Assembly (NCBI GenBank): GCA_964187785.1
Contig: OZ076409.1
Location: forward strand, 76,944,001 to 77,008,000
Direction: 5' to 3'
Length of the DNA: 64,000 nucleotides
Source: Amphiscolops sp. MND2022
Taxonomy: Eukaryota
Shown here: one piece after another, positions 1 to 64,000 of the stretch
How the letters are laid out: the number at the start of each line of letters is the position of its first letter
Position numbering within the stretch: the first letter of the stretch is position 1
Notes under the pieces: generated by a model
The model's input: only the letters and a program-made list of their open reading frames with translations
The model's database searches: none
What the model was told of the DNA's origin: nothing
Translations under genes and position numbers: made by a program

Positions 1-1454
1 TAGGCTTTTAAAGAAATGTTGAAGACTTTGGTTGAAAAATGGCTCAAAATTGACCGCAAAACGTCTAAATTTTCACCAATTTCTGTTAATATCAGTGCAA
101 TTTTATTTGAGGTTGAAAAATTTTGGCAAAATCAAAGCTTCGAAAAGCTCCAGGTGATGAAACTAGGTCCAAATCACGTTTTCCACAACGAATTTGATAT
201 GAATTAGTGAAGTAAGTTTCCTCAGAACGACCCAAAGTTTTACATTTCTAGGCAGTTTTTTGGACACAATTAGAGCTACTTCTTTGCTCATAATGGATTA
301 AAAAACTCAACAATGGCAAATGCTGGTATCCAATGGCCAATATTGAAGATATAGCTAAACATTTATGCCGAGTTACCCCAAAACCCATGAAACAACAAAA
401 AATCACCTTTTGGACAAATTAACCCCGTTTTCTACTCAAACTACGAAAGATTTTGACAAATAGAACTTCCATTGACATGAACGGCGAAACAATGGGGCAT
501 TTGAAACGCGATAAAGTGGAATGAAAATCATCGAGTTTTAACAAAAGTGTCGAATTTTCCAAACTTTCCTAATTTTCGACAACATAGTCCCATTTTGGGA
601 CACTTTCCGGAATCCTTCTTCAATCAGAAACACCATAGGCTCAGGGCTCAAACGTGTAGCTACCGGTACTGGTTCAAAAAGAAGTCAGACAAGTGTATTA
701 GCCCAACTTCCAAAAATTTTTCTTGAAAACGTAAATTTGGGCCTTATTTGTACAAAATTTAACATCAACAAGCTCCAAGCAATATATTTAGGTATGAATT
801 ACCACCTTCCAAAGTAAATTGTTTCGAGCTGTTTTGTGGGTTATAATATTTTGAACATTCAACAACAGGTAAACTCGGTGTCCGGTAAGCTTTTTTTGAG
901 AGACAACCGTAGAGTTATGTTAGAAAAGTTCCTCAAATTGACCCCAAAGTTGTCGAAAAAATTTCCAATTTTGACAGTTCCGGAAATACTTTGTGCAATA
1001 ATATAACAAACAGGCACCGTTCAAGTTTCCTAAACTTGCAAAAGACCTAGTTTCATACTTTTTCTGTTTTCTTTGTACCAAAAATTACCCCAAGAAATAC
1101 GTCTGAAACTCGGTAACTACTTTTCCTCAAACAGCAATCACAGAAAACCCTTTTTAAATTTTTTTTGGAAAATCCTATGATGGCGAAACACGTTTCAGCT
1201 CGCAAAACTACTTTTCCCAACCCGAAAACAAATTCCCAATCAATAAGAAAACTCATCAGTTCCACAGGATCAAAAGAGATTCGGGAAACCTATATACTTT
1301 CCAGAAATCCTCAAAAACTAAAAGTTTCGAAAAATGTTCTTCAAATTTATCAAAAATTTCTCTTCACTCGGTAAGTCGCATAGTGCCGCAAAAAACCACA
1401 AGTGGCCAGCTAGCGCAAAATACTAAATTAGGTGTTTCCTGTGAAAATGGGTAA

Positions 1455-1590
1455 AAAAGAATCAAAGCTTGCTTTTATTCGAACTTCTTTGCATTTTTAT
1501 AGTGCATTGGCTATTCTTGAGCCTCAAATTTATGTAGTTGTAGAACAGTTTGGGGCGGAAAATGTCTCGCTGTTCAGCAGGCGTCTTGTT
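1455..1590 (+). repeat. 3' end of a dispersed AT-rich repeat (possibly Helitron/Helentron-like); second copy at ~9430-9549
   Basis: GAGCCTCAAA..TATGT.GTTG.TAGAACAGTTTGG.CGGAAAAT...GCTG.TCAGC.GGCGTCTTGTT is shared with 9478-9549. It ends in a short hairpin followed by CTTGTT. Confidence 0.5.
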
Positions 1591-3849
1591 TTAACTTGGA
1601 TAAATTTTTGTTTAAAATTTTTCAGGCATCACATTCTTCTCTTTTTGTCTTCTCGTACGTGTTAAAAGTGATCATATCATTTGTTATCCTGGTTGCATTT
1701 TTTCTTATCATCTGGCCTTTTTTGTAGTTTTACTACGATGTTTGAAATTTTTTGGCAGTAATTACTTTTAATTCTCCTCCCTAACACAAATGCATCCCAA
1801 GCCGGAAGGGTGAGAACACGCTACAGATCTTCGCAACAGAGGACAACTTACAAGCTTAACCAAGAGAAATAAAACCAAGAATCGAATGACTTGTTTGATG
1901 ACAGAAATATTGAACAAACTTCAAAAATACAAAAGGTCTCGAATAATAAATTTACAGGAAAAATCCACAGACTCATTTTCGAATGATAAAGTGACTAAAA
2001 GGTACATGTATATAAAGGTATGTGAATATAAATAACGAGATTGTCGAATTTTCATTCCGTCTGAATGCATTGCTTGCTTTGTGGATAACAGACCTGACAA
2101 TTTAAATGGAGACAAAATAGCGAATTTGTAAAACGGGACTAAACTGTTGATTTTGAATATAGGACAAAAAGCCGATTTGAGATTACAAAAATAAGAAAAT
2201 GAAAAAATAAAAAGTTGCCTTCAACAATAAAAAAAGTCGTTAACGAACAGAGGCAAATTTCTATCAACCTTATTGATACACGCGTTCGAAAACATATTTT
2301 TTAGATTACAACTGACACCAAAAACATGGTTCCAGGAGTTATAAAATCGGAATAACCAAATTAAAGATCTCTCATTTGTTGTGCAAATTAGTTTTGAAAA
2401 CACCGCAAAAGTGAGCTCTTTAGTCCTATTTTCAGAATTGACGGTATTGAAACAATTGTCTCGTTTTACTATCAGATTTTCGTCCCACTCTCAACTGATT
2501 CAAAGCAAGTGATTCAAAACTTTTTTGACACCTCTAACGCTGAATATTTGACGCCAGCTGGACTACTCCACAATAAAGGGAAGCGTTCGTGGAAGGCTGC
2601 CCTTCTGACAGCTCGCTGTTTGTCGTTAAGTTTGGGATCAAGGCGTCACTTTGTTGATATTTCAGTGGCTGGTAATAATCCATGCAACAAAGGATTTCAT
2701 AAATGCTTCCTGTCTTTTTTCATTAACAGTTATTGCAGCCGGTTCATTGCGACTCAGATTTTAGACTATGATATTAATAATTGAAATGAAAAAATCGTCA
2801 TGAAAACTAAGAGGAAACGAAAAACTCATCACAAGAAAATTCAAAACAGAAAATTCATTACTATACAGAAACGCAACACATGAAAACTAATCACAGAACA
2901 AACAACACACTTCCGCGTCTAATTTCTAATTAGGTTCACTCTTCCGCTCATCATAATTGATAAAATTCACACATTAGAAATTACTCGGCAAGACTTCTTC
3001 ATTCAACTCATTTCCAAATTCGGATAATTCACGTTCATGCTCGATTATACCAATGCTTCAATTATCATGAAATCTGTAAAACATTCCAGAAACTACTAGT
3101 GCATTCATTTTATAATTTTATTCCCAATGACTATTGACTCTGATTCGACAACAAAAAATGAAGTGCATTTTTCAAAAAGAGAGCGCAGCAAACAAACTGC
3201 TATTAGATTAGGGTATATATACAACTTGCACACAACCAGAGCATTGAAACGAGACTGGTGCTGCAAAGAACTTTTTATATCCCAATGCCCTGCAAGAATT
3301 CCAACGAGCCGTTCACAACCACTGCAGCAAACCTGATGTAGCAAGAGCGCTTATTGCATATTCTTAATTGACACATTAAGCGATGAAAACTCCGAGCGAA
3401 GACCGGGGTCGAATAATGGTCAAATACTAAATAGAATTGAACGACGAAACACTTTTCGAATCCCCCCTCTAGATCACCAGAAGAAGCCACACTACAAAAA
3501 GATCAAGACGCCCGCTAAGCACCGGGATAATTTCCGCCTTCTTCGCCTTCACCAACTGAGCCAAAGCTATTCTGGGAGAGGGAATAGGATTTAAAGTATA
3601 AGATCTAAAATTTAGTGATTTCAGATCTTATTCCCTTTAGATATTATTCCCGTGCTGAAATTGTAGATCATGTTCCCTTTAGATTTTGTTCCCATTTTTG
3701 ACTTTAGATATTTATTATTCCCCCTATAAGCTGTTTTAGTTACTTCACTATTTTAGTAACTAAAATAGTCAAGTAACTATAGGTGAGGTCGAAAAAACTG
3801 GGAGGAGATTTGGCAGAATTTGGAAAAATTGGCAAAACGCACCACAGAT

Positions 3850-4310
3850 TACCCTAGTTGAGACTGCAGGAACTTTTTACATGCTGCAGGCCTGCTTGCA
3901 GGGTAATTGTTTATAAAACCTAGAAAGTTCAGGGTAATTCAGGTGGTAAATCTTGTAGAATTACACTGCATTTTCCACTACTGCAATTAAATTTGAAAAT
4001 AGATACAACATCATCACCGACACGACCTTATTGTATTTACAATTTGCTTTCTCAACTACTCATCTGATGTAATCACCGCGTCTCAAATAGGACGCTAAAC
4101 ATGACGGTATATTGCAGTTTATTAGGTGACTGAAGTAATTTTGCATTAAAATGGCTGTTAAACTGAGAGCAATTTATTTGCTTTTAGAATTAGAACTGCT
4201 TCTTAATGAAACCTGCAAAACTTCAAGGCGTAAAATTGCCGCCAAAACTTTGATGAATCTTTCAAGCAGCTTGATAAAAGTCGAATACAACAGGTAAGTA
4301 TTTTCTCATT
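3850..4310 (+). repeat. Dispersed repeat; inverted copy at ~23095-23595
   Basis: The reverse complement of 4181-4250 (TTTTGGCGGCAATTTTACG...GAAGTTTTGCAGGTTTCATTAAGAAGCAGTTCTAATT) aligns with 23200-23265. CCCTAG at the left end matches CTAGGG near 23590. Confidence 0.55.
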
Positions 4311-7300
4311 AAAGTTTCCGTAAGAGTTTTAGAAAATCATAATAAAAGTTGCTGGCAACATTAAAGTACATGCAAAAAGTTCAAGAAGTTTCAACAACGG
4401 TATGATTTTCCTCCCCACATTATATGTGGGCGGAAAATAAAAATTGGGAGGCAGGCCACACCTGGATCTTTTTTCAATTTGATTGGACTTTTGTGGGAAA
4501 ATGTGAGGTTTTCCCATAAAATGACCTCAACAGTCTTCGACAAAGCGACCATTTCAGCGTTTGAGCGATCTTTACCTCAATCAATGAGCGGTGGATGTTT
4601 TTTTTTCATCTATGCCTTTTTCAATACATTTCAGTTCTATTTCAGTGTTTTGTTTGCCGATAAACACCACTTTTCTCAGATTATTGTTTCATTTGGTAAT
4701 TCATTGTGCACGAAGTTTGTGAATTTTGAAATGAATAAGTTATGCCTACAAATCACTGAGAATTTCAATCCTAATGTCTAGTTTTCGGTGTTGAGGTTTC
4801 ACGTATTGAATTTTCTGTGTTGAATTCTCTTTTCCACAAAGAAACACCTTGTGCTGAGTTTTTTGGTAATCGAACTTATATGGACGGAAACATTTTTTTG
4901 AAAAAAATTTGTCATCCAAACTTCACTGAGGTTCGATTAACAGCAATAGTTGAATTTCGTACCTGTGAAAAAAAACTGCAATTCAAAAAAGTTTAGGGGG
5001 AATATCCAGTTTCGAAGGCAATGAATGGATTGTCCCGAAAAACATGATTCACTCTCGAAATCTTTTATTTATCAATTATTTCAAAAAGCGCTATGATATG
5101 CACGAGGTCTATACGAGCTCTTTAATTTGAATTTTTTTTCTAAAATCATGATCGAAATTCAAACAGTCTTTTGTAACGATTAATATGCTGGAAAATCCAA
5201 TCCCAAATCGACGCTAAAGCCTCGAAAGTTTCATTAGTCGAATTAGCTCAGGAGTTTTTTTTCAAAAATGTCCAGGAGTAAACCTTGGGGCTCTTTCCAA
5301 TTCCATATGTTTGCAAAAAAAATCATTTTTAGGAAGAAATAGCTGAGTGTCAAAAAACTTCCAATTTAGACAGTTTCACCGTTTAGGGTTTCATTAGTAA
5401 GTTCAAATAAATAGATTGTTGTAACCGGTGTACCAGTTAGTATATTTCGTTTCAGAAATACAAAAACGAAAGTAATATCGAGCTCATGACCTGCTACCTA
5501 GCAGCTTGAGGAAGTACTCAGACTGTTTTGCAAAATTAAAACAGGCAATTTGACAATTTTTTATATTGGAACGAGTAAAATCGAGATGTCCTAAAAACAA
5601 GTCTCATTTATTGTCAATTTTCTGAAAAATGTTGGCTAAAAATCACTGATGACGACTTGAGTGTGAGTGCCAAAGTTTCGGTCATTCTTCCTTTTTTCTC
5701 ACAAATTCCACTAAAACAATCACAAATTGTACCAGAACTGTCAAAAAGTTGAAAAGGCTTCCTTGGCTTTTGGGTGTTTTTTGAGCAACTTTCAGCGATG
5801 TTGTTTTCAAAAATGAAAACATTGAGTACATCTGCAGAAAATGCTACCTTTCTTACTTCGCGAAAGTTATATTCTATTAAAGAAACTTTCTCATTATCGA
5901 TTAAAAATGGAACGCGTCAACAAAGTTAGTAAAAATTCATTTCTTACATAAGAAATATGAGGACGAAAAAGCAACCATGACATTGGGTTTAACTTTTTGA
6001 ATATCTCAAAAGTCATCGAGTGAAGTAACTCAAAAGTTCCAATTGAAGATGAAATGTTCATCAAAAACTGTCAATGGAAAAGTTGCTAATCGACACTTGT
6101 TCTATCTTTTTTTTGAAGAAGCAAAAGTTTGCTGCACCAATTTACTTCGAACACTCTCGGCGATGCGGCCCCAAAGTTAAGTGTTTCACAAGTTTTTTTT
6201 TAAATACCGAAAAGTAGACAAGCCGAAACTGACAGCAATTTATTCCTGTTAATCAACGTTTGTCCACGAGAAAATTGAGACTTGACTCTTGAGACTATTG
6301 AGACTTTCATTCGGTCATTGGTTTTGTCTCGTTGGAAAACGCTGCAAAAAATAGCTGCAGCAAATACAATACAACACCATCAAATTGCACAAGAAGCGAC
6401 AGAATTTTTTTTACAAAGGATGCAGTTAGGTAAAAATATCAGGGAAAGCAAAACACTCGAAGACGAATACGACTTCAAACAAATTGTAATATAACGAATA
6501 TGAAACACTCCCAAACACATTTGACTATTCGATGAGAAATGCTTTCTCGAAATCAGGTAGAAGCATGTTAGAAACAAAATTTTTTCACCAATTTAGGCGC
6601 TCGGATCTTTTCATCTTTTTACTTTCGGTGTTCTAGACTTTAAACGACTGTTCTCAGTAACGATCTTTCTCACAAATGAGCTCTCAATGCCCATTCGTAT
6701 CTCAGTTGAAGTTTTCGGTGGTTGCACTTTCACTTTCAAATTTCTTTCGGACGCGTTACTTTTGAGAGACATAATATACTCGTTTTCCCCTTAGCATTGT
6801 ATCAAAGTTATCCTATTTTTTTTCTGACTCGGGTTTTTATTTGTTCAATGTGCACGCGCGTTTCCATCTTTTTTCTCAAAAGAAGCGTTGACGTTTGGGT
6901 GACCTATATTTTTGGGTTTTCCTCAAGTTTCCATTATCTTTTGACACAGTTCGTAAATTTGATTGAGGTGTTTATCATTACGATAACAGAATCCATGCAA
7001 CATTTCATTTCAGCATCGTAGGTTTCCCACGTTGAGTTAGACGTTGTTACCAAGTTTGTGTTTAGGGTTTTCTGGTTTTATGTCTATTTAACGTCACAAA
7101 GTGGAAAACCTTCGCGAAATCGACGTCAAAAGATTCAATCGAGATGTAAAAATTATGCCCGGGATTTCATCCCAGAGCAATTCCTTGCATTTCTAGTTGG
7201 GATTTTTTACTAACTTCCAGCTTCGATAACTAAGGTCAGTGTAGGTGTACTAATTGACCCCAGAATGACCCACAAATAACGAAACCGGCAAAATTTTATT

Positions 7301-9429
7301 GCAATTTTTGTCAAATTTTAGATTGTTTTCGAGGCTTAGAGTGTTGACAACGTTCAAAAGGGAAACAAATTTGTTGTCCAAGAGGATTTTTTGAAGAAAT
7401 AAATGCAATTTTGTGAAAAAAACTGCCTCAAAATCAGTCCGAAATTTTTAAAAAACTCCTAAAACTTTCTAAAAACTTGGAGACTCAGAAGGTTGAAAAC
7501 GTTCAACAAGAAAAAATATGTTATCCGTTAAATTTTTGCGAAGAAAGAGGTTTAAACTGCTATCGGAAATGACAAAAACTCCAAAAATTAACGGTTTCTC
7601 ACTCTTTTATGCAACGTTTGTCAAATTTTTGAGAGAATTTGTGGATCAAAACGTTGAAAACGTTTAAAAACGAAACCATTCATTGTCCGATAGAGTTGCT
7701 CGGAGAGATAAATACAGTTTTGGAAGAAAAAAAATGTAAGAACCCAAAAAAGTTTTAAAAACTTAATTTTTGATTTTCTGACGCAATTTTTGTGAATTTT
7801 TTCATGGATTAGAACTCTGAAACTAATCAACAACAATTAAATTGGTTGTCCAGTAGGCTTTATGAAGAGATAAAGGCAGTTTAATAATGAAAATGTTTTG
7901 ATATAATACCAAAACTGTCAAAAAGTCCAAAAACTTCTGATTTATTTAGCTTTTGTTGGAAGGTGAGTGAAATTTATGGGCGTTTTTGTGAGCAAAAAAG
8001 TTCAAAACAACCAAAGGCGAAGCAATTAGGTATGTGGTTTCTTTTTTTGATGAGAAAATCAAAGTCTTTTATATATCAGAAACACTTCAAAACGACCCCA
8101 GTTAGTCAAAATGGTAAAATTGCAATTTTTATACGTTTTTGTGCAAAGTCTGTCAAACTTTCGAAACGTTTCGAGGGTTACAATTATAAAGTGGATCAAC
8201 AACGATTGCAGTGGATATCCAATTGGCTTTTAGGGCACGTATTTGCTGATTTGTGTTTGCAAAATTTCTCAAAATGACCCAAAAAAAGTCTGAAAGTTCG
8301 TGATTTTTCGATTTTCAACAATTTGAGTGATCCCAAAATTTTCCATAGACCAATTTTTATGGTAATTTCAAAAATTGTGTTCGTTAGGAAAATGAAAACA
8401 TTCAACCGCAAACAAACGCAAAAAAGAGTAGACTTTTCGAAAATCAATTTCAGTGTCTTATTCGAAAAGAACCTTAAAATGACCCCAAAACAGCCCAAAA
8501 GTCCAAGTTTCTACAATTTTTGACTCTTTTAACGTACTTTTTTCAAGAATTGCGAAAGATCTTCCAATTAGGAATTTTGAAAAATTTCACCAACTTCTGA
8601 ATAAAGTATCCATGAGCTTTTTGAAAAAATAAACTATAGTCATCCGTAGAAATATGCCTCAATTTAACCCCAACATATCGAAAACCTGAAGTGTTCCAAT
8701 TTTTCGTTGTTCCTACATTTTGTGTACACTTTTTGAAGCCTTTTGTGGCTAAGGATGAGATCCAAACTCTCAAAAACGAACAAACTAGCTATGCAGTATG
8801 CAATATCGAAGAGAGTTGCAGTGGGGTACTTCACAAATACTTCAAAGTAGCCCTGATGAGTCGGAATATGAAAAAATCCAAATCCACTTTTTAGTAGTCA
8901 ATGTTTCCTAATTTCTTGAGACTTTTCTATCGATAGAAGTTAAACAGCGAACAAACGCGTTATCCGGTAGGCTTTTTGATGGTGAATTGCAGCTTCATGT
9001 AAGAAAAGAGCCTTCATATTAGAAATGATTTCGAAATTGCCGAAAAAATCCAGTTTTGGCAGTTATGTGACAATTTAATATTTTTTAAACAAAAAGTAAT
9101 CAAAATTTCGTAAAATTCGAAAACACCAAACTATTTAAATAGGCATGCAGAATATTCTTGCAAAATATGCTTGAACCATGTGTCCAAAATCTGTTTCTGA
9201 AAAGACATCTGCAGTTTCCCGGAAAAATGCCTCCAATTACCGCAAAGTTGTCAAAAAACCAAAGTTTTCCATTTTTGACGTTTTCATTGACTTTTTGTGC
9301 AGAACTTTAAAAAATTGGTTGGTAAGGTTTTGGTATCCACACAGGTCGACAAAAAACAACTAGGTATTCAGTGTGGCCTTGAAGTGTTTCTTTCTGAAAT
9401 GGGATGACTTAATCAAAAAGTGTCAAAAC

Positions 9430-9549
9430 TTTTTTATCAAACTTCTATGCTTTTTCATAATGCAATGGCTACTCTTGAGCCTCAAAAATATGTGGTTGCT
9501 AGAACAGTTTGGACGGAAAATATCCTGCTGGTCAGCGGGCGTCTTGTTC
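9430..9549 (+). repeat. 3' end of dispersed AT-rich repeat, same family as 1455-1590
   Basis: Sequence similarity to 1455-1590; hairpin CCTGCTG-GT-CAGCGGG followed by CGTCTTGTT. Confidence 0.5.
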
Positions 9550-11156
9550 TATTCTAATTAAAAGAGTAAAAGGCCTACCCGTGAAGACATGATTACCTCT
9601 GACCCCCTTTTGATTGCAACATTCCACTCTTGCGAAGTCTGGAATTGTCTTAACTGGAACGACTGTGATCCCATTAGAGAACGAGGCTGCTGTTGCTCAA
9701 AAGACATTGTTCCATAACACGCTTCAAAATGTGTCACAACTGGCACGACCTTTTTTTCCTAGTTTTGTGTCTTGCACAAAAAATCAAAGCGACGGGAACG
9801 TTTCAAACGCTTATGCTCAGAAACCCAAACTGTTTCCATGGAAATTCTGAATAGTCTCAAAATTGCAAAAAAAACATCTTACGGGGAAGCTCTTCGGGCT
9901 CATAGATTTGAGTAATTTAGATAAAAATGTAAAAGTGAAATGGGGTTCCTCAGGTTTTTTTAGGCTACCTTTTAGGTTATTTAGGATTTTAGCGTAAGGT
10001 CTGTAAAAAGTGGATAATGCAACGTGGTCTCCGAAGTCTTCAAAAAGCTTTTAAAAGCAAAAACTGCTGACTGTATGTATTGTCGGTCTGGTTATTTCTC
10101 AAAAATGATCCCAATGAATCAATGAAAATCAAAATATGTTTAAAAAGATATTGACTTTTGGTAATTGAACTTTCGGGCTCATAAAGACAGCTTCTTGTGC
10201 GTAATTGCGTAATTGCAATGTCAAAAGAAAATGTGACAAATGTTCTGAAAAGGATGTCGACAAAAATTGATTGCAAAGAGAAATGATAACGGCCTGACAA
10301 ATTATACTGAGCAGGTGGAGGCAAGTCATTACTATAGGTTACGACAATGTGTTGATTTCGATAGACGTTTTTGAGGGATCAGATATTGCATATAACAATC
10401 TACAGTATATACAAAGATTGTCTGGTTGTCAGTTTTCTTTCAACATAATTAATGAAAATTTGACTTTCATCTACTTTGTTTTTTGCAAGGTTTGCTTCCC
10501 AATTACACACATGATCGATTCTAGTCTGTTGAAAAAGTCTCCAAGGTCATGACCTTTTTGTTATGGGATTGTGTAAAATTAAATCCGGTGTAGACAATTT
10601 GACAGACGATAGATCAACGGATTCTAGATACTGAACACAGTTAGCGCTCTATAGATACGCAGAGGATCCAAAATTTCCAAAATTTTTCACTTGATGCATC
10701 TTGCAAAAATCATTATCAGGTTTTCTATCTACGGAGAAATTTGCACCAGGGTAAAAAATGTACATTGGGAAATTGAAAACGTTCACAAGCTTAAAAAGTT
10801 TTTATCCAATTCACTCCTTTCGAATCGCAAAGTATCAGATAGAGAGTGCCAAAAATTTTTGGATGATATTTAGTGTTTCCAAGATTTTTCTATATTGCTT
10901 CGGGGTGTTTAACCCGTTCCTTACATGTGCACACAAAAATGACATTTGGTTTATACATATTTGAATAAAATACCTGTCGGATCAAACTTTTAATCAGCTC
11001 TTCTTGTCGGCAAGATAGATCATAGATCTTACTATAGTTAAGACTTTCTTTTCAGAACTCACGAGATCTGATTGGTTTTTAAAAATTCACGCAAAAGGTT
11101 CTAAAGTGTTTATCTATTTTTCTTATGGAAGCCGAAAAAGCATGACGGTTTCCTTG

Positions 11157-11283
11157 AGGGACTTTTTCGGCACAACGAGATCACTTGCATTTAAGGAAAA
11201 ACAACGCTTGAGGTAATTTGAAGGACTTCAATCATCTCTAGCTCGGAATGAGGCGCCGATTTGAGCCATTCCTGGGTTGTTGT
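11157..11283 (+). mobile_element. 3' fragment of Helentron/DINE-like non-autonomous element
   Basis: GGCGCCGATTTGAGCCATTCCTGGGTTGTT is a degenerate version of the family 3' end seen at 15526-15554 and 21574-21604. Confidence 0.45.
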
Positions 11284-13902
11284 TCGTGCCCGATGATTTT
11301 GTTGAGTGGAAAGTAACAAAATCAAAAGTAATCAAAAGTTTATAATGACTATTGCTCAATTTGAAGAATTGAATTGTTATATCCCCGGACGTTTAAGCTC
11401 TGCTTATTCCATTAAAAACATTCCATGTTGAAAAAAACATGAGAAAGTCAATGACTTTTTGAATGCATCAAGTCAGCCCGCTCAAAGCTCAGAAAATCCG
11501 AAGTAGTTCAAGTCGTTAGGGTGTTTTTGACAAAAAATGTGCCGAAAACTTTTCGAAATGAGAACCTTCTGGACTTTGAAAAACTTTTCTCGGAAAAATA
11601 CAAAGCCAGAGCCCTTTGGCATAACAAAAACTTTCCAAAATTAATCACACTGTGCCAAAACAAACGCACATATACAATCCTTAATTCATTAATAATGTCA
11701 AAAAAGTGAAATCGAAGCCATTTCAATTTTTGGTTCCCTTTAAATCTTAGGCTTGTAGAACTTTTCATAATTTTATTGGTTACTTTGGTCCGATTGAAAA
11801 AACTGTGAAAAGCCATGGCACTGCAATACTCGTGTTTTATTGCATAAAGCGCTGACTAATAAACAGAGATACGTATTTGAAGTGTCCAATGAACAACGAG
11901 ACCAATAGTTCCTCATGATGAATTTAACAGATAAGTCTCGTTATTCATAGGAAACTCCAACTGCCATTGATCCTTTCGAAAGAGATAGTAATTTACATGC
12001 AAAACTATACGACGCGCCCTAACTAGAAATCACACCAGTAGTGCTCCAATCTAAAGAAAAACAATATATCTATAAATTTATCGATATAAAAATAGTACAA
12101 ATCAAAATCAACTCAAGTTTCATTTAAACATTCCTGCCGAGGACATAATCGGAGATCATTTCTGTTGAAGATGCCTATGAGTGAAGCACCCGCCCCCAAA
12201 CTGCGATGACGTGCCATATCTATAAAGGGTACTCGAGCGGATGAACGAAACCCTTGTATTGTCATATTTCATCTTCATAAGATGAGACCTTACACTACTT
12301 ACGTCACCAATTTGCGATACAATACATACAAAAACAGCGCTTGCAGCCAAAGTATTCTTTTTTTTTCGAGTTTCAAATAGAATTCAGTCAGCATAAAAAT
12401 GGCTTGCAGCTTCCACAGTGTCTCATGGGAATAATAATTAGCAGGTTAATGCCACCAGATGAAAGAAGACAACTCTAGTATGTTAGCATTTTCTAGGTTA
12501 AACATCCTATTTGTGTATTTCGAGGCTGTCTATTTCAATACGTGCTGTCAAATAGGGCTATTTCTGAATCAAGCGTTTTTTGACCTTGATTGAAAATTTA
12601 CCATAATAATGATTGCTTGAAAATTTTTTACCGTTGCAGAAGTGAATCGACGACGGAATGAATAACCCCCAAAATCCATTAAAAAATTTATATTGAAATT
12701 ATTACAATATAGGTTATAGTCAAACATGCAAAACGTGTTTCATATTTTTTCGTGACAACTTAGGGCTCATTTATAATAAGCGTCTGGAACATTTTAACTC
12801 ATGCATCAATGCGCCCGAGTTTCATATGTAACAAGTGAGTTTTGTTTACAAATATTTTTCACGTTTCATATTTTTACCGTACTTGCCAAGGTTTTGATTG
12901 GAAGAATTGTTTCGAAGATCTTCTGACGCAAGGATCTTCGAAAAACTCCAATTCCACAGTCACATAAAAAATGATTTCACAAAAATCATTCTTTGAAAAT
13001 TGAACCATCTTTCGTTAAAACAAAAAAATCTTTTTTAGTTGAAGTTGACCTCTGATCGAAATTTGGTGAGTGTGAAATGCACACATTGAGACAATTCTTT
13101 TGGTGACAGAACTTTTCGAATGGCATTGAAACATTCTGTTTCAATATTGTACGAACACTTGTTGTCCAAAGAGAACAAAATCGGACATTAATTTTCTGTT
13201 CTAGTGAAATTACGGCAAGAAATTGAAGGAAATCCCTAATCACAACATTGACATCAAAAAGATGCATTGATGGCGTCGTCTTTATTCAAGATTAACTCAG
13301 ATTAATTTCTTGAAATGGAAAAAAACACTCGCTTCAACTTTTGAGTAGTGTTCATGAATTTAATTTCAAAAAGTCGATAACTTGAAGTCACCTTTATTCA
13401 TGGAGTAAATTCCGTTCTTACAAAAAGAAACTATCATTAGCTTAGGAGTAAAAATTGATCAAGAGATACTCGACCGTATTGTTGTCGTCTAACGTTTTTG
13501 ATTTTTGTTGAATCGAATCAGCGAAAATTTTTCGCATAAATCGGGACTTTAAACTTCTTTCCTTTTATCTAGCGTCCAGTAGAATTTGATAGAATACTTA
13601 TAACAAAAACTTTGAGACCCTCTGTAGGGACGACTGTTGGGCTCTGTTGATAGAGTATTTAAACCGTTCCCTTCTCTGATATTCGAAGAAAATTTTTCGG
13701 TAAGCATATCTATGTATCATACTTTTTAGGATGGAAACGTAATGGAAAGAAGCCTCACAATGACACCAAGAGTCCAAAAAAAGTTCAAAAATTTCAATTT
13801 TGAAATTTCAGCGGCTAGTTTGAGGTGTTTTAGGATTTTTGTAGGCTAAATATTCTAGAGAAAAACAGACAAACAAAACAATTATCCAGTACGTGTCGAA
13901 GG

Positions 13903-14267
13903 AAATTCAATTCTATAACTGCAGAAGGTAAACGCTGAACAGTTCTGCTTCTGTAAGTCGGACGTTTCTGGGCACTCTCTCCCCATATCAGTCTGCGTTT
14001 TTATTTTTCCAATCAAGTGGACACTTCAGCTCGTGTATATATCGAGCATCTTTCACGTTATTTTTTTCGTCGTTTTTAAATTTTTTTCTCTTCGAAGAAA
14101 AAAAAACATGAAAGATGCTCTGTACTTTCGATTCCACGAGCTAAAGTGTCCACTTGATTGAAAAAAAAATCAGACTGCAATGGGGAGGAAGTGCCTAGAA
14201 ACGTCCGACTTAGAGAAGCAAAACTGCCTATTCAGCGTTCACGTTTTGCAGTTAAAGAATTGAATTT
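13903..14267. repeat. Long imperfect inverted repeat (foldback/MITE-like palindrome, ~365 bp)
   Basis: Arms pair across the whole length: AATTCAATTCT/AGAATTGAATT, TAAGTCGGACGTTTCT/AGAAACGTCCGACTTA, CAATCAAGTGGACACTT/AAGTGTCCACTTGATTG, GAGCATCTTTCA/TGAAAGATGCTC. Confidence 0.85.
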
Positions 14268-14488
14268 TCTACAACGTTTCCTTATTTGCTGAAGATGAGT
14301 GCTTAAGGTGAGGATATTTTGGCGTTTTGCTTAATTTGTACGAAATGACGACCCACTGGCTCATTCGAATGACATTTTCTATATGCATTGCTGGATTCAG
14401 TTCTAAAGGAAATCGCAAAGTCTCAATGAATGCTCGGGGTGGCTTTTGGGAAACTTTCAAAGGAGTAAAATTCTTCGAAAGCATAACC

Positions 14489-14697
14489 TGTTGCCACGAA
14501 AATCGTTTTTCTCCTTATGAAAGCATCAAAAAAACTGTTTACTTTCGTCACCTTTTGTAGCACTAAGCTGATGCTTCTCCTGCACTTATGTGGCAGGGAC
14601 AGGTATTTAAACAAGAATGATAATAATAACAAAACACCAATAGAATGAAAGCGTAGACTATTTAGTTTATACAGTCTGAGTTCGTAAGTCCTTTACA
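14489..14697 (-). repeat. 3' LTR of element C
   Basis: Similar to 20840-21053. Preceded on the minus strand by the polypurine tract AAAGGGGGAA (14698-14707). Left boundary is less certain. Confidence 0.8.
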
Positions 14698-15020
14698 TTC
14701 CCCCTTTACTAATGGCCGATAATCTGCCAAGGAGGTAGAACTGCTTTCTTTTGTGGTGGTCGTTCCTGCACTGGTCCAAGGTTTGGTGGGCGGGTAACCG
14801 TTCCTCGCTTCATTGGTTGGTTGTCACGGTTTGTGATTGGCCGTAACGTCTGTATGTGGTTGGCTTGCCGGCTCATTGTATGTTGTTCCCGGTCTCCGGC
14901 TCAGTCTCTGATTAACCCGGTGAGATTCCCGAGTTCAGTTTTTCTGTTCATGGTGTTTCCTGTAGTCTTGGCAATAACAATTGGGTTACTTATCGTTAGC
15001 CTTTTGGATCTTCGTACAGA

Positions 15021-15554
15021 TTTTTAGTCGGCGCTTTTTGTAGAAAAGCGCAGACTTAAGTGGTGACTTTTCTTTTTTTAAGTCCAACGAAAACACAGAT
15101 TTTATAAGCTTTATAAGCTGGCTCCCACTAACTGCATAGAGACTACTGGCACTTGGCATAAAGTTTAATTAGAATTTTTTGAGGTTTGCCGAGCAGAAGA
15201 CGTGGGTTCGAGTCCCGTCACGACCAAAAATTTTTTTGCAGGATTTTTTCGGCATTGTGAGACTTTTTTCAGCAAATTTTTTTATTTAATGTCTCCAAAC
15301 AGTCCCCTTCATTTTTTTCTATTTTGCAAAAGAATGAATGTTCAAAAACTCCCAAATGCACCCTTTTACATTTTTCGGCATTATGCGACTTACGGGAGGC
15401 CAAACAAAAATTGGAAAAAAATATTTAAAAAATTGGATTTTTTTCAATTTTTTCCCCACGCGAGTACAATAGAAGAGAATACTTGACACTTTGAGGTACT
15501 TTTGCTATTTTTGAGCCTAATATATGGCGCCGACTTGTGCGTTCCCGATTTGTT
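15021..15554 (+). mobile_element. Helentron/DINE-1-like non-autonomous element nested in element C
   Basis: 5' TTTTT-AGTCGGCGC with adjacent inverted copy (AAAAGCGCAGACT); 3' subterminal inverted repeat GCGCCGACT followed by a degenerate hairpin and TTGTT. Confidence 0.7.
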
Positions 15555-16380
15555 CTTCTTTGTTTTTCGAGGCAGTTTCGATTTCAGTACATGAACTCAA
15601 GTTTCTTGCTAAGTCTAATTCAGAACTTTCTAAGTTATTTTCTTCGATTATGTTCGATTTTGGGTTATTATCAATAAGTACTTTCCGTTTTGGACTCCGA
15701 TAAAAACTCCTGATCTGCGCTTTCAGCGTCTTCTATGGCACGGTCTACTTCCGTGTCCGTCATGGTGCGGTGATGATAGTCCGCGGGCACGTACTGTCTC
15801 ACGGTTTTGGTGTTTATGTTGAGCTGTTTTGTAGAGAGTTTGGGATGAGGCGGTCTGTGATTGGTCTGGGTCTGCCTCGCCCAAATGTTTTCGAGAGCTG
15901 TATTGTCCAGAGGCTTCGGTGTTTTCGGGTTTTTCAGCTCCATTGCTGGTGTTTATAGCTGGCTGTCTGATTCTATCACTGTTTTCCGTTGTGTTTTGAT
16001 GGTGATTTTGTAAATCGGACGTGCTGTCCTCGTGGTCCATTCCCTCTGTTGCTGTGTTCCTGGTTAAAATCAGCGAAACGTTTACTAATATGTTTTCCAG
16101 GTAGTACTCTCCCGTTAGGAGTGGTATGCTATGATCGGTGCCCGATTATGCTATTTGTTGTTCATCGGAATATGCACTTTTAGATTACTGAAGCTGATGT
16201 TTTTTCTAGGAATAAAAAGAGGTACTTACAATCTTTTTTTGGGCTTTTCTTTGGCTTCATGGGTAGCTGGTCAGACACACCTCCAGCTCCACCGAACGAA
16301 AACACCTGTAAGGTGTCTGGCTCGGTTCAAACGGAATGATTGGTTAACTATTCTAACGTATCGAGTTTTAACCGGTTGCT

Positions 16381-19300
16381 TTATTCGGTGTTCAGTATTT
16401 TGCGGTAATGAAGTTCAAAAGCAGAGTTTCTCAGTCTTATAGGTGTTGTTTTTCTCATTACATCCAGAGACATGTAATGAGGTGTTTGGAACCTTACCCA
16501 ATCAATCTCCGACTTTATATTCATTACAAGATTTTCTTTCAAAGTTCTGACTCCCCGTTCAACTAGGACAGTGGGGTTGTGTATATACGGTGTCCTGTAC
16601 ATTCATTCGATGTAGTGCTTTTTACTAAACTCTCTGAAGAGACCTCCCGTGAACGCGGTGGTTTTATCCGTTCTAATCATTTCCGGTATGCCATTTCTAA
16701 GGAAAAACTGTTCGAGAAATATTACCACCGTTTCTCCGTACGTAGATGTGCAGAAGTTCGCATTTACTGACCCGGCCCATAGACAATAAAATATAGAACC
16801 GACGATTGTTCTCCGTGGTTGGTTCAATGAAATAAATCAATTGTATTTCGTCGTTTGGACTGTTTAACGGCGCAAGATTCTTTGTTTCCGTACTTGGTAA
16901 ATTAGGCTCACCGGAATAATTTGAAGGGACTGCATGTTTCGCACTTCTTCTGTTTCGCATTCGTCATTCTCGGCCACCAGAAATGCTGTCCTGCGAGAGT
17001 CATCTTTTTGATGGCGGGATGCCCTTTGTGGAGGAGTCTGATTATGGTTGTTCGGTGATTCTTCGGGACAATGATTTTGTCTTCTAAGAAGACCAGACCC
17101 AACCTGCTTGATAGTTTCATTTTGTGGGCTAGATACTCTTCTGGTATCATCTCGTGTTGCTGGCGTTCTAGGCATACTAGTGTCTTCAACAATTTACGGT
17201 CGTCGTTAGTGGTATCTGTCATCAAGCATTGTAAAATCCGTTGAATTTATTTTCTGTTTCTCGCACGGCTTGTTCCAGGTCCTAGTTGTTTTCGTCTTGT
17301 GCTGTTATTTTCGGTACGTGCCCCATTTCTACGAATTGGACAATTTTTACTCCTATGTAGCGTACCCTATTGACTGCGGGAACATCTAGGACCGACAAGT
17401 CCTGGTCCGTTTAGGAGTCAATTTCTCATCCCTCCATCGTGATTGGGGTGTTTTGGTCTTGGCCGATCAATGCTGTTGACGGTCCTGGTTTACCGTGTTC
17501 ATTCGAGTGGGCCTCCATCGATCCGATTGTCCTGTCTGTGGTTGGAAGCCTCATCTATGTTATGGGCACACTCGCTCTCAAGTCTCGGTTCACGGCTTCT
17601 GATTATCATCTGCTGTAATCGTTCTTCGATCACCATTCCTTCCTAACCTTCCATTTCGCAGAGGTTATGTTCGTGATATTTCTTCCATTTTTCTCCGGCC
17701 ATACGATAGATGCCGGGTTGTACAATTTTTTTCTATCTGCAGATTGGATCTGTTGTTTCAGCGGAAGAAATGACCGCGGTTCTCAAACGATCTAGCATCC
17801 ATTGAATTTTGCGTGTGTGTACGTAATGCTGTTAAGGCAATCAAGGGCGGTTTATTCACGCGCGTCCTTAAATCTTGGTTGGTGGTTTGTTTTGTGTTCG
17901 CTTTCGTCCGTTTCGCTTTCTGATTGGTCAGTATGGTTGCTGAGGCAACTGTATTTGAAAATGAACTCGTAATGCAGTAGAATGTTTTTAATGATGTATT
18001 CTTCGTCGAACGCTTCGTCCGTTTGCGGCGGTGCTGACGGATTTCTGCTCATGTAATCCGTGAGTGCTTACTGTTTACCAGCGATGTGGTTCACATTATT
18101 TGTAAAATGTGCTAATCGGTCCGGTCACCTCGCGAGCCCTGCACTGTACGTCTTATTGGAGCGGTTCTGTTTATTCAGTGGTTCCAGTTCCTGGTGGTCT
18201 TTTATCGCTTTACCGTACGTATACAAACGAAAATGCGTTAGTCCCCAAACTACGGCTATAAGTTCAAGTTTGTTTTTTGCATATTTTTTCGGTATCTGAC
18301 AAAAATCGACTTGCAAAACCAATTGGTTGCAAGTTTCCGTCTAATTGTTCTTGCCGTTGAATTGCATCGAGGCTTTTAGTCCTGCGTCGGTTGTTATGAC
18401 ATTCGCGTAGTTGGAATTTTGATGAGCCAAACACGGTATCTAAGTGATTTTTGCTTGAGTTTTTCAAATGCTAGCGTGTGTTCTTCCGTCCATACCCATT
18501 CAGCATCCTTTTTCATTAGCTGTCTAAAACTGTCCCCGTTTGTGCCGATAAATTATCGATGTTTTTAGACAAATAATGGATAGCTCCAAGGAACAAGTTT
18601 AGTTCTTTTTTGTTGGTGGGTCGCTTCATTTGTTTTATTGGCATGAGTTCGTCTTGCAGTGGCCTGATTCTGTTTTGATGGTTTTATGCCAATTCGAGTT
18701 TCATTTTGAAAAGTTCGGACTTGTATTCGCTGAGTCTGTATCCAGCGTTTCTAGTCTAGTTAGGACATCAAAAGGCTCTTTCTTGGGGTGTTCTTTTGAG
18801 CTTTTTGATACCAAAATTCTGTCATCCAACCAAGCTGGGTGTTGGTTTTTTGATGTTTGGTTGATTTTCTTCTGAAAGTTTGTCGGTATATCAGCTAACC
18901 CGTAGAATCATTTGAGGAAACGGTAGTAACTGTTGAAGTTTCCCGCGGGTACGGCAAATTTGCCTAGAATCCGGGCTTCCTTGGATAGTTGTAGTTGTCC
19001 ATACGCATACTTAAATCGAATTTTGGGATCCACATTTCATCTGCCGCTCCGTCTGCAGTTTTTCTGGATTTTCTTGAAATCAGCTCTTCCATATTGTGCA
19101 TTCGTACCTTTCTTTTTATGGTAATTTCATTCAGTGTTTGTCAATCCAGCGGAATCATCACTGCTTTGTCTTTCTTTACCCTGATTACGGTCGGACTAAC
19201 GAAGCAGTTTTCATCAATGTTATTTGCTTTCTCGATGTTGCCTTGTTACTTTAATTTTTAATTTTTTTTCAAACCAAATATTAAAGTAATCAGTATTGGT

Positions 19301-20786
19301 GTTCATTTTTGTTATGTCAATTTTGAGTCTTCTTTCGTTTGTATATTTAATTCCAGTCCTTTCATGGTGTGATTTTCGTTGAAACGTTTTTTGAATTTCT
19401 CCTGAATGTTGTTATATCCGGATCTTCTTTTAGGTAGTTTATTTCTGGATCGGTCTTATTGGTATCCAGCGGGGTTCCTAGCTTTTTCATCCAATCTAAG
19501 TCCAATAAGGGATTTGTCGTCTTTGTCGTTAGCAGAATCTCCAGACATTTTTCCCATCTATTTCCAACTTTGCCCTTGTTTTACCTTCAAACTTTATTCG
19601 GTTGTCGTTTACGTCTCTTTATTCGGTTTCTAGTGGACGTAGTGGAACTATTTTGTTGAAATGTGACTTCGGAATTAAAGTTACCGGTGAGCCGCTGTCA
19701 ATAATAAATTTGATTGGTCGGTTATTAACCAATGTGGTGAAGGTAAAGAATTCCTGACCGTCATTCTTCACTGAGCGTGTTGAATGGATGTTCTGGTTTA
19801 AAGAATGGATTGTGTCTGTTGACCAATCGCCTTCTTCCGCACTACTAGTTCCTTGTTCCGGTGTGCGGTTTATTTTTCGATTTGACCGGCAGCATTTCGC
19901 AAAATTGCATATCGTTTCGCATTTTGCGCATTTCTTTCCCTTGGCCGGCATTCATTCTGTCACGACCAGTTTGGAGCTCCACATCTGCTGCAGTCTTGTT
20001 TCTTGAATTTTGTCGACTTATCTGGTGATTCCTTGGTGATTCTTGTCTTTGTTTTGCTAAGATATCGAATCACCTTCTCCTTCTCCGTTGAGTCATTGGA
20101 TTTTTCATACATGTACTCATGTAATGCTTTCGTCTTTGCCTCTGCCGACATGTCATTCTTTCTGATAGTTTTCTCGAGATCGTAATCGCCAGTTGATTTG
20201 ACAATGAAAGACAAAAAGTTTGATGCCAGAAGTACCGCGGTGGTTATTGTTTCAAATTCGCAGTTTTTTCTACTTCTAGGATTCGTTTCCAAACGTCTGC
20301 TGTGGATTCTCTGTCTTCTCGTTTCAGGTCAAAGAAGTCAACTCTGCTATGTTGAACGTTTTTCTCTGGCGTAAAGTGTTGTCAGAAAAGTGTACATAGT
20401 TTATACAATGGTATTGAAAATCGGTTCTCTCTCACTGTTTTTGTCATCTTCGTGATAGCATTTCGTCCAATTGCCCATAGAATTATGTCCTTCAGTTCTG
20501 TTTCTAAATGGTCAAGGCTTTGTGACAGTATCTCTTTTTTTCTCGTCATTGTTGATAGGTCCCATTCCTTCGTCATTTTTATGTACTGTTTAAATTTCCG
20601 CCACCACATGTTTGCATTGGTTTAGTCTTGCTTTTCCAAAGTTGGAATGGTAAGCTTCTGAGTGAAGGTCCGTTCTGTGGCCGTGTTTATCGTGTCGTTT
20701 GGTAGCAGTTGCCCACTTGAGGGTGATTCCACTGACGTCATTGTGGTACCACCGCTTCTTGGAGTGGCTTCTGTGTTGCTGTCCAT
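16381..20786 (-). pseudogene. gag-pol of element C, heavily frameshifted
   Basis: ORF fragments 20382-20609 and 19960-20292 (gag), 19619-19951 (knuckle plus DSGS protease), 18125-18467 (RNase H), 16381-17225 (integrase). Confidence 0.85.
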
Positions 20787-20827
20787 TGGTTTTTTTGTAA
20801 TGGTCGGTTGTAACCTTTATGGTTAAT

Positions 20828-20839
20828 CTGACTGCGCCA
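20828..20839 (-). promoter_or_regulatory. Primer binding site of element C (TGGCGCAGTCAG, tRNA-Ser-like)
   Basis: TGG immediately follows the LTR end ...CAACA. TGGCGCAGTC is the tRNA-Ser-type PBS known from Gypsy-group elements. Confidence 0.75.
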
Positions 20840-21053
20840 TGTTGTCTTCCTAATCATTTTGGTAAAAAGGATTCAGTGTTTTAAAATTAACTGTGTTCTT
20901 TCGTGACTTTTTGTAGCACTGAGTTGATGCTTCTTCAGCATATATGTGGCAAGTACAGGTGTTTAAACAACAATGATAATAATAACAAAATACAAATAGA
21001 ATGAAAACGTAGACTAATTAGTTGATACAGTCTGAGTTCGTATGTCCTCTACA
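20840..21053 (-). repeat. 5' LTR of element C
   Basis: TGTAGAGG...ACAACA on the minus strand, similar to 14489-14697 and followed by the PBS. Confidence 0.85.
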
Positions 21054-21156
21054 GCAACCTATAATTGAACTCTGATTGTTCAAATTAGGAGAGGTGGTAC
21101 ATCATTAGACCAAAGAGTTCTAGGTAGAAGATTGATTTTTTAAAACCTTCATCTTA

Positions 21157-21604
21157 TTTTTAGTCGGCGCTTTTCTTAAGAAAAGGGTCGACTACAGTCA
21201 AGGTTTTTCGTCAGTGTTTTCCAAGACCACCTGAAGTGACCAAAATAGTTCTACCAAAAATTCTACAAAATGCCAAATTGTACCTGTTGCCCCAAGGAAC
21301 TGAACCAGAAAGGTTTCCAGCGTAACATACAATTCCGGACGAGACCAAAGGGTCCCCCCTTTAGATTTTTTTCGGTACTGTGCGATTTTTTCCACCAAAG
21401 GGTCCCTCCTAATTTTTTGGAGTTTTTCAACATAGATGTTGAAAAATCCCAAAGGATCCTCCCTTTCAGTTTTGTTCGGCATTGTGAGACTTAAAAAATT
21501 TTCATTAAAGGTTCCAAATTCACCAATGCTTTGACATTTTGAAGTTCTTCTGCTATTTTTGAGCCTTAGATATGGCGCCGACTTAGGCCGGTCCCTGTTT
21601 GTTT
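21157..21604 (+). mobile_element. Helentron/DINE-1-like non-autonomous element
   Basis: TTTTTAGTCGGCGCTTTT...AAAAGGGTCGACT 5' end; GAGCCTTAGATATGGCGCCGACTTAGGCCGGTCCCTGTTTGTT 3' end. Confidence 0.7.
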
Positions 21605-22591
21605 AAACTCGAGTAGGCTCTCTGATTATGACCCTTGCCAAGCCAATTGAAATGGAAAAAAAATCGGAAAAAAAGCCAAATAGCGTGAAACAATTTGAAG
21701 GGGACCCTTTGAGCTCTTAAAACGCATTGACGTAACTGTAAACATCAAAAAATTCAGTCGGTCTCCCAGAGAGCTCCGAAGAGACTGTAAAGCTGTGAAG
21801 TACTCCAAGTACCCTTTGACTTTTTTGGGTACCCTTCAGTGTGAACTCGGTGGTTTGTAAAAATATTAGTCAATGTAATAATCGGGCTCATTTGGTGGTT
21901 TGTAGGCGGAATAGTGCAGCTTCGAAGTGAAGATTATTTTGAAAAAGTGTTACAAGATCGTGCAGTAGTTAGTGTGTGGTTTCGACGCTGACTAAAGCGG
22001 ATTGTTTTTGTTTCTTTTTCAAATTGAGCTATTCTTTTGTAATTACTAATATATTGTATACTCTAATCCTTTTATATTCATAGACTTCAAGCAGTGCACC
22101 AAGCAGGCTTTATATACTGATGTTTATAAATCAACTCAAGTTTTGAACTGAAGTCATAGAAAATTCTGAAATAATGGGCGATTGAATATCTGTTTTCTCG
22201 TTAACAGAATGAATAACTGTTGTTGAACATCAAAGGAATTCGATTTTTAAAAAGCAAGCTCCTAACGTTTTTGGATCTATAAATGCAAATTCACTATAAA
22301 TGTCAAAAATTGTTCAAAATTTCTTCAATTATCTGAGATAGATAATTCCTATGGCGGCATGAACGGGATGATGAATATTCAACTTCATTTATCTCATTTT
22401 CACATTGATTATTTACAAATTTGCTCATAGTGTGGAATAAGCATTAATAATTTTCTTCAGTTTTGTCAAAAGCAGTAACTTAAAATGTCACCATCAGAGG
22501 TTAAAAGTACATGACTGAAGCATGGTCAAGAAATCTGTTGCTGTATTTTAAAATCTAGAACCGGTTGAATTCGTTTTAAACTACGTAATAC

Positions 22592-24005
22592 CCCAGCGAT
22601 CGAAGACATGGTACGCTTGCAAAGAACCATGGTGAATCGCTAGCTAGCCTTGCCAAGATCTTACCATGATCTTACCAAGATCTTGCCACGGATACCATGA
22701 TTATGCAAGATCGTGCCAAGCGTACCATGTTTTACCATGATCTTGGCAAGGATGCCAAGATTAACCATGTTCTTGACAAGGGTTCCATGGTAGCAAATCC
22801 GTTTTTTCTAATAATTGGTAACTCCTATTTTCTAGTTCTATTTATTTTTATTGCACCGGTTTGTATTGCATTCTCGAACTTCAGTAATTTTAACACTTTA
22901 CCTCAATAGGTGAGGTATTAGCAAGATTAACATATCATGGCTAGAAAACCGCAAAATTTTCACACCGATATCGCAAAACCGCAAGTTGCAATAACTTGAT
23001 TCAGAGTTTGCTTTGTATGATAAATTCCGATAGTAGTAACGATGCCGTCCCTGGTTGGAACTGCTTGAACTTTTTACACGTTTTATAGGTTACCCAGCTA
23101 ATTTTTCATGATTTTATAAAATTCTCAAGGAAACCACCATGCATTAAAACTTCACTGATGCAATTTAAATTCATCAAGCTGCCAATAAGAAGCAGCCTAA
23201 ATTTGGCGGCAATTCTGAGCTGCGAAGTTTTACAGTTTTCATGAAGACGCCGTTCTAATTTTGAAAGTAGCTTAGACCTTCGTCAATTTTACCGCGGTTT
23301 CAATGCAAATAATTTTCAGTCGTATTATAAGTTTCAAAGTAGCGTCATATTCAGCGCTATTTGAATAACGGTCTTTACATAAGGTACTTACTTGAGAAAC
23401 TTACGCGTGAAAACAAAGTGATCGCGGTGGTGAAGAAGTGGAAATGTTTTCAATTTTAACTCAAGTGGTGAAAGCTGCATAGTAATCCTATGAAATGTTT
23501 CCATACATGGTCCCTGAATTTTCCATGTTTTCTTTACAAATAGCCGGCATTTTTTGAAGGTGCCTGTAAAACCTCGCGGCAACTTCGACTAGGGAGCTCT
23601 CAAGTAACAAAACTCGGTCAATAGGTGCAGCAAATTATTGAGAAGTGTTGTATACTTTTCAGTGTAAAAATTGTTTTCGATAAATAAAGGTTATGTCCGA
23701 AGTTATCACAATGGCTTATTCAGAAATTCGAGACGACAAGAAGTTTTTATGAAAAGAATAACTTAAACATTTATACAGTTCACATGTCTTACCATGGTTA
23801 TCTTGCCATGATCTTGCCATGATCTTGACAAGCGTCCCATATATCATGATTAGCCATGATCTTGACAAGGGTACCATGGTTAACCATGATTTAGCAAGAT
23901 TTATCATGATCATGGCAAGGGTTCCACGGCTTCGAACACTGGGTTTAGCCTGCATTAATTGATGGCCATGATCTTGGCAAGCGTAGCGTGTCTTCGATCG
24001 CTGGG
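22592..24005. mobile_element. Non-autonomous CMC/EnSpm-like DNA transposon with subterminal repeat arrays
   Basis: TIRs CCCAGCGATCGAAGAC.../...GTCTTCGATCGCTGGG, 2-bp flanking duplication AC (22590-91 and 24006-07), and arrays of CCATGATCTTG(G/C)CAAG at 22610-22790 and 23790-23980. Confidence 0.75.
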
Positions 24006-24629
24006 ACACGTAGTGAAAATGAGGTTCCATTTTGTTATCATTATTGGTAGCACTTGTCTCAGCTTTCATATACTCAGGTAGATCATCACAGCAATAACAT
24101 ACTTATCGTAGTAAGATGTTAACGAGATCATATTATTACCATTTTTACAACGAATCGTACTGCGAAATGCATGTTAGTGTGGCAAAATGTTGCAAAATTT
24201 GTTCATTTCTGAATTTTTATTTCATTGTTTCTGATTGCTTTCATTTCTAAATTTTTCCAATTATGCGTTTCTATTAACTTTACAGGGATAAAAATTGTGG
24301 TGGTCTAAATAGGGTTGAAAACGGCAAAGGCTTTCTTAATAAGATGCTGGAGTGATTTGCAGACACATTATACGAGCTCTATCATGGGGTTCGTAGTACG
24401 ATCTCAATATCGCATCATGCCAATCTGAAAAAATCGTGGCATGATCACACCCAAAATTTTTCCGGGATCGTGGCATGATAGTACAACAATCGTACTATGA
24501 CTTGCATGGACGATCAGTCAGGGTAAAAGGGTAGTAACGAAAAGCCATTTTTATAATCAAATTTGGAAGCAAAATTAAGCCCTTAATACACACACCCTGA
24601 AGGAAGCATTCTATAGCTACCCTGCAGCT

Positions 24630-24988
24630 GCCCTATGGTACCTTTGCGCTTTTTAAACATCCAAATTGTTGCAAATTATCAACAAATCGAAGGGGGAGCC
24701 TTTGGAGACACTGAATAATTTCCGAAAAAAATCTCAGCGCCAAAAAATTGAAAGGGGAGACCGCTTAGTCTCGTCCGGTTTTGTATGCTACGATTAAAAA
24801 GTGAAAAGTGTAAGGGGACCCTTTGCAATAACTTAGGTGCGTTTCCCAGGTATTCGTTTAGTTGAACTAACTGAACAAAAATTTCGTCGTACTCGAAAGT
24901 CTGTCTTAAAGAAAAACTATTAAAAAAGAAAAAAACGAGTGATTGTAATAGTCAGGCTCTTTCGTTTTATAAAAGCGCCGACTAAAAA
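24630..24988 (-). mobile_element. 5' part of Helentron/DINE-like element
   Basis: AAAAGCGCCGACTAAAAA at 24971-24988 is the reverse complement of the family 5' end. Internal GGGGACCCTTT motifs match other copies. Confidence 0.55.
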
Positions 24989-25242
24989 CACAAACAAGAT
25001 TTTATTGATTTCACTTTCGATTTTCAAAAATTTAACCCGTTAAAACAACTGGAATTAGAAAATGCATGCATCTTGCATTAAAATTGTGTCAGTTAATTCG
25101 AGCATCTTCAAAGCCATTGCCGAGCTGACGAGCCTATGGCAACTATGAAGTTGTATACTCCACAAAAATAAAATGAATTTTCAAAAAAACTCCACAGAAT
25201 TTTTCCTGGTTTTGAGTATAATGAAGTATAACTGAACTAATA

Positions 25243-25405
25243 CAGTCGAATCTCAGTTAACAGCGCCTCTTGGGAAGTATCTCATTGATTACGTTGAAAA
25301 GAGCTCACGTTGTTTGTGTACTCGTTTTTAATGGATTTAGAGATCAAATTGCTGTATTACGAGAATTACTTTGTAACGATGGTTCATTATAGTGAGGTCT
25401 GACTG
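25243..25405. mobile_element. Tc1/mariner-pogo-like MITE
   Basis: TA-CAGTCGAATCTCA...TGAGGTCTGACTG-TA: imperfect TIRs starting CAGT, flanked by TA on both sides. Confidence 0.65.
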
Positions 25406-28400
25406 TAGCTTCAAACGCATATGCTCTGGAGTCAAGAGATGTCAATTCTTACATTCTGAGCGGTTTACAAGTTTCAGGGTTTTTTCGCGTAAAGTCACAA
25501 GATTAATATCTAAAGTTCATTTAGAGAACTAGTGCCAATAAAAGTGTTTAAACATGGGTTTGAAAATGAGAAGGCCCTCTAGATGTGGAGCAATTGATGC
25601 TGAGCATGGAAAATGTTCCGGAATATTTCATGTAACAGTTTTAAAAACGAAAGAAACACAAACATTGTGATGTTTGCAGCCATTCTAGGACTGATCAAAG
25701 TGGTTGATTGCAATCCACGGTAAACTGTTCAGTATTCAATAATGTTTTAATTGAATTTCGTTTCAGCCGAGTATCTCAAAACTCTAAAGAATGGAAGACG
25801 TATCAATAACAGAGAATCTGCAGCACCGGACGACAATCAAGAGAAAGTTCCACAGTTCTAGAACATTCTAGAACAACCCACTGAGACAACGCAAGATCAA
25901 CCAATCAAATCAGTGGAGATGGGGTGCAGAATTCATTGAAAGTGTGAATCTATAAGTCTCAAGTCGCCAAAAATACTGCTGAGATTCAGAGCTGGCGGCT
26001 CCTGGCTGTAGTTTCTAAAAGACCTGGACAATAATTTCCCTTTCAATTAACTTGCAGTTTGAGAATGTAAAAAATTATGCTGCTTGTAAGAAATCTGTTG
26101 TAAAAATATGGATTTCTTCAACAGAAACTTTTCATATATATGTCTGAGATGTCCAGGAGCTGCTTGGCATTTTGTAAGTTAGACAAATTTTGTTGAGATA
26201 GATATAGAGGCAAGTTCTATTACTTCGGTTTAAAAAGCAAAATTAGGTGATCGCATTTTGACTGCACAAATAAGTTGATTAGATGATTACGAAAAAATAG
26301 AAAAATTCTGCTCATCAATTAATCATTCATTTATCGTCTTCTAAAGAAAAGCAATTTTTTTCTTCAGTGTTTCAATTTCACCAGCTTTAACTATTTGGGG
26401 CAGAGTTCATTTCCATTCGGCGGTCATAAGTTGATTCCGATTTTCTTCAAAAATACCAAATTGGTGGCGTGCGCTGCCAAGAAATAAATTGTGGGTTGGC
26501 AGCATATCAGAGCCTAATTTTTTTTCTCTTAAATCACATTTTTGATAAATTACTGCAATTCGGTTAAAACTTGTATAGACCCAATTTACCAACGCATACC
26601 GTCGTCATCTTATCAAAAAAAGGTAATTTTTGAAATCCTAAAACTTGTTTTTTTTTCAGAAAACACAGCCTTTTTGAAACTTTTTGAAACTAATTTTTTT
26701 TCTCACTTGATCAAATTGCTGGTGATTGTGACCAAAAAGTAACAAACAGAAAAAAGTTTACTAGTTCCATAAAATTTGTTGACGACTCATAAATTATTGT
26801 ATACTATTTCCGCTCTTTACTTGTTCTCATCTTCGACATACTAGGATTGGAAACATGTTTTTTTGCTGAACTGCCTTCATTCGCTTTCTATTGCAGAAAA
26901 CCAACAATATCGCAGTGGCACTGTGACTCTCATTGACAAGTGAGACTAGTACTTTCACAGTTTCTGAATTCGTTCACAAGTTTATTTCAAGGAAACAATA
27001 ATTACAACACTATGCGCCTTTTGTATTTTTGAGCAGTTGTTTCCTGTTAACAATTTCAGAAACATGCCGCGCAAAAATATGTAAAAAAGAACTTTTTCCC
27101 GTTATCTTGCTGTACAAGGTATTAGCTTTCAAAGCGAAGTCTGATAACTAGTTCAAAGCACGGCCACAATTCTCGAGAATTCTTTGTTATATAATAGATT
27201 TCAGTGAACTGACATCTGTTCAACACTAGATCATAAAAAGCCAATTCTGTGAATTACCGGAACATCAGTTTTGCTGCTCCTTTGAGTACAATTCGAAATA
27301 ATCAACTACAAAAAGTGTAATGTTCATTTTTTGAAGAGTTACCAGCATAGGAAATGAAAGATTTGAGATATGAGTGAAAAGAAATAGAGCTTCTCTTCTC
27401 AGGGATTTTTATTACCCAATTATTGAAATTTTGATTCTGTAATAATGAATCGGTAAGAGCTGTTCATGTTTACACTTTTTCATTCATAGTTACCGCTTTT
27501 ACAACTCGACCTTGTATGTCTATATACACTTCTCGAAAAGTTGGATCTTCACAGGAATGAAAGATTTTGGATGCAACTTTGGAAATCCTACAAGCCAATA
27601 TAGGAATATTTGAAAAATGTCGCAGAGAAAAGCTTCGAATTTTGTCCGGAATTGAACTTTATCGTCCCTCTATGCTCAATTCGAAATCAGCCCTTAAGGG
27701 CTGAGAAAATGCTTTTTAAAGAAAAATCTTAGACGTGGCATTTTGTTTTTTTTTTCAAGTACGAAAAACACATCCAAGCAAATACGAAACCACATTTTAT
27801 AACTTCACTTTTTATAACTGAAGTGTTTATTGTGAATAAAATTCAAAAAAGAACTAAAGAGTAAACTAGCAACAAGATCAATAGACTACATAACGCCCTG
27901 GGTGTTGATTAGCAAACAGCTGCTTGTATTAATTTTTCAACTGATATTGCAGTTCGATTTATTACCGTATGACATCGCTCCCTCGTGGATTCTTCTACAA
28001 ATTGTGGAGGTTCACGATGACTTAGAATCATTTCTTGTGAAGTTCGTTGGAATTCGAAGCTTCACTATTTTTGCAGCGTGTCTCTGTAAAAAGTCTATGA
28101 TTGTTTTTTTTGGAACTCGAACAGAATAATTATTTTATCCACCACCGATAACAGTCCCAAGCGCACTGATAATGTTTCAAGGTTTAAAACACTTACCGAA
28201 CGAGTTTCAATAAGAAATGACTGGACCAGGATTAAGGGTTTTGACTTTACTTCTTCCTCGTCATCTTTTTGCATTGCAGACTCATGTTAATTCAACGTCG
28301 GTGATGTGCTTAGAATTAGACTCTTCAAGTCCTGCATGAAATCTAACAACGTTTCAAGATATTTTGTCCCGAAACCTCTTTGTTTTTGGTAACTTGTGCG

Positions 28401-29393
28401 ACTACTTGGTTGATCTGCACAGAAAGAGTTTCCTTAACTGCGGTGTTGTAACTTCTCAAGTCAACGATCGGAAAGTTGTCACACTTGTGTACTGCACAAT
28501 CGTCTACGCTTTTTCCGTTTTGCGCCGGGTTTCGTCCATCAGTCTCATCATGTTTTAGTGGTGGTTAGTGCATTCCAATTCAGTCGGGTCGTCGTAGCAA
28601 TTGTTCGTCGACCTCAACTATCTCGTCTGTTGCTCTCTCGTTTCGCCTGGGTGACAACCATAAGGTCCGTTGTGTTGGGTTGTATCTCTTCACTTGGTAC
28701 GCGCCATTGATATCTTTATTAACTGTTCTACTAGCTTTGCGCAATCGGGCCTTTGTTTTATCGGATATTCGGATATTGTCCTGGTTTGACTCGTATATTC
28801 AGTTAAGCGTCTTTCGACGCATTTGTTGATCGACAATCACGCATTTTTTTCATTTTCTCTGATTGGCTGTTCTCGTCCATTGGGATATCGTATGTTTCCA
28901 TTTATTACTCTGAACAATTTTGATTCAATCTACAGTAGCGTTCTAAAATATCGCAACCTCATTGTTTAAAATAGCAAAATTCAAAACCAAATATCTCGTT
29001 AAACTGCCACGAATACAAACATTTGCCAGCTAGGAACGTTTCTTAGAATTTTATCTAGTTGACAAAAATGTTTGTTACAACAGTTACAAAAAGTACAAAA
29101 GTTAGAAATTGCAAATTTTGACAAAAGTTAATCAAATTTGCACTTTTTCTTGATTTTCACAAAGTTCAAAAACTGTTTTTGGAAACTTTTCAGTCGATCA
29201 TTTGCTACCAAATCTCGTGCGAATGCTGATTTAAATTTGATCGAGAAACTTTTTCGATTTCAAATAAAAGTCATCATTTTTCTAAATGCAATTCTTATAG
29301 CCTATCTTAATACATGTACTTCATTGCTCATAAACACAAAACAGTGTATTTTTCCTGATTCGAAAAAATGCTCGATCAAAACAATTCAGTAGG

Positions 29394-30879
29394 TGTAAGA
29401 CCCACGTCCCGTGGTGTCTCTTAAATCAAAAGCGGACCGTGAGTCCTTTTTTGTTAATCTAGTTTTCAACCCCGATGTATTTTCCCTGTTTTCCTGATTA
29501 TTAGGGGACAGGCTTGTCTCAGTGTCCCTGTATCCTCAAGATGACATTGAACTCACAATGTTTTGAATCTCTGGTATAACTCTTCCAGATATAGCAGTGC
29601 TGATGGCCCTGTTTATTTGATTGTGGACCATAGACATCATAGAGTCCATTTCTTGAGACAGTCTAAGATAGAACTCATTTGAAAAAGTCTCAAAAGACTG
29701 CGTAATGTCATTTTGTGTGGGTGGATCATTTTCACATGCAAAATCCTTATAATCACTTCTTTGATGTATATTATCCTCAATGTCACCTTGAACTGAAGAT
29801 TGCTCAATAGCGTTTGCTAGTTCCCTTTCTATAGGATTATCATTCCCATTCCCTAGCATAATGTCTGAATGTTTAAAGGCATAAATGCTTCTATTGGGGA
29901 AATATTAAAATAGTCTCAATAACTTTATCAGCAAAGAGAGTTGATAGAAATGGTTTACAGTGTACAAACGTATAAACTGATACTGTTGAAGGAAGCTCAA
30001 AATATGGTCCCTAAGACCACGATTCCCTCGTATTTATAACTGCACCTTCATGACAGTCAATTTTAGAGGCGCCATTGGTCTATTTTTTGAATGAGGTCAG
30101 CTAAAAATAGCATCTGGGTGACGTTATACTCTAAATATAAACATCTAAAGGTAGTGGCATAAATGTTTACATGGCCTTAAAGGCTACATCAACTATATTC
30201 ATGGGAAATTCATATGAAACATTTACATGTGAGAGCAACATTACATGTATAACAACACATATTTGCATGAAGATTATTGGACTAAAGTTCCATTTGATGA
30301 ATATGGGGAAAAGGTACAAATTAAACCCTCTTGGGTCCCTAAGGCTATTTCACTATATCACTTCTGATTAGCGCCTTTATTGAGTGGATGAACGCTAAAT
30401 AGCTCCTCTCATTATTATTTGGACTCAGTGTCTAATTGCCGCAGCTTGTAATTCGAAATAAACAAGTCAATGACGCACCGCCATTGAGTCCAATGTTAAT
30501 GCTGATAAGTATACTGCTCTCTGGTTGGTTGATAAATAAATCGGACAGTATGTCCAGCGAGACAGGAGAGGAAACACTTGAACTCGTTTCCTCTACCTGT
30601 ACGCCTTGGTGTCCAATTTCTCAACGCATACAAATATCTTTACTTGTTTTATCACATCATATCAGTAACACAGCAACCAAATAGATATAGCTACATGTTT
30701 TAATATATATTAACATAACAAAACAGTTTCAGTATGTAAAGTTTCAGTCCTGCCTACTCTGATCTTCCGGGCCTGACTGTCGACCTTTCCTTAACTGAGT
30801 GGGATTGTCCCGGGTAAAGCCCTATCGTAATCATAGGCAATCGTATACCAGTTGCCCTCGCAGGCGGCCGCCTGCGACA
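29394..30879 (-). repeat. 3' LTR of element A (1486 bp); contains a copy of the Gag N-terminal coding region (ORF 29536-29859)
   Basis: Near-identical to 41543-43082 (7 mismatches counted in a ~140-nt sample from 30171). A small deletion lies just after the Gag ATG. Confidence 0.95.
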
Positions 30880-31601
30880 CTCCCCCTGGCATGAGCAAAA
30901 ATGTGCCAGAGGACATTCCGTCCAGAGAAGTTCTTCTTCTTCTTTCAGTCTCTGCTAGAGTCTCACCAGGCACAACAGTTTTGTCAAGATAATCGTTCAA
31001 TGCTTCTTCTTGTATTTGCAGGACTACTGACTTCCCGCAAACCACACAGTCTAAACAGCCTGCTAGACCAGAGTTTTCAGACAAGCCCATACCGTCGAAG
31101 CAGTTAGCAACTGAGTCAACCAAGGCAGTGTCTGTTGTATAGGTGCAGATCGGCATTTCTTGTACATAAACTGGTCCTCCGTCCTCTGGGGGCGGAGACA
31201 ACGGAGTATCAACCTGGGGCCGTAGGTTTCTGCAAATGCTAATGGAATGGTTGAATTTAATTCGGCCAACTTGTCCTATAGGCCCATTTCCTGTGCCCAG
31301 GTTGAAAAATTGTTGTGTACACCTAGGGTATGGTGACAGGTTCGGATTGGGTGCCCCATACCAGGCTTGTGTGCCTGATGATCCCGTGTTAGGAATAGCA
31401 ATGGGTTCAACTTAACTGTCCTTCTATACATCTCGCCATGATTTTATTGTCTTTTGACTCTTCATCTGATGACAGGCACACGTCGTCCACTGAGTCCCCG
31501 TTGACAGAAACCATTCTTTCATCTTCGTCGCTTGAAATGTATATTATTGCTGGGGTTCCCTCAGATCGAGCTGCGCCCTCGGAAAACGTTGGAAAGTCCA
31601 T
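30791..31601 (-). pseudogene. Accessory ORF-S of element A: acidic protein with SIM-like motifs; frameshifted; ends inside the 3' LTR
   Basis: Fragments 31407-31601, 31063-31269 and 30791-31201. The N-terminus aligns with 63788-64000 and the C-terminus aligns with the translation of 50358-50443. Confidence 0.75.
30880..30887 (-). promoter_or_regulatory. Polypurine tract of element A (AGGGGGAG)
   Basis: Directly precedes TG of the 3' LTR on the minus strand. Confidence 0.85.
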
Positions 31602-31680
31602 TGGAAACGTTTCAGAAATGTCAGACACGTATCTGGAATGTCCATTGGAAACGTTTCAGAAGTGTCAGACATGTATCTGG
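31596..31680. repeat. 44-bp tandem duplication at the start of ORF-S
   Basis: GTCCATTGGAAACGTTTCAGAA(A/G)TGTCAGACA(C/T)GTATCTGG starts at 31596 and at 31640. Confidence 0.85.
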
Positions 31681-32971
31681 CTTTTAATAATTTCTTAACA
31701 ATTTCTAAAGTGGAAAAATTCGCTGCGGATTTGGCAAAAGGCAAGTGAATTCAAAATTCAAGATTTGAAGACTGATCAGTTTCATTTAACGTAAGTTACT
31801 TCAAACTTGTTTCGTGAAATTCCCGTGTTTCGCTCTCCCCGCCAGGAGGTCCATTGACAACCACATCGACAAGTATTTGATATCACTATGCCGCGCCCTG
31901 GTTGACATTCGATAAACTTTTCTCATCTTCGGAGCGGCAAGTAGCCATCAAAGACTTTACATAGTGTTTATCAACACTCATAAACCACCTGAGGTTTTCA
32001 AGTGGATGTAGATATAGCTGAAGGCCATGATGTCGCGTTGCATTTTGAATGGCCAATAGGATTGCGATAAATTTCTGCTGAATTCAAAATAGCCTCCCAA
32101 GGCTGTGGATCCATATGAGGAATAACATACAATGACCTTGAAAACAAATAAAATAATGATAAAATCATGGAATAATTTGGAAAAAAGCAAAGTTTTCGAA
32201 ATGAAACAAGATAAAATAATGTAGATAACGCTGTTAGACTTTATCCACACAGTAATATAAATTGTACGTAATTGAAAATTTGTCATCAAACTGTATTGTC
32301 ACGATTGCCAATTTTGACATCCTGTCACATTGCCGATTCGCCATTCCAATTCTTTTCATTCAATTCTGCAGTATTACTGTTTTTTTCTTTATATCACCAG
32401 TACTCATCCATTGAATTTATTTTTCACCATATTTAATCCACAGTTAGTCTTTTAGTCTTCGTATCTTATTTATTTGCATTCTTCTATTGTGTTATCTCCA
32501 TCTTGGGACTCAGTGTCCATCTGTCCTCATCTGTGTGGATTTTCTTGGACCGTTCCGGATAACCGACATACAGTCCCCACTTGGCTACTCCCATGCCAAT
32601 TTTTACCCTCTCCGACTTCCTTGTCAGAGATCAACTGCAACAACGAATAAAAGAGTTGGATTCCAGAACTTAGTGTCCCCTCATTGCGACAATCTTCATC
32701 TAATTGCAGAACCGCTGACATCTAGGACACTTCCAACAGACTCTTTGCATTGAAATTCGAACAGGCCAGTTGAATTCATGTTCTTTTTAGCTATTAGTTT
32801 GAATTAAACTGAGGCTTGATCAAGGCTCTCATTTCATTCACGTACTTCCTGTCCAATAACACGAGTGTTCATTCAAGTTCAAAACTATCTACTTCCGGAA
32901 GATTTTTTAACGCGGTAAATGGATCTTGATTCAGTAAGATCCCGCTTGATTTTGTCTCTTTTTATTTAGAC

Positions 32972-35900
32972 ATGTCGACAAAAGAACCAAAGTCTGAATT
33001 GCCTCCTTCGCCAGACAAAAGTCAGGAGACAGTCCAAATGACTCAGGGTACATCTGGGAATTTATCTGGAGACTTGCAGCCTGGTTCGAATCAGTCATCT
33101 AGCAGTGGTGACACTGAGGAAAGTCTCGCTGCCTACGCGGATCATACTCTTCGTGCCTTAGCTTCCATAGAGTCTCAGAGTCACTACCCTTTGAGCGGGA
33201 GAGGACTGAACCTTTACAAGCTAGCGAGCAACTGCAAGAAACGTCTGGAGGGACTAACAGTAAACGTGTGCCATGGGATCGGAGTAAGGATTACTTTGCC
33301 ACCGATACTAGTGAAGTAGAGGAACTATACGACAGTATGGGAGCAGAATGGATTCACAAGAGGCTTACGTCTTGCATCACCTATTCCGATTTAATGGCGG
33401 GGGCTGAAGATACAGGCGGACATGATGAGAACAGGACAAAACCGACTCCTGCTTGTCCTGAAGTCAAAGAGCCAAAAATGCCCGAACAATTTTCCGCAAA
33501 TGGGCAAGCTGTGTTCAGGAAGCATTTCTCACAATCCAAGCCAGTCACACTTCCTAAAGGACATAGCACTGTTTCGTTCAGTGTGCCGCAAAGCCATGCC
33601 GTCCTCGAGACTATTTCCCACAAAACCGTGAAATGATCAGTCCACGTCATGCGCTCCCTCGTCCTGCATGCTGTCTACGGGGGCGGAAACAGACTCCTGG
33701 GCAATTTAAGAAGTCGATGATTCAAGGAGTAACCTCTGCCAGGGGCGCATATACCAGCTCTGCCGAAGAAACGGAGAGTGACGGGTGTAATACCGATGAC
33801 TACACTAGTGGAGCCATTACGTCTGATGACGAGCTCATCGCTGCTACTAGACGCCGAGGTGGTACAACAATACCTCGATCATCTTTTACTTATCCCGTCA
33901 CTTCTGATGAGGAGATTGAAGAAACCCCTGGTACACGCCACACCATTGTTCCCAGCCCAGGTTATAGTGAAGGTGATTACCAGCATTTGAGCTCCATGCA
34001 ATCGAACACTCACCCAAAACGCCCTACCGCAAGCGCTCCTAGGAAAAGACGTAAGAACGTTGGTAGACCCGGCAAAGTCATGAAATCTGCGTATTTCAAG
34101 GGTATTCAGTGGACAAAGCTGTTTGTAACGAGCCCCTTGGACCCCGTTCACAACAAGCACAAATTTTATTGTCAAATCTGTAAGACAAACGTGTCGATTT
34201 ATTCCAAGCGAACCAGGGAAAAAGTGTGGCATTACCAATCTGAGGCACATCTCCGTAAGAACCAGTGATGGCGTTTTGAGCATCTCGGGAAAATTGACAA
34301 ACTCACTGGCCTTAAAGTCCATGCAGTCAGAGGAAGAGATGGACTTTTGCTCTCAGCCCTTGAGCTTGAAAAAGAGAAACCGCTGATTGAAGCTGCACCT
34401 CTGATGGATATTGGTCCCCGATTCACATTTAATGATGATTACATGGCAAACGAGGGAGGACTAACTAATTCAGAAGACAAAAGATTGGGAATTCAAATTT
34501 CCTCAAGTAGCCGTACCGTTCCACATTTTGGTAACCTTACCCTGTTGGAAGGATTATGTGCAGAGGTCAATAGTTTCACCAACCATCAGGAGATGCGTTT
34601 CGCCAACTTGACTGGAGTTCCAACCATCACACTTATAGTAAGTACTTCCAATTCTTCAATAACCAGCCTCAGGGGGTTGACATTAGTTGTTAGAGTGGAA
34701 ACATTATTGGCAATTTCTGATTGCTTAGTCGTGGACATCGCTGTTTTGAGAAATTCGATTTGTTCTGGGCTTTATTCCACCATGTCTTCCTACGAGGGAT
34801 GGAGGACGTTGCTCAGGCAGTGACTGCTTGTGGAGCATACTCTTCAAAATTTGAGCCACATGGGAACCAATGCATTCTATCTTTGCGGTATTGGAAAGCC
34901 GACAACCTGGTCAAGGTCCAACTATGCAAACATCCACTGTCCTCCGAACCAGGTCCCAGTCAACTGCTGATGGTCTCACGCCTCATTTACTTCCTGTCCG
35001 CTTCGCCACAGATCGTCTGCATCTCAGGATGCACATCGGAAGTGCTACAGGCAGTTGAACAGTCTGGCTTATTCAAGAAGGGGTTGAATACCCTTTCCGT
35101 TTCAATGCCCTGTCTTTCCCTAAACTCACGCACCAACTCGAGGGAAGTGTGTTTGGCGGAATAGACTTCTTCACCCAACTGAAATACCTCCTGAGCTTTC
35201 TCAGTAACAGTCTCGAACAGCCCTGGATGCCAAATTGTCCAGAATTAACCGAGGTTTGGATTGTTGAGATAGCGTTATCTTGGTTTCATTTTATCTATCG
35301 CGATAACGCAATCCTTGTCCCTTTCGGGTCATTAACAGCTGTGACTTACGGAGACGATCCATTCCCGCAATCAGCACTGAGGTGATTACCAATTGGCAAC
35401 CCCTCCTGGACCACATGACCAGAATTGCACCAAGCTATGAGATGCGAGTGGTTTAAAATAGGGTTGTAAGTTGTCCTATTGATTGGTTTAACCAAACACC
35501 ATGCACTTATGACGAGGCTGTTTTCTTTTAGCCACAGAGTCTGGAATGGACGATAATTACAGATGACTTCTTTCTGGTCAAATTAGAGTTCTTCGGGAAG
35601 ATGATTTATGATTGATAGTATAACATCCAATTCAGAACATTCCCATATTACTAGGGCCCATTAGTTGCTTCTTTATGGAATCGGAACAAATATATAGGAT
35701 TGTTCTTAAAAGTGATGTTTCTCTGCTTAGATAATCGTTGTTTTGAGAGAAGTTTGGTTGGGCACAAAGACTCTGGACTTTTTACTTATGGGCAGTTGAA
35801 TAATTTCATTCGGAAGCTTTGTTACCGCTCTCTCCTGCCAAAGCACCTGCCCAAAGATACAGACTGGACACAGCTTCCTGTCCTACGAACTTTAGAGTTA

Positions 35901-36882
35901 TGTCAGCTTTCCTCCGGAGATTTTCTTCATCGATTGAAATTGAAAGAAGATTTGGACAAAGCTGCCACTGCCAAAGTCAAGCGTGATCACAGTGACAAAG
36001 AAGGACATATACTCAATCTTGCCAAGCTCGTCAAGGATTGCAAGGAGAGATTCGTTAGTAAGGCGAGAGGCTACCTCGTGTTTTTGCTCGAAAAGTTGCC
36101 ACAGTATAAACACCGAGATTGTCAGAAGAATGGCTAGCTTTAATTACCATATTCTCTTGAGTTCACCACCGGAACAGGTTACGCATTGCTTCTTTGCGTT
36201 GTACAATAGTTTCAGCCTCCGCGGATGGCTTGAGGGATCAACCGAGGATCATTGCCCAGACGAGTACTTGGAATTTACAGACCAGTTCCGACAGAAATAT
36301 GCCTCTTTGAAAGACTCGCCTGATGGGTTTACGGACATGGTAGAGTTGTTGTCTGGAATGTCCGAGCTCCGCAATCGCCCCCACCTATATCACATGTAAC
36401 GACTGCGTTGTTTATGTTTAACTGAAGATACCCTCTTGCTCCTTCCGATACGCTTTCAAGATGTTGATGCTCAGAGTCCCAGGTGTAGATTGGTAGATGT
36501 GTTACTGCCAGCTCAATCCTATTTGGCACGGGTCCCAGAAGCCATTACAGTTTGCACCAATGATGATTCTTTGACGAAATATCGAGAGGGGGATGAGCTG
36601 TTAAGTTCTGCGAATATGGCTGGTGACCCTTGGGTCCATGTAGATACTTTCGGAAGAGCAGAATTCTACAAGACTCTCATTGATACTTATAAGTCTATAG
36701 TTCGAGTGTCAAAGTCAGCTTTCTCAAGCCGGTCTAGTTCCTGGTCCAGTTCTCTTTCCATTAGTGGTCGCCTCAAGCCTTCGTCTAGTAAAGGGAAGAA
36801 GAAGGTTGTTTTCGGCCTTCCCATGACTCTGAAAGAAAACAAGCCTAATCAGGAGTCATCGCAAGACAATGCTAATCTTTAA
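32972..36882 (+). pseudogene. Antisense accessory gene of element A: BED-zinc-finger, hAT-transposase-like protein; exons ~32972-34637, 34769-35253, 35328-35462, 35532-35613, 35731-36882; multiple frameshifts
   Basis: Exon-by-exon protein similarity to 58548-62593 (GKVMK.AYFKGIQWT, FHHVF.RG, PQSLEW.II.DDFF, FQDVD..S.RCRL, AGDPWVHVD.FG). Several splice sites are decayed. Confidence 0.85.
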
Positions 36883-37107
36883 AGGTACATTACGTACATT
36901 TGTCTTATAGTTTCTTCTTTTGTATAAACGTTGAACTGTATGTACATCTGTTTATTGTCTATTAGTAGTCTTTTGTTTTGTTACCCAACAGCGGGTTCTT
37001 TGTCACATTTTGCTTCATTTGTGTATATAATTATATAGTCAGGGCAGTCCCAAGAAAAGGTTATCAGTCAGTTCAAATGACTATCGGGACATTAATTTAC
37101 ATTCTGA

Positions 37108-40100
37108 CTAATATCTGTATTTATCACTAAAGTTGGGGTTGGGGTTAGGTCGCAGGTTATATTTACCTGCTCTGGGGCTAGAATTTCTGCAGTTTTTTCA
37201 TTGTCCGATATTCCGGGCACGGTAATATCTGCGCCCCCATTTGAAACAACTTCCGGGCTTTCTAAGTCATTAGTGACGTCATTTTCATTTTCTGTCCCAC
37301 CAGGCGATTCATTCAGCGGGGACGTCGCGTCTCGGCTGCTGGCCGGCCTCGGCCTTAGTTTATTCTCGGTGACGTCACTTTCATTCGTACTCGCTGCTGC
37401 GTTCCTTTTCCTTTGTGCTGCAACTATCATTCTCGGTGACGTAATCGTCCACTCCGCCGCTCGCGGCGTCATTCGGCTGACTTGTGGCCGTATCTGGCCA
37501 ATTATCTTTTCTCGTTTCAAATAACTCGTAGTCGAAGTCTAATTCCCATGAAATTAAATACAAGTCATCTTGCGGTATTACTATCTCTTCGTCAGGCTGT
37601 AATTTTTCTTCTTTGTATTTGTCCTCCAAAGGAGTTTTTGGGACCAATTTTTCGAGTCTAATGCGGTGTAAAATTTGCGTTTTGTTCGTATTCAAACGCC
37701 GCACTATACTATTGTTCTTGGGTGAAACTTTTTGTACGATAAATGAACTGATCCATCTGTAGTCCCTGAATGGTATTCTAGATCCTTGGCTAACCGCTTT
37801 GGCCTTACGGTCGTAGTATTCTTTGTACATTAATTACGACTGCATTAAATTCCTTTTCGTTTGATTGACGAGGAATGCGTTCTTTGCTGTACTTCTTCCG
37901 CAAATTCAGTTGACGGGAGGAAATTTTTATTAGGATTTTTTCCTAAATGGTGATCAAGGACATTATAGGGATTTCGGCCATGAAAAACTTTACCGGTCTC
38001 ACATCCAGTACTGAAATGATAAGAAGTGTTATAAGTGAGCACAGCTAGCGGCAGATATTTGTGCCATTGGCGTCGATATTCACCTGACGCCATTTTCAAG
38101 TTAGTCTTTAGAGATGCGTGTGTCCTTTCAAGCTTGCCAATTGTTTGCGGATGTTTTGGGGTAGCACATTTGAGTGTTATACCCAAAATTTTGGTTACTT
38201 CCGTTACAATTGTTGAGGTAAATGCGGACCCCTTGTCTGTGATGAGGGTTGATGGCAAGTACGAATGTTTTGTCATTATATCGATTTTCACCTTGGCCAC
38301 GTTTGTGGCTGTTGCCTCAATTAGCGGGTAGGCGAATAGATATCTTGAGAATACATCAATTGCTGTCATCACTGTCTGGTATCCGCCACTTGTCGGTACA
38401 TTCGGTAATAGGTCAAATTGCATGACGTCTTCTAAACCGAGGTCCCGTTCGGGCAAGTTTAGCAATTCAGGTGTAATCACAGTATTAGGGACCCGTTTAT
38501 CCTTGGCACATGTTTCACAGCCTTCTACCCCTTTTTTAATGTGTTTTGCTATTCCTGGGTAGTAGTATGTTTTGGCGAATTTCTTGGAGCATTTTAGAAA
38601 TGCCTGGGTGTCGATGTGCTGTGCCATGTATCGCTTGCAGTAATTCCCTTAATAGGTGCTTTGGCAGTAGGATTTGATGATATTTTACTTGTCTGATTTC
38701 ATCATAATACTGCCGTGTTACAATTTCATCTTTGAGAACTGGTCGGTCAAAATAGGTCCTGTTGAACGATTTCCTCAGAATACTCCTCCTTTTGGATTTT
38801 TGCTTTCAGTTGACGTAAAATCTGATCTTTAGATTGCTCTAAGATTATTTGATTCGTTCGTCGTAATTTCCGGGTGAAATTGGTAATTTCATCCTCCGTG
38901 TTTTCTGATATTGCATCATTTTGAAATATTGGCCCAGGGACCTTGAGGCCCTTTTGGGATTGTTTCATTCCTTCCCAAATCTGTTCTTCCGTCTCATTGT
39001 TCTCTTCAGTAAAAAAGACTTGCCTCTGTTCGGACACTCCGGCTGATTGGATTGGACATTGACCTCGATTGGTTGTGTTTCTACGTCCTCACGTAGTTTC
39101 AGGACTAACTTTTCATTAAGGTCCATTTCCATACGGGACAGGTAGTCCGCCGCTGTGTTATTTTTGCCTGGAATGTGGGCTATGATGAAATTGAATGGAA
39201 TTACAAAATCACAAGCATTCCAGAGGGGCGGTGGTTTTATCTTGGTCTAGAAGAACCTCGTGACTGATTTGTTATCGGTAAGAATAATTATTGGTTTAGG
39301 TGATCCCCAGAAGATATGTCCAAACTCCTTGAAGGCGTAACATAGTGCTAGGAATTCCTTTGCATATATTGACATTTTGAGCTGAGAAGGTGTAAAAGTT
39401 TTGGATCCCTATGCGATTGGCGCATAGGACTTTTTAACAGAAGGATATTTCTGATTTGGGTCGTCTTCGGACAGTATGGCGTAACCGGCGGCTGTAAAGC
39501 TTGCATCGGTCCTCTGGACCAAATGTTGGTTCGGTAAGGGTTGCTTCAGTGCTAATTGGCTACACCTGTCTAGGTCTCTGTTGATCTCGTGGAATTGTTC
39601 GTTTAGCTTTGTTGTCACTAGGACCTTCTCGTCCTCTTTGAGGAGTTGGAAGAATGGAACTAATGTTTCGGATATACTTGGTATGTAATTCCTGTAGTAA
39701 TTGCGGAAGCCAAGGTAGCGTTGTAAGGCCTTCTTCGACTTCGGAAATTTCTTTTTTTTCCAAGAAATTGGTAATTCGTTTCTTTTGAGGTTTTACTCCT
39801 TCAGGAGTAATTGTTCTCCCAAGGAAGTCAATTTCGGTGGCGCCAAAGTGGCATTGATGCATGGACAGTTTTAGTCCGGCTTTTCTGATGCACTGAAAGG
39901 TCGCTCTTAAGTTGGTGATGAGATGGTTAGCATCAATTGCAGCGCATTGGTCGGCTTTTATATCACAATCTCTCATAAAGCTGAAGATACCGATAGGGCT
40001 CGACTGAGTCCTTGTGCTAATCTCCTTTAGGCAAAGGTCTTGCTGGCGAAATTAAAGGCTAGCATTTCGATGGACTTCTGGTCCGCCATGGGGACGCAAT

Positions 40101-40407
40101 GATATGCTAGTGAACAATCGAATTTACAGAAGAGTTTTTCCCCTGCCGTATGTTGTGCATCCTCTGTCAAGGTTTTGACTGGTTGGTTGTTATGGACGTA
40201 ATCATCTGAAATCAGATTATTTAATTTTTGTCAGATCAACCAGCAGTCTCAGTGTACCATTGGGTTTTTTAGGGCGAATATGGGACTGGCATACTTTGGA
40301 GCCATTGGTGTCTCTAATATATTGGTGAAAAGTAATCATCGGAGGATCTGATATGACATACTGTCGAACTGACATATAGTCATGTATTTGGAGTCGTGGC
40401 AATAATA
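37108..40407 (-). pseudogene. pol: pol of element A (RT-RNase H-integrase remnants; protease region and YVDD motif deleted)
   Basis: Fragments homologous to B pol: KKPNG.LRLLVDL, CHFGATEIDFLGRTITPEG, TDASFTAAGY, TDKG...KLERTH. Confidence 0.9.
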
Positions 40408-42091
40408 GTTTTTTGAATCAGTTTTGCGAGAAGTTGATTGGCCAGAAGCGTTTGTCTTTGTGGTACTTGACTTCTTAGGTGTCTTTTCTTCTCCAGAGGT
40501 GTCATCGGCTTTGTCATCCGTGTGCATCCTTTTGGGACGTCGATGTGCCCCTGCCCCTTTCCAGCACCGTTCAACGGGGTGGTTCTTTTCCCCCTAAGTT
40601 GGGCATTCTGAGTAAGTTGGACGTTGGGGCTTTTTGCCATTTTTATCTTCCAATTCCTTTTTCTTCTTGAGTTCGGGTAAAGTTCTATAGTAGTGGCCTG
40701 TAGCTTTGCAATATCAGCATTGGGCATCCTTGTTGGTGTTAATACCATTGGACAGCAAATTGCTATTGTTGGTGGACGCTGAGGCCATAGTGGCCATTGG
40801 CAAGTCTTCTGACTCCTCCAATGCATTGAGTTCGAGCTCTCTTTCGAGATGAGCGACATTCTCTTCATATGTCCCATTCTCCAGACGGGCCATGTTGACA
40901 GATCGTTTCAACTTCGGAGGCAGTTTTGCATACAACAGGCTGTCAATCATACTTTTTGCATTTTCACCAAAAGCTTTTTCTGCTCCTTGGTCCAATTCTT
41001 CCAAGTAACCTAGCAATTTCATGGTATTAGGGTCAAAAGTGAGTCGATGCCGTTTATGTTTTGCCTAGATTGGGATTCCGATTTGACGTATTTCCTCCGG
41101 AATATGACCAGTACGTCCTCTAGAGTCTAACGGTTGATGGAATTTATGTTCCTGAATGTCTGTATTGCCCCCTTTCGCAGCAGTGAGTGGAAATGGTTTA
41201 TCTTCATCTGCTCTGTCATAGCCGGTTGCATTTTGATCATTGTATGGGACAAGTCCTCAAAAAGCTCAAATTTTTCGCTTTTTCCGTCAAAAGTCATTGG
41301 CGTGGTTTGAACTGGTCTGATGGTCATCGATTGGGGTTTGTTTTGCAAAGTGATCAAAAAGTCAGCCAATCTGTTTAACGGGTCCTGCGGTGTTTCAGGT
41401 ACCTCTGGTTCTGGGGCTGGCAGAGTGGTGTCCAGAAAGACATTGTGGTTTGATTGTTGTCTCTCCAAGTTTTGGATTGAGTGGATTCGTCCAGTCAAAA
41501 ATTCGGGAATTTGCTGTTGGGCGTCGTTAGCTCCTGTCACCATGTAAGACCCACGTCTCGTGGTGTCTCTCAAATCACAAGCGGACCGTGATCCCTTTTT
41601 TGTTAATATGGTTTTCAACCCGAATGTATTTTCCCTGTTTTCCTGACTATTAGGGGACAGGCTTGTCTCAGTGTCCCTGTACCCTGAAGATGACATTGAA
41701 CTCACAATGTCTTGAATCTCTGGAATAACTCTTTCAGATAAAGCAGTACTGATGGCCGTTTATTTGATTGTGGACCACGGACATCATAGAGTCCAATTCT
41801 TAAGACAGTCTAAGATTGAACTCATTTGAAAAGGTCTCAAAAGACTGCCTGACATCATTTTGTCTCGGTGAATCATTTTCACATGCAAAATCCATATAAT
41901 CACTTCTTTGATGAATATTTTCCTCGATGTCACCTTGGACTGAAGATTGCTCAAACGCGTTTGCTAGTTCCCTTTCATCAGGATTCCCATTCCCTAGCAT
42001 ATTTTCTGAATTATCCAAATCGGAAATCATGTCCATTTCTCTAGATTTTCTAGCCTTGGCCTTTTGCTTTCTGTCTTCTTGTGAAAGGCAT
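40405..42091 (-). pseudogene. gag: gag of element A, starting inside the 5' LTR
   Basis: ATG CCT TTC ACA AGA AGA CAG at 42091. Fragments 41800-42036, 41127-41705 and 40714-41022 match B Gag. Confidence 0.85.
41531..41542 (-). promoter_or_regulatory. Primer binding site of element A (TGGTGACAGGAG; probably tRNA-Leu-like)
   Basis: Follows the LTR end CTTACA and is identical in element B. It differs by one base from the tRNA-Leu-type PBS TGGTGTCAGGAG. Confidence 0.8.
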
Positions 42092-43082
42092 AAATGTCTC
42101 TTTTGGGGAAATATTTATTTTTTCCCTATGACTTTACCAACAAAGAGAGTTGATAGAAATGGTTTACAGTGTACAAAAGTATAAACTGATACTGTTGAAG
42201 GAATCTCGAGTTATGGTCCCTAAGACCACGAGTCCCTCGTATTTATACCTGCACCTTCATGACAGTCAATTTTAGAGGCGTCAAAGGTCTATTTTTAAAA
42301 TGAGGTAAGCTGAAAATAGCATCAGGGTGACGTAATACTCTGAATATAAACATCTAAAGGTAGCGGCATAAATGTTTACATGGCCTTAAAGGCTACATCA
42401 ACTATAGTCATGGAAAATGCATATGAAACATTTACATGTCAGAGCAACATTACATGTATAATAACACATATTTGCATGAAGATTAATGGACTAAAGGTCC
42501 ATTTGATGAATATGGGGAAAAGGCTACGAGTTAAAACCTCTTGGTTTCCTGAGGCTATTTCACTTTTGATTAGCGCCTTTTATTGAGTGGATGAACGCTG
42601 AATAGCTCCTTTCATTCAATTTTGGACTCAGTGTCCAATTGCCGCAGCTTTTACTTCAAAATAAACAAATCAATGACGAACCGCCATTGAGTCCAATAAT
42701 AATGCTGATAAGTATACTGCTCTCTGATTAGTTGATAAATAAATCGGACTGTGTGTCCAGCGAGCCAGGAGATGAAACACTTGAGCTCGTTTCCTCTACC
42801 TGTACGCCTTGGTGTCCAATTTCTCAACGCATACAAATAACTTTACATGTCTTATTACATCAAATCAGTAACAAAGCAACCAAATAGATATAGTTACATG
42901 TTTTATTATATAATAACATAACAAAACAGTTTCATTATGTAAAGTTTCAGTCCTGCCTACTCTGATCTTCCGGGCCTGACTGTCGACCTTTCCTTAATTG
43001 AGAGGGATTGTCTCGGGTAAAGCCCTACCGTAATCATAGGCACGCGTATACCAGTTGCCATCGCAGGCGGCCGCCTGCGACA
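41543..43082 (-). repeat. 5' LTR of element A (1540 bp)
   Basis: Direct repeat of 29394-30879; TATA-like TATAAATA on minus near 42240-42247. Confidence 0.95.
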
Positions 43083-43502
43083 GTTGGTTCGGGAGATTAT
43101 AGGGATTCTCCGGATGAAAAAACAAACCGAAAATTTTAATTCTAAGCTACTCAATTTTCGAAATTAAAATTTCCTAAAAATTGCATTTTCTAACTATTTC
43201 AGTAAGCGTTGTAGAAATTTCAAACAAACATTTTAGTGAACTAGTTAAAATGCTAAGAAATTGTCTTAGCTGACATTTTCTTGTATTTGTGACAGTTTTC
43301 ATGAAATTTGGATTTGAAATTTGCAATTATAAGCAATGGAGTTGTGATATTTTAGAACGCTACTGTAGTTCGAGTCTTAAGGTTCTATCTTGTCTCTCGA
43401 AGATCAGCATTTGCATTATCTGTTTTTTGCTGGCAATTCCACGGATATTTACATCACCTTGTTCGTGTCCTGGTCTTTGACTTTCACTTGCTTCAGTTCG
43501 GT

Positions 43503-44050
43503 CTTTTTAGTCGAAAACTGCCTGACTCTCACAGTGACTTTTTTCTCCAGACAACTGATCTCACACTGAAAGGTCCACATTTTACAGAATTTCTCTAGGG
43601 CTTCCTACCTTACCAGCAAGCAACCTGTGGTGCTTTCAAAGGGTACCACCTTTCGCTACCATAGTTTTTAAAGCATTTGTCGTCTCTAAACAATTCAATT
43701 GGTTATACTGTTTTTTTTACATTGTGAGATTTTTCTCCAAAAGTCCTTGATGTCAATGTGTTCCCGCTTTTTTTCGATTTCCTGCAACAAACTGGATAAT
43801 AGAAAAGCCCAAAGGGTCGCCTCTTTTGCGTTTTTCGGCACCATGAGACGTTTTTCGCTTATGTTTTTATTAATGCTTACAAAGATAGAGGAAAGACCAA
43901 AGGGTCCCCTCTTTGAATTTTTTTCGGTAGTATGCAATTTTTCGGAATTGTTTTGAAACAACTGAGTTGCCCTCCTTCAATTATCAGCAGAAACAGCGGT
44001 TTGCGAATATAAAGGGTTTCTCAAACTTTTCGGCACTATGCGACTTTTCG
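43503..44050 (+). mobile_element. Diverged Helentron/DINE-like element
   Basis: TTTTTAGTCG...GACTCTCACAGTG start; internal TTTTCGGCAC.ATG.GAC and CCAAAGGGTCCCC motifs shared with 21157-21604. Confidence 0.45.
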
Positions 44051-45299
44051 AAGACAATTTTGAATAAACTTGAAACGAAACAAAAATTCTCATTCAATTT
44101 TCGGTTTTTCAAAAGTTTCGCAAAATTTCTGCGAATAGATTTCTGAGGAAAAATATTGCTCCAATAAAGCATCTTTCTGTCTGGGGAGTTATGAGAAGCA
44201 ATGGCCAAAAACGTTGCAAATATTCATGTAACTTTTGTCTCCAAACAACTTTCCTGTTACGAAAGAAATAGGCCGTTAGTTTTTGGAATAGTTTGGCAAA
44301 AGTTCTTCAAGAATTCCTAGAGCAAAATTAAGCCTCCAAGGAAGTAGTTTTTCCCTAAAAGGAGTTTGAATTCTACTGATGCGTATCTCGCCGCCGAAAG
44401 CTGTATCTGTTAAACTTTTCATAGGTTTTGCGTGCATGCCAATGTGGGCCGAAGCTGAACGCGAGCCTTGTGCGAAGCTCCTTTGCAGTAATTTTATGTT
44501 TCTTTGCTTCATTTCTCAATTGGTTCCCAATTCGTACATTCTCTACAATTCTCAATTCCCAATTCTCAATTCGCACTATTTTACATGTTGTTCTAGTTGC
44601 TGACTTTTGTGTTCGGTTTCTAGTTTAGACACTTTTGTCAATGTTGCTCTTTTCTAAACTTAAGATTTCTCTATAGAAACGTACGTAATTTTTTCTGTTT
44701 TTGTCGTTGAAATGCAGTTTCAAAAAACTTGAAAAAACTCAAAAGTTCGAGTGATTTTGCCATTTTTACCTTTTCTCAAAGAAAGTCAAATAATCGCAAT
44801 ATATTTGCTACGAACATGGATGTTTCTTCATTTAATTCTTTAGAAACAATCTCATATGTTGCTTTTCATTTAGAGAAAGGATATTACAAAATTTACCAAA
44901 AAAACGAAGGCTGAGAGAAAATTCTTTTTTTTCCCAACTATAGGACTCAAGGACGGAATTTATTATTGACGATATTGACTCATGACTAGCTGAAGTTGTA
45001 TAAAAAGTTTTGTAAATTATAAAGCATATTAAGGTGAAACGGTTAGAAACATGTCAGGCTAACTTTTGAAAACTAACCGTATGGGGTCTGCTTTAAATAG
45101 TATCTCATCAGCTTCATTATTTGACAAGTAAAATTAAGAAAACTAAAGAAAGTTCGGAAGAAATAAGCCAGAAGAAAAAATGACACAATTCGTTTAGTCT
45201 AGAGTTCCCCGATGATATCTTTATCATATTTTGTAACTTCATGTTTTTCTTCAAGTTTACATAATCTTCAGGAAAAAATATCAGGAAAGAACTAGACTA

Positions 45300-46403
45300 T
45301 AGCAATGTTGTGATGACCGCATTTCTCCACTTCTCAAAAGCTTGCGATTCCATTTCTCATGAGATCTCGATTGGGAAGCTCAAGTCATTAAAGTTTGATA
45401 CGACCGCTGTATCAATGAAAAACAAATTTAACTGGACGGACCCAATGAGTAATATTACCTACAACTCAGTCAAATTGGATAGAGTTGTAACATGGTGTTC
45501 AAAAAGGAACAGTGTTTGGTTCTTTGTTGTTCAAATTTTATGTGAATAGCATGCAGAATGAGATCAAACGACCAACTCAATTATTACAGTATGCTGATGA
45601 CATATTTTTGTTTGCGGCTGCAGACGAGGCTGAAACAAGTATTAAACAATTAGAGTGTTGAAAATTTGGTAAACTTTTTTCAAGCACAGCGATTGAATAT
45701 CAATACTAGCAAAAAAATGTTTTCTCTTAACCATCAAAGAACAAAGAGCTGGAAAAGCTCAGGTTGAAAATAGGAAATCGTTTGATAAAACCAAAATAAT
45801 CTGTAAAAAAACTTTGGTATACATATAAATCGAAACCTGACTTATCTACAAGAAGTGAACAAGATTTTACAAAAATGGCCTGTGAAGTCCAAACGATTAA
45901 ATGCTTAGGAGATTTCCTACTGCAAAAAGAAAAAAATTTTGGTTCTAAAATCTCTCGTAATTAGTCATTTACATTATTCTTCGATTCTTCTCACTGGTAT
46001 ATCGCAAAATCTTTTGACAACTTTGGAAAAACAGTTAAATTGGGCAGTAAAATCTTGCGTTCTTCGAAACAAACTGGAATCAGCACATGATCCTAGTATC
46101 GGACACAAAATTTTGTCTATCAGGCATTTTTTGGATTACAAATCCATTTACTATTTTTGGAAATGGATATCTAATCTTTTACCTGTGTTTCAACATAATG
46201 AAATTACCACAGCGAACTTCAACCATCAAGTGACGAAAAATAAGTTGGGCTATAACTCTTATTTTCGGAGTGACTTTATCCGCAAGAGTTTCTTCAAGAG
46301 AGCAAGTCTTTTATGGAACACCCTATCACAAACACTACAAAATACGAAAGAATCAATTGGAAACATGAAAAAATCAGACATTATTTCACTGAAAAGTTTG
46401 TGA
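45300..46403 (+). pseudogene. Decayed non-LTR (LINE, CR1/L2-like) reverse transcriptase 3' fragment
   Basis: FLHFSKACDSISH (cf. FLDLSKAFD), HGVQKGTVFGSLLF (cf. GVPQGSVLGPLLF), LQYADD near 45590, and KSLVISHLHYSS C-terminal region; many frameshifts. Confidence 0.8.
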
Positions 46404-46928
46404 TTGAATTTGAAAATCCTCAGTTTGGAAGGAGTCAAAAATGTTGGTTGGATTACCTTACCGTTTTAGATAATTGAACAATTTCAGTAGGTGCCAGCAT
46501 GATGGAAATATAGTCTAATAAACATCTCTAATGTAAATACTATGTCTTATGTACTTAGATATGGGCAATATGAAGTCATATATTGAGAGTCATGGTTGTG
46601 AGCAACCCTACGTTACCTGTACTTAAATCTCTTCTTTTGAGTGTGAGTTTCGGTGTCCGCATAAATGATCATGCCCATAGAAACAAGGTGCTATAATCAT
46701 TAAATATTGGTTTGTCACGACAAGGGAGAAAAGTTTTCCGGTCAGACTGGGTCGAAGGACAAAAAAGAGATGAACTTTGTTCCTTCATAAAGCTCCTGCC
46801 TCAGAGCGACAGTTGTGAAAAATCATTATCTCAGTTCACCAGCGCTAACTTATGCAACATAATGTAGGAAAAATCATCCTTTCTCATCCACTAGACTAAT
46901 TACAAAGAACCACGCATATAATTGCGCT

Positions 46929-47420
46929 CCCAGCAAAATTCATCGCAAACCCATCAGCGGGTTCGAAGGTGAAATCATTCAACTGCCATTTTATCATAAC
47001 TCATCTGAAATCCATCAGCGGATTTCGACGGTGACGTGTTTTGTTATTCATCACAAATCCATCAGCGGATTTGCTAGCAGTACTCTTTGATGATTATCTT
47101 TTGAAGTTCATCGCAAACTCATTCTCAAGTTTGCAAATGAACTAAACATGGGACTTAGTTATTTATTTAAATCATAAGTGCATCAACGGATTTCTCGGGA
47201 CTTAAAATTTGTCAAACTCATCATAGAAACTTCGCAAGTTCATCAGCGGACTTGTTCAGTATGTTTGATTTAATTCGAATACTTCAAACTGATGTACTTT
47301 CCATTTTCTGAAAAAAAAACATGAAACACATCGTTAGTTCATCGCATAACTAGAGAGACTGAGGAAAATGGAAAGTATATCCTTAATTCATCAATAAAAG
47401 AGCGATTGTGCTGGATTATA
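46929..47420 (+). repeat. Degenerate array of CATCAGCGGA/CATCGCAAA motifs after a CCCAG start; likely end of another CMC-like element
   Basis: CATCAGCGG at ~46952, 47013, 47060 and 47241, and CATCGCAAA at ~46941 and 47109. Matching right TIR not found with confidence. Confidence 0.4.
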
Positions 47421-48276
47421 TTATTTGAATGAGAAACACATCGATAATTCATTGTCAACTTAGTATTGTGCTGAAATATGAGAGGAAGTCCATCCTTTTT
47501 TCATCGCGAATCCAATTGGTGCTTGAATTCAGTAAATACCTTTGTGTTTTCATCCTCAAACCATTCGTGCACTTGGGTAACGTCGTATATTGTCAGTACA
47601 GCTTGGAAATCACCGCATTTTTATCACCAAAGGCAATTTACATTGATTTAACTCAGTATTAGTGCAAGAATGATCATATTCATCATGTTTCTATCCCCAT
47701 AGCAACCGTTGTTATGTGCAGGTAATTTGCAAACGCTGTAAAGGGTATGATTCTCTGGTAATTAGTATATATGCAGGTTTACCATACGAGGTAGCCATCC
47801 TGCGGCATTTTGCACCACTGGTAGTCATGTGACTTACCAATTAACACCAGCTGTTATAACCAATGAAAAACGAAGGTTGGTAAAAATTGTGTCTTAATAA
47901 CCAGCAGAACGCGCGAATTACTGAAGTTTGAACCGCCATAGTTGGATAGTCAGAAGAGAATTGTGACTAGCTAGAGTACAGTCGGTACCGTACGACACAT
48001 TTGCATCCGAATTCCATCAATTTTCAAAGCTGATTAATCAACTTCTACCTGATTTCAATTTGCGATGAAATTGAGATGACTTCCTTCTGTTGTGTTTCAT
48101 ATTGAATTTCCTACTACTGTAAAAGAAATAATTTCGAATCCTTCATCGAAAACTCATCTCACTTCAAAAGAGTGAGTTTGAGACATTTGTACCAAACTAT
48201 TTAAAATAGAAAATAAACGCCCGATAACCGATACAAATAATCCAGTCTTCGCTCACATTTACTTTTCGCCCCTCGT

Positions 48277-48583
48277 ATGAGTTTAGAACAAAGAATCCAG
48301 CTCAGGAACGGCAAAGTTATTAATTTTATGTCAGAAGAAAACACCTCCTCAAGTAACGTGATGGCAGAGTCGAACATAGTTGATTCCGACACTAACGACA
48401 GCTCCGACATTTCTTCCCAGTTGACTGAAATGAAAGAGAATTTTGAGAGAAAAATTAGTGAATTGCCGTCAGAATTTAGCCAACTGAAAGACCTGATGAT
48501 GGCTGTCAGAAGCAAGTCGAACAATGAAAGCCCATCGAAAAGTTCTCAAGGTCTTTCAAAGCGGCCCCAAGTGGGGTCCGACA
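48277..48583 (+). pseudogene. Gag-N-terminus-like ORF fragment, possibly from a solo or truncated LTR of another family
   Basis: MSLEQRIQLRNGK..., acidic/Ser region then coiled-coil-like segment. Coding-like composition stops abruptly at ...GTCCGACA (LTR-like CA end). Confidence 0.35.
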
Positions 48584-50149
48584 GTAATATTTTGTATGTC
48601 CTATTTCTGTGCACACTGTTTTTCATGTCATTTTAAAAGTTTGTTTTTTATTTTAAATATGCACGTGGAAATTCAGTTTTTTTTCATATCATAAATTTTT
48701 AGTTCCCGGTAGATTTAAACTTAGAACTTTTTCAGAAGATTACATAGTGATTAGATCTTTTTTCTAAAATATTTTGTAACCCTGGAGTGGAAGCTACTCA
48801 CGTCAGTGGCAGCGCATCAAACTTGGCTATATGGCATCTATGTTTTCATCACCGTGACGTATTTTAAATAGCTGGATTTGAATGAACAACTTTGTTTACT
48901 CCCTGTGTTGTAATCGATGACAACATAATACCGTCACAAAAGTTCCAGAGTCCGAAGCTGCACAGAAAATTTGTCAACTGCTCTCATGATTGATAAGATG
49001 GATCATCCGTCGGCCGCTATTCATGAAAAATTGGTTTCCCCGCAGACATTCGAAATGTCAAAAAATAAATGAAAGTTTGGAAACATTTGCCCAGAAAATT
49101 CACGATAGGTTTTGTAAGGACTCAAACGAAAAAGATCAATAAAATGAACTACTGGCGACGAACCTTGATATTCTAGAGCTATGAAGTATCAAAACTAAAC
49201 TTCAATATACAAACCAATTACAAATCAATGAGTGTGCCACAGTTTGAAATACAAGGTACCATTTCGAGAAAGTTGTTTAAATGTAGTTCGAAACAATTTT
49301 TTATTCTTATAATAAAAAGTTTTCTAACTTCATTAGAACTGCATTTCTAACTTTATAACTTTATTATAAATCTCAAAACCGTCACTAAGGAGTACATAGC
49401 TCAACCGGGACCATTTTGCATGGAACAGAAAAAGTCAGAAATTGAATCGAAATGGGATGTAGCCTTATGATGAGATACACTACTTATGTTGTACTTGGTA
49501 CCATTATCCATGGCCCAATAATTGAATACTCACAACCAGGGGTGTAAAAATACACTTATATTATATTTTTGAAACAAATACCAATATTTACTTTGTTCCT
49601 GGTCAACAAAAAAGATCCTTGAAATATTTCCTTATTTCGTTTGAGGAAAAATGTGTTGTTCGAACAAAAAGCTTATTTGGCAACTTCTTGGACTATATTT
49701 ACATCCCAATCCTTTTTTTTCACAAACAGAAATAAACTTTTTTGTTTGAAAGAATAAGGTTAAAAAAGTAAAATAGTGAATTCACGTTGAGATCTCATGG
49801 TAAGACAACCTGTTGTGTTTCGTAAGTATATCTAAGCTAAGCGATAGCCCCTCTGGACCGGTCATCTGCCGACGGTAGTTAAATGCTAATTAGGTCACAA
49901 GGATTGATAATTGCTCATGCCAGTTTAAGTGTAGCTTCAATTTCTTCTATACCACATTCCACCAATTTTTGAGGGCCGTAGTTCGACTGTCGTTCGTTGT
50001 CCATTGCCGCTAGTATTGGGATTTGAGGCTCGTGCAATTCCAGAATGTACTCTTCTTCTCCACTTATGTCGGTGGCGTCGGTCCAAACATATTAATTCTT
50101 ATTGCCTAGTGCGTAGTGGCTAGCACTATATTCTACTACGTGGAATCTA

Positions 50150-50357
50150 TTTTTAGTCGGCGTTTTCGAAGAAAATCCCGACTCTTACAGTGGCTAGTTT
50201 TTTTTTCGTCAGTTCAACGCGTAACGTCCACTTTTTGTGCATTATAATGCACATTTACCAACTTTTACCATATGTACTTAATACTTCATTTTCAACGCAT
50301 CCAAAGCGTCTAACATGAGAAAAAGCGTCCCCCCTTTTACATTTTCGGCACTATGCG
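50150..50357 (+). mobile_element. 5' part of Helentron/DINE-like element interrupted by element B
   Basis: TTTTTAGTCGGCGTTTTCGAAGAAAATCCCGACT 5' end. The family motif TTTTCGGCACTATGCG abuts TGTCGCAGG of the B LTR. Confidence 0.65.
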
Positions 50358-51985
50358 TGTCGCAGGCTGCCGCCTACGATGGCAACATTTACACGATTGA
50401 CCATACGAAGCCAATCGCCCTACCTGGGACGCTCCCATTGTAAACCAAAACTTTCAAACATTTAGTATTATTTTGAACATGTAATATTAATTGATGAATT
50501 ATATTGTTATTTCTTATGTAAAATACATTTGACAGCAAGACATACTGACAGGCAGAAAGGAAACGTGTTCAAATGTTTACCTGCTCAGTATGGCTAGCTA
50601 AGCCGCCTACGGTCAATTGGCCAATCAGAGTGCAGTTTGTAATAGCCATCTTATTACTTATTACGTAACTGTGCTAATAACTATTTAGAATGGACCAAGG
50701 CGGCCAACTAACTTTGCCGGCCTTTTTGTGCTCTAATGCTATACTTGATTGGTATTCAGTAATTACAAATAGGACGAAAGCGGCTATGTGACATAGCCGT
50801 CCCAATTCACTGTATTAATTGTCTTGGTGCTATGCAGTAAATAAGGCCTGTCATGGCCGGTTGGCACGATGAATACTCAAATGCTGTATACTTGCCATAT
50901 GAAATTGGTATTCCAGTTAATTAGTGGCTTGAAGATGCAAATAACCCACCCCATGCAATAAACAGACATATACACTGTTAACATGTAATTGTTGCTCTCT
51001 CATATTATGATGGGACTGAATTAGAAAACCCCAACGGCCATACGCCGAACAGGGCCTTCATGAATTGTTGTGCATGTAAACTGTTGCTTGCATGAATTAT
51101 ACTTGTAAACAATTTGACCCATATGTGGATGAGACTTGTCGGGCCCTTTGATCTAGCCGCCCGCACAAGTCTAAAATGATGTCATGTTACTATTTATAGT
51201 GCTGACGTATCTATTTTTAGTTTGCGTTGCTATTTTTAGTATCATGACCGTTACAATTTTGCCTGTCATGCCCTCTGGGGTATATATACCCAAGTCGGCC
51301 TGACAAAGGTTAATCATAATTTAGCAGCTACCTGATACACTACGCTCATTTTGATTAATCTGAAAATAGAAATACTTGTCCACAGGAACAATTCAAATAT
51401 TTTCTCCTGGAATAATATTTTCAATGCCTTCTACGAGGAGACAAAAGGCCAAGTCTAGAAAATCGAGAGAATTAGATATGTTGTCCGACTACGGCAACAT
51501 GGACGTGATGCTAGGTGGGAGAAGTTCCAACTCTATAGAGAGAGAACTCGATAGCTTGATTAACGTCCCTGAGGGACAACGAGACTTTCAGTCCTTTCCA
51601 AATAGAGAAAACTCATCTCAAGAAAATGAGATTAGAGACATTGATAGTAGAAATGAACCAGTTAGGGAAAGTAGGCTAATTGAGTCTATCAATACGCTAT
51701 CTGGTGAAATGAACGCTAGGATGTCACGCGAGATGAAGGCTATGATGGACCTAATGCAATCACAAATTACCAGAGCCATTAGCTCTGCTATAAGCGAGAG
51801 AATTATTCCGGAAATACAAAATATGGTTGAAAACTTGCCTTTGGGTCAAAATGGCGTTGGGCCGGGTACGTCCCTAAATGAGGATGGAGTCAGAAGCGCA
51901 TGGGAGAACGCAAATACAAGATTGACAAAGAAGGACTCTAGGTCCGCTTGTGACTTGAGAGAACATCCGGACGTTAGTCCTTACA
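50358..51985 (+). repeat. 5' LTR of element B (1628 bp, boundaries inferred from homology with A)
   Basis: Begins TGTCGCAGG and ends CCTTACA before TGGTGACAGGAG; TATA-like TATATATA at 51281-51288. The second LTR is not in the window. Confidence 0.85.
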
Positions 51986-53126
51986 TGGTGACAGGAGCTA
52001 CCGAACTCCAACAGCCGATTCCTGAATTCCTCACAGGACGAATCCACTCTCAGCCAGACCTCCAAAGACAAGAATCTACTCATGATACAACTCTGGATAC
52101 AACTCTGCCAATAGCGGAGCCTGCTCCGGCAGAACAGCAACAAGACCCTATCAACCGATTGGCAGATGTCCTGGTAAACCTCCAAAATAAACCACACTCG
52201 ATGACAATTAGACCAGTCACGACGAACCCCATGACATTTGACGGCAAACAGAGAAATTTGAATTGTTTGAAGATTTATTTCATACAATGATAAAGATGCA
52301 GCCTGCTATGACTGAACAAATGAAAATAAACCATTTTCATTCTCTGCTCAGAAAAGGAGCACTGCAAACTTTCCGAAATATAAACTCCATAAACCGTCAA
52401 ACATTAGAAGACGTATTGGTCATATTCCGCAGAAAGTACGTCAAACCCGAGTCTCAAGCCACAGCTAAACATAAGTGGCATAGGCTCATCTTTGATCCCA
52501 ACACAATGAAACTACCCGATTTTCTTGAGGAACTCAACCAGGGTGCCGAGAAGGCCTTTGGGGAAAACGCCAAAAGCATGATCGACAGTCTCTTGTATGC
52601 TAAATTACCCCCAAAACTCAAAAGATCAGTAAATATGGCTCGACTGGAAAACGGGACCTACGAGGAGATTGTGGCACATCTGGAACGGGAACTTGAGTTA
52701 AACGCATTAGAAGAATCTGATGACCTACCCATTGCTACAATGGCTTCGTCGTCCAACAAATCCCGAAATTTACTATCTAATGGCATTGACACCAACAAAA
52801 ATAACCAATGCTCATACTGCAAGGCAGACGACCACTTCTGGAAAAACTGTCCAAAACTGAAAAAGAAGAAAGAATCAGAGGCCAAAGACGGCAAGAAGCC
52901 TCAACGACAAACTTATCCAGAATGTCCCACCTGCAGCAAAACCAATCACCCAGCAGAGAAATGTTGGCGTGGCGCTGGTGCCCATCTTCGTCCAAAAAGA
53001 AATAGACAAGACTCCTCCAAAGACACGGAGCCCTCTGAAGACGAAGGCACTCGCACCAAGAATGAAAAATCCACAACATCCTCATCAGGCCAATCGAACT
53101 CCAAAAAACCGGAATCAAAAAACTAA
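51424..53126 (+). CDS. gag: Gag with two CCHC zinc knuckles; one apparent 1-nt deletion near 52248
   Basis: MPSTRRQKAK start; CSYCKADDHFWKNC and CPTCSKTNHPAEKC. Element A reads FDGKSEKFELFEDL continuously where B shifts frame. Confidence 0.9.
51986..51997 (+). promoter_or_regulatory. Primer binding site of element B (TGGTGACAGGAG), within the gag reading frame
   Basis: Identical to A. Read in frame as TAC ATG GTG ACA GGA GCT (Y M V T G A). Confidence 0.85.
53117..53123 (+). other. Putative -1 ribosomal frameshift heptamer A AAA AAC at the gag-pol junction
   Basis: X XXY YYZ pattern in the gag frame just before the TAA. The -1 frame is the pol frame. Conserved in A at 40408-40414. Confidence 0.75.
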
Positions 53127-56100
53127 TTTTGCCACGACTCCAAATCTCTGACCAAATGTCGATACGACAATATGTCATATCTGACCCAGCTAACATCGCT
53201 TAAAGGCAATCACAAGAGAACATCACAGGGACCCCATCGACTGTCTGGCAGCAGCAGATGGTGGAAGCCTGTACTCAAACTCAATATATTATTCACAGTG
53301 ACCACCCATACCTATATCGACGTAATAACCTCACCAAAGACTTAGAAACCCAATTCCGACCCTTACAAACTGTCGAAGACTATAACCCCCAATACTACGA
53401 CCCCGAGTACGGCAAAGACCCGTACTGGGATGATGATTTATACGATAAACACAATTTACAATTTCGGAATGATGACTACCCGCCAACAGACGATGAGTAC
53501 GACCCTGACATTGTAGACACCATACTGTCCCGGGCACTTATCGAAACGTGGCAACCAAATTTTGATGCAATCAAAGATCAGCCACATACAGAAGAGACAC
53601 AGGCCATACCTGGCCTCCTCGACGAGACAGCCTTCATACATGTCCTTGTAACTAAAGAGGGAGAACCAGCGTACATACCATTATCCACAAACCTCGGACT
53701 CAAATACAAACAACGGATGCTATATTTCCCGATGGACTTTGGGGAACTAACCATAGACGGCCTCATAGACACTGGAGCTCACTCCAGCGCAATTCCGGAA
53801 GCAGACCTCAGGAAAATACGCCTATTGGCGCCCCAATCCATAGTCAAAGAGGGACCTGCCCCGACGTTCCAAAGTATGGTCGCAAACGGACAATTGGAAA
53901 CCACAAAGAGCACTGTTGAACTCAAGTTCGAAGTCGGAGATATCGAATTCCACGAAATATTTATAGTAATGGAAAAACTGACTGGCCCTATCATAGGATT
54001 AATGTTCCTCCAGAGGAATCATACAGTACTGGACATGCGACAAGGCATACTCAATTTCCCATATTTCTCGATGCAACTCAAAACGGCTGACCATAAATAC
54101 TCCAACGTACTGGAACCAATACTTAACCCAGACGACATCACAATACCACCCAATGACCGTACCTTAGTAGAGATCAAATCCCAAATCTACAATGAAAACA
54201 CGGTCACAGGTGTGTTGCAACCCAGTGATCTCCTCCATGAAGAAGGCGACATCACATTCTGTGCCGCAATAGTAACATTGACTAATGGAAACGTTAACGT
54301 TCATATCAACAATTTCACAGACCAACCGTACAAGCTTAAAAAGGGACTACACATAGCAAACTTTTCTGTACTAACACCGGAACAGATGAAACACGTCAAA
54401 CCAATTGACCCGGTGTCCACATGGCATCTCCTCAATGAAAATGAAGAGGATGCGATCTACTATGTCAGTAGTCTACTCAAGGCTAATCGGAACAATGACC
54501 AATATGAACAGTACTGGTTTCCTACGCCAGAAAACCCAGGGGACGAAGATTCCTATACTCCCATCCAACGACGAATTATTCAAGAATTACGAAACCTCCA
54601 AGAAGCTCAACAACTGAATCATCAGAATGATGATGAGTCACGCCGCAAATGCCTTGGCAATTTCGACTGGAAAAACTCCATGCTGCAACAACATGAAATC
54701 AAAAAGATCGAATCGCTTTTAGTCGAATACCATGACATATTCGCACGACACAGATTTGACATCGGAATGAATGAAGAATTCACGGTCAAACTGACCCCTA
54801 AGGACAATTCGCCTGCTTACAGCCAAAGTCTCCCAACTCCAGTCAATTTAAAAGAGGACATACTCGTCGAACTGGCCCTCTTACACAAATATGGCATAAT
54901 AACTACACTGCCATTTTCGAAATACGCCAGTCCCATATTCGCACAGAAAAAACCGAATGGGAAGCTAAGACTACTAGTCGACCTGAGGAAAATTAATAAC
55001 CTCATTTCGGATGACTATATAAACAACAATCATCCGGTTAGTACCCTAACGGACGCTGCACAACATATGGCAGGAAAGAAACTATTCTGTAAACTCGACT
55101 GTTCACAAGCATATCACTGCCTACCAATGGCGGATCAAAGGTCCGTTGAGATGCTTGCGTTCAACTTTGCAAGCCCCACCTTTGCGTATAGACGACTTGC
55201 CCAGGGCCTTAGCAGGGCATTATCAGCATTTTCAAGTTTTATTAGGGAATATCTCGACAAAGTTAGTTATCAAAGCTGATCAATGTGCCCAATATGTCGA
55301 CGACATTGGCATAGCCGCCAATGATGCGGATCATCTCATAAGAAATTTGAAAGCAACATTTGAGTGCATTAGGCATGCTGGCCTTAAACTGACAATGCAC
55401 AAATGCCACTTCGGGGCAACGGAAATCGATTTCTTGGGGAGAACAATTACTCCGGAGGGAGTCAAACCACAAAAGGAGCGAATAACCAACTTCCTAGAAA
55501 AAACCAAATTCCCCAAATCTAAAAAGGCTCTACAAAGATATCTTGGTTTCCTCAATTATTACAGGAACTATATCCCAAGATTATCTGAAAAATTAGCTCC
55601 TTTCTTTCAACTTCTCAAAAAAGACGAAAAAGTCCTGGTGACCACAGAACTAATACAACAGTTCAATGAAATCAATCGGGACCTCGACAAATGTAGCCAA
55701 TTGGCCCTGAAGCAACCCTTACCAAACAAGCAACTGGTCCTGATGACAGACGCTAGTTTCACAGCGGCCGGCTACGCCATACTTACCGAGGACGACCCAA
55801 ACCAGAAATATTCATCTGTCAAAAAATCATACGCTCCAATTGCATATGGCTCAAAAACGTTTACGCCATCGCAACTCAAAATGTCCATATACGCAAAGGA
55901 ATTCTTAGCAATTTACTACGCATTCAAAGAATTTGGACATATTTTCTGGGGAGCCCCTAAACCGATTACTATCCTAACGGACAACAAATCGGTCACGAGA
56001 TTCTTCCAGACGAAGATAATCCCTCCAACACTCTGGAATGCATGTGACTATGTAATACAATTCAACTTTGTCATAGCACATATACCAGGGAAAAACAACA

Positions 56101-58369
56101 CAGCAGCTGACTACTTATCTCGCATGGAAACGGACCCCAGAGAGAAACTAGTCCTTAAAATCCGAGAAGACATAGAGACTAAGCCCATCGAGGTCAATGT
56201 CCAATCGGCAGGCGTAGCTGAAGAGGAACAGGTCTTCTTCACGGAGCAAGATGATGAGACAGAAGCTCAAATTTGGGAGCGTAAAAAACAAAGCCGAACT
56301 AACCCAATCGACCAAGAAGGCGTAATTCAAATTGACGCAATATCTGAAAGTTTAGTAGATGAAATTACGAACTTTACCCAAAAAATGCGCAGAACGAATC
56401 AAATTTTACTTGAACAATCCGAAGACCCTATGCTGCGCCAACTCAAAGCCAAAGTTCAGAACGAAGACTATTCTGAAGAACTACTCCAGCAAGATATCCG
56501 ATACAAACACTACCTTAACAACTTGGACCGAATAGTCCTTAAAGACGAAACAGTCACACGACAATATTATGATGAAACTGGACAAGTCAAGTATCACCAG
56601 GTTCTCTTACCAAAACACCTTTTGACAGAATTGTTACAGGCCTTACACGGAACGGCGCACAAACACCCGGGCATATCGAAAATGTTACAAGAAATTCGAC
56701 AGAAATACTACTACCACGGTATAGCAAAACATGTTAAAAAATGGGTAGAAGGATGTGTAACTTGCGCAAAAGATAAAAGGGTTCCAAACAACACGATAAC
56801 ACCTGAATTGCTTAACTTGCCAGAATGGGACCTTGGCCCAGAGGACGCAATGCAAATTGATTTACTCCCAAACTTACCAACAAGCGGGGGTTACCAAACA
56901 GTGATGACAGCAATAGATGTCTTTTCAAGATATCTATTTGCCTACCCGCTAGTTGAGGCAACAGTCTCTAACACGGCAAAGGTCTTAATAGACATCATGA
57001 CAAAGCACTCATATTTGCCAACTACGATCATCATCGACAAAGGAACCGCTTTCACAGCAAAAATAATTGCAGAGATAACGCAAGTATTGGGAATAATCCT
57101 AAAATGTGCGACAACTAAACATCCACAAACAATTGGCAAACTCGAGAGAACTCACGCCTCATTGAAAACAAATTTGAAAATGGCCTCAGGGGAATATCGC
57201 CGTCAATGGCACAAATATTTGCCGCTAGCAGTGCTCAATTATAACACAACTTATCATTCCAGCATCGGTTGTGAACCGAGCAAGGTCTTTCACGGAAGAA
57301 TTCCCTATAACGTTCTTGATCATAAACTTGGAAATAACCCTAATAAGGATTTCCTCCCCACGACGGAATTTGCTGAAGAATTACAACAGAGAACGAAAGT
57401 TCTCATTGACAAAACGAAGCACAACATTATGCAGTCCTACTTGAAATATAAGGAGTACTATGACCGAAAAGCCAAAGCAGCTCCTCTCAGCGAACAAGAT
57501 TTTCGTTTTATCCTACAGCCTAAAGCAGATAATCAAGGATCAAAAATACCACTCAGAGAATATCGCTGGATCGGTCCCTATCGAATTGAAAAGGTATTAC
57601 CTAACCATAATTACATTGTCCGCCGGTTAAATACGAATAAAACACAGATATTACACCGAATCCGCCTGAAAAAATTTGTTCCTAACACGACTTTACAGGA
57701 CAAATATGCCAAAGAGAAATTGCAACCAGATGATGAAATAATCATACCACAAGATGATTTATACACCATCTCATGGGAAGCAGATTTTGACTACCATCTC
57801 TTTGAGCCGAGACGAGACGATAATACGGACGAAGAATCGCAAAAACCAGACAGCGATGCTGGTGTCACGACTAGTGATTACGTCATTTATGACAACGCTG
57901 ATGACAACGCGGTAAGGCCGAGGACGGCCACCAGCCGAGACGGCACAATCACACGAGACGCAAATGACGTCACCGAACTGAATGAACGAACCAAAAGGAA
58001 TGAAAATGAAGCGGGACCGAGTACGGCCGCTAGCCGAGACGCACCTATAATGCATGATGAACATGACGTTAGCGAGAATGCTGCGCGAGACGAACAAAGC
58101 AGCGAAATAGAAAGGCCGAGAACGGCCACTAGCCGAAATAGCCACAATGGTGGCAATACACCACCTAGTTCAGAAAAGAACGTGAATGACGTCACAAACG
58201 AATTAGAAGGCGAGAAAAACTCTCCTAACGAGGGGGATGATATTACCGTGCCCGGAATATCGAATGAAAAAGCAAATGAAAAAACTGACAAAAACTCTAG
58301 CCCTAGAGGGGGAAATACAACCTCCGACCTAACCCCAACCCCAACTATACTGACGAATACAGATACTAG
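53123..58369 (+). CDS. pol: Pol: aspartic protease, dUTPase-like segment, RT, RNase H, integrase with GPY motif and long tail; a few lesions (TAA near 53201, 4-nt duplication near 55262, G loss near 58310)
   Basis: LIDTGA; KLDCSQAY and QYVDD; TDAS...KEFLAI...TDNKS...ADYLSR; H..H..C..C; QIDL / IDKG / KLERT; WIGPYRI. Confidence 0.95.
57914..58140 (+). repeat. Three ~99-nt tandem repeats in the integrase tail
   Basis: RPRTATSRD, GPSTAASRD and RPRTATSRN at ~57914, 58013 and 58113. Confidence 0.7.
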
Positions 58370-58547
58370 TCAGAAATGTTAAATTATGTCCCTATTTATT
58401 TTATTGCCCGGGATGGCATGTTTTTTACTGGGACTACTCTGACTTCTTTGACTCAAAAGAAACTAACTATATAAATACTAAAACAAGAAACAGAACTGAA
58501 ATTTACAAATAGAAAAGTCTAAAATGGCGAATGTACACTATGTACAT

Positions 58548-61500
58548 TTAACTTTTAGAGCTTCCTTCTCGCAATTCTTGGACAGTCTTTGAGATCTCAC
58601 TAGCAGGAATGTCGCCAAAATAGGCCAATTTTTGAGCTTGCCCAGCAGCCCAATTTATCTTTCGCCCAGCAGAAGTTGAGACAGAGGACGAACGTGAAGC
58701 CGTGCTAACGCCAACCACAGGAGTTCCTTTCAAATTCTTGAAGGCAGCAGTAAGGGTCTTCAGGAAATTTGCCTGCCCAAAGACGTCGACGTGAACCCAA
58801 GGGTCTCCAGCAAGCTGTCCAGAACTAAATTGTCCCTCCAATTCTTTGTAGTTGGCTAGAGCGGTTTCAGTGGTACAAACGGAAATCGCACTTGGGCAAT
58901 TTGTCAAGTAGGATTGGGCGGGCAGTACTACGGCAGAAAGACGGCACCGGGAACTGGAGGTATCGACATCCTGGAATTTAACGGCAGGAAGGGTTTGATG
59001 TCCCTCAGTTATGCAAAGGCAGCACAACTGAAACAAGCGAAAAAGCCTAGCACGACTTCGGAACGCAGTAATTGGAATAAGGAGATGTAACACGTCAGCA
59101 ATAGTCCCTGGGGAAGACTTAATGGAAGGGTAAGATTTGCGGAAGTAATCCACAAACTCGAAATATTCATCCCGACAGTCATTACGGGAGGATTCGTCCA
59201 CCCAGCCGCGAAGTCGAAAGCTGTCATACAAAGCGTTGAAGCAAAAGGATACTTGCTCAAGAGGTAATGTTAACAACACATGGGGATCGAAGCTACCCAT
59301 ACCGCGGACAATATTCGCGGTGAAGTGAATATCCCGAAGCAAAGACTCCAACAGAGTGACTATATACGCCCGGGCTTCAGTCCCAAAGTTCTCCTTCTCC
59401 TTGGAGACCAACTCAGCCTGATTAGCGGGTACAGGGTTTGATCCCCTAGATTTCTCCAGTTTTGCTTGACAAACCAGATGAAGGTCACATGTGAGTTTGA
59501 GGCGATGCAAGAAATCACGGATTGATAATTGTCTCAGATCGTCAGGGCACAATTGCAAGAGACCATACCAGTCTGTATCGCTTGGGATACATTTGGGCAA
59601 GATGACGCGGTGGCACAACCGGCGGATGAATCTGCAATATTGGCTATAAACGAAGAGGGTTGCATCCCGCCGTCCAGAGAGACTTCGTTCAAAAAACTTG
59701 GCATCTAAACAAATTTAGAGTCAGATGCAAATCACCAGAATCTACCAAATCCCCCACCTCATCACAAATGTGGTTATGCTTAAGGCCGTGATCGGCACAT
59801 GAGCCGGTAGGTCAACTACACTGGCGGTTCAAATAAAAACAAAGAAAAAACTAACAATCGCGGACCAGCAAGGAGAGGAATTCAAGCTTGATGGTGAAGA
59901 AGTCATCTAGAATAATCTCCCATTCCAGGCTCTGAGGCTTAAAAGGAAATTTACCTCATAAGGATTACATCTTCCAAGATTACAGTGTGGTGTAGTTACC
60001 AATGCTGATCAGCTAGAAAACGGCTAATAGCTACCTTATTCTTAGCTCCTTGCATCTTCTGGGTTGGGGCTATACTGGTCAGGTAGTCCTTGATACCTTT
60101 CCAGCTTCTAACGAGCTCGGAACAAACGGCAGGGATCTTCTTAAGTTCCACATCACATGGCTGTTATGGCCTACGGAACACAATCAAATAAGGAGAACTG
60201 CTTTTTACTAGTGAAAGTGACCAGGAAAGAGTATCGACACCAGGTCACCAAGACAACGTCTAATGAAAAAATTATGTTGAAAAATAAAATCACCTTGCAA
60301 AGTTCAGGACTCTGTAGAGCCCAAGATTGACTGAGCCCGCCTCGGAGGTAGACAACTAGGAACTTCAGTTGGGAGAAAATGTCAATTCGACCAAAGATGT
60401 AACCAGTCTGCAGTGCTGTGGGGTGCATTAACTCGGGAAGGGAGAAAACCTCGAAGCGGAACGGGTACTGAATCCCGCGGTTGAACAGCCCACATGTCTC
60501 CAAAGCTCTGAAGACCATGGAAGAACACCCGGAAACACTGACAAGATTGGGCTTTGAGGACACAACTGACAGCAGACATGAGATAGCTGTTAAGTAACAG
60601 CCCGGATAAGGGTCAGCTTGATTGTGCCGATGAAGTTCAACCGGCACGAGTGAGTCATCTCTCCAGAAACGGACGGACATGCACCGGTAGATGCCCTCTG
60701 TCGTGAACTCAATCGAGTACATCTCAGTAGCCATGATGTGACTGGAGATATCTGCGAGACCTCTCATGAAAACGTGATGGAAGACGTTCTAAAACAAAAC
60801 ACAAATGTACAAAAGTGACGTCTTAGCCAGAGGCCACGTTGGGTCTTACTATTAATTCTATAGATGAAGATTCTACTTACAGTAAGAGTTGCAGGTCCCC
60901 AATCGAATGAGGAAAACAAGGCTTGGTGGTTGGTGAACATGCCCACTCGAGTCCATAAGTTTCGCAACAGGGAAATATTGTCATCTTGCGGTACGAAAGT
61001 CCCAATCAATGAGATTAGGGTACTGGTCCGAAGGTCATCAGGGCTGGTTAGTCCTCCAATACTAGCCATGTAGTCGTCGTAGAACGGGAAACGATCACCT
61101 GTCTCGATCAGGGGGGCATCAATGAATAATGGCTTTTCTTGTTCCAGCTCAATTGGAGTAAGGACGTAACCATCTTTCCCTCTGACATAGTGGGTAACAA
61201 CCCCAGTAACTTCATCAGCCTCTTGCAGATGGGTGAACCTCCATTTTTGATCTTTCCGGAGATGTCCTTCTGTCTTATAGTGTCTAAGGATCTCCCTGGC
61301 GCCCTTTGAGAAAATAGAGACATTAGTTTTACATAGCATGCAGTAAAACTTGAATTTATTGTGGACGGGATCAACGGGGCCAGATACGAAGGTACGGGTC
61401 CATTGGATGCCCTTAAAATAGGCATCTTTCATCACCTTCCCGGGTTTGCTGAGCAACTTGCGTTTTTTCCGGGCTGGGCTCCTGTCCTGAGTTTCTTGCT

Positions 61501-62593
61501 CGGGTAGCCGTCCAAGCGACGAGAGTGGCTGGTAATCAGCACTGCTATACACGCTTCCAGAGTTTGGCGTTGCAGTTTCTATCCGGGACGTGATGGTGGC
61601 GTGGACTTTCCGGGCCCTTGGAGTCAAAGACAAAGGATCAGATTCACTCAGGCAATCTGTGCCAGAACTGGACCCCAACTGGTAAGGATCTTCATCTGTA
61701 TTGAAGGCTCCACTAGTGTAACCATCTGACACGTGTCCTTCAAAGTTACTTTCATCTCCTGAACTGTCAGTGAATGGCCGTGCAGGAGTTGCACACCGTT
61801 TGGGCATAGGCCTTTTCTTATCCTAGGGAGCTCCTCGAGTAGCATGAAGCAACAAAGACTTCATCATGTGGTAGGACGAAAGTACAGATTCGTCGGAAAC
61901 AGTCCTCGGAACAGCGTGCATCTCATCTGCGGTAAGAGCGATGACTGGTTGATCTCTGGGTAGTTCAATGGGGCGAGTGTCCTGAAAATATTTCTTGATG
62001 ACTAGTTTGCCCTTCGCAGAAAGTTGTCTATCGGTGCCGTCTAATTTGGCTCGATACTGCTCCTGTTCAGAATCACTGTGCCCTGAGTCTTCATGGAATC
62101 CCTCTTCTAGATCAGGGAAAGTAGAAGAGTCCAAAATGACATTTGGAGCGACTGGTGGGTAGACGGCAACGCCAGAGCTGTCCATTAAATCTTCTACATC
62201 TGTGGTGTCGCCATATAGTCCTGGTACTTCCTCTGTAGATTCGGTTTCCTTGTTACTGCCGGCCCCTGTCTCAATGTTTGTCAGATCATTCCTCACAGTA
62301 ATGGGCTCCGACACAGAGGCTTTCAGAAAGGGGATGCTGACAGTGACCATCCGGGCAGTAACGCCTTGCCGACTTTGCAGTGGATCTATGATCTCAGCCT
62401 CGGGTTGAGACATTACGTCAATAGTCCTTTCAATAAATGCGGTCACACTTTCTTCAGTAGACCTGCTGCCTTCGGACACTTGGGGAGAAGGCCTGACAAG
62501 GCCTGGTAACTCAACGGTCTCTGGAGTCTCAGTTTCATCGTTCCCGACAACTGGAGCGGTAGTGGGTTCTGGCGAATTTTCCTCTGTTGTCAT
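58548..62593 (-). CDS. Antisense accessory gene of element B: ~1190-aa BED-zinc-finger, hAT-transposase-like protein; exons 62593-60881, 60788-60294, 60170-60035, 59937-59856, 59704-58548
   Basis: Four GT..AG introns (92, 123, 97 and 151 nt) with compatible phases; zinc finger FYCMLCKTNVSIFSKGAREILRHYKTEGH. One in-frame TAG (61823-61825) and a probable 1-nt insertion at the start of exon 3. Confidence 0.8.
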
Positions 62594-63787
62594 ACCTAAA
62601 TGAAAAGAGATAATTCGATGCGGACAACTTCCTGAATATGAGTCCATCCAAACCGCAGTAAAATCTTCCGGAAGTGAAAAGGAATAAAACATGACGTCTA
62701 AATTGCATTGACGAAAATGGACAGGAAGTGCATGAACGAGATGAAAAGCCTTGATCAAGCTTATTTCCGTTCAAAAATTAAAAGACCAGATAGCTTACCT
62801 GCAGTTGTTGGCCAATTGGGAGCTGAAGGAGTATGACGTGAAGATCGTTGACGTATTGAAATTGTACTGCAATCCAGGCTAGAAAATCCTGAGGAACCGA
62901 ATGTCCTGATCGGGCAAATCTTTGGCAGTGAAGAGGGAGGAGTAGGTCTTGATAACGACGAAAAGGGAGATCTGGACGAGTCCGGCAACTGGACAACGAT
63001 CCTGAACGAGGGGATGAGAGGCAGTATGAAATTCACAGAAGTGCTGTGGGGTAACGGAAGAAGTATAATATTCAAACAATGACTCTGTACTAAATAAACA
63101 ATGGATAAATACGAATATGGAAAAGTAACGATTAATGAATTGGAAGAAGACGAAATTGATTGCAAGAGCAAAGTTGGAGTTCGTGGCAAACTGGATTTGA
63201 TGTCAAATATTTTTACAATTATGAGAATTATTTTGTGGATGGAATCTGCCAGAGAAATCCACATTAGTTATATTTCGAAACATGCATTTTCATTATTTTA
63301 TTACCTTAGTTATTTCATTATTTTTAGTTATTTTATTATTTCCTTATTTGGATTATTATTTTTAATTCCGCCATATTGAAAAGCGGACTGAGTGGGCGAT
63401 TCCCATTGGCTGTCGCGGCGATGCGCTGCGCGTGGCCTTAAAACTTCATCACCCTCTCTTGAAATTCTCAAGTGGATATCAAGTGGAGATAAACACTAGG
63501 CGAAGTCCTTGAAGGTTCTTTGCCGACTTAGGCAAGCTGAAGTTGATCGTCGGTCAACAAAGCAGAAGGCGGTCTATATCAAAGAACATCTTGGAAAGTT
63601 TAGTCAGCGAAACATGATGCGGGAAACGAAAGACCGGGAAAATGTGAAGCAAAACCATCGAGAAATTGAGAAATGAAAATCGCCATTTGCTTCCTAACTT
63701 TCAAACTAAACAGCTGCTCTACTCAAACCAAATTAAAATTGTCCTATTGCATTCAAAATTGCAAAAAAGATAATAAAAGATAGATTT
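62594..63787. promoter_or_regulatory. Putative internal bidirectional promoter between the two accessory genes
   Basis: Motifs conserved with A 31602-32971: CTTCCGGAAG, ACAGGAAGT, CTTGATCAAG and ATTGGC (CCAAT box). Confidence 0.55.
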
Positions 63788-64000
63788 ATGGCTCAACGAT
63801 TTCCTGAAGACTTCATCGGCGCAGCGCCCGAGGGCATAGATATCATCTGCCTGTCCAGCGACGAAGAGGAGGGAATGTGTGACCTAAGCATGACTTCGGT
63901 GCTAGACCTTCAACTGTCATCGGAGGACGAAGAAGAAATAGATGACGAAATCATGATGATGGCCCAGTGTGTCGAGATGGAATTATCATCACCCATCCCA
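63788..64000 (+). CDS. Accessory ORF-S of element B (5' part, runs off the window): acidic protein with tandem SIM-like motifs
   Basis: MAQRFPEDFIGAAPEGIDIICLSSDEEEGMCDLSMTSVLDLQLSSEDEEEIDDEIMMMAQCVEMELSSPIP; homologous to A 31407-31601. Not in the supplied ORF track. Confidence 0.75.
   Translation, partial: MAQRFPEDFIGAAPEGIDIICLSSDEEEGMCDLSMTSVLDLQLSSEDEEEIDDEIMMMAQCVEMELSSPIP

Follow-up and report, generated by a model that had tools for sequence, protein, structure and literature searches.

Protein-coding sequence inside a long terminal repeat (LTR) is familiar from HIV nef and MMTV sag, accessory genes that overlap the LTR in U3 and are expressed from its 3' copy. A different arrangement occurs in the yeast element Ty1, for which the accessible part of one account places the start of GAG in the 5' LTR, with a 334-bp LTR, a 53-nt 5' UTR, and a primer-binding site (PBS) at RNA nucleotides 95-104 (PMC5454406). 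In Ty1, only the p22 region of Gag restricts mobility according to the sections available from a second study, the N-terminal region acting 1.7-fold as compared with 42,000-fold (PMC4551931). In the usual Ty3/gypsy layout, as outlined in the available portion of a third source, coding lies between the LTRs; the same portion states that an intermolecular first transfer joins the R/U5 of one RNA to another RNA (PMC6894440).

The locus considered here lies in a window of 64,000 nucleotides from Amphiscolops sp. MND2022 (contig OZ076409.1, positions 76,944,001 to 77,008,000), which contains two related LTR retrotransposons, element A on the minus strand and element B on the plus strand. The original prediction held that about 187 codons of the Gag of element B are encoded inside the LTR. 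Very probably, element B is a Ty3/gypsy element with 187 conserved gag codons in the LTR and a frame that continues across a tRNA-Leu PBS, likely expressed from an LTR promoter by ribosomes that scan to the ATG at 51424.

Limits and Classification of Element B

The 5' LTR of element B (50358..51985, plus strand; 1628 nt with TG..CA ends) was delimited by alignment with its own 3' LTR, which lies just past the window end (G000:C1:77008542-77010169, plus strand) and differs by 5 mismatches in 1627 nt. A target-site duplication (TSD), ATGCG, occupies 50353..50357 (plus strand) and recurs directly 3' of the 3' LTR, outside the window. Together, the partner LTR and the duplication on both sides fix the limits of the 5' LTR at 50358-51985. 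The polypurine tract (PPT) before the 3' LTR is AGGGGGAG. The LTR-borne part of Gag, here called the head, comprises 187 codons (51424..51984, plus strand) with a basic N-terminus and, as predicted, disordered spacers and one long helix. As originally stated, the stretch from the gag ATG at 51424 to the LTR end at 51985 measures 562 nt, or 187 codons plus 1 nt, and across the edge the reading frame gives SPY/MVTGA. The Gag body (51985..53126, plus strand) holds a capsid-like helical domain and two CCHC knuckles. It is followed by pol (53258..58382, plus strand), which encodes protease (PR), a dUTPase-like stretch, reverse transcriptase (RT), RNase H (RH) and integrase (IN). The window copy is damaged, with a frameshift in gag near 52250 and pol split into two ORFs. 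Elsewhere in the genome, B-type gag is naturally open for 567 codons, and 12 of the 30 family B copies examined are naturally open through the whole gene.

Judged by the pol domain order, PR-RT-RH-IN by Pfam, and by the best solved-structure match of the pol of its relative P0283, Ty3-G Gag-Pol (E=1e-43; foamy 4e-32), the element belongs to Ty3/gypsy. The two direct LTRs with TG..CA ends, the 5-bp TSD, the tRNA PBS and the PPT agree with this assignment. An affinity to Odin or foamy elements, raised when the PR-to-half-RT fragment of the window alone ranked foamy first, was dropped because the pol of P0283 is closest to Ty3-G. Membership in Ty1/copia was rejected, since integrase does not precede RT, as was membership in Troyka, for which the accessible text reports CG..CG termini and a 3-bp TSD as opposed to the TG..CA ends and 5-bp TSD found here (PMC12440569).

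Several further features of these elements were noted. The dUTPase-like stretch lies between PR and RT at residues 291-371 of the 53258-55279 ORF, matches PF00692 at E=1.7e-4 and 21.8 bits against a cut-off of 22, and is also listed in relatives P0281 and P0320. ORFs antisense to gag-pol lie between pol and the 3' LTR in both elements (58548-63264, minus strand; 32972-36137, plus strand), and one of them has a zinc-finger-like motif. The U3 of family B (50358-51423, compared among L001-L030) is modular, combining two unalignable distal types with two TATA/leader types in all four combinations. At G000:C10:1079115 (L004), an LTR has a PPT on its 5' side and a PBS with gag sequence on its 3' side, which suggests tandem elements sharing one LTR.

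Element A and a Lone LTR in the Window

The 5' LTR of element A (41543..43082, minus strand) contains a decayed head followed by the same PBS, and the 3' LTR (29394..30879, minus strand) contains an ORF, 29536-29859, corresponding to the middle of the head. The two LTRs, read as 43082-41543 and 30879-29394, are about 90% alike, and the TSD is imperfect (CCAAC/CCTAC). Element A had been cited as confirmation of the LTR boundary, and in one respect it serves: both LTRs terminate in the same CTTACA edge. The other part of the claim did not stand, since the ORF covers only the middle 107 codons and the head is not an intact frame. Decay affects both LTRs, and the 5' copy carries frameshifts and stops. 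Between elements A and B lies a lone LTR remnant (46492..48583, plus strand; left end approximate) from a third tRNA-Leu family. Its 102-codon head (48277-48582) reaches the LTR edge and reads 17 codons on into the flank. A TSD was sought at this remnant and none was found.

Selection on the LTR-Borne Head

The head evolves as protein-coding sequence. Calculated on naturally open copies only, with pairs that are non-independent, dN/dS in the head is 0.128 (95% 0.09-0.19) for those B copies whose head is open (23 of 30) and 0.154 for 15 of 30 A-like copies. Between the two groups the value is 0.21, at a dS that is saturated. For full-length B copies (n=12) dN/dS is 0.14 in the head and 0.26 in the body, and for full-length A-like copies (n=9) it is 0.14 and 0.08, respectively. 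When all 30 B copies are considered, shared variants in the head fall at the three codon positions as 17/7/44 (p=1e-7), and those upstream of the head as 33/40/43 (p=0.51). Singleton variants show a weaker third-position bias as well (p=0.004). Open heads vary in length by whole codons (182/183/187). The best-conserved part is the predicted helix, with a dN/dS of 0.04-0.07 at codons -100..-51. Among the 30 B copies, few variants and no third-position bias occur in the final 50 codons of the head or in the first 82 of the body; in family B, the last 50 head codons have a dN/dS of 0.5-0.7 with low dS, so the protein signal there is weak. Overall, the substitution data indicate that purifying selection acts on the LTR-borne codons as it does on the remainder of gag. 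The prediction that Gag is encoded within the LTR is thus borne out by the dN/dS of 0.13-0.15, the codon periodicity and the ATG-free leader described below, and neutrality of the upstream segment, which had been named as the outcome that would overturn it, fails.

Leader, Promoter and Primer-Binding Site

The last 110 nt before the gag start of element B (51314..51423, plus strand) contain no ATG and likely form the 5' UTR. The same is true in 12 of 12 elements, as compared with a shuffle mean of 15.8 and a lowest value of 4 in 2000; one frame is partly constrained by the way the start was defined, which cannot account for the zero count. In the same elements the preceding 330 nt contain 106 ATGs, and CAT is not depleted in the leader (23 in the last 100 nt). 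The ATG-free leader would fit scanning initiation at 51424. A TATA-like box at 51281..51288 (plus strand) lies 143 nt before the gag ATG and would place the transcription start near 51310; in 6 of 12 elements such a box lies 122-155 nt ahead of the gag ATG. Upstream of it, at 51190..51239 (plus strand), are three YTAWWWWTAR motifs, presumably MEF2-like by their consensus. Three such motifs lie 170-235 nt before the gag ATG in element B and L191, and one each in element A and L194.

The original prediction also held that R-U5 and strong-stop DNA are unusually long. The head agrees with this, as by inference they would measure at least 562 nt, or about 670 nt with use of the TATA-like box at 51281. 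No canonical AATAAA or ATTAAA lies between the TATA-like box and the LTR end of element B, and none is common to the families. Recombination did not locate R, with family B U3 crossovers confined to the only homologous island, 51140-51220.

The PBS (51986..51997, plus strand) comprises 12 nt complementary to the 3' end of tRNA-Leu, including CCA, and is read as Gag codons. The tRNA-Leu 3'-end pattern has 913 genomic matches, and three of the eight loci scanned were called tRNA-Leu(CAG or AAG). Most of the listed matches of the 913 belong to a long tandem array on G000:C8 from 35587799, where they are spaced 180-530 nt apart. A junction ATG (51985..51987, plus strand) arises where the final A of the LTR meets the TG of the PBS. 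Because an LTR ending in CA and a PBS starting with TGG always spell ATG, the junction ATG needs no explanation as a start; its presence at all 30 PBS sites sampled follows from the construction of the search pattern. Around the junction dS falls in both groups, to 0.00-0.06 in B and 0.17 in A-like copies, which would fit overlapping priming or integration signals. The idea of an additional tRNA-Leu pairing site within the final 150 nt of the LTR was rejected, since none of 12 elements beat all 20 shuffles there (best 2 of 20); after the PBS, 3 of 12 did. Gag contains two or three tandem copies of the junction motif in P0127, P0224 and P0124, and by eye also in P0149 and P0151, as if the segment spanning the LTR end and PBS had been duplicated. 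This is a possible route by which the LTR edge could move along gag.

Occurrence of the Layout in the Genome

A PBS-junction pattern that excluded the A and B types gave 6993 genomic matches, as compared with 36 for a reversed control. At the first 30 other tRNA-Leu PBS sites on C1, at least 80 open codons lie upstream in the frame of the junction ATG at 22 sites, and openness of this length occurs in the other two frames at 1 and 0 sites. This frame specificity argues that the long open heads did not arise by chance. Ten of the 22 were chosen and 20 kb was fetched for each. A second LTR was present in all ten, ending exactly at the junction in seven, running 1 and 4 nt past it through matching flank in two, and cut 6 nt short by the end of the fetched stretch in one. 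In the ten elements, LTRs of 1.1-2.5 kb enclose 103-215 codons (310-646 nt). Heads group by length in agreement with the RT tree (183-215, 118-132 and 103-110 codons), and intact-looking members are as little as about 57% identical in RT (L169 was left out for a deletion, and A is decayed). Database relatives at 38-58% identity, none of them a named element, have the same junction motif 110-195 residues into the protein. Based on these comparisons of sequence, the Gag head inside the LTR is a lineage-wide trait in this genome. In L186, an open 186-codon head passes in frame into protease-region sequence a short way beyond the PBS, apparently through an internal deletion.

Predicted Structure of Gag

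A structure model of Gag was built from a 45-row alignment. The head is modelled as disordered except for one helix of 59 residues at 78-136 (51655..51831, plus strand; pLDDT 81-90). Beyond the PBS, a helical domain spans residues of about 270-428, and there are two CCHC knuckles. As modelled, Gag combines a retro-type capsid fold with CCHC knuckles. The best structural matches of the capsid are the PNMA2 and dArc1 capsids, which are weak (PNMA2 E=0.005, none 0.001 or better), and Atlas look-alikes carry Ty3_capsid and Retrotrans_gag. A Pfam search of Gag, head included, gave no match, and an Atlas search with the head gave no usable one. Two copies of residues 70-142 scored 0.02 in a complex prediction, and among 224 candidates a weak search revealed no longer or fused form of the capsid region. 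The heads show hardly any likeness between groups, but each is polar and contains an amphipathic stretch, and most start basic. The predicted head is an N-terminal arm that is basic and mostly disordered but includes one amphipathic helix; it likely serves as an assembly or RNA-binding domain ahead of the capsid.

The Head in 3' and Solo LTRs

Among 172 exact B-type LTR ends, the PBS follows in 70 and does not in 102, and four solo LTRs with TSDs were found. The original prediction that each solo or 3' LTR also carries the ATG and an open frame holds for 18 of 18 near copies. In these, the head reads into the flank for 1-91 codons (median 9) with no common sequence. The frames are open because the copies are young. 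Comparison of the LTR pairs of 19 elements gave 17 synonymous and 44 nonsynonymous differences in the head, with no stops among the 61. After transition correction, the post-insertion dN/dS is 0.78, which is compatible with neutrality (p=0.37) and rejects a value of 0.15 (p=7e-10). The further suggestion that these copies have a selected dominant-negative or fusion role found no such footing: the heads are neutral after insertion, the flank tails are short, and the head lacks the capsid domain. A dominant-negative role of head peptides is possible but unsupported by the sequence data.

Alternative Explanations

Three other accounts must be weighed against translation of the head from 51424. 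That the head is untranslated, with Gag starting at the junction ATG and the upstream frame kept for RNA or DNA signals, would be in line with the low dS at the junction, which points to overlapping cis signals, and with the lack of a Pfam or Atlas match. This account is already contradicted by the selection data and has almost no likelihood left, since it leaves unexplained the third-position bias, the whole-codon indels, the ATG-free leader, the frame-specific openness at 22 of 30 sites, and a dN/dS of 0.04-0.14 with dS up to 1.0. Use of both starts is a less extreme proposal, in which the LTR ATG would give full-length Gag and the junction ATG at 51985 a headless capsid-nucleocapsid form that regulates or restricts assembly. 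The headless product would contain the entire capsid domain, all families examined have the junction ATG in frame, the 25 codons 3' of it show a very low dS (0.00 in B, 0.17 in A-like copies), and the accessible text on Ty1 p22 offers a precedent (PMC4551931). However, the ATG itself is forced by the LTR-CA and PBS-TGG, and its frame has a simple origin: TGG-TGA closes one of the two other frames, so that the in-frame position is a one-in-two outcome fixed once in an ancestor. Eleven in-frame Met codons precede 51985 in element B, which makes leaky scanning unlikely, and the proposal would depend on a hypothetical internal start site. A second start is therefore unlikely.

The remaining account concerns the extra copies of the head, whose peptides would be functional, as dominant-negative control of copy number or as host fusions, and kept by selection. 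Many LTR ends lack a PBS match (102 of 172), the 18 near 3' or solo copies keep the frame open, solo LTRs with TSDs exist, no stop codon occurs among the 61 post-insertion changes, and an uncorrected count on 8 distant pairs gave a pN/pS of 0.30. Against these points, the corrected change in 19 pairs is neutral, the open copies are young top matches, the tails have nothing in common, the head lacks the capsid domain, and the N-terminal region of Ty1 Gag inhibits only 1.7-fold in the available sections of that work (PMC4551931). A selected function of the extra copies is unlikely. The favored reading remains that the head is translated as part of Gag from the 5' LTR.

Proposed Replication Cycle and Exchange of Heads

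According to the favored reading, transcription would start about 110 nt before the gag ATG, and ribosomes would scan to 51424 and then cross the PBS as in Ty1. Minus-strand strong-stop DNA of about 670 nt would copy the head into both LTRs. Selection would act only while the 5' copy is expressed and copied, and the 3' and solo copies would arise passively as the LTR is duplicated. With the head located in R-U5, heads would be swapped at the PBS by an intermolecular first strand transfer, which would join the head of one RNA to the Gag body of the other.

Such swapping likely explains the mosaic copies seen in the sequences of family B. In 26 B copies, analyzed after 4 rearranged or outlying copies were dropped, a switch was detected at p<1e-6 in 22. 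The best interval contains the LTR end in 8; others lie within about 90 nt of it (3), at 51860-74 (4) and at 52631-88 (7). These switches represent few independent events, in a region that is very similar. No swap at the junction was found among 105 of 107 A-like proteins analyzed, 8 of which have switches elsewhere. Given the few independent events in B and the absence of events at the A-like junction, the support for head swapping at the PBS is partial. A much broader scenario can be imagined, in which a whole Gag domain moved into R-U5 in one entire Ty3/gypsy radiation of animals, transfers shuffle heads, and head peptides produced by thousands of solo and 3' LTRs bind full-length Gag via the helix and limit copy number. 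Taken as a whole, this scenario is improbable.

Implications

If the favored reading is correct, 300-650 nt of coding sequence under selection can reside in U5 and strong-stop DNA, and the layout is stable across families that are about 57-60% alike in RT. Translation across the PBS would not be peculiar to Ty1, and Gag heads and bodies are predicted to recombine at the PBS. The elements also offer a built-in comparison of one coding sequence in selected (5') and passive (3' and solo) copies. For annotation, a gag start placed 3' of the PBS would leave out about one third of the protein, and orphan genes of 100-200 codons will be annotated at lone LTRs.

Comparison with Known Systems

No description of a gypsy lineage with at least 100 gag codons in the LTR was found in a search of mostly open-access papers, and prior annotation is possible. 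The accessible portions of five articles describe no such LTR (PMC3601003, PMC4402516, PMC11117352, PMC2774666, PMC3095310).

Like HIV nef and MMTV sag, the elements encode protein inside the LTR. In contrast to those genes, the frame encodes part of Gag, lies in the presumed R-U5 and would be expressed from the 5' copy. Ty1 p22/p18, truncated Gag from the element itself, is the model for the dominant-negative idea, but p22 corresponds to Gag's C-terminal half, whereas the LTR-borne piece is N-terminal and lacks the capsid domain. The capsid weakly resembles those of the Arc/PNMA2 family, namely PNMA2 and dArc1. With Ty3/gypsy (Metaviridae) the elements share PR-RT-RH-IN, TG..CA LTRs, the 5-bp TSD, the PPT and Ty3-G as the best pol match. 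They differ in having about a third of gag within the LTR and, as extra features, a dUTPase-like stretch that separates PR from RT and antisense ORFs beyond pol. As in Ty1 (Saccharomyces cerevisiae; Ty1/copia, Pseudoviridae), the gag frame opens in the 5' LTR and the PBS lies within the coding sequence. However, about 41 nt (about 14 codons) of GAG lie in the LTR of Ty1, as compared with 310-646 nt (103-215 codons) here, and these elements also have LTRs of 1.1-2.5 kb, a predicted folded helix in the head, a tRNA-Leu primer and the Ty3/gypsy pol order. In conclusion, the arrangement is a much longer form of the Ty1 layout, now in Ty3/gypsy.

Follow-up and report, generated by a model that had tools for sequence, protein, structure and literature searches.

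In the interval from pol to the 3′ LTR of a Ty3/gypsy element in Amphiscolops sp. MND2022 lies a long, interrupted gene on the opposite strand with the look of a DNA-transposon transposase, which raises the question of where such a gene came from, whether it still works as a transposase and what it does for the element that carries it. The window (the whole 64-kb stretch of contig OZ076409.1 analysed) contains two related Ty3/gypsy elements, A and B:

50358-66169, extending beyond the window end: element B, Ty3/gypsy, 15.8 kb
50358..51985, + strand: 5′ LTR of element B, 1,628 bp
51424..53126, + strand: gag of element B, frameshifted in the window copy
53204..58382, + strand: pol of element B (protease, dUTPase, RT, RNase H, integrase), in two frames in the window copy
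64542-66169, outside the window: 3′ LTR of element B, 99.7% identical to the 5′ LTR
29394-43082, − strand: element A, LTRs ~90% identical, many breaks
32930..36882, + strand: decayed antisense-gene copy of element A, with its finger at 34161-34250

Assignment of the host element to Ty3/gypsy is based on the LTRs, a target duplication (5 bp, ATGCG, in element B), a primer-binding site, a polypurine tract and the order PR-RT-RH-IN, all of which are present. gag of element B starts ~1,070 bases inside the LTR and its frame continues through the primer-binding site (51424-52003), so that each 3′ LTR carries ~190 gag codons. The dUTPase is located between protease and RT (53204-55279), an arrangement described as rare among retrotransposons in the accessible text of PMC5408684. 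LTR pairs are 99.2–99.9% identical in 7/7 elements of the family, which is abundant and recently mobile. Tandem elements with a common LTR were also seen (L072, L031 and L073; L078 and L066; G000 C10 and C2), and elsewhere the window contains a palindromic element (370 bp; 13900-14270) and a 500-bp repeat present as an inverted pair (3897-4395 and 23054-23549).

The antisense gene of element B, situated between pol and the 3′ LTR, has five exons (62647-58548, about 1,200 codons):

60881..62647, − strand: exon 1, encoding an acidic N-terminus rich in S/T/P (~400 aa), then a basic patch, a BED-like finger and the beginning of the hAT body
61457..61471, − strand: RKKRK basic patch, predicted nuclear localisation signal
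61262..61342, − strand: C-x2-C-x16-H-x5-H finger, aligning with the finger of a hAT clade
60294..60788, − strand: exon 2, RNase H-like core; no Asp at either the first or the second catalytic position
60035..60170, − strand: exon 3, aligning with the hAT clade's RW region but with RW itself lost; carries a frameshift in the window copy
59856..59937, − strand: exon 4, a helix belonging to the hAT insertion domain
58548..59704, − strand: exon 5, remainder of the insertion domain and C-terminal region; Leu at the catalytic Glu position, then a conserved Pro

Exon bounds were taken from an alignment of 21 copies, in which conserved blocks edged by GT/AG are separated by divergent introns. Splice donors of introns 1–4 lie at a fixed offset in 42/46, 40/43, 43/50 and 45/46 loci, and acceptors in 42, 42, 48 and 43 of the same locus sets (46, 43, 50 and 46); junctions 3-4 and 4-5 are found intron-free, in the predicted register, in two database proteins (P0019, P0014). 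The first conserved Met, at 62647, gives about 1,210 codons, and the ~1190 aa proposed in the initial annotation fits a start at the second Met, although the extent given there (58548..61460) omits most of exon 1. The finger that it described in both copies (61342-61262 in B; within 34161-34250 in A), the basic patch before it (RKKRK at 61471-61457 in B; RKRRK in A) and a series of segments in hAT order were all located, the segments on exons 2, 4 and 5. Its disordered acidic N-terminus of ~390 aa holds for length and composition (375–460 aa in 34 open-frame copies; 14% D/E, 31% S/T/P) but not as a wholly featureless region, one conserved block being present near residues 205–265.

Both window copies of the gene are broken. 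In element B, exon 1 contains an in-frame stop (61823-61825) and exon 3 is one base longer than in 9/9 close copies where the site was found (12 loci examined), and in element A the gene is heavily decayed. Across 60 loci, picked for diversity, spread and long open frames and not at random, exons 1–5 are unbroken in 56, 50, 53, 54 and 48, respectively, and all five in 39. The C, C, H and H of the finger are conserved in 55, 53, 56 and 53 of 56 copies, 44 of which carry a basic patch (≥4 K/R in 6 aa) before it; the finger is more conserved than the remaining protein, the body of which diverges faster. Three other identities for the gene were rejected: a nested hAT that is still active, a pol antisense frame open by chance and an env-like gene.

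Searches of the genome (1.07 Gb, 1,929 contigs) gave at least 107 matches for exon 5 and at least 150 each for exons 1 and 2, these counts being lower bounds drawn from 6,371–8,008 first-look candidates. pol is on the opposite strand in 53/60 loci and the remaining seven keep a pol tail, LTR or other element sequence; loci were located via the antisense gene, hence gene-less elements lie outside this count. The gene is retained in lineages with RT only 62% identical to that of element B. The most divergent of these (L165, L166 and L171) has the same exon layout with a longer finger loop and carries its own SIM-like sense orf. In five other loci (L154, L155, L159, L160 and L162) the antisense gene is kept and pol is reduced to a tail, and these are possibly non-autonomous derivatives. 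A profile search against 1.84 billion representatives returned 696 relatives; of the ten looked up, most came from ENA assemblies. One relative (P0139) shows no more than 32% identity in its long matches within the Amphiscolops genome, suggesting that the family extends to other genomes.

The antisense gene is under purifying selection, with dN/dS about 0.1. For exons 1, 2 and 5 combined, values were 0.26 (5 pairs, dS <0.1), 0.11 (7 pairs) and 0.08 (7 pairs), compared with 0.08, 0.08 and 0.06 for RT in matching sets; with 723/780 pairs saturated, these figures speak to purifying and not to positive selection. That the gene is a nested insertion riding neutrally with the element, as the broken window copies might suggest, is already contradicted by these data, by the conserved splice sites and by retention across lineages with RT identity down to 62%, and is given practically no credence.

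Profile comparisons indicate that the gene is very probably of hAT origin. The match is to a DDE-intact hAT clade with SMDGP, CGLH, RW and HGNA.VESGFS motifs (L196, L197, L199 and L202), for which the accessible text of PMC8721813 supplied no name. Exon 5 alone matches this clade at 87.5% probability and exons 3–5 at 94%, covering the insertion domain and C-terminal region, and the clade itself matches Pfam-annotated hAT proteins at 97.6%. The fingers of the two align with an E-value of 4.9e-4, while that of the clade matches zf-BED at only 0.15, all hhalign E-values being single-template and the clade having been picked by its motif once two other hAT groups had given no match. Exon 2 alone falls short of significance against the clade (E 0.21 and 0.051), so that the registers of the first and second catalytic positions (D1 and D2) depend on the fold and on an alignment that is weak. 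The AF2 model of exon 2 (helix, three strands, helix, strand, helix) has a predicted RNase H-like fold, for which Foldseek gave E ~0.1 for Hermes, and the Hermes VIA Z equals that of Pelota.

Other searches were negative. Pfam gave no hAT family on single exons or on members of three alignments, profiles gave nothing above reversed controls against THAP12/ZMYM-type and Ac-type hATs, and the exon 5 model (pLDDT 62) had no fold match among structures. Long-homologue searches and a metagenome scan using exon 5 found none, PDB sequence searches gave nothing relevant, and a DUF4371 search of the Amphiscolops genome found none, its control being silent too. An atlas search gave no match for exon 2 and a weak match of exon 5 to hAT clusters (0.90 with few shared features), which is a lead only. 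The lack of a Pfam hAT match on any exon or alignment member, the two unmatched hAT groups and the unmatched exon 5 model would suit a protein that combines a finger and an RNase H-like fold of other origin; the five separately tested exons, however, match one hAT clade in collinear order with flat controls, and the weak atlas matches are again to hAT clusters, making a non-hAT protein highly improbable.

The antisense gene and the SMDGP-type clade share finger type and spacing, the order of all domains and the insertion-domain helices. The antisense gene differs in having no DDE, CxxH, RW or terminal inverted repeats, in its ~400-aa acidic N-terminus and four introns, and in being mobile only within an LTR element. 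Decayed, internally deleted copies of the donor-like clade are present in the same genome (L175-L194).

An intact DDE triad is present in no examined copy. D1 is Glu in 32/50 copies, Thr in 15/50, including element B, and Asp in none (0/50), and a conserved Glu lies two residues earlier in 46/50. D2 is Gly in 49/50, or Cys in 44/50 under a register shifted by one. At the E position an acidic residue is found in 0/48 genome copies and 0/106 database rows, and a Pro follows in 46 and 95 of these, respectively. The CxxH and RW motifs are absent from the antisense-gene family. Of the terminal inverted repeats and 8-bp target duplication that mark a hAT insertion, no repeat pair was found flanking the cassette of the window copy. 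The Glu at or just before D1 could be read as substitute acidic residues that keep some nuclease or metal-binding activity, but D1 is Thr in the 15 copies that include B, none of D2, E, CxxH and RW has been kept, and the cassette is without flanking terminal inverted repeats, so we regard residual activity as extremely improbable. Since triad and termini both fail, the gene is hAT-derived but not an active hAT transposase.

The initial annotation had proposed a catalytically dead class II transposase captured by a class I element. Loss of the triad holds across the family, the likeness to hATs extends beyond the finger (the fold of exon 2 and the profile match of exons 3–5), and capture is supported by the match to a DDE-intact clade of a gene fixed and selected in a gypsy clade. 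Its claim that acidic residues are missing from all three positions in both copies is right for B, where D1 is Thr, but not for A, where D1 is Glu. As to the ZNF862-type likeness that it suggested, the closest of the three hAT groups compared is the SMDGP-type clade, not the THAP12/ZMYM-type or the Ac-type.

Beyond that annotation, an additional result is that the antisense gene is a sharply bounded 4.6-kb cassette swapped between near-identical gag-pol backbones, independently of the LTR:

58400..63165 (approximate bounds), − strand: exchangeable cassette, comprising the antisense gene and, upstream of its start, about 0.5 kb more

Elements L032 and L049 differ little in pol (pS 0.025) and greatly in the antisense gene (pS 0.80), whereas L049 and L050 show the opposite pattern (synonymous difference 80% in pol, 17% in the antisense gene). 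L052 and L066 are 99–100% identical in LTR, gag and RT, 52–75% in the gene and 97–100% beyond it. Trees of pol and the antisense gene from 18 copies are separated by a Robinson-Foulds distance of 24, and in both directions the tree of one is rejected by the data of the other (2,000 replicates, below the number advised by the program). In ten pairs picked for similar pol, the upstream edge of the cassette lies 4,430–4,616 bases before the stop codon and the downstream edge 0–176 bases past it in 9/10, and within exon 5 in the other. No inverted repeats were found at the cassette edges (window copy), and template switching between co-packaged RNAs could move the cassette between backbones.

This exchange bears on whether the dead transposase might instead aid integration, binding cDNA ends or chromatin and escorting or targeting the pre-integration complex. 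The hAT scaffold bridges DNA ends, and the basic patch, finger and a scaffold of this kind would suit such a helper, as would the nuclear-import role proposed for plant antisense orfs (PMC7264820, accessible text). Free exchange against near-identical integrases (L032/L049) is nevertheless unlike a tight partner, the gene is a predicted separate transcription unit and its acidic N-terminus would better suit transcription, and we consider an integration role unlikely.

A second accessory orf lies head to head with the antisense gene:

63788..64000 in the window, + strand, ending at 64627 within the 3′ LTR: sense accessory orf (L071), 279 aa

It contains CxxC and, in 6/6 full elements, an IICLSSDE-type motif that we take to be SIM-like, and has no match in Pfam. 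It is partly exchanged along with the first part of the LTR. This motif, the many deeply diverged alleles on nearly identical backbones and the faster divergence of the body relative to the finger could all be accommodated by a repressor or decoy that limits copy number, excludes relatives or titrates silencing proteins, with alleles as specificity types; the abundance and recent mobility of the family (LTR pairs 99.2–99.9% identical, 7/7) speak against this, and we judge it improbable.

A nuclear DNA-binding regulator fits the basic patch, conserved finger, acidic low-complexity N-terminus and dead core. On balance, we favour the view that a Ty3/gypsy clade carries, as a fixed component, an antisense gene of five exons that likely descends from a hAT, lacks an intact triad in the copies examined and likely encodes a nuclear DNA-binding trans-activator or anti-silencing factor; taken by itself, the function as trans-activator or anti-silencing factor, predicted from sequence features, has slightly less than an even chance of being correct. 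Under this regulator reading, a hAT would have entered an ancestral element in antisense orientation, landing between its pol and 3′ LTR, lost catalysis, retained finger and scaffold and acquired the acidic N-terminus. Splicing logic suggests that the introns survive reverse transcription because they face antisense and hence remain unspliced in genomic RNA. Protein made from its own promoter would enter the nucleus, bind a clade-wide motif through the finger and, acting in trans, help to maintain the activity of element promoters. Activation of an element by its own transposase is known, and this was the route by which Spm TnpA arose (10.64898/2026.08.24.746577, accessible text). Binding to the element's own LTR and dimerisation, both suggested in the initial annotation, stand as predictions; the cassette travels without a particular LTR, and this independence argues for a clade-wide target and not lineage-specific sites. 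Deep allelic diversity of the cassette may reflect conflict with host silencing.

By position the gene belongs to the plant-type aORF-3R class. Like the antisense orfs of Retand, Grande and RIRE2 (TRP28), proposed to be nuclear regulators, it is antisense, lies between pol and the 3′ LTR and occurs in most copies (PMC7264820, PMC11963269, accessible texts); it differs in having five exons and a traceable origin, that of the plant orfs being given as unknown, with no similarity to other transposons, in the accessible text of PMC7264820. A TRP28 domain search found no match in the antisense gene. Spm TnpA, MUSTANG, FAR1 and VANC have similarly lost catalysis and kept DNA binding (predicted here), but these stay in DNA transposons, as with TnpA, which serves its own transposon, or become host genes, whereas in the present case a class II protein resides in a class I element (10.64898/2026.08.24.746577; PMC13547354, accessible texts). 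Tight VANC-type co-evolution of protein and target appears unfitting, because the cassette changes on 99–100% identical LTRs (L052/L066) and because neither LTR nor spacer of the window copy showed an array of tandem motifs, a search that short dispersed motifs would escape. The nearest animal parallel is provided by ORF3 modules of bdelloid LTR retrotransposons, also captured modular orfs after pol in elements with dUTPase between protease and RT, although these encode env-like, GDSL or DEDDy proteins and the word transposase is absent from the accessible text of PMC5408684. Other accessory proteins have been traced to host genes (PMC13547354, accessible text). No comparable case was found in the literature searched, most subscription papers and Repbase reports being outside it.

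More tentatively, an LTR retrotransposon clade may have domesticated the whole transposase of a DNA transposon, turning it into a transcription or anti-silencing factor of its own, and may keep a pool of ancient interchangeable plug-in alleles in an arms race with host silencing. Natural recombinants separate the accessory gene from gag-pol and LTR, so that comparing them offers a way to test what it does. In plants, LTR retrotransposons are known to carry antisense accessory genes (PMC7264820, accessible text); here the origin of one is traced to a DNA transposon, so that one mobile element would have domesticated another. Descriptions of this route otherwise concern host genomes or events within DNA transposons.

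Follow-up and report, generated by a model that had tools for sequence, protein, structure and literature searches.

The window analysed here, a stretch of 64,000 nucleotides of the Amphiscolops sp. genome, holds two diverged copies, A and B, of one Ty3/Gypsy LTR retrotransposon family. Copy B runs on the plus strand; only its 5' LTR falls inside the window and its 3' end lies outside. From left to right, its features are:

50358-51985, plus strand: 5' LTR of B; its first ~86 nt are the last ~28 accessory residues and its last ~560 nt the start of gag
51424-53126, plus strand: gag-like ORF of B, in two frames in this copy
53204-58382, plus strand: pol of B, with protease, dUTPase-like, RT, RNase H and integrase regions, in two frames in this copy
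58548-62770, minus strand: antisense ORF cluster of B, with four frames, a zinc-finger-like stretch and a hAT-like last ORF
63405-63409, plus strand: ATTGG (reverse CCAAT box), ~383 nt before the ATG of B, matched in A and in the metagenome contig L001
63755-63787, plus strand: 11 basic in-frame codons before the ATG of B, with protein-level similarity to A, L001 and 7 database proteins
63788-64000, plus strand: accessory ORF of B, codons 1-71, stop-free and continuing beyond the window edge
63842-63871, plus strand: motif 1, IICLSSDEEE, residues 19-28 of B, a core of the SUMO-interacting motif (SIM) type followed by CK2-type serines and an acidic run
63899-63937, plus strand: motif 2, VLDLQLSSEDEEE, residues 38-50 of B, with a canonical core in B's lineage only
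63947-63988, plus strand: hydrophobic segment, conserved and predicted to be helical, that follows the acidic run (residues 54-67 of B)

Element A, on the opposite strand, spans 29394-43082 (13.7 kb) and has TG...CA LTR ends, a polypurine tract (PPT), a PBS-like TGG and a short target-site duplication, the flanking 5-mers matching at 4 of 5 positions. Its features, in the reading direction of the element, are:

41543-43082, minus strand: 5' LTR of A, which agrees with the 3' LTR at 1348 of 1467 aligned positions (92%)
32930-36882, plus strand: antisense ORF cluster of A, the counterpart of B's
31407-31601, minus strand: piece 1 of the accessory ORF of A, with motif 1 at 31518-31547 and motif 2 at 31458-31490, ending in a stop
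30791-31411, minus strand: piece 2 of the accessory ORF of A, in another frame, with the CxxC at 31034-31057, running through the PPT into the 3' LTR
30880-30890, minus strand: PPT of A, inside the accessory ORF
29394-30879, minus strand: 3' LTR of A

The domain order of B pol matches that of Ty3/Gypsy elements (protease-RT-RNase H-integrase). Between protease and RT (53204-55279, plus strand) lies the dUTPase-like domain, whose Pfam E-value of 1.7e-4 is just under the cut-off. The frame pattern of the antisense cluster suggests an intron-containing, captured gene of transposase origin. Besides, the last antisense ORF resembles hAT dimerisation-domain clusters in the Atlas (score 0.90, with PF05699 in 68% of members), which we treat as a lead only; the taxa of the Atlas look-alikes hint at an animal host. 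Gag starts ~560 nt inside the 5' LTR in both copies (51424-51985, plus strand, in B; 41543-42114, minus strand, in A) and continues past the end of the LTR and across the PBS. Each LTR thus carries the accessory tail as well as ~187 gag codons and is unusually coding-rich. At the LTR start there is a 20-bp palindrome, exact in A (30858-30877, minus strand) and near-exact in B (50358-50380, plus strand) and L001 (1195-1215), which encodes a SQAAACD stretch. Its conservation may be driven at the DNA level, as an integrase end, a hairpin or the site of a dimeric binder. Inverted repeats on either side of element A (28922-29132 and 43163-43376, 76% alike) suggest that its insertion site was a small inverted-repeat element. 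At 14528-21053 lies another LTR element, the third in the window and more decayed, with 170-nt direct repeats that are 86% alike and, on the minus strand, protease-like and integrase zinc-finger fragments.

The accessory gene of this family lies on the sense strand, after the antisense ORF cluster, and extends over ~275 codons through the PPT into the 3' LTR. Retroviral nef is likewise an accessory gene whose reading frame crosses the polypurine tract and enters U3; the analogy is one of position only, and no similarity between the two was found. Translation of 63788-64000 (plus strand) yields 71 aa without a stop, containing the two motifs that a preliminary description of this DNA had reported for B, IDIICLSSDEEE and VLDLQLSSEDEEE, together with MAQCVEMELS. 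These 71 residues are the exact N-terminus of the 279-aa database proteins P0086, P0088, P0089 and P0092, which provide the full ORF sought in that description and rule out its view of a small protein. For B itself we infer a full length of 279 aa, with the end predicted near position 64627. What had been missed is the length of the ORF (~275 aa), the conserved domain in its C-terminal part and its overlap with the PPT and the 3' LTR. As reported, copy A carries AIIYISSDEDE, VDDVCLSSDEE and MARCIEGQLS (31407-31601, minus strand) at the same spacing; in A as in B, the cores are located at residues 19 and 38. The cysteine cluster CLDCVVCG ascribed to A is present as well (31034-31057, minus strand), yet in frame 30791-31411 and not in that of the motifs, which makes A a broken, decayed copy. 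Its accessory ORF is disrupted near 31410, and 44 nt at the start of this ORF are tandemly duplicated.

The true start of the gene may lie upstream of the ATG, since the 11 basic codons preceding it look conserved as protein: those of B resemble their counterparts in A, L001, P0046, P0068 and P0338, and the differences include synonymous changes. Possibly, they form an N-terminal extension that is spliced on or initiated at a non-AUG codon, and such an extension could carry a nuclear signal. In all of B, A and L001 (three sequences only), the ATTGG box with A[AG]GTGG after it lies 383-453 nt ahead of the ATG and possibly hints at an internal promoter element.

The accessory ORF is a multi-copy, intact gene in a highly amplified family, the pol clusters of which reach 1547 members. 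A search with the accessory piece of A returned 11 longer relatives and one with P0007 returned 82, with cluster sizes of 163, 70, 66, 27, 27, 23 and 18 members. A profile built from 30 family members matched 436 representatives at E 0.001; among these, the best 150 were listed and 32 proteins were inspected by eye. Metagenome contigs contributed a single relative, L001, at 37% identity, and viral contigs none. Close full-length relatives measure ~262-279 aa and distant ones ~253-283 aa. For comparisons in depth, 226 family proteins were narrowed to 98 that cover the C-terminal domain, 79 that are non-redundant and 16 near-full-length representatives with <50% mutual identity, which share 24-49% identity with P0086 apart from those of B's own lineage. 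The accessory protein thus is an unannotated family of ~275 aa, conserved down to ~25% identity and encoded in a nef-like position.

Searches for known domains and folds were negative or non-specific. Pfam gave no family for the 71-aa piece, nor any at curated cut-off in 30 or 81 aligned members; the PDB sequence search of the family gave one chance row, ESM Atlas gave no usable match, and Foldseek returned nothing at E 0.001 from PDB (first model) or BFVD (second model). AlphaFold2 models of the protein had low global confidence (pTM 0.26, then 0.31). A wide VIA search retrieved generic helical hairpins only, up to a best match with Z 5.9, rmsd 2.6 and 45 aligned residues, which is no proof of a new fold; all fold searches ran on whole-protein models. 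An env-like identity of this sense ORF was rejected, as none of 81 members has a 14-residue hydrophobic run and the N-terminus is acidic. In B, the first 71 aa contain 20 acidic residues against 1 basic one.

Within this N-terminus, motif 1 stands out by its conservation. A SIM core plus acidic residues is, as a bare pattern, at chance level in the window, with 3 forward matches and 1 reverse match in six frames against 3.9 +/- 1.8 forward and 3.55 +/- 1.8 reverse expected from 40 shuffles, whereas the family conservation of motif 1 exceeds chance. The phospho-SIM pattern proposed earlier is therefore upheld for motif 1 by conservation in the family and not by its mere occurrence. Of 82 close relatives, 56 cover motif 1, and 48 of these keep a canonical hydrophobic core, that of a SIM with four residues and at least three V/I/L (F being allowed at positions 2 and 4). 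Aliphatic residues occupy core positions 1, 2 and 4 in most of the family, down to ~30% identity and mostly as I/V/L exchanges; at position 3, Y, C, F, S and N are all found, and I in some distant members. After sequence weighting, S23 is present at 100%, S24 at 91%, D25 at 91% and E26 at 93%. Outside the overlap with PPT and LTR, motif 1 is the block of lowest entropy (mean 0.71, covered by 21 of 30 aligned rows, versus 1.99 in the adjoining linker). Synonymous sites are saturated between A and B (pS 0.84 over the 10 codons of motif 1) while pN in the motif is 0.14, so that selection acts on the protein; this pN comes near that of the integrase control (0.09), and over all 60 aligned accessory codons pN is 0.32.

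Among the 16 representatives, the strict SIM-plus-acid pattern was found in 11, against 2.0 expected from block shuffles, and it was absent from the 6 other ORFs of the elements. As these representatives share ancestry, 11 of 16 does not equal 11 independent events, and in one of the eleven, P0100, the match falls in the hydrophobic segment at residues 55-58. The five that lack the strict pattern comprise two with a proline at core position 1 and three from one clade in which motif 1 has decayed. The clade of P0291, P0314, P0327 and P0342 has kept SSD and lost the hydrophobic core of motif 1. In P0366 the motif is internal, and the distant member P0261 has two forward motifs. We prefer this strict count over a looser pattern that was widened post hoc and is met within the first 80 residues in 12 of 16 (1.34 expected). 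In the AlphaFold2 model the N-terminus is disordered, with a pLDDT of ~50 and no secondary structure over residues 1-47, as expected for a linear motif, which would place motif 1 in an accessible region. Given that the core is kept in close and in most distant relatives, and given the synonymous saturation between A and B, the reading of motif 1 as a phospho-SIM is well supported by sequence, and the motif fits the SIM definition in the available text of PMC12751080. That it binds the SIM groove of SUMO (beta2-alpha1) is, in our estimation, quite probable. When residues 1-71 were modelled together with P0381 of contig L002, a SUMO by PDB match that served as stand-in, the complex scored 0.01, but the chains were folded without alignment and the result carries no weight either way.

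Motif 2 fared differently. Its canonical core was found in 13 of 65 covering relatives, all of B's lineage. The conservation of hydrophobic cores across copies, on which the earlier description had made its case depend, thus holds for motif 1 and fails for motif 2 outside that lineage. A partial form, hydrophobic-x-hydrophobic-SS, is present in 41 of the 65, and two forward strict motifs occur in one of the 16 distant representatives. Tandem SIMs and a SUMO-chain binder, as previously put forward, would hence be a matter of B's lineage and not a family property; for the family, the case for an RNF4-type poly-SUMO binder is weak. The hydrophobic segment that follows the acidic run (residues 54-67) reads as a SIM-like motif in reverse orientation in one distant clade. 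The clade in which motif 1 lost its core has segments in the order acid-then-hydrophobic, with a strict match in one of four members. A reverse SIM arising de novo in that distant clade was rejected, because the match aligns with the family-wide hydrophobic segment at residues 55-58; the four carriers of the reverse motif form one clade (97/91) and hence represent at most one event.

After residue 47, the AlphaFold2 model shows one helix (residues 48-66) and, with confidence, a helical hairpin that spans 204-242. Within the cysteine cluster, it is CxxCG[KR] that the family conserves, in 62 of 81 aligned members; in place of the first C of CLDC, relatives mostly have Y. Candidate zinc ligands are C135 (61/73), H179 (64/81), and C197 and C200 (75/81 each); further conserved are C258, which overlaps the LTR, and H130 (50/71). 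Judged by these residues, the C-terminal C-H-CxxC likely binds zinc. As to a zinc hook of the Rad50 type or a treble-clef finger, Rad50_zn_hook matched one of the 81 members, weakly (E 0.023). A RING or SUMO-targeted ubiquitin ligase (STUbL) was rejected, with four to five conserved Cys/His against the eight ligands needed and no Pfam domain at cut-off in 81 members. Residues 72-149 form a basic region (12 K/R vs 6 D/E). A double proline-directed phosphosite motif, [DE][ST]PxSP, occurs in 51 of 81 members, including P0086 (residues 143-149) and A (~31190-31210, minus strand).

The accessory gene encodes a real, conserved and previously unannotated protein with one credible phospho-SIM, and our best reading is a SUMO-docking nuclear regulator that would counter silencing. 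Anti-silencing proteins of transposons, such as those of the VANC type, relieve the silencing of their own element in trans. The mechanism we propose proceeds in steps of falling certainty, everything beyond motif conservation being inference. Motif 1 would bind the SIM groove of SUMO, and its serines, predicted CK2 sites, would upon phosphorylation tighten this binding. The C-terminal half would bind zinc and then oligomerise or engage a partner, which would supply the valency that most lineages lack from a second SIM. On the SUMOylated chromatin of the element, the protein would then compete with, or disperse, repressors of the SetDB1/Windei(ATF7IP) type, which depend on SIMs, so that the LTRs would stay active. 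The lack of a RING points to a decoy or adaptor rather than a ligase. In flies, SIM-dependent recruitment of SetDB1/Wde silences transposons, according to the accessible part of 10.1101/533091. Even where SIM binding occurs, it does not set the direction of the effect, as viral SIM proteins may activate, repress or traffic (PMC8430037, as far as its available text goes). If SUMO is bound, we give the displacement of SIM-dependent repressors and the maintenance of active LTRs an even chance; the whole chain, from docking on SUMO via one phospho-SIM to blunted SUMO-dependent silencing of the element, remains tentative and somewhat on the doubtful side. Less probable still is an element-specific system of two parts against silencing, in which a SIM-bearing, zinc-oligomerising decoy, the element's own antagonist of the SUMO pathway, would be aimed at the LTR palindrome by the co-encoded antisense hAT-derived DNA-binding protein; we deem this unlikely, yet if true it would be the transposon counterpart of the herpesvirus immediate-early SIM proteins.

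The acidity of the N-terminus also fits a generic acidic activation domain, which counts against SUMO docking and leads to the reading of the protein as a SUMO-using transactivator or autoregulator of its own LTR, comparable to foamy-virus Tas. SIM and acidic N-terminus would recruit coactivators, and the basic middle region or a partner would target DNA. The predicted amphipathic helix at residues 48-66, the basic region, the 3' position overlapping the LTR and the near-perfect LTR-start palindrome of A, B and L001, a possible response element, all agree with this, as does the use of a similar SIM for transactivation by HCMV IE2 in the text available to us. However, Pfam and fold searches found no known DNA-binding fold, and the palindrome may instead be an integrase-end or RNA signal. 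Besides, the SUMOylation consensus occurs in only 12 of 81 members, so that a conserved self-SUMOylation site was rejected and self-modification of the IE2 type is not conserved. On balance, we hold a transactivator to be unlikely. Alternatively, motif 1 may not be a SIM but an acidic, CK2-phosphorylated patch for another host protein, such as an activation-domain target, a histone chaperone or a phospho-reader. The chance-level occurrence of the loose pattern in raw sequence, the retention of SS plus acid in motif 2 with its core mostly lost, and the clade around P0291 with SSD but no motif 1 core would all be accounted for. It is the aliphatic residues at core positions 1, 2 and 4 in most of the family that speak against such a patch, to which we likewise assign a low probability; nor did two other short-motif readings gain ground, LxCxE being rejected (0 of 81 members) and an acid-flanked LIR-like pattern being rare (8 of 81).

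A post-transcriptional or integration helper would be either a Rev/CERV-like exporter of unspliced RNA or a tether of the integration complex to SUMO-rich nuclear sites. CERV of the C. elegans element Cer1 is nuclear, phosphorylated, endowed with a Cys-loop and needed for the export of genomic RNA (PMC10309623, partial text), and the accessory protein has conserved Cys/His residues and, in many members, the [DE][ST]PxSP motif; HPV L2 targets nuclear bodies via a SIM (PMC8430037, same portion). Yet 'SUMO' does not appear in the main text of the CERV paper, and Pfam detected no RNA-binding domain in sets of 30 and 81 members, which leaves this helper role clearly improbable. Finally, the SIM might recruit host SUMO-dependent repressors to the element and thereby limit its copy number. 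The host repressors SetDB1, Wde, Daxx and PML do use the same SIM type, as judged from partial sources, but the high amplification of the family would fit weak restraint at most, and self-restraint is very improbable in our view.

Returning to SUMO docking against silencing, known systems offer partial parallels. Extra ORFs in LTR elements (PMC7264820, PMC6431247, PMC10309623) and viral SIM proteins (PMC8430037) are already known from the accessible portions of these papers. SIM1 of HCMV IE2 has the core CIVI, and CK2 phosphorylation of adjacent serines raises its SUMO affinity 8-fold (10.1101/655282, available text). Like IE2-p86, the accessory protein joins a four-residue aliphatic core to CK2-type serines and acidic residues in what would be the regulatory protein of a mobile element. 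No homology was found, though, and IE2, according to the same text, binds DNA as a transactivator, acts as a cis-E3 and has SUMOylated lysines beside its SIM, whereas the N-terminal 71 aa of the accessory protein are lysine-free. The viral STUbLs HSV-1 ICP0 and VZV ORF61 resemble it in having SIM-like motifs in an element-encoded protein, with an anti-silencing outcome proposed here, but differ in their RING E3 domain (PMC8430037, in part). At best, and by analogy, the accessory protein works like these viral SIM proteins, as had been suggested.

Among retrotransposons, CERV is a non-env accessory protein of an animal LTR element with a conserved Cys cluster and phosphosites; according to the available text (PMC10309623), it has 517 aa, derives from a spliced 5-exon mRNA, has a frame in common with gag and exports RNA, with no SUMO link mentioned there. 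Unlike CERV, the accessory ORF lies at the 3' end of its element, where it overlaps PPT and LTR, and the N-terminus of its product is SIM-like. The plant Gypsy elements Athila, Grande, RIRE2 and Retand also have conserved extra ORFs of unknown function between pol and the 3' LTR, of which the antisense ones have transposase-like domains and the sense ones are described as env-like (PMC7264820, as far as seen). Our family differs in combining the antisense cluster with a sense, non-membrane, SIM-bearing ORF that overlaps the LTR. Burro giant Gypsy elements of planarians share the dUTPase between protease and RT and a link to ubiquitin-like systems; their SUMO-like domain, however, is part of a huge polyprotein in an element about twice as long, and the portion of PMC6431247 at hand describes no SIM protein.

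It is through SUMO-SIM contacts that recognition guided by piRNA or KRAB brings SetDB1-type repressors to transposons (10.1101/533091, accessible text). Herpesviruses attack this recruitment step with SIM proteins. Among the matches listed from full-text literature, with most subscription journals outside coverage, there was no transposon-encoded SIM protein that counters silencing and no account of the accessory family; nor did the family appear among those on dUTPase-bearing or antisense Gypsy elements. With so short a motif in so strongly amplified a family, the means by which animal transposons counter nuclear silencing become directly accessible to experiment. Should the SUMO reading prove wrong, there would still be an unannotated family of proteins of ~275 aa in a nef-like position. 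As a separate observation, an intronless SUMO gene (400-672, plus strand), whose PDB match is SUMO2 at an E-value of ~1e-23, lies on contig L002, which is assigned to a giant-virus bin.
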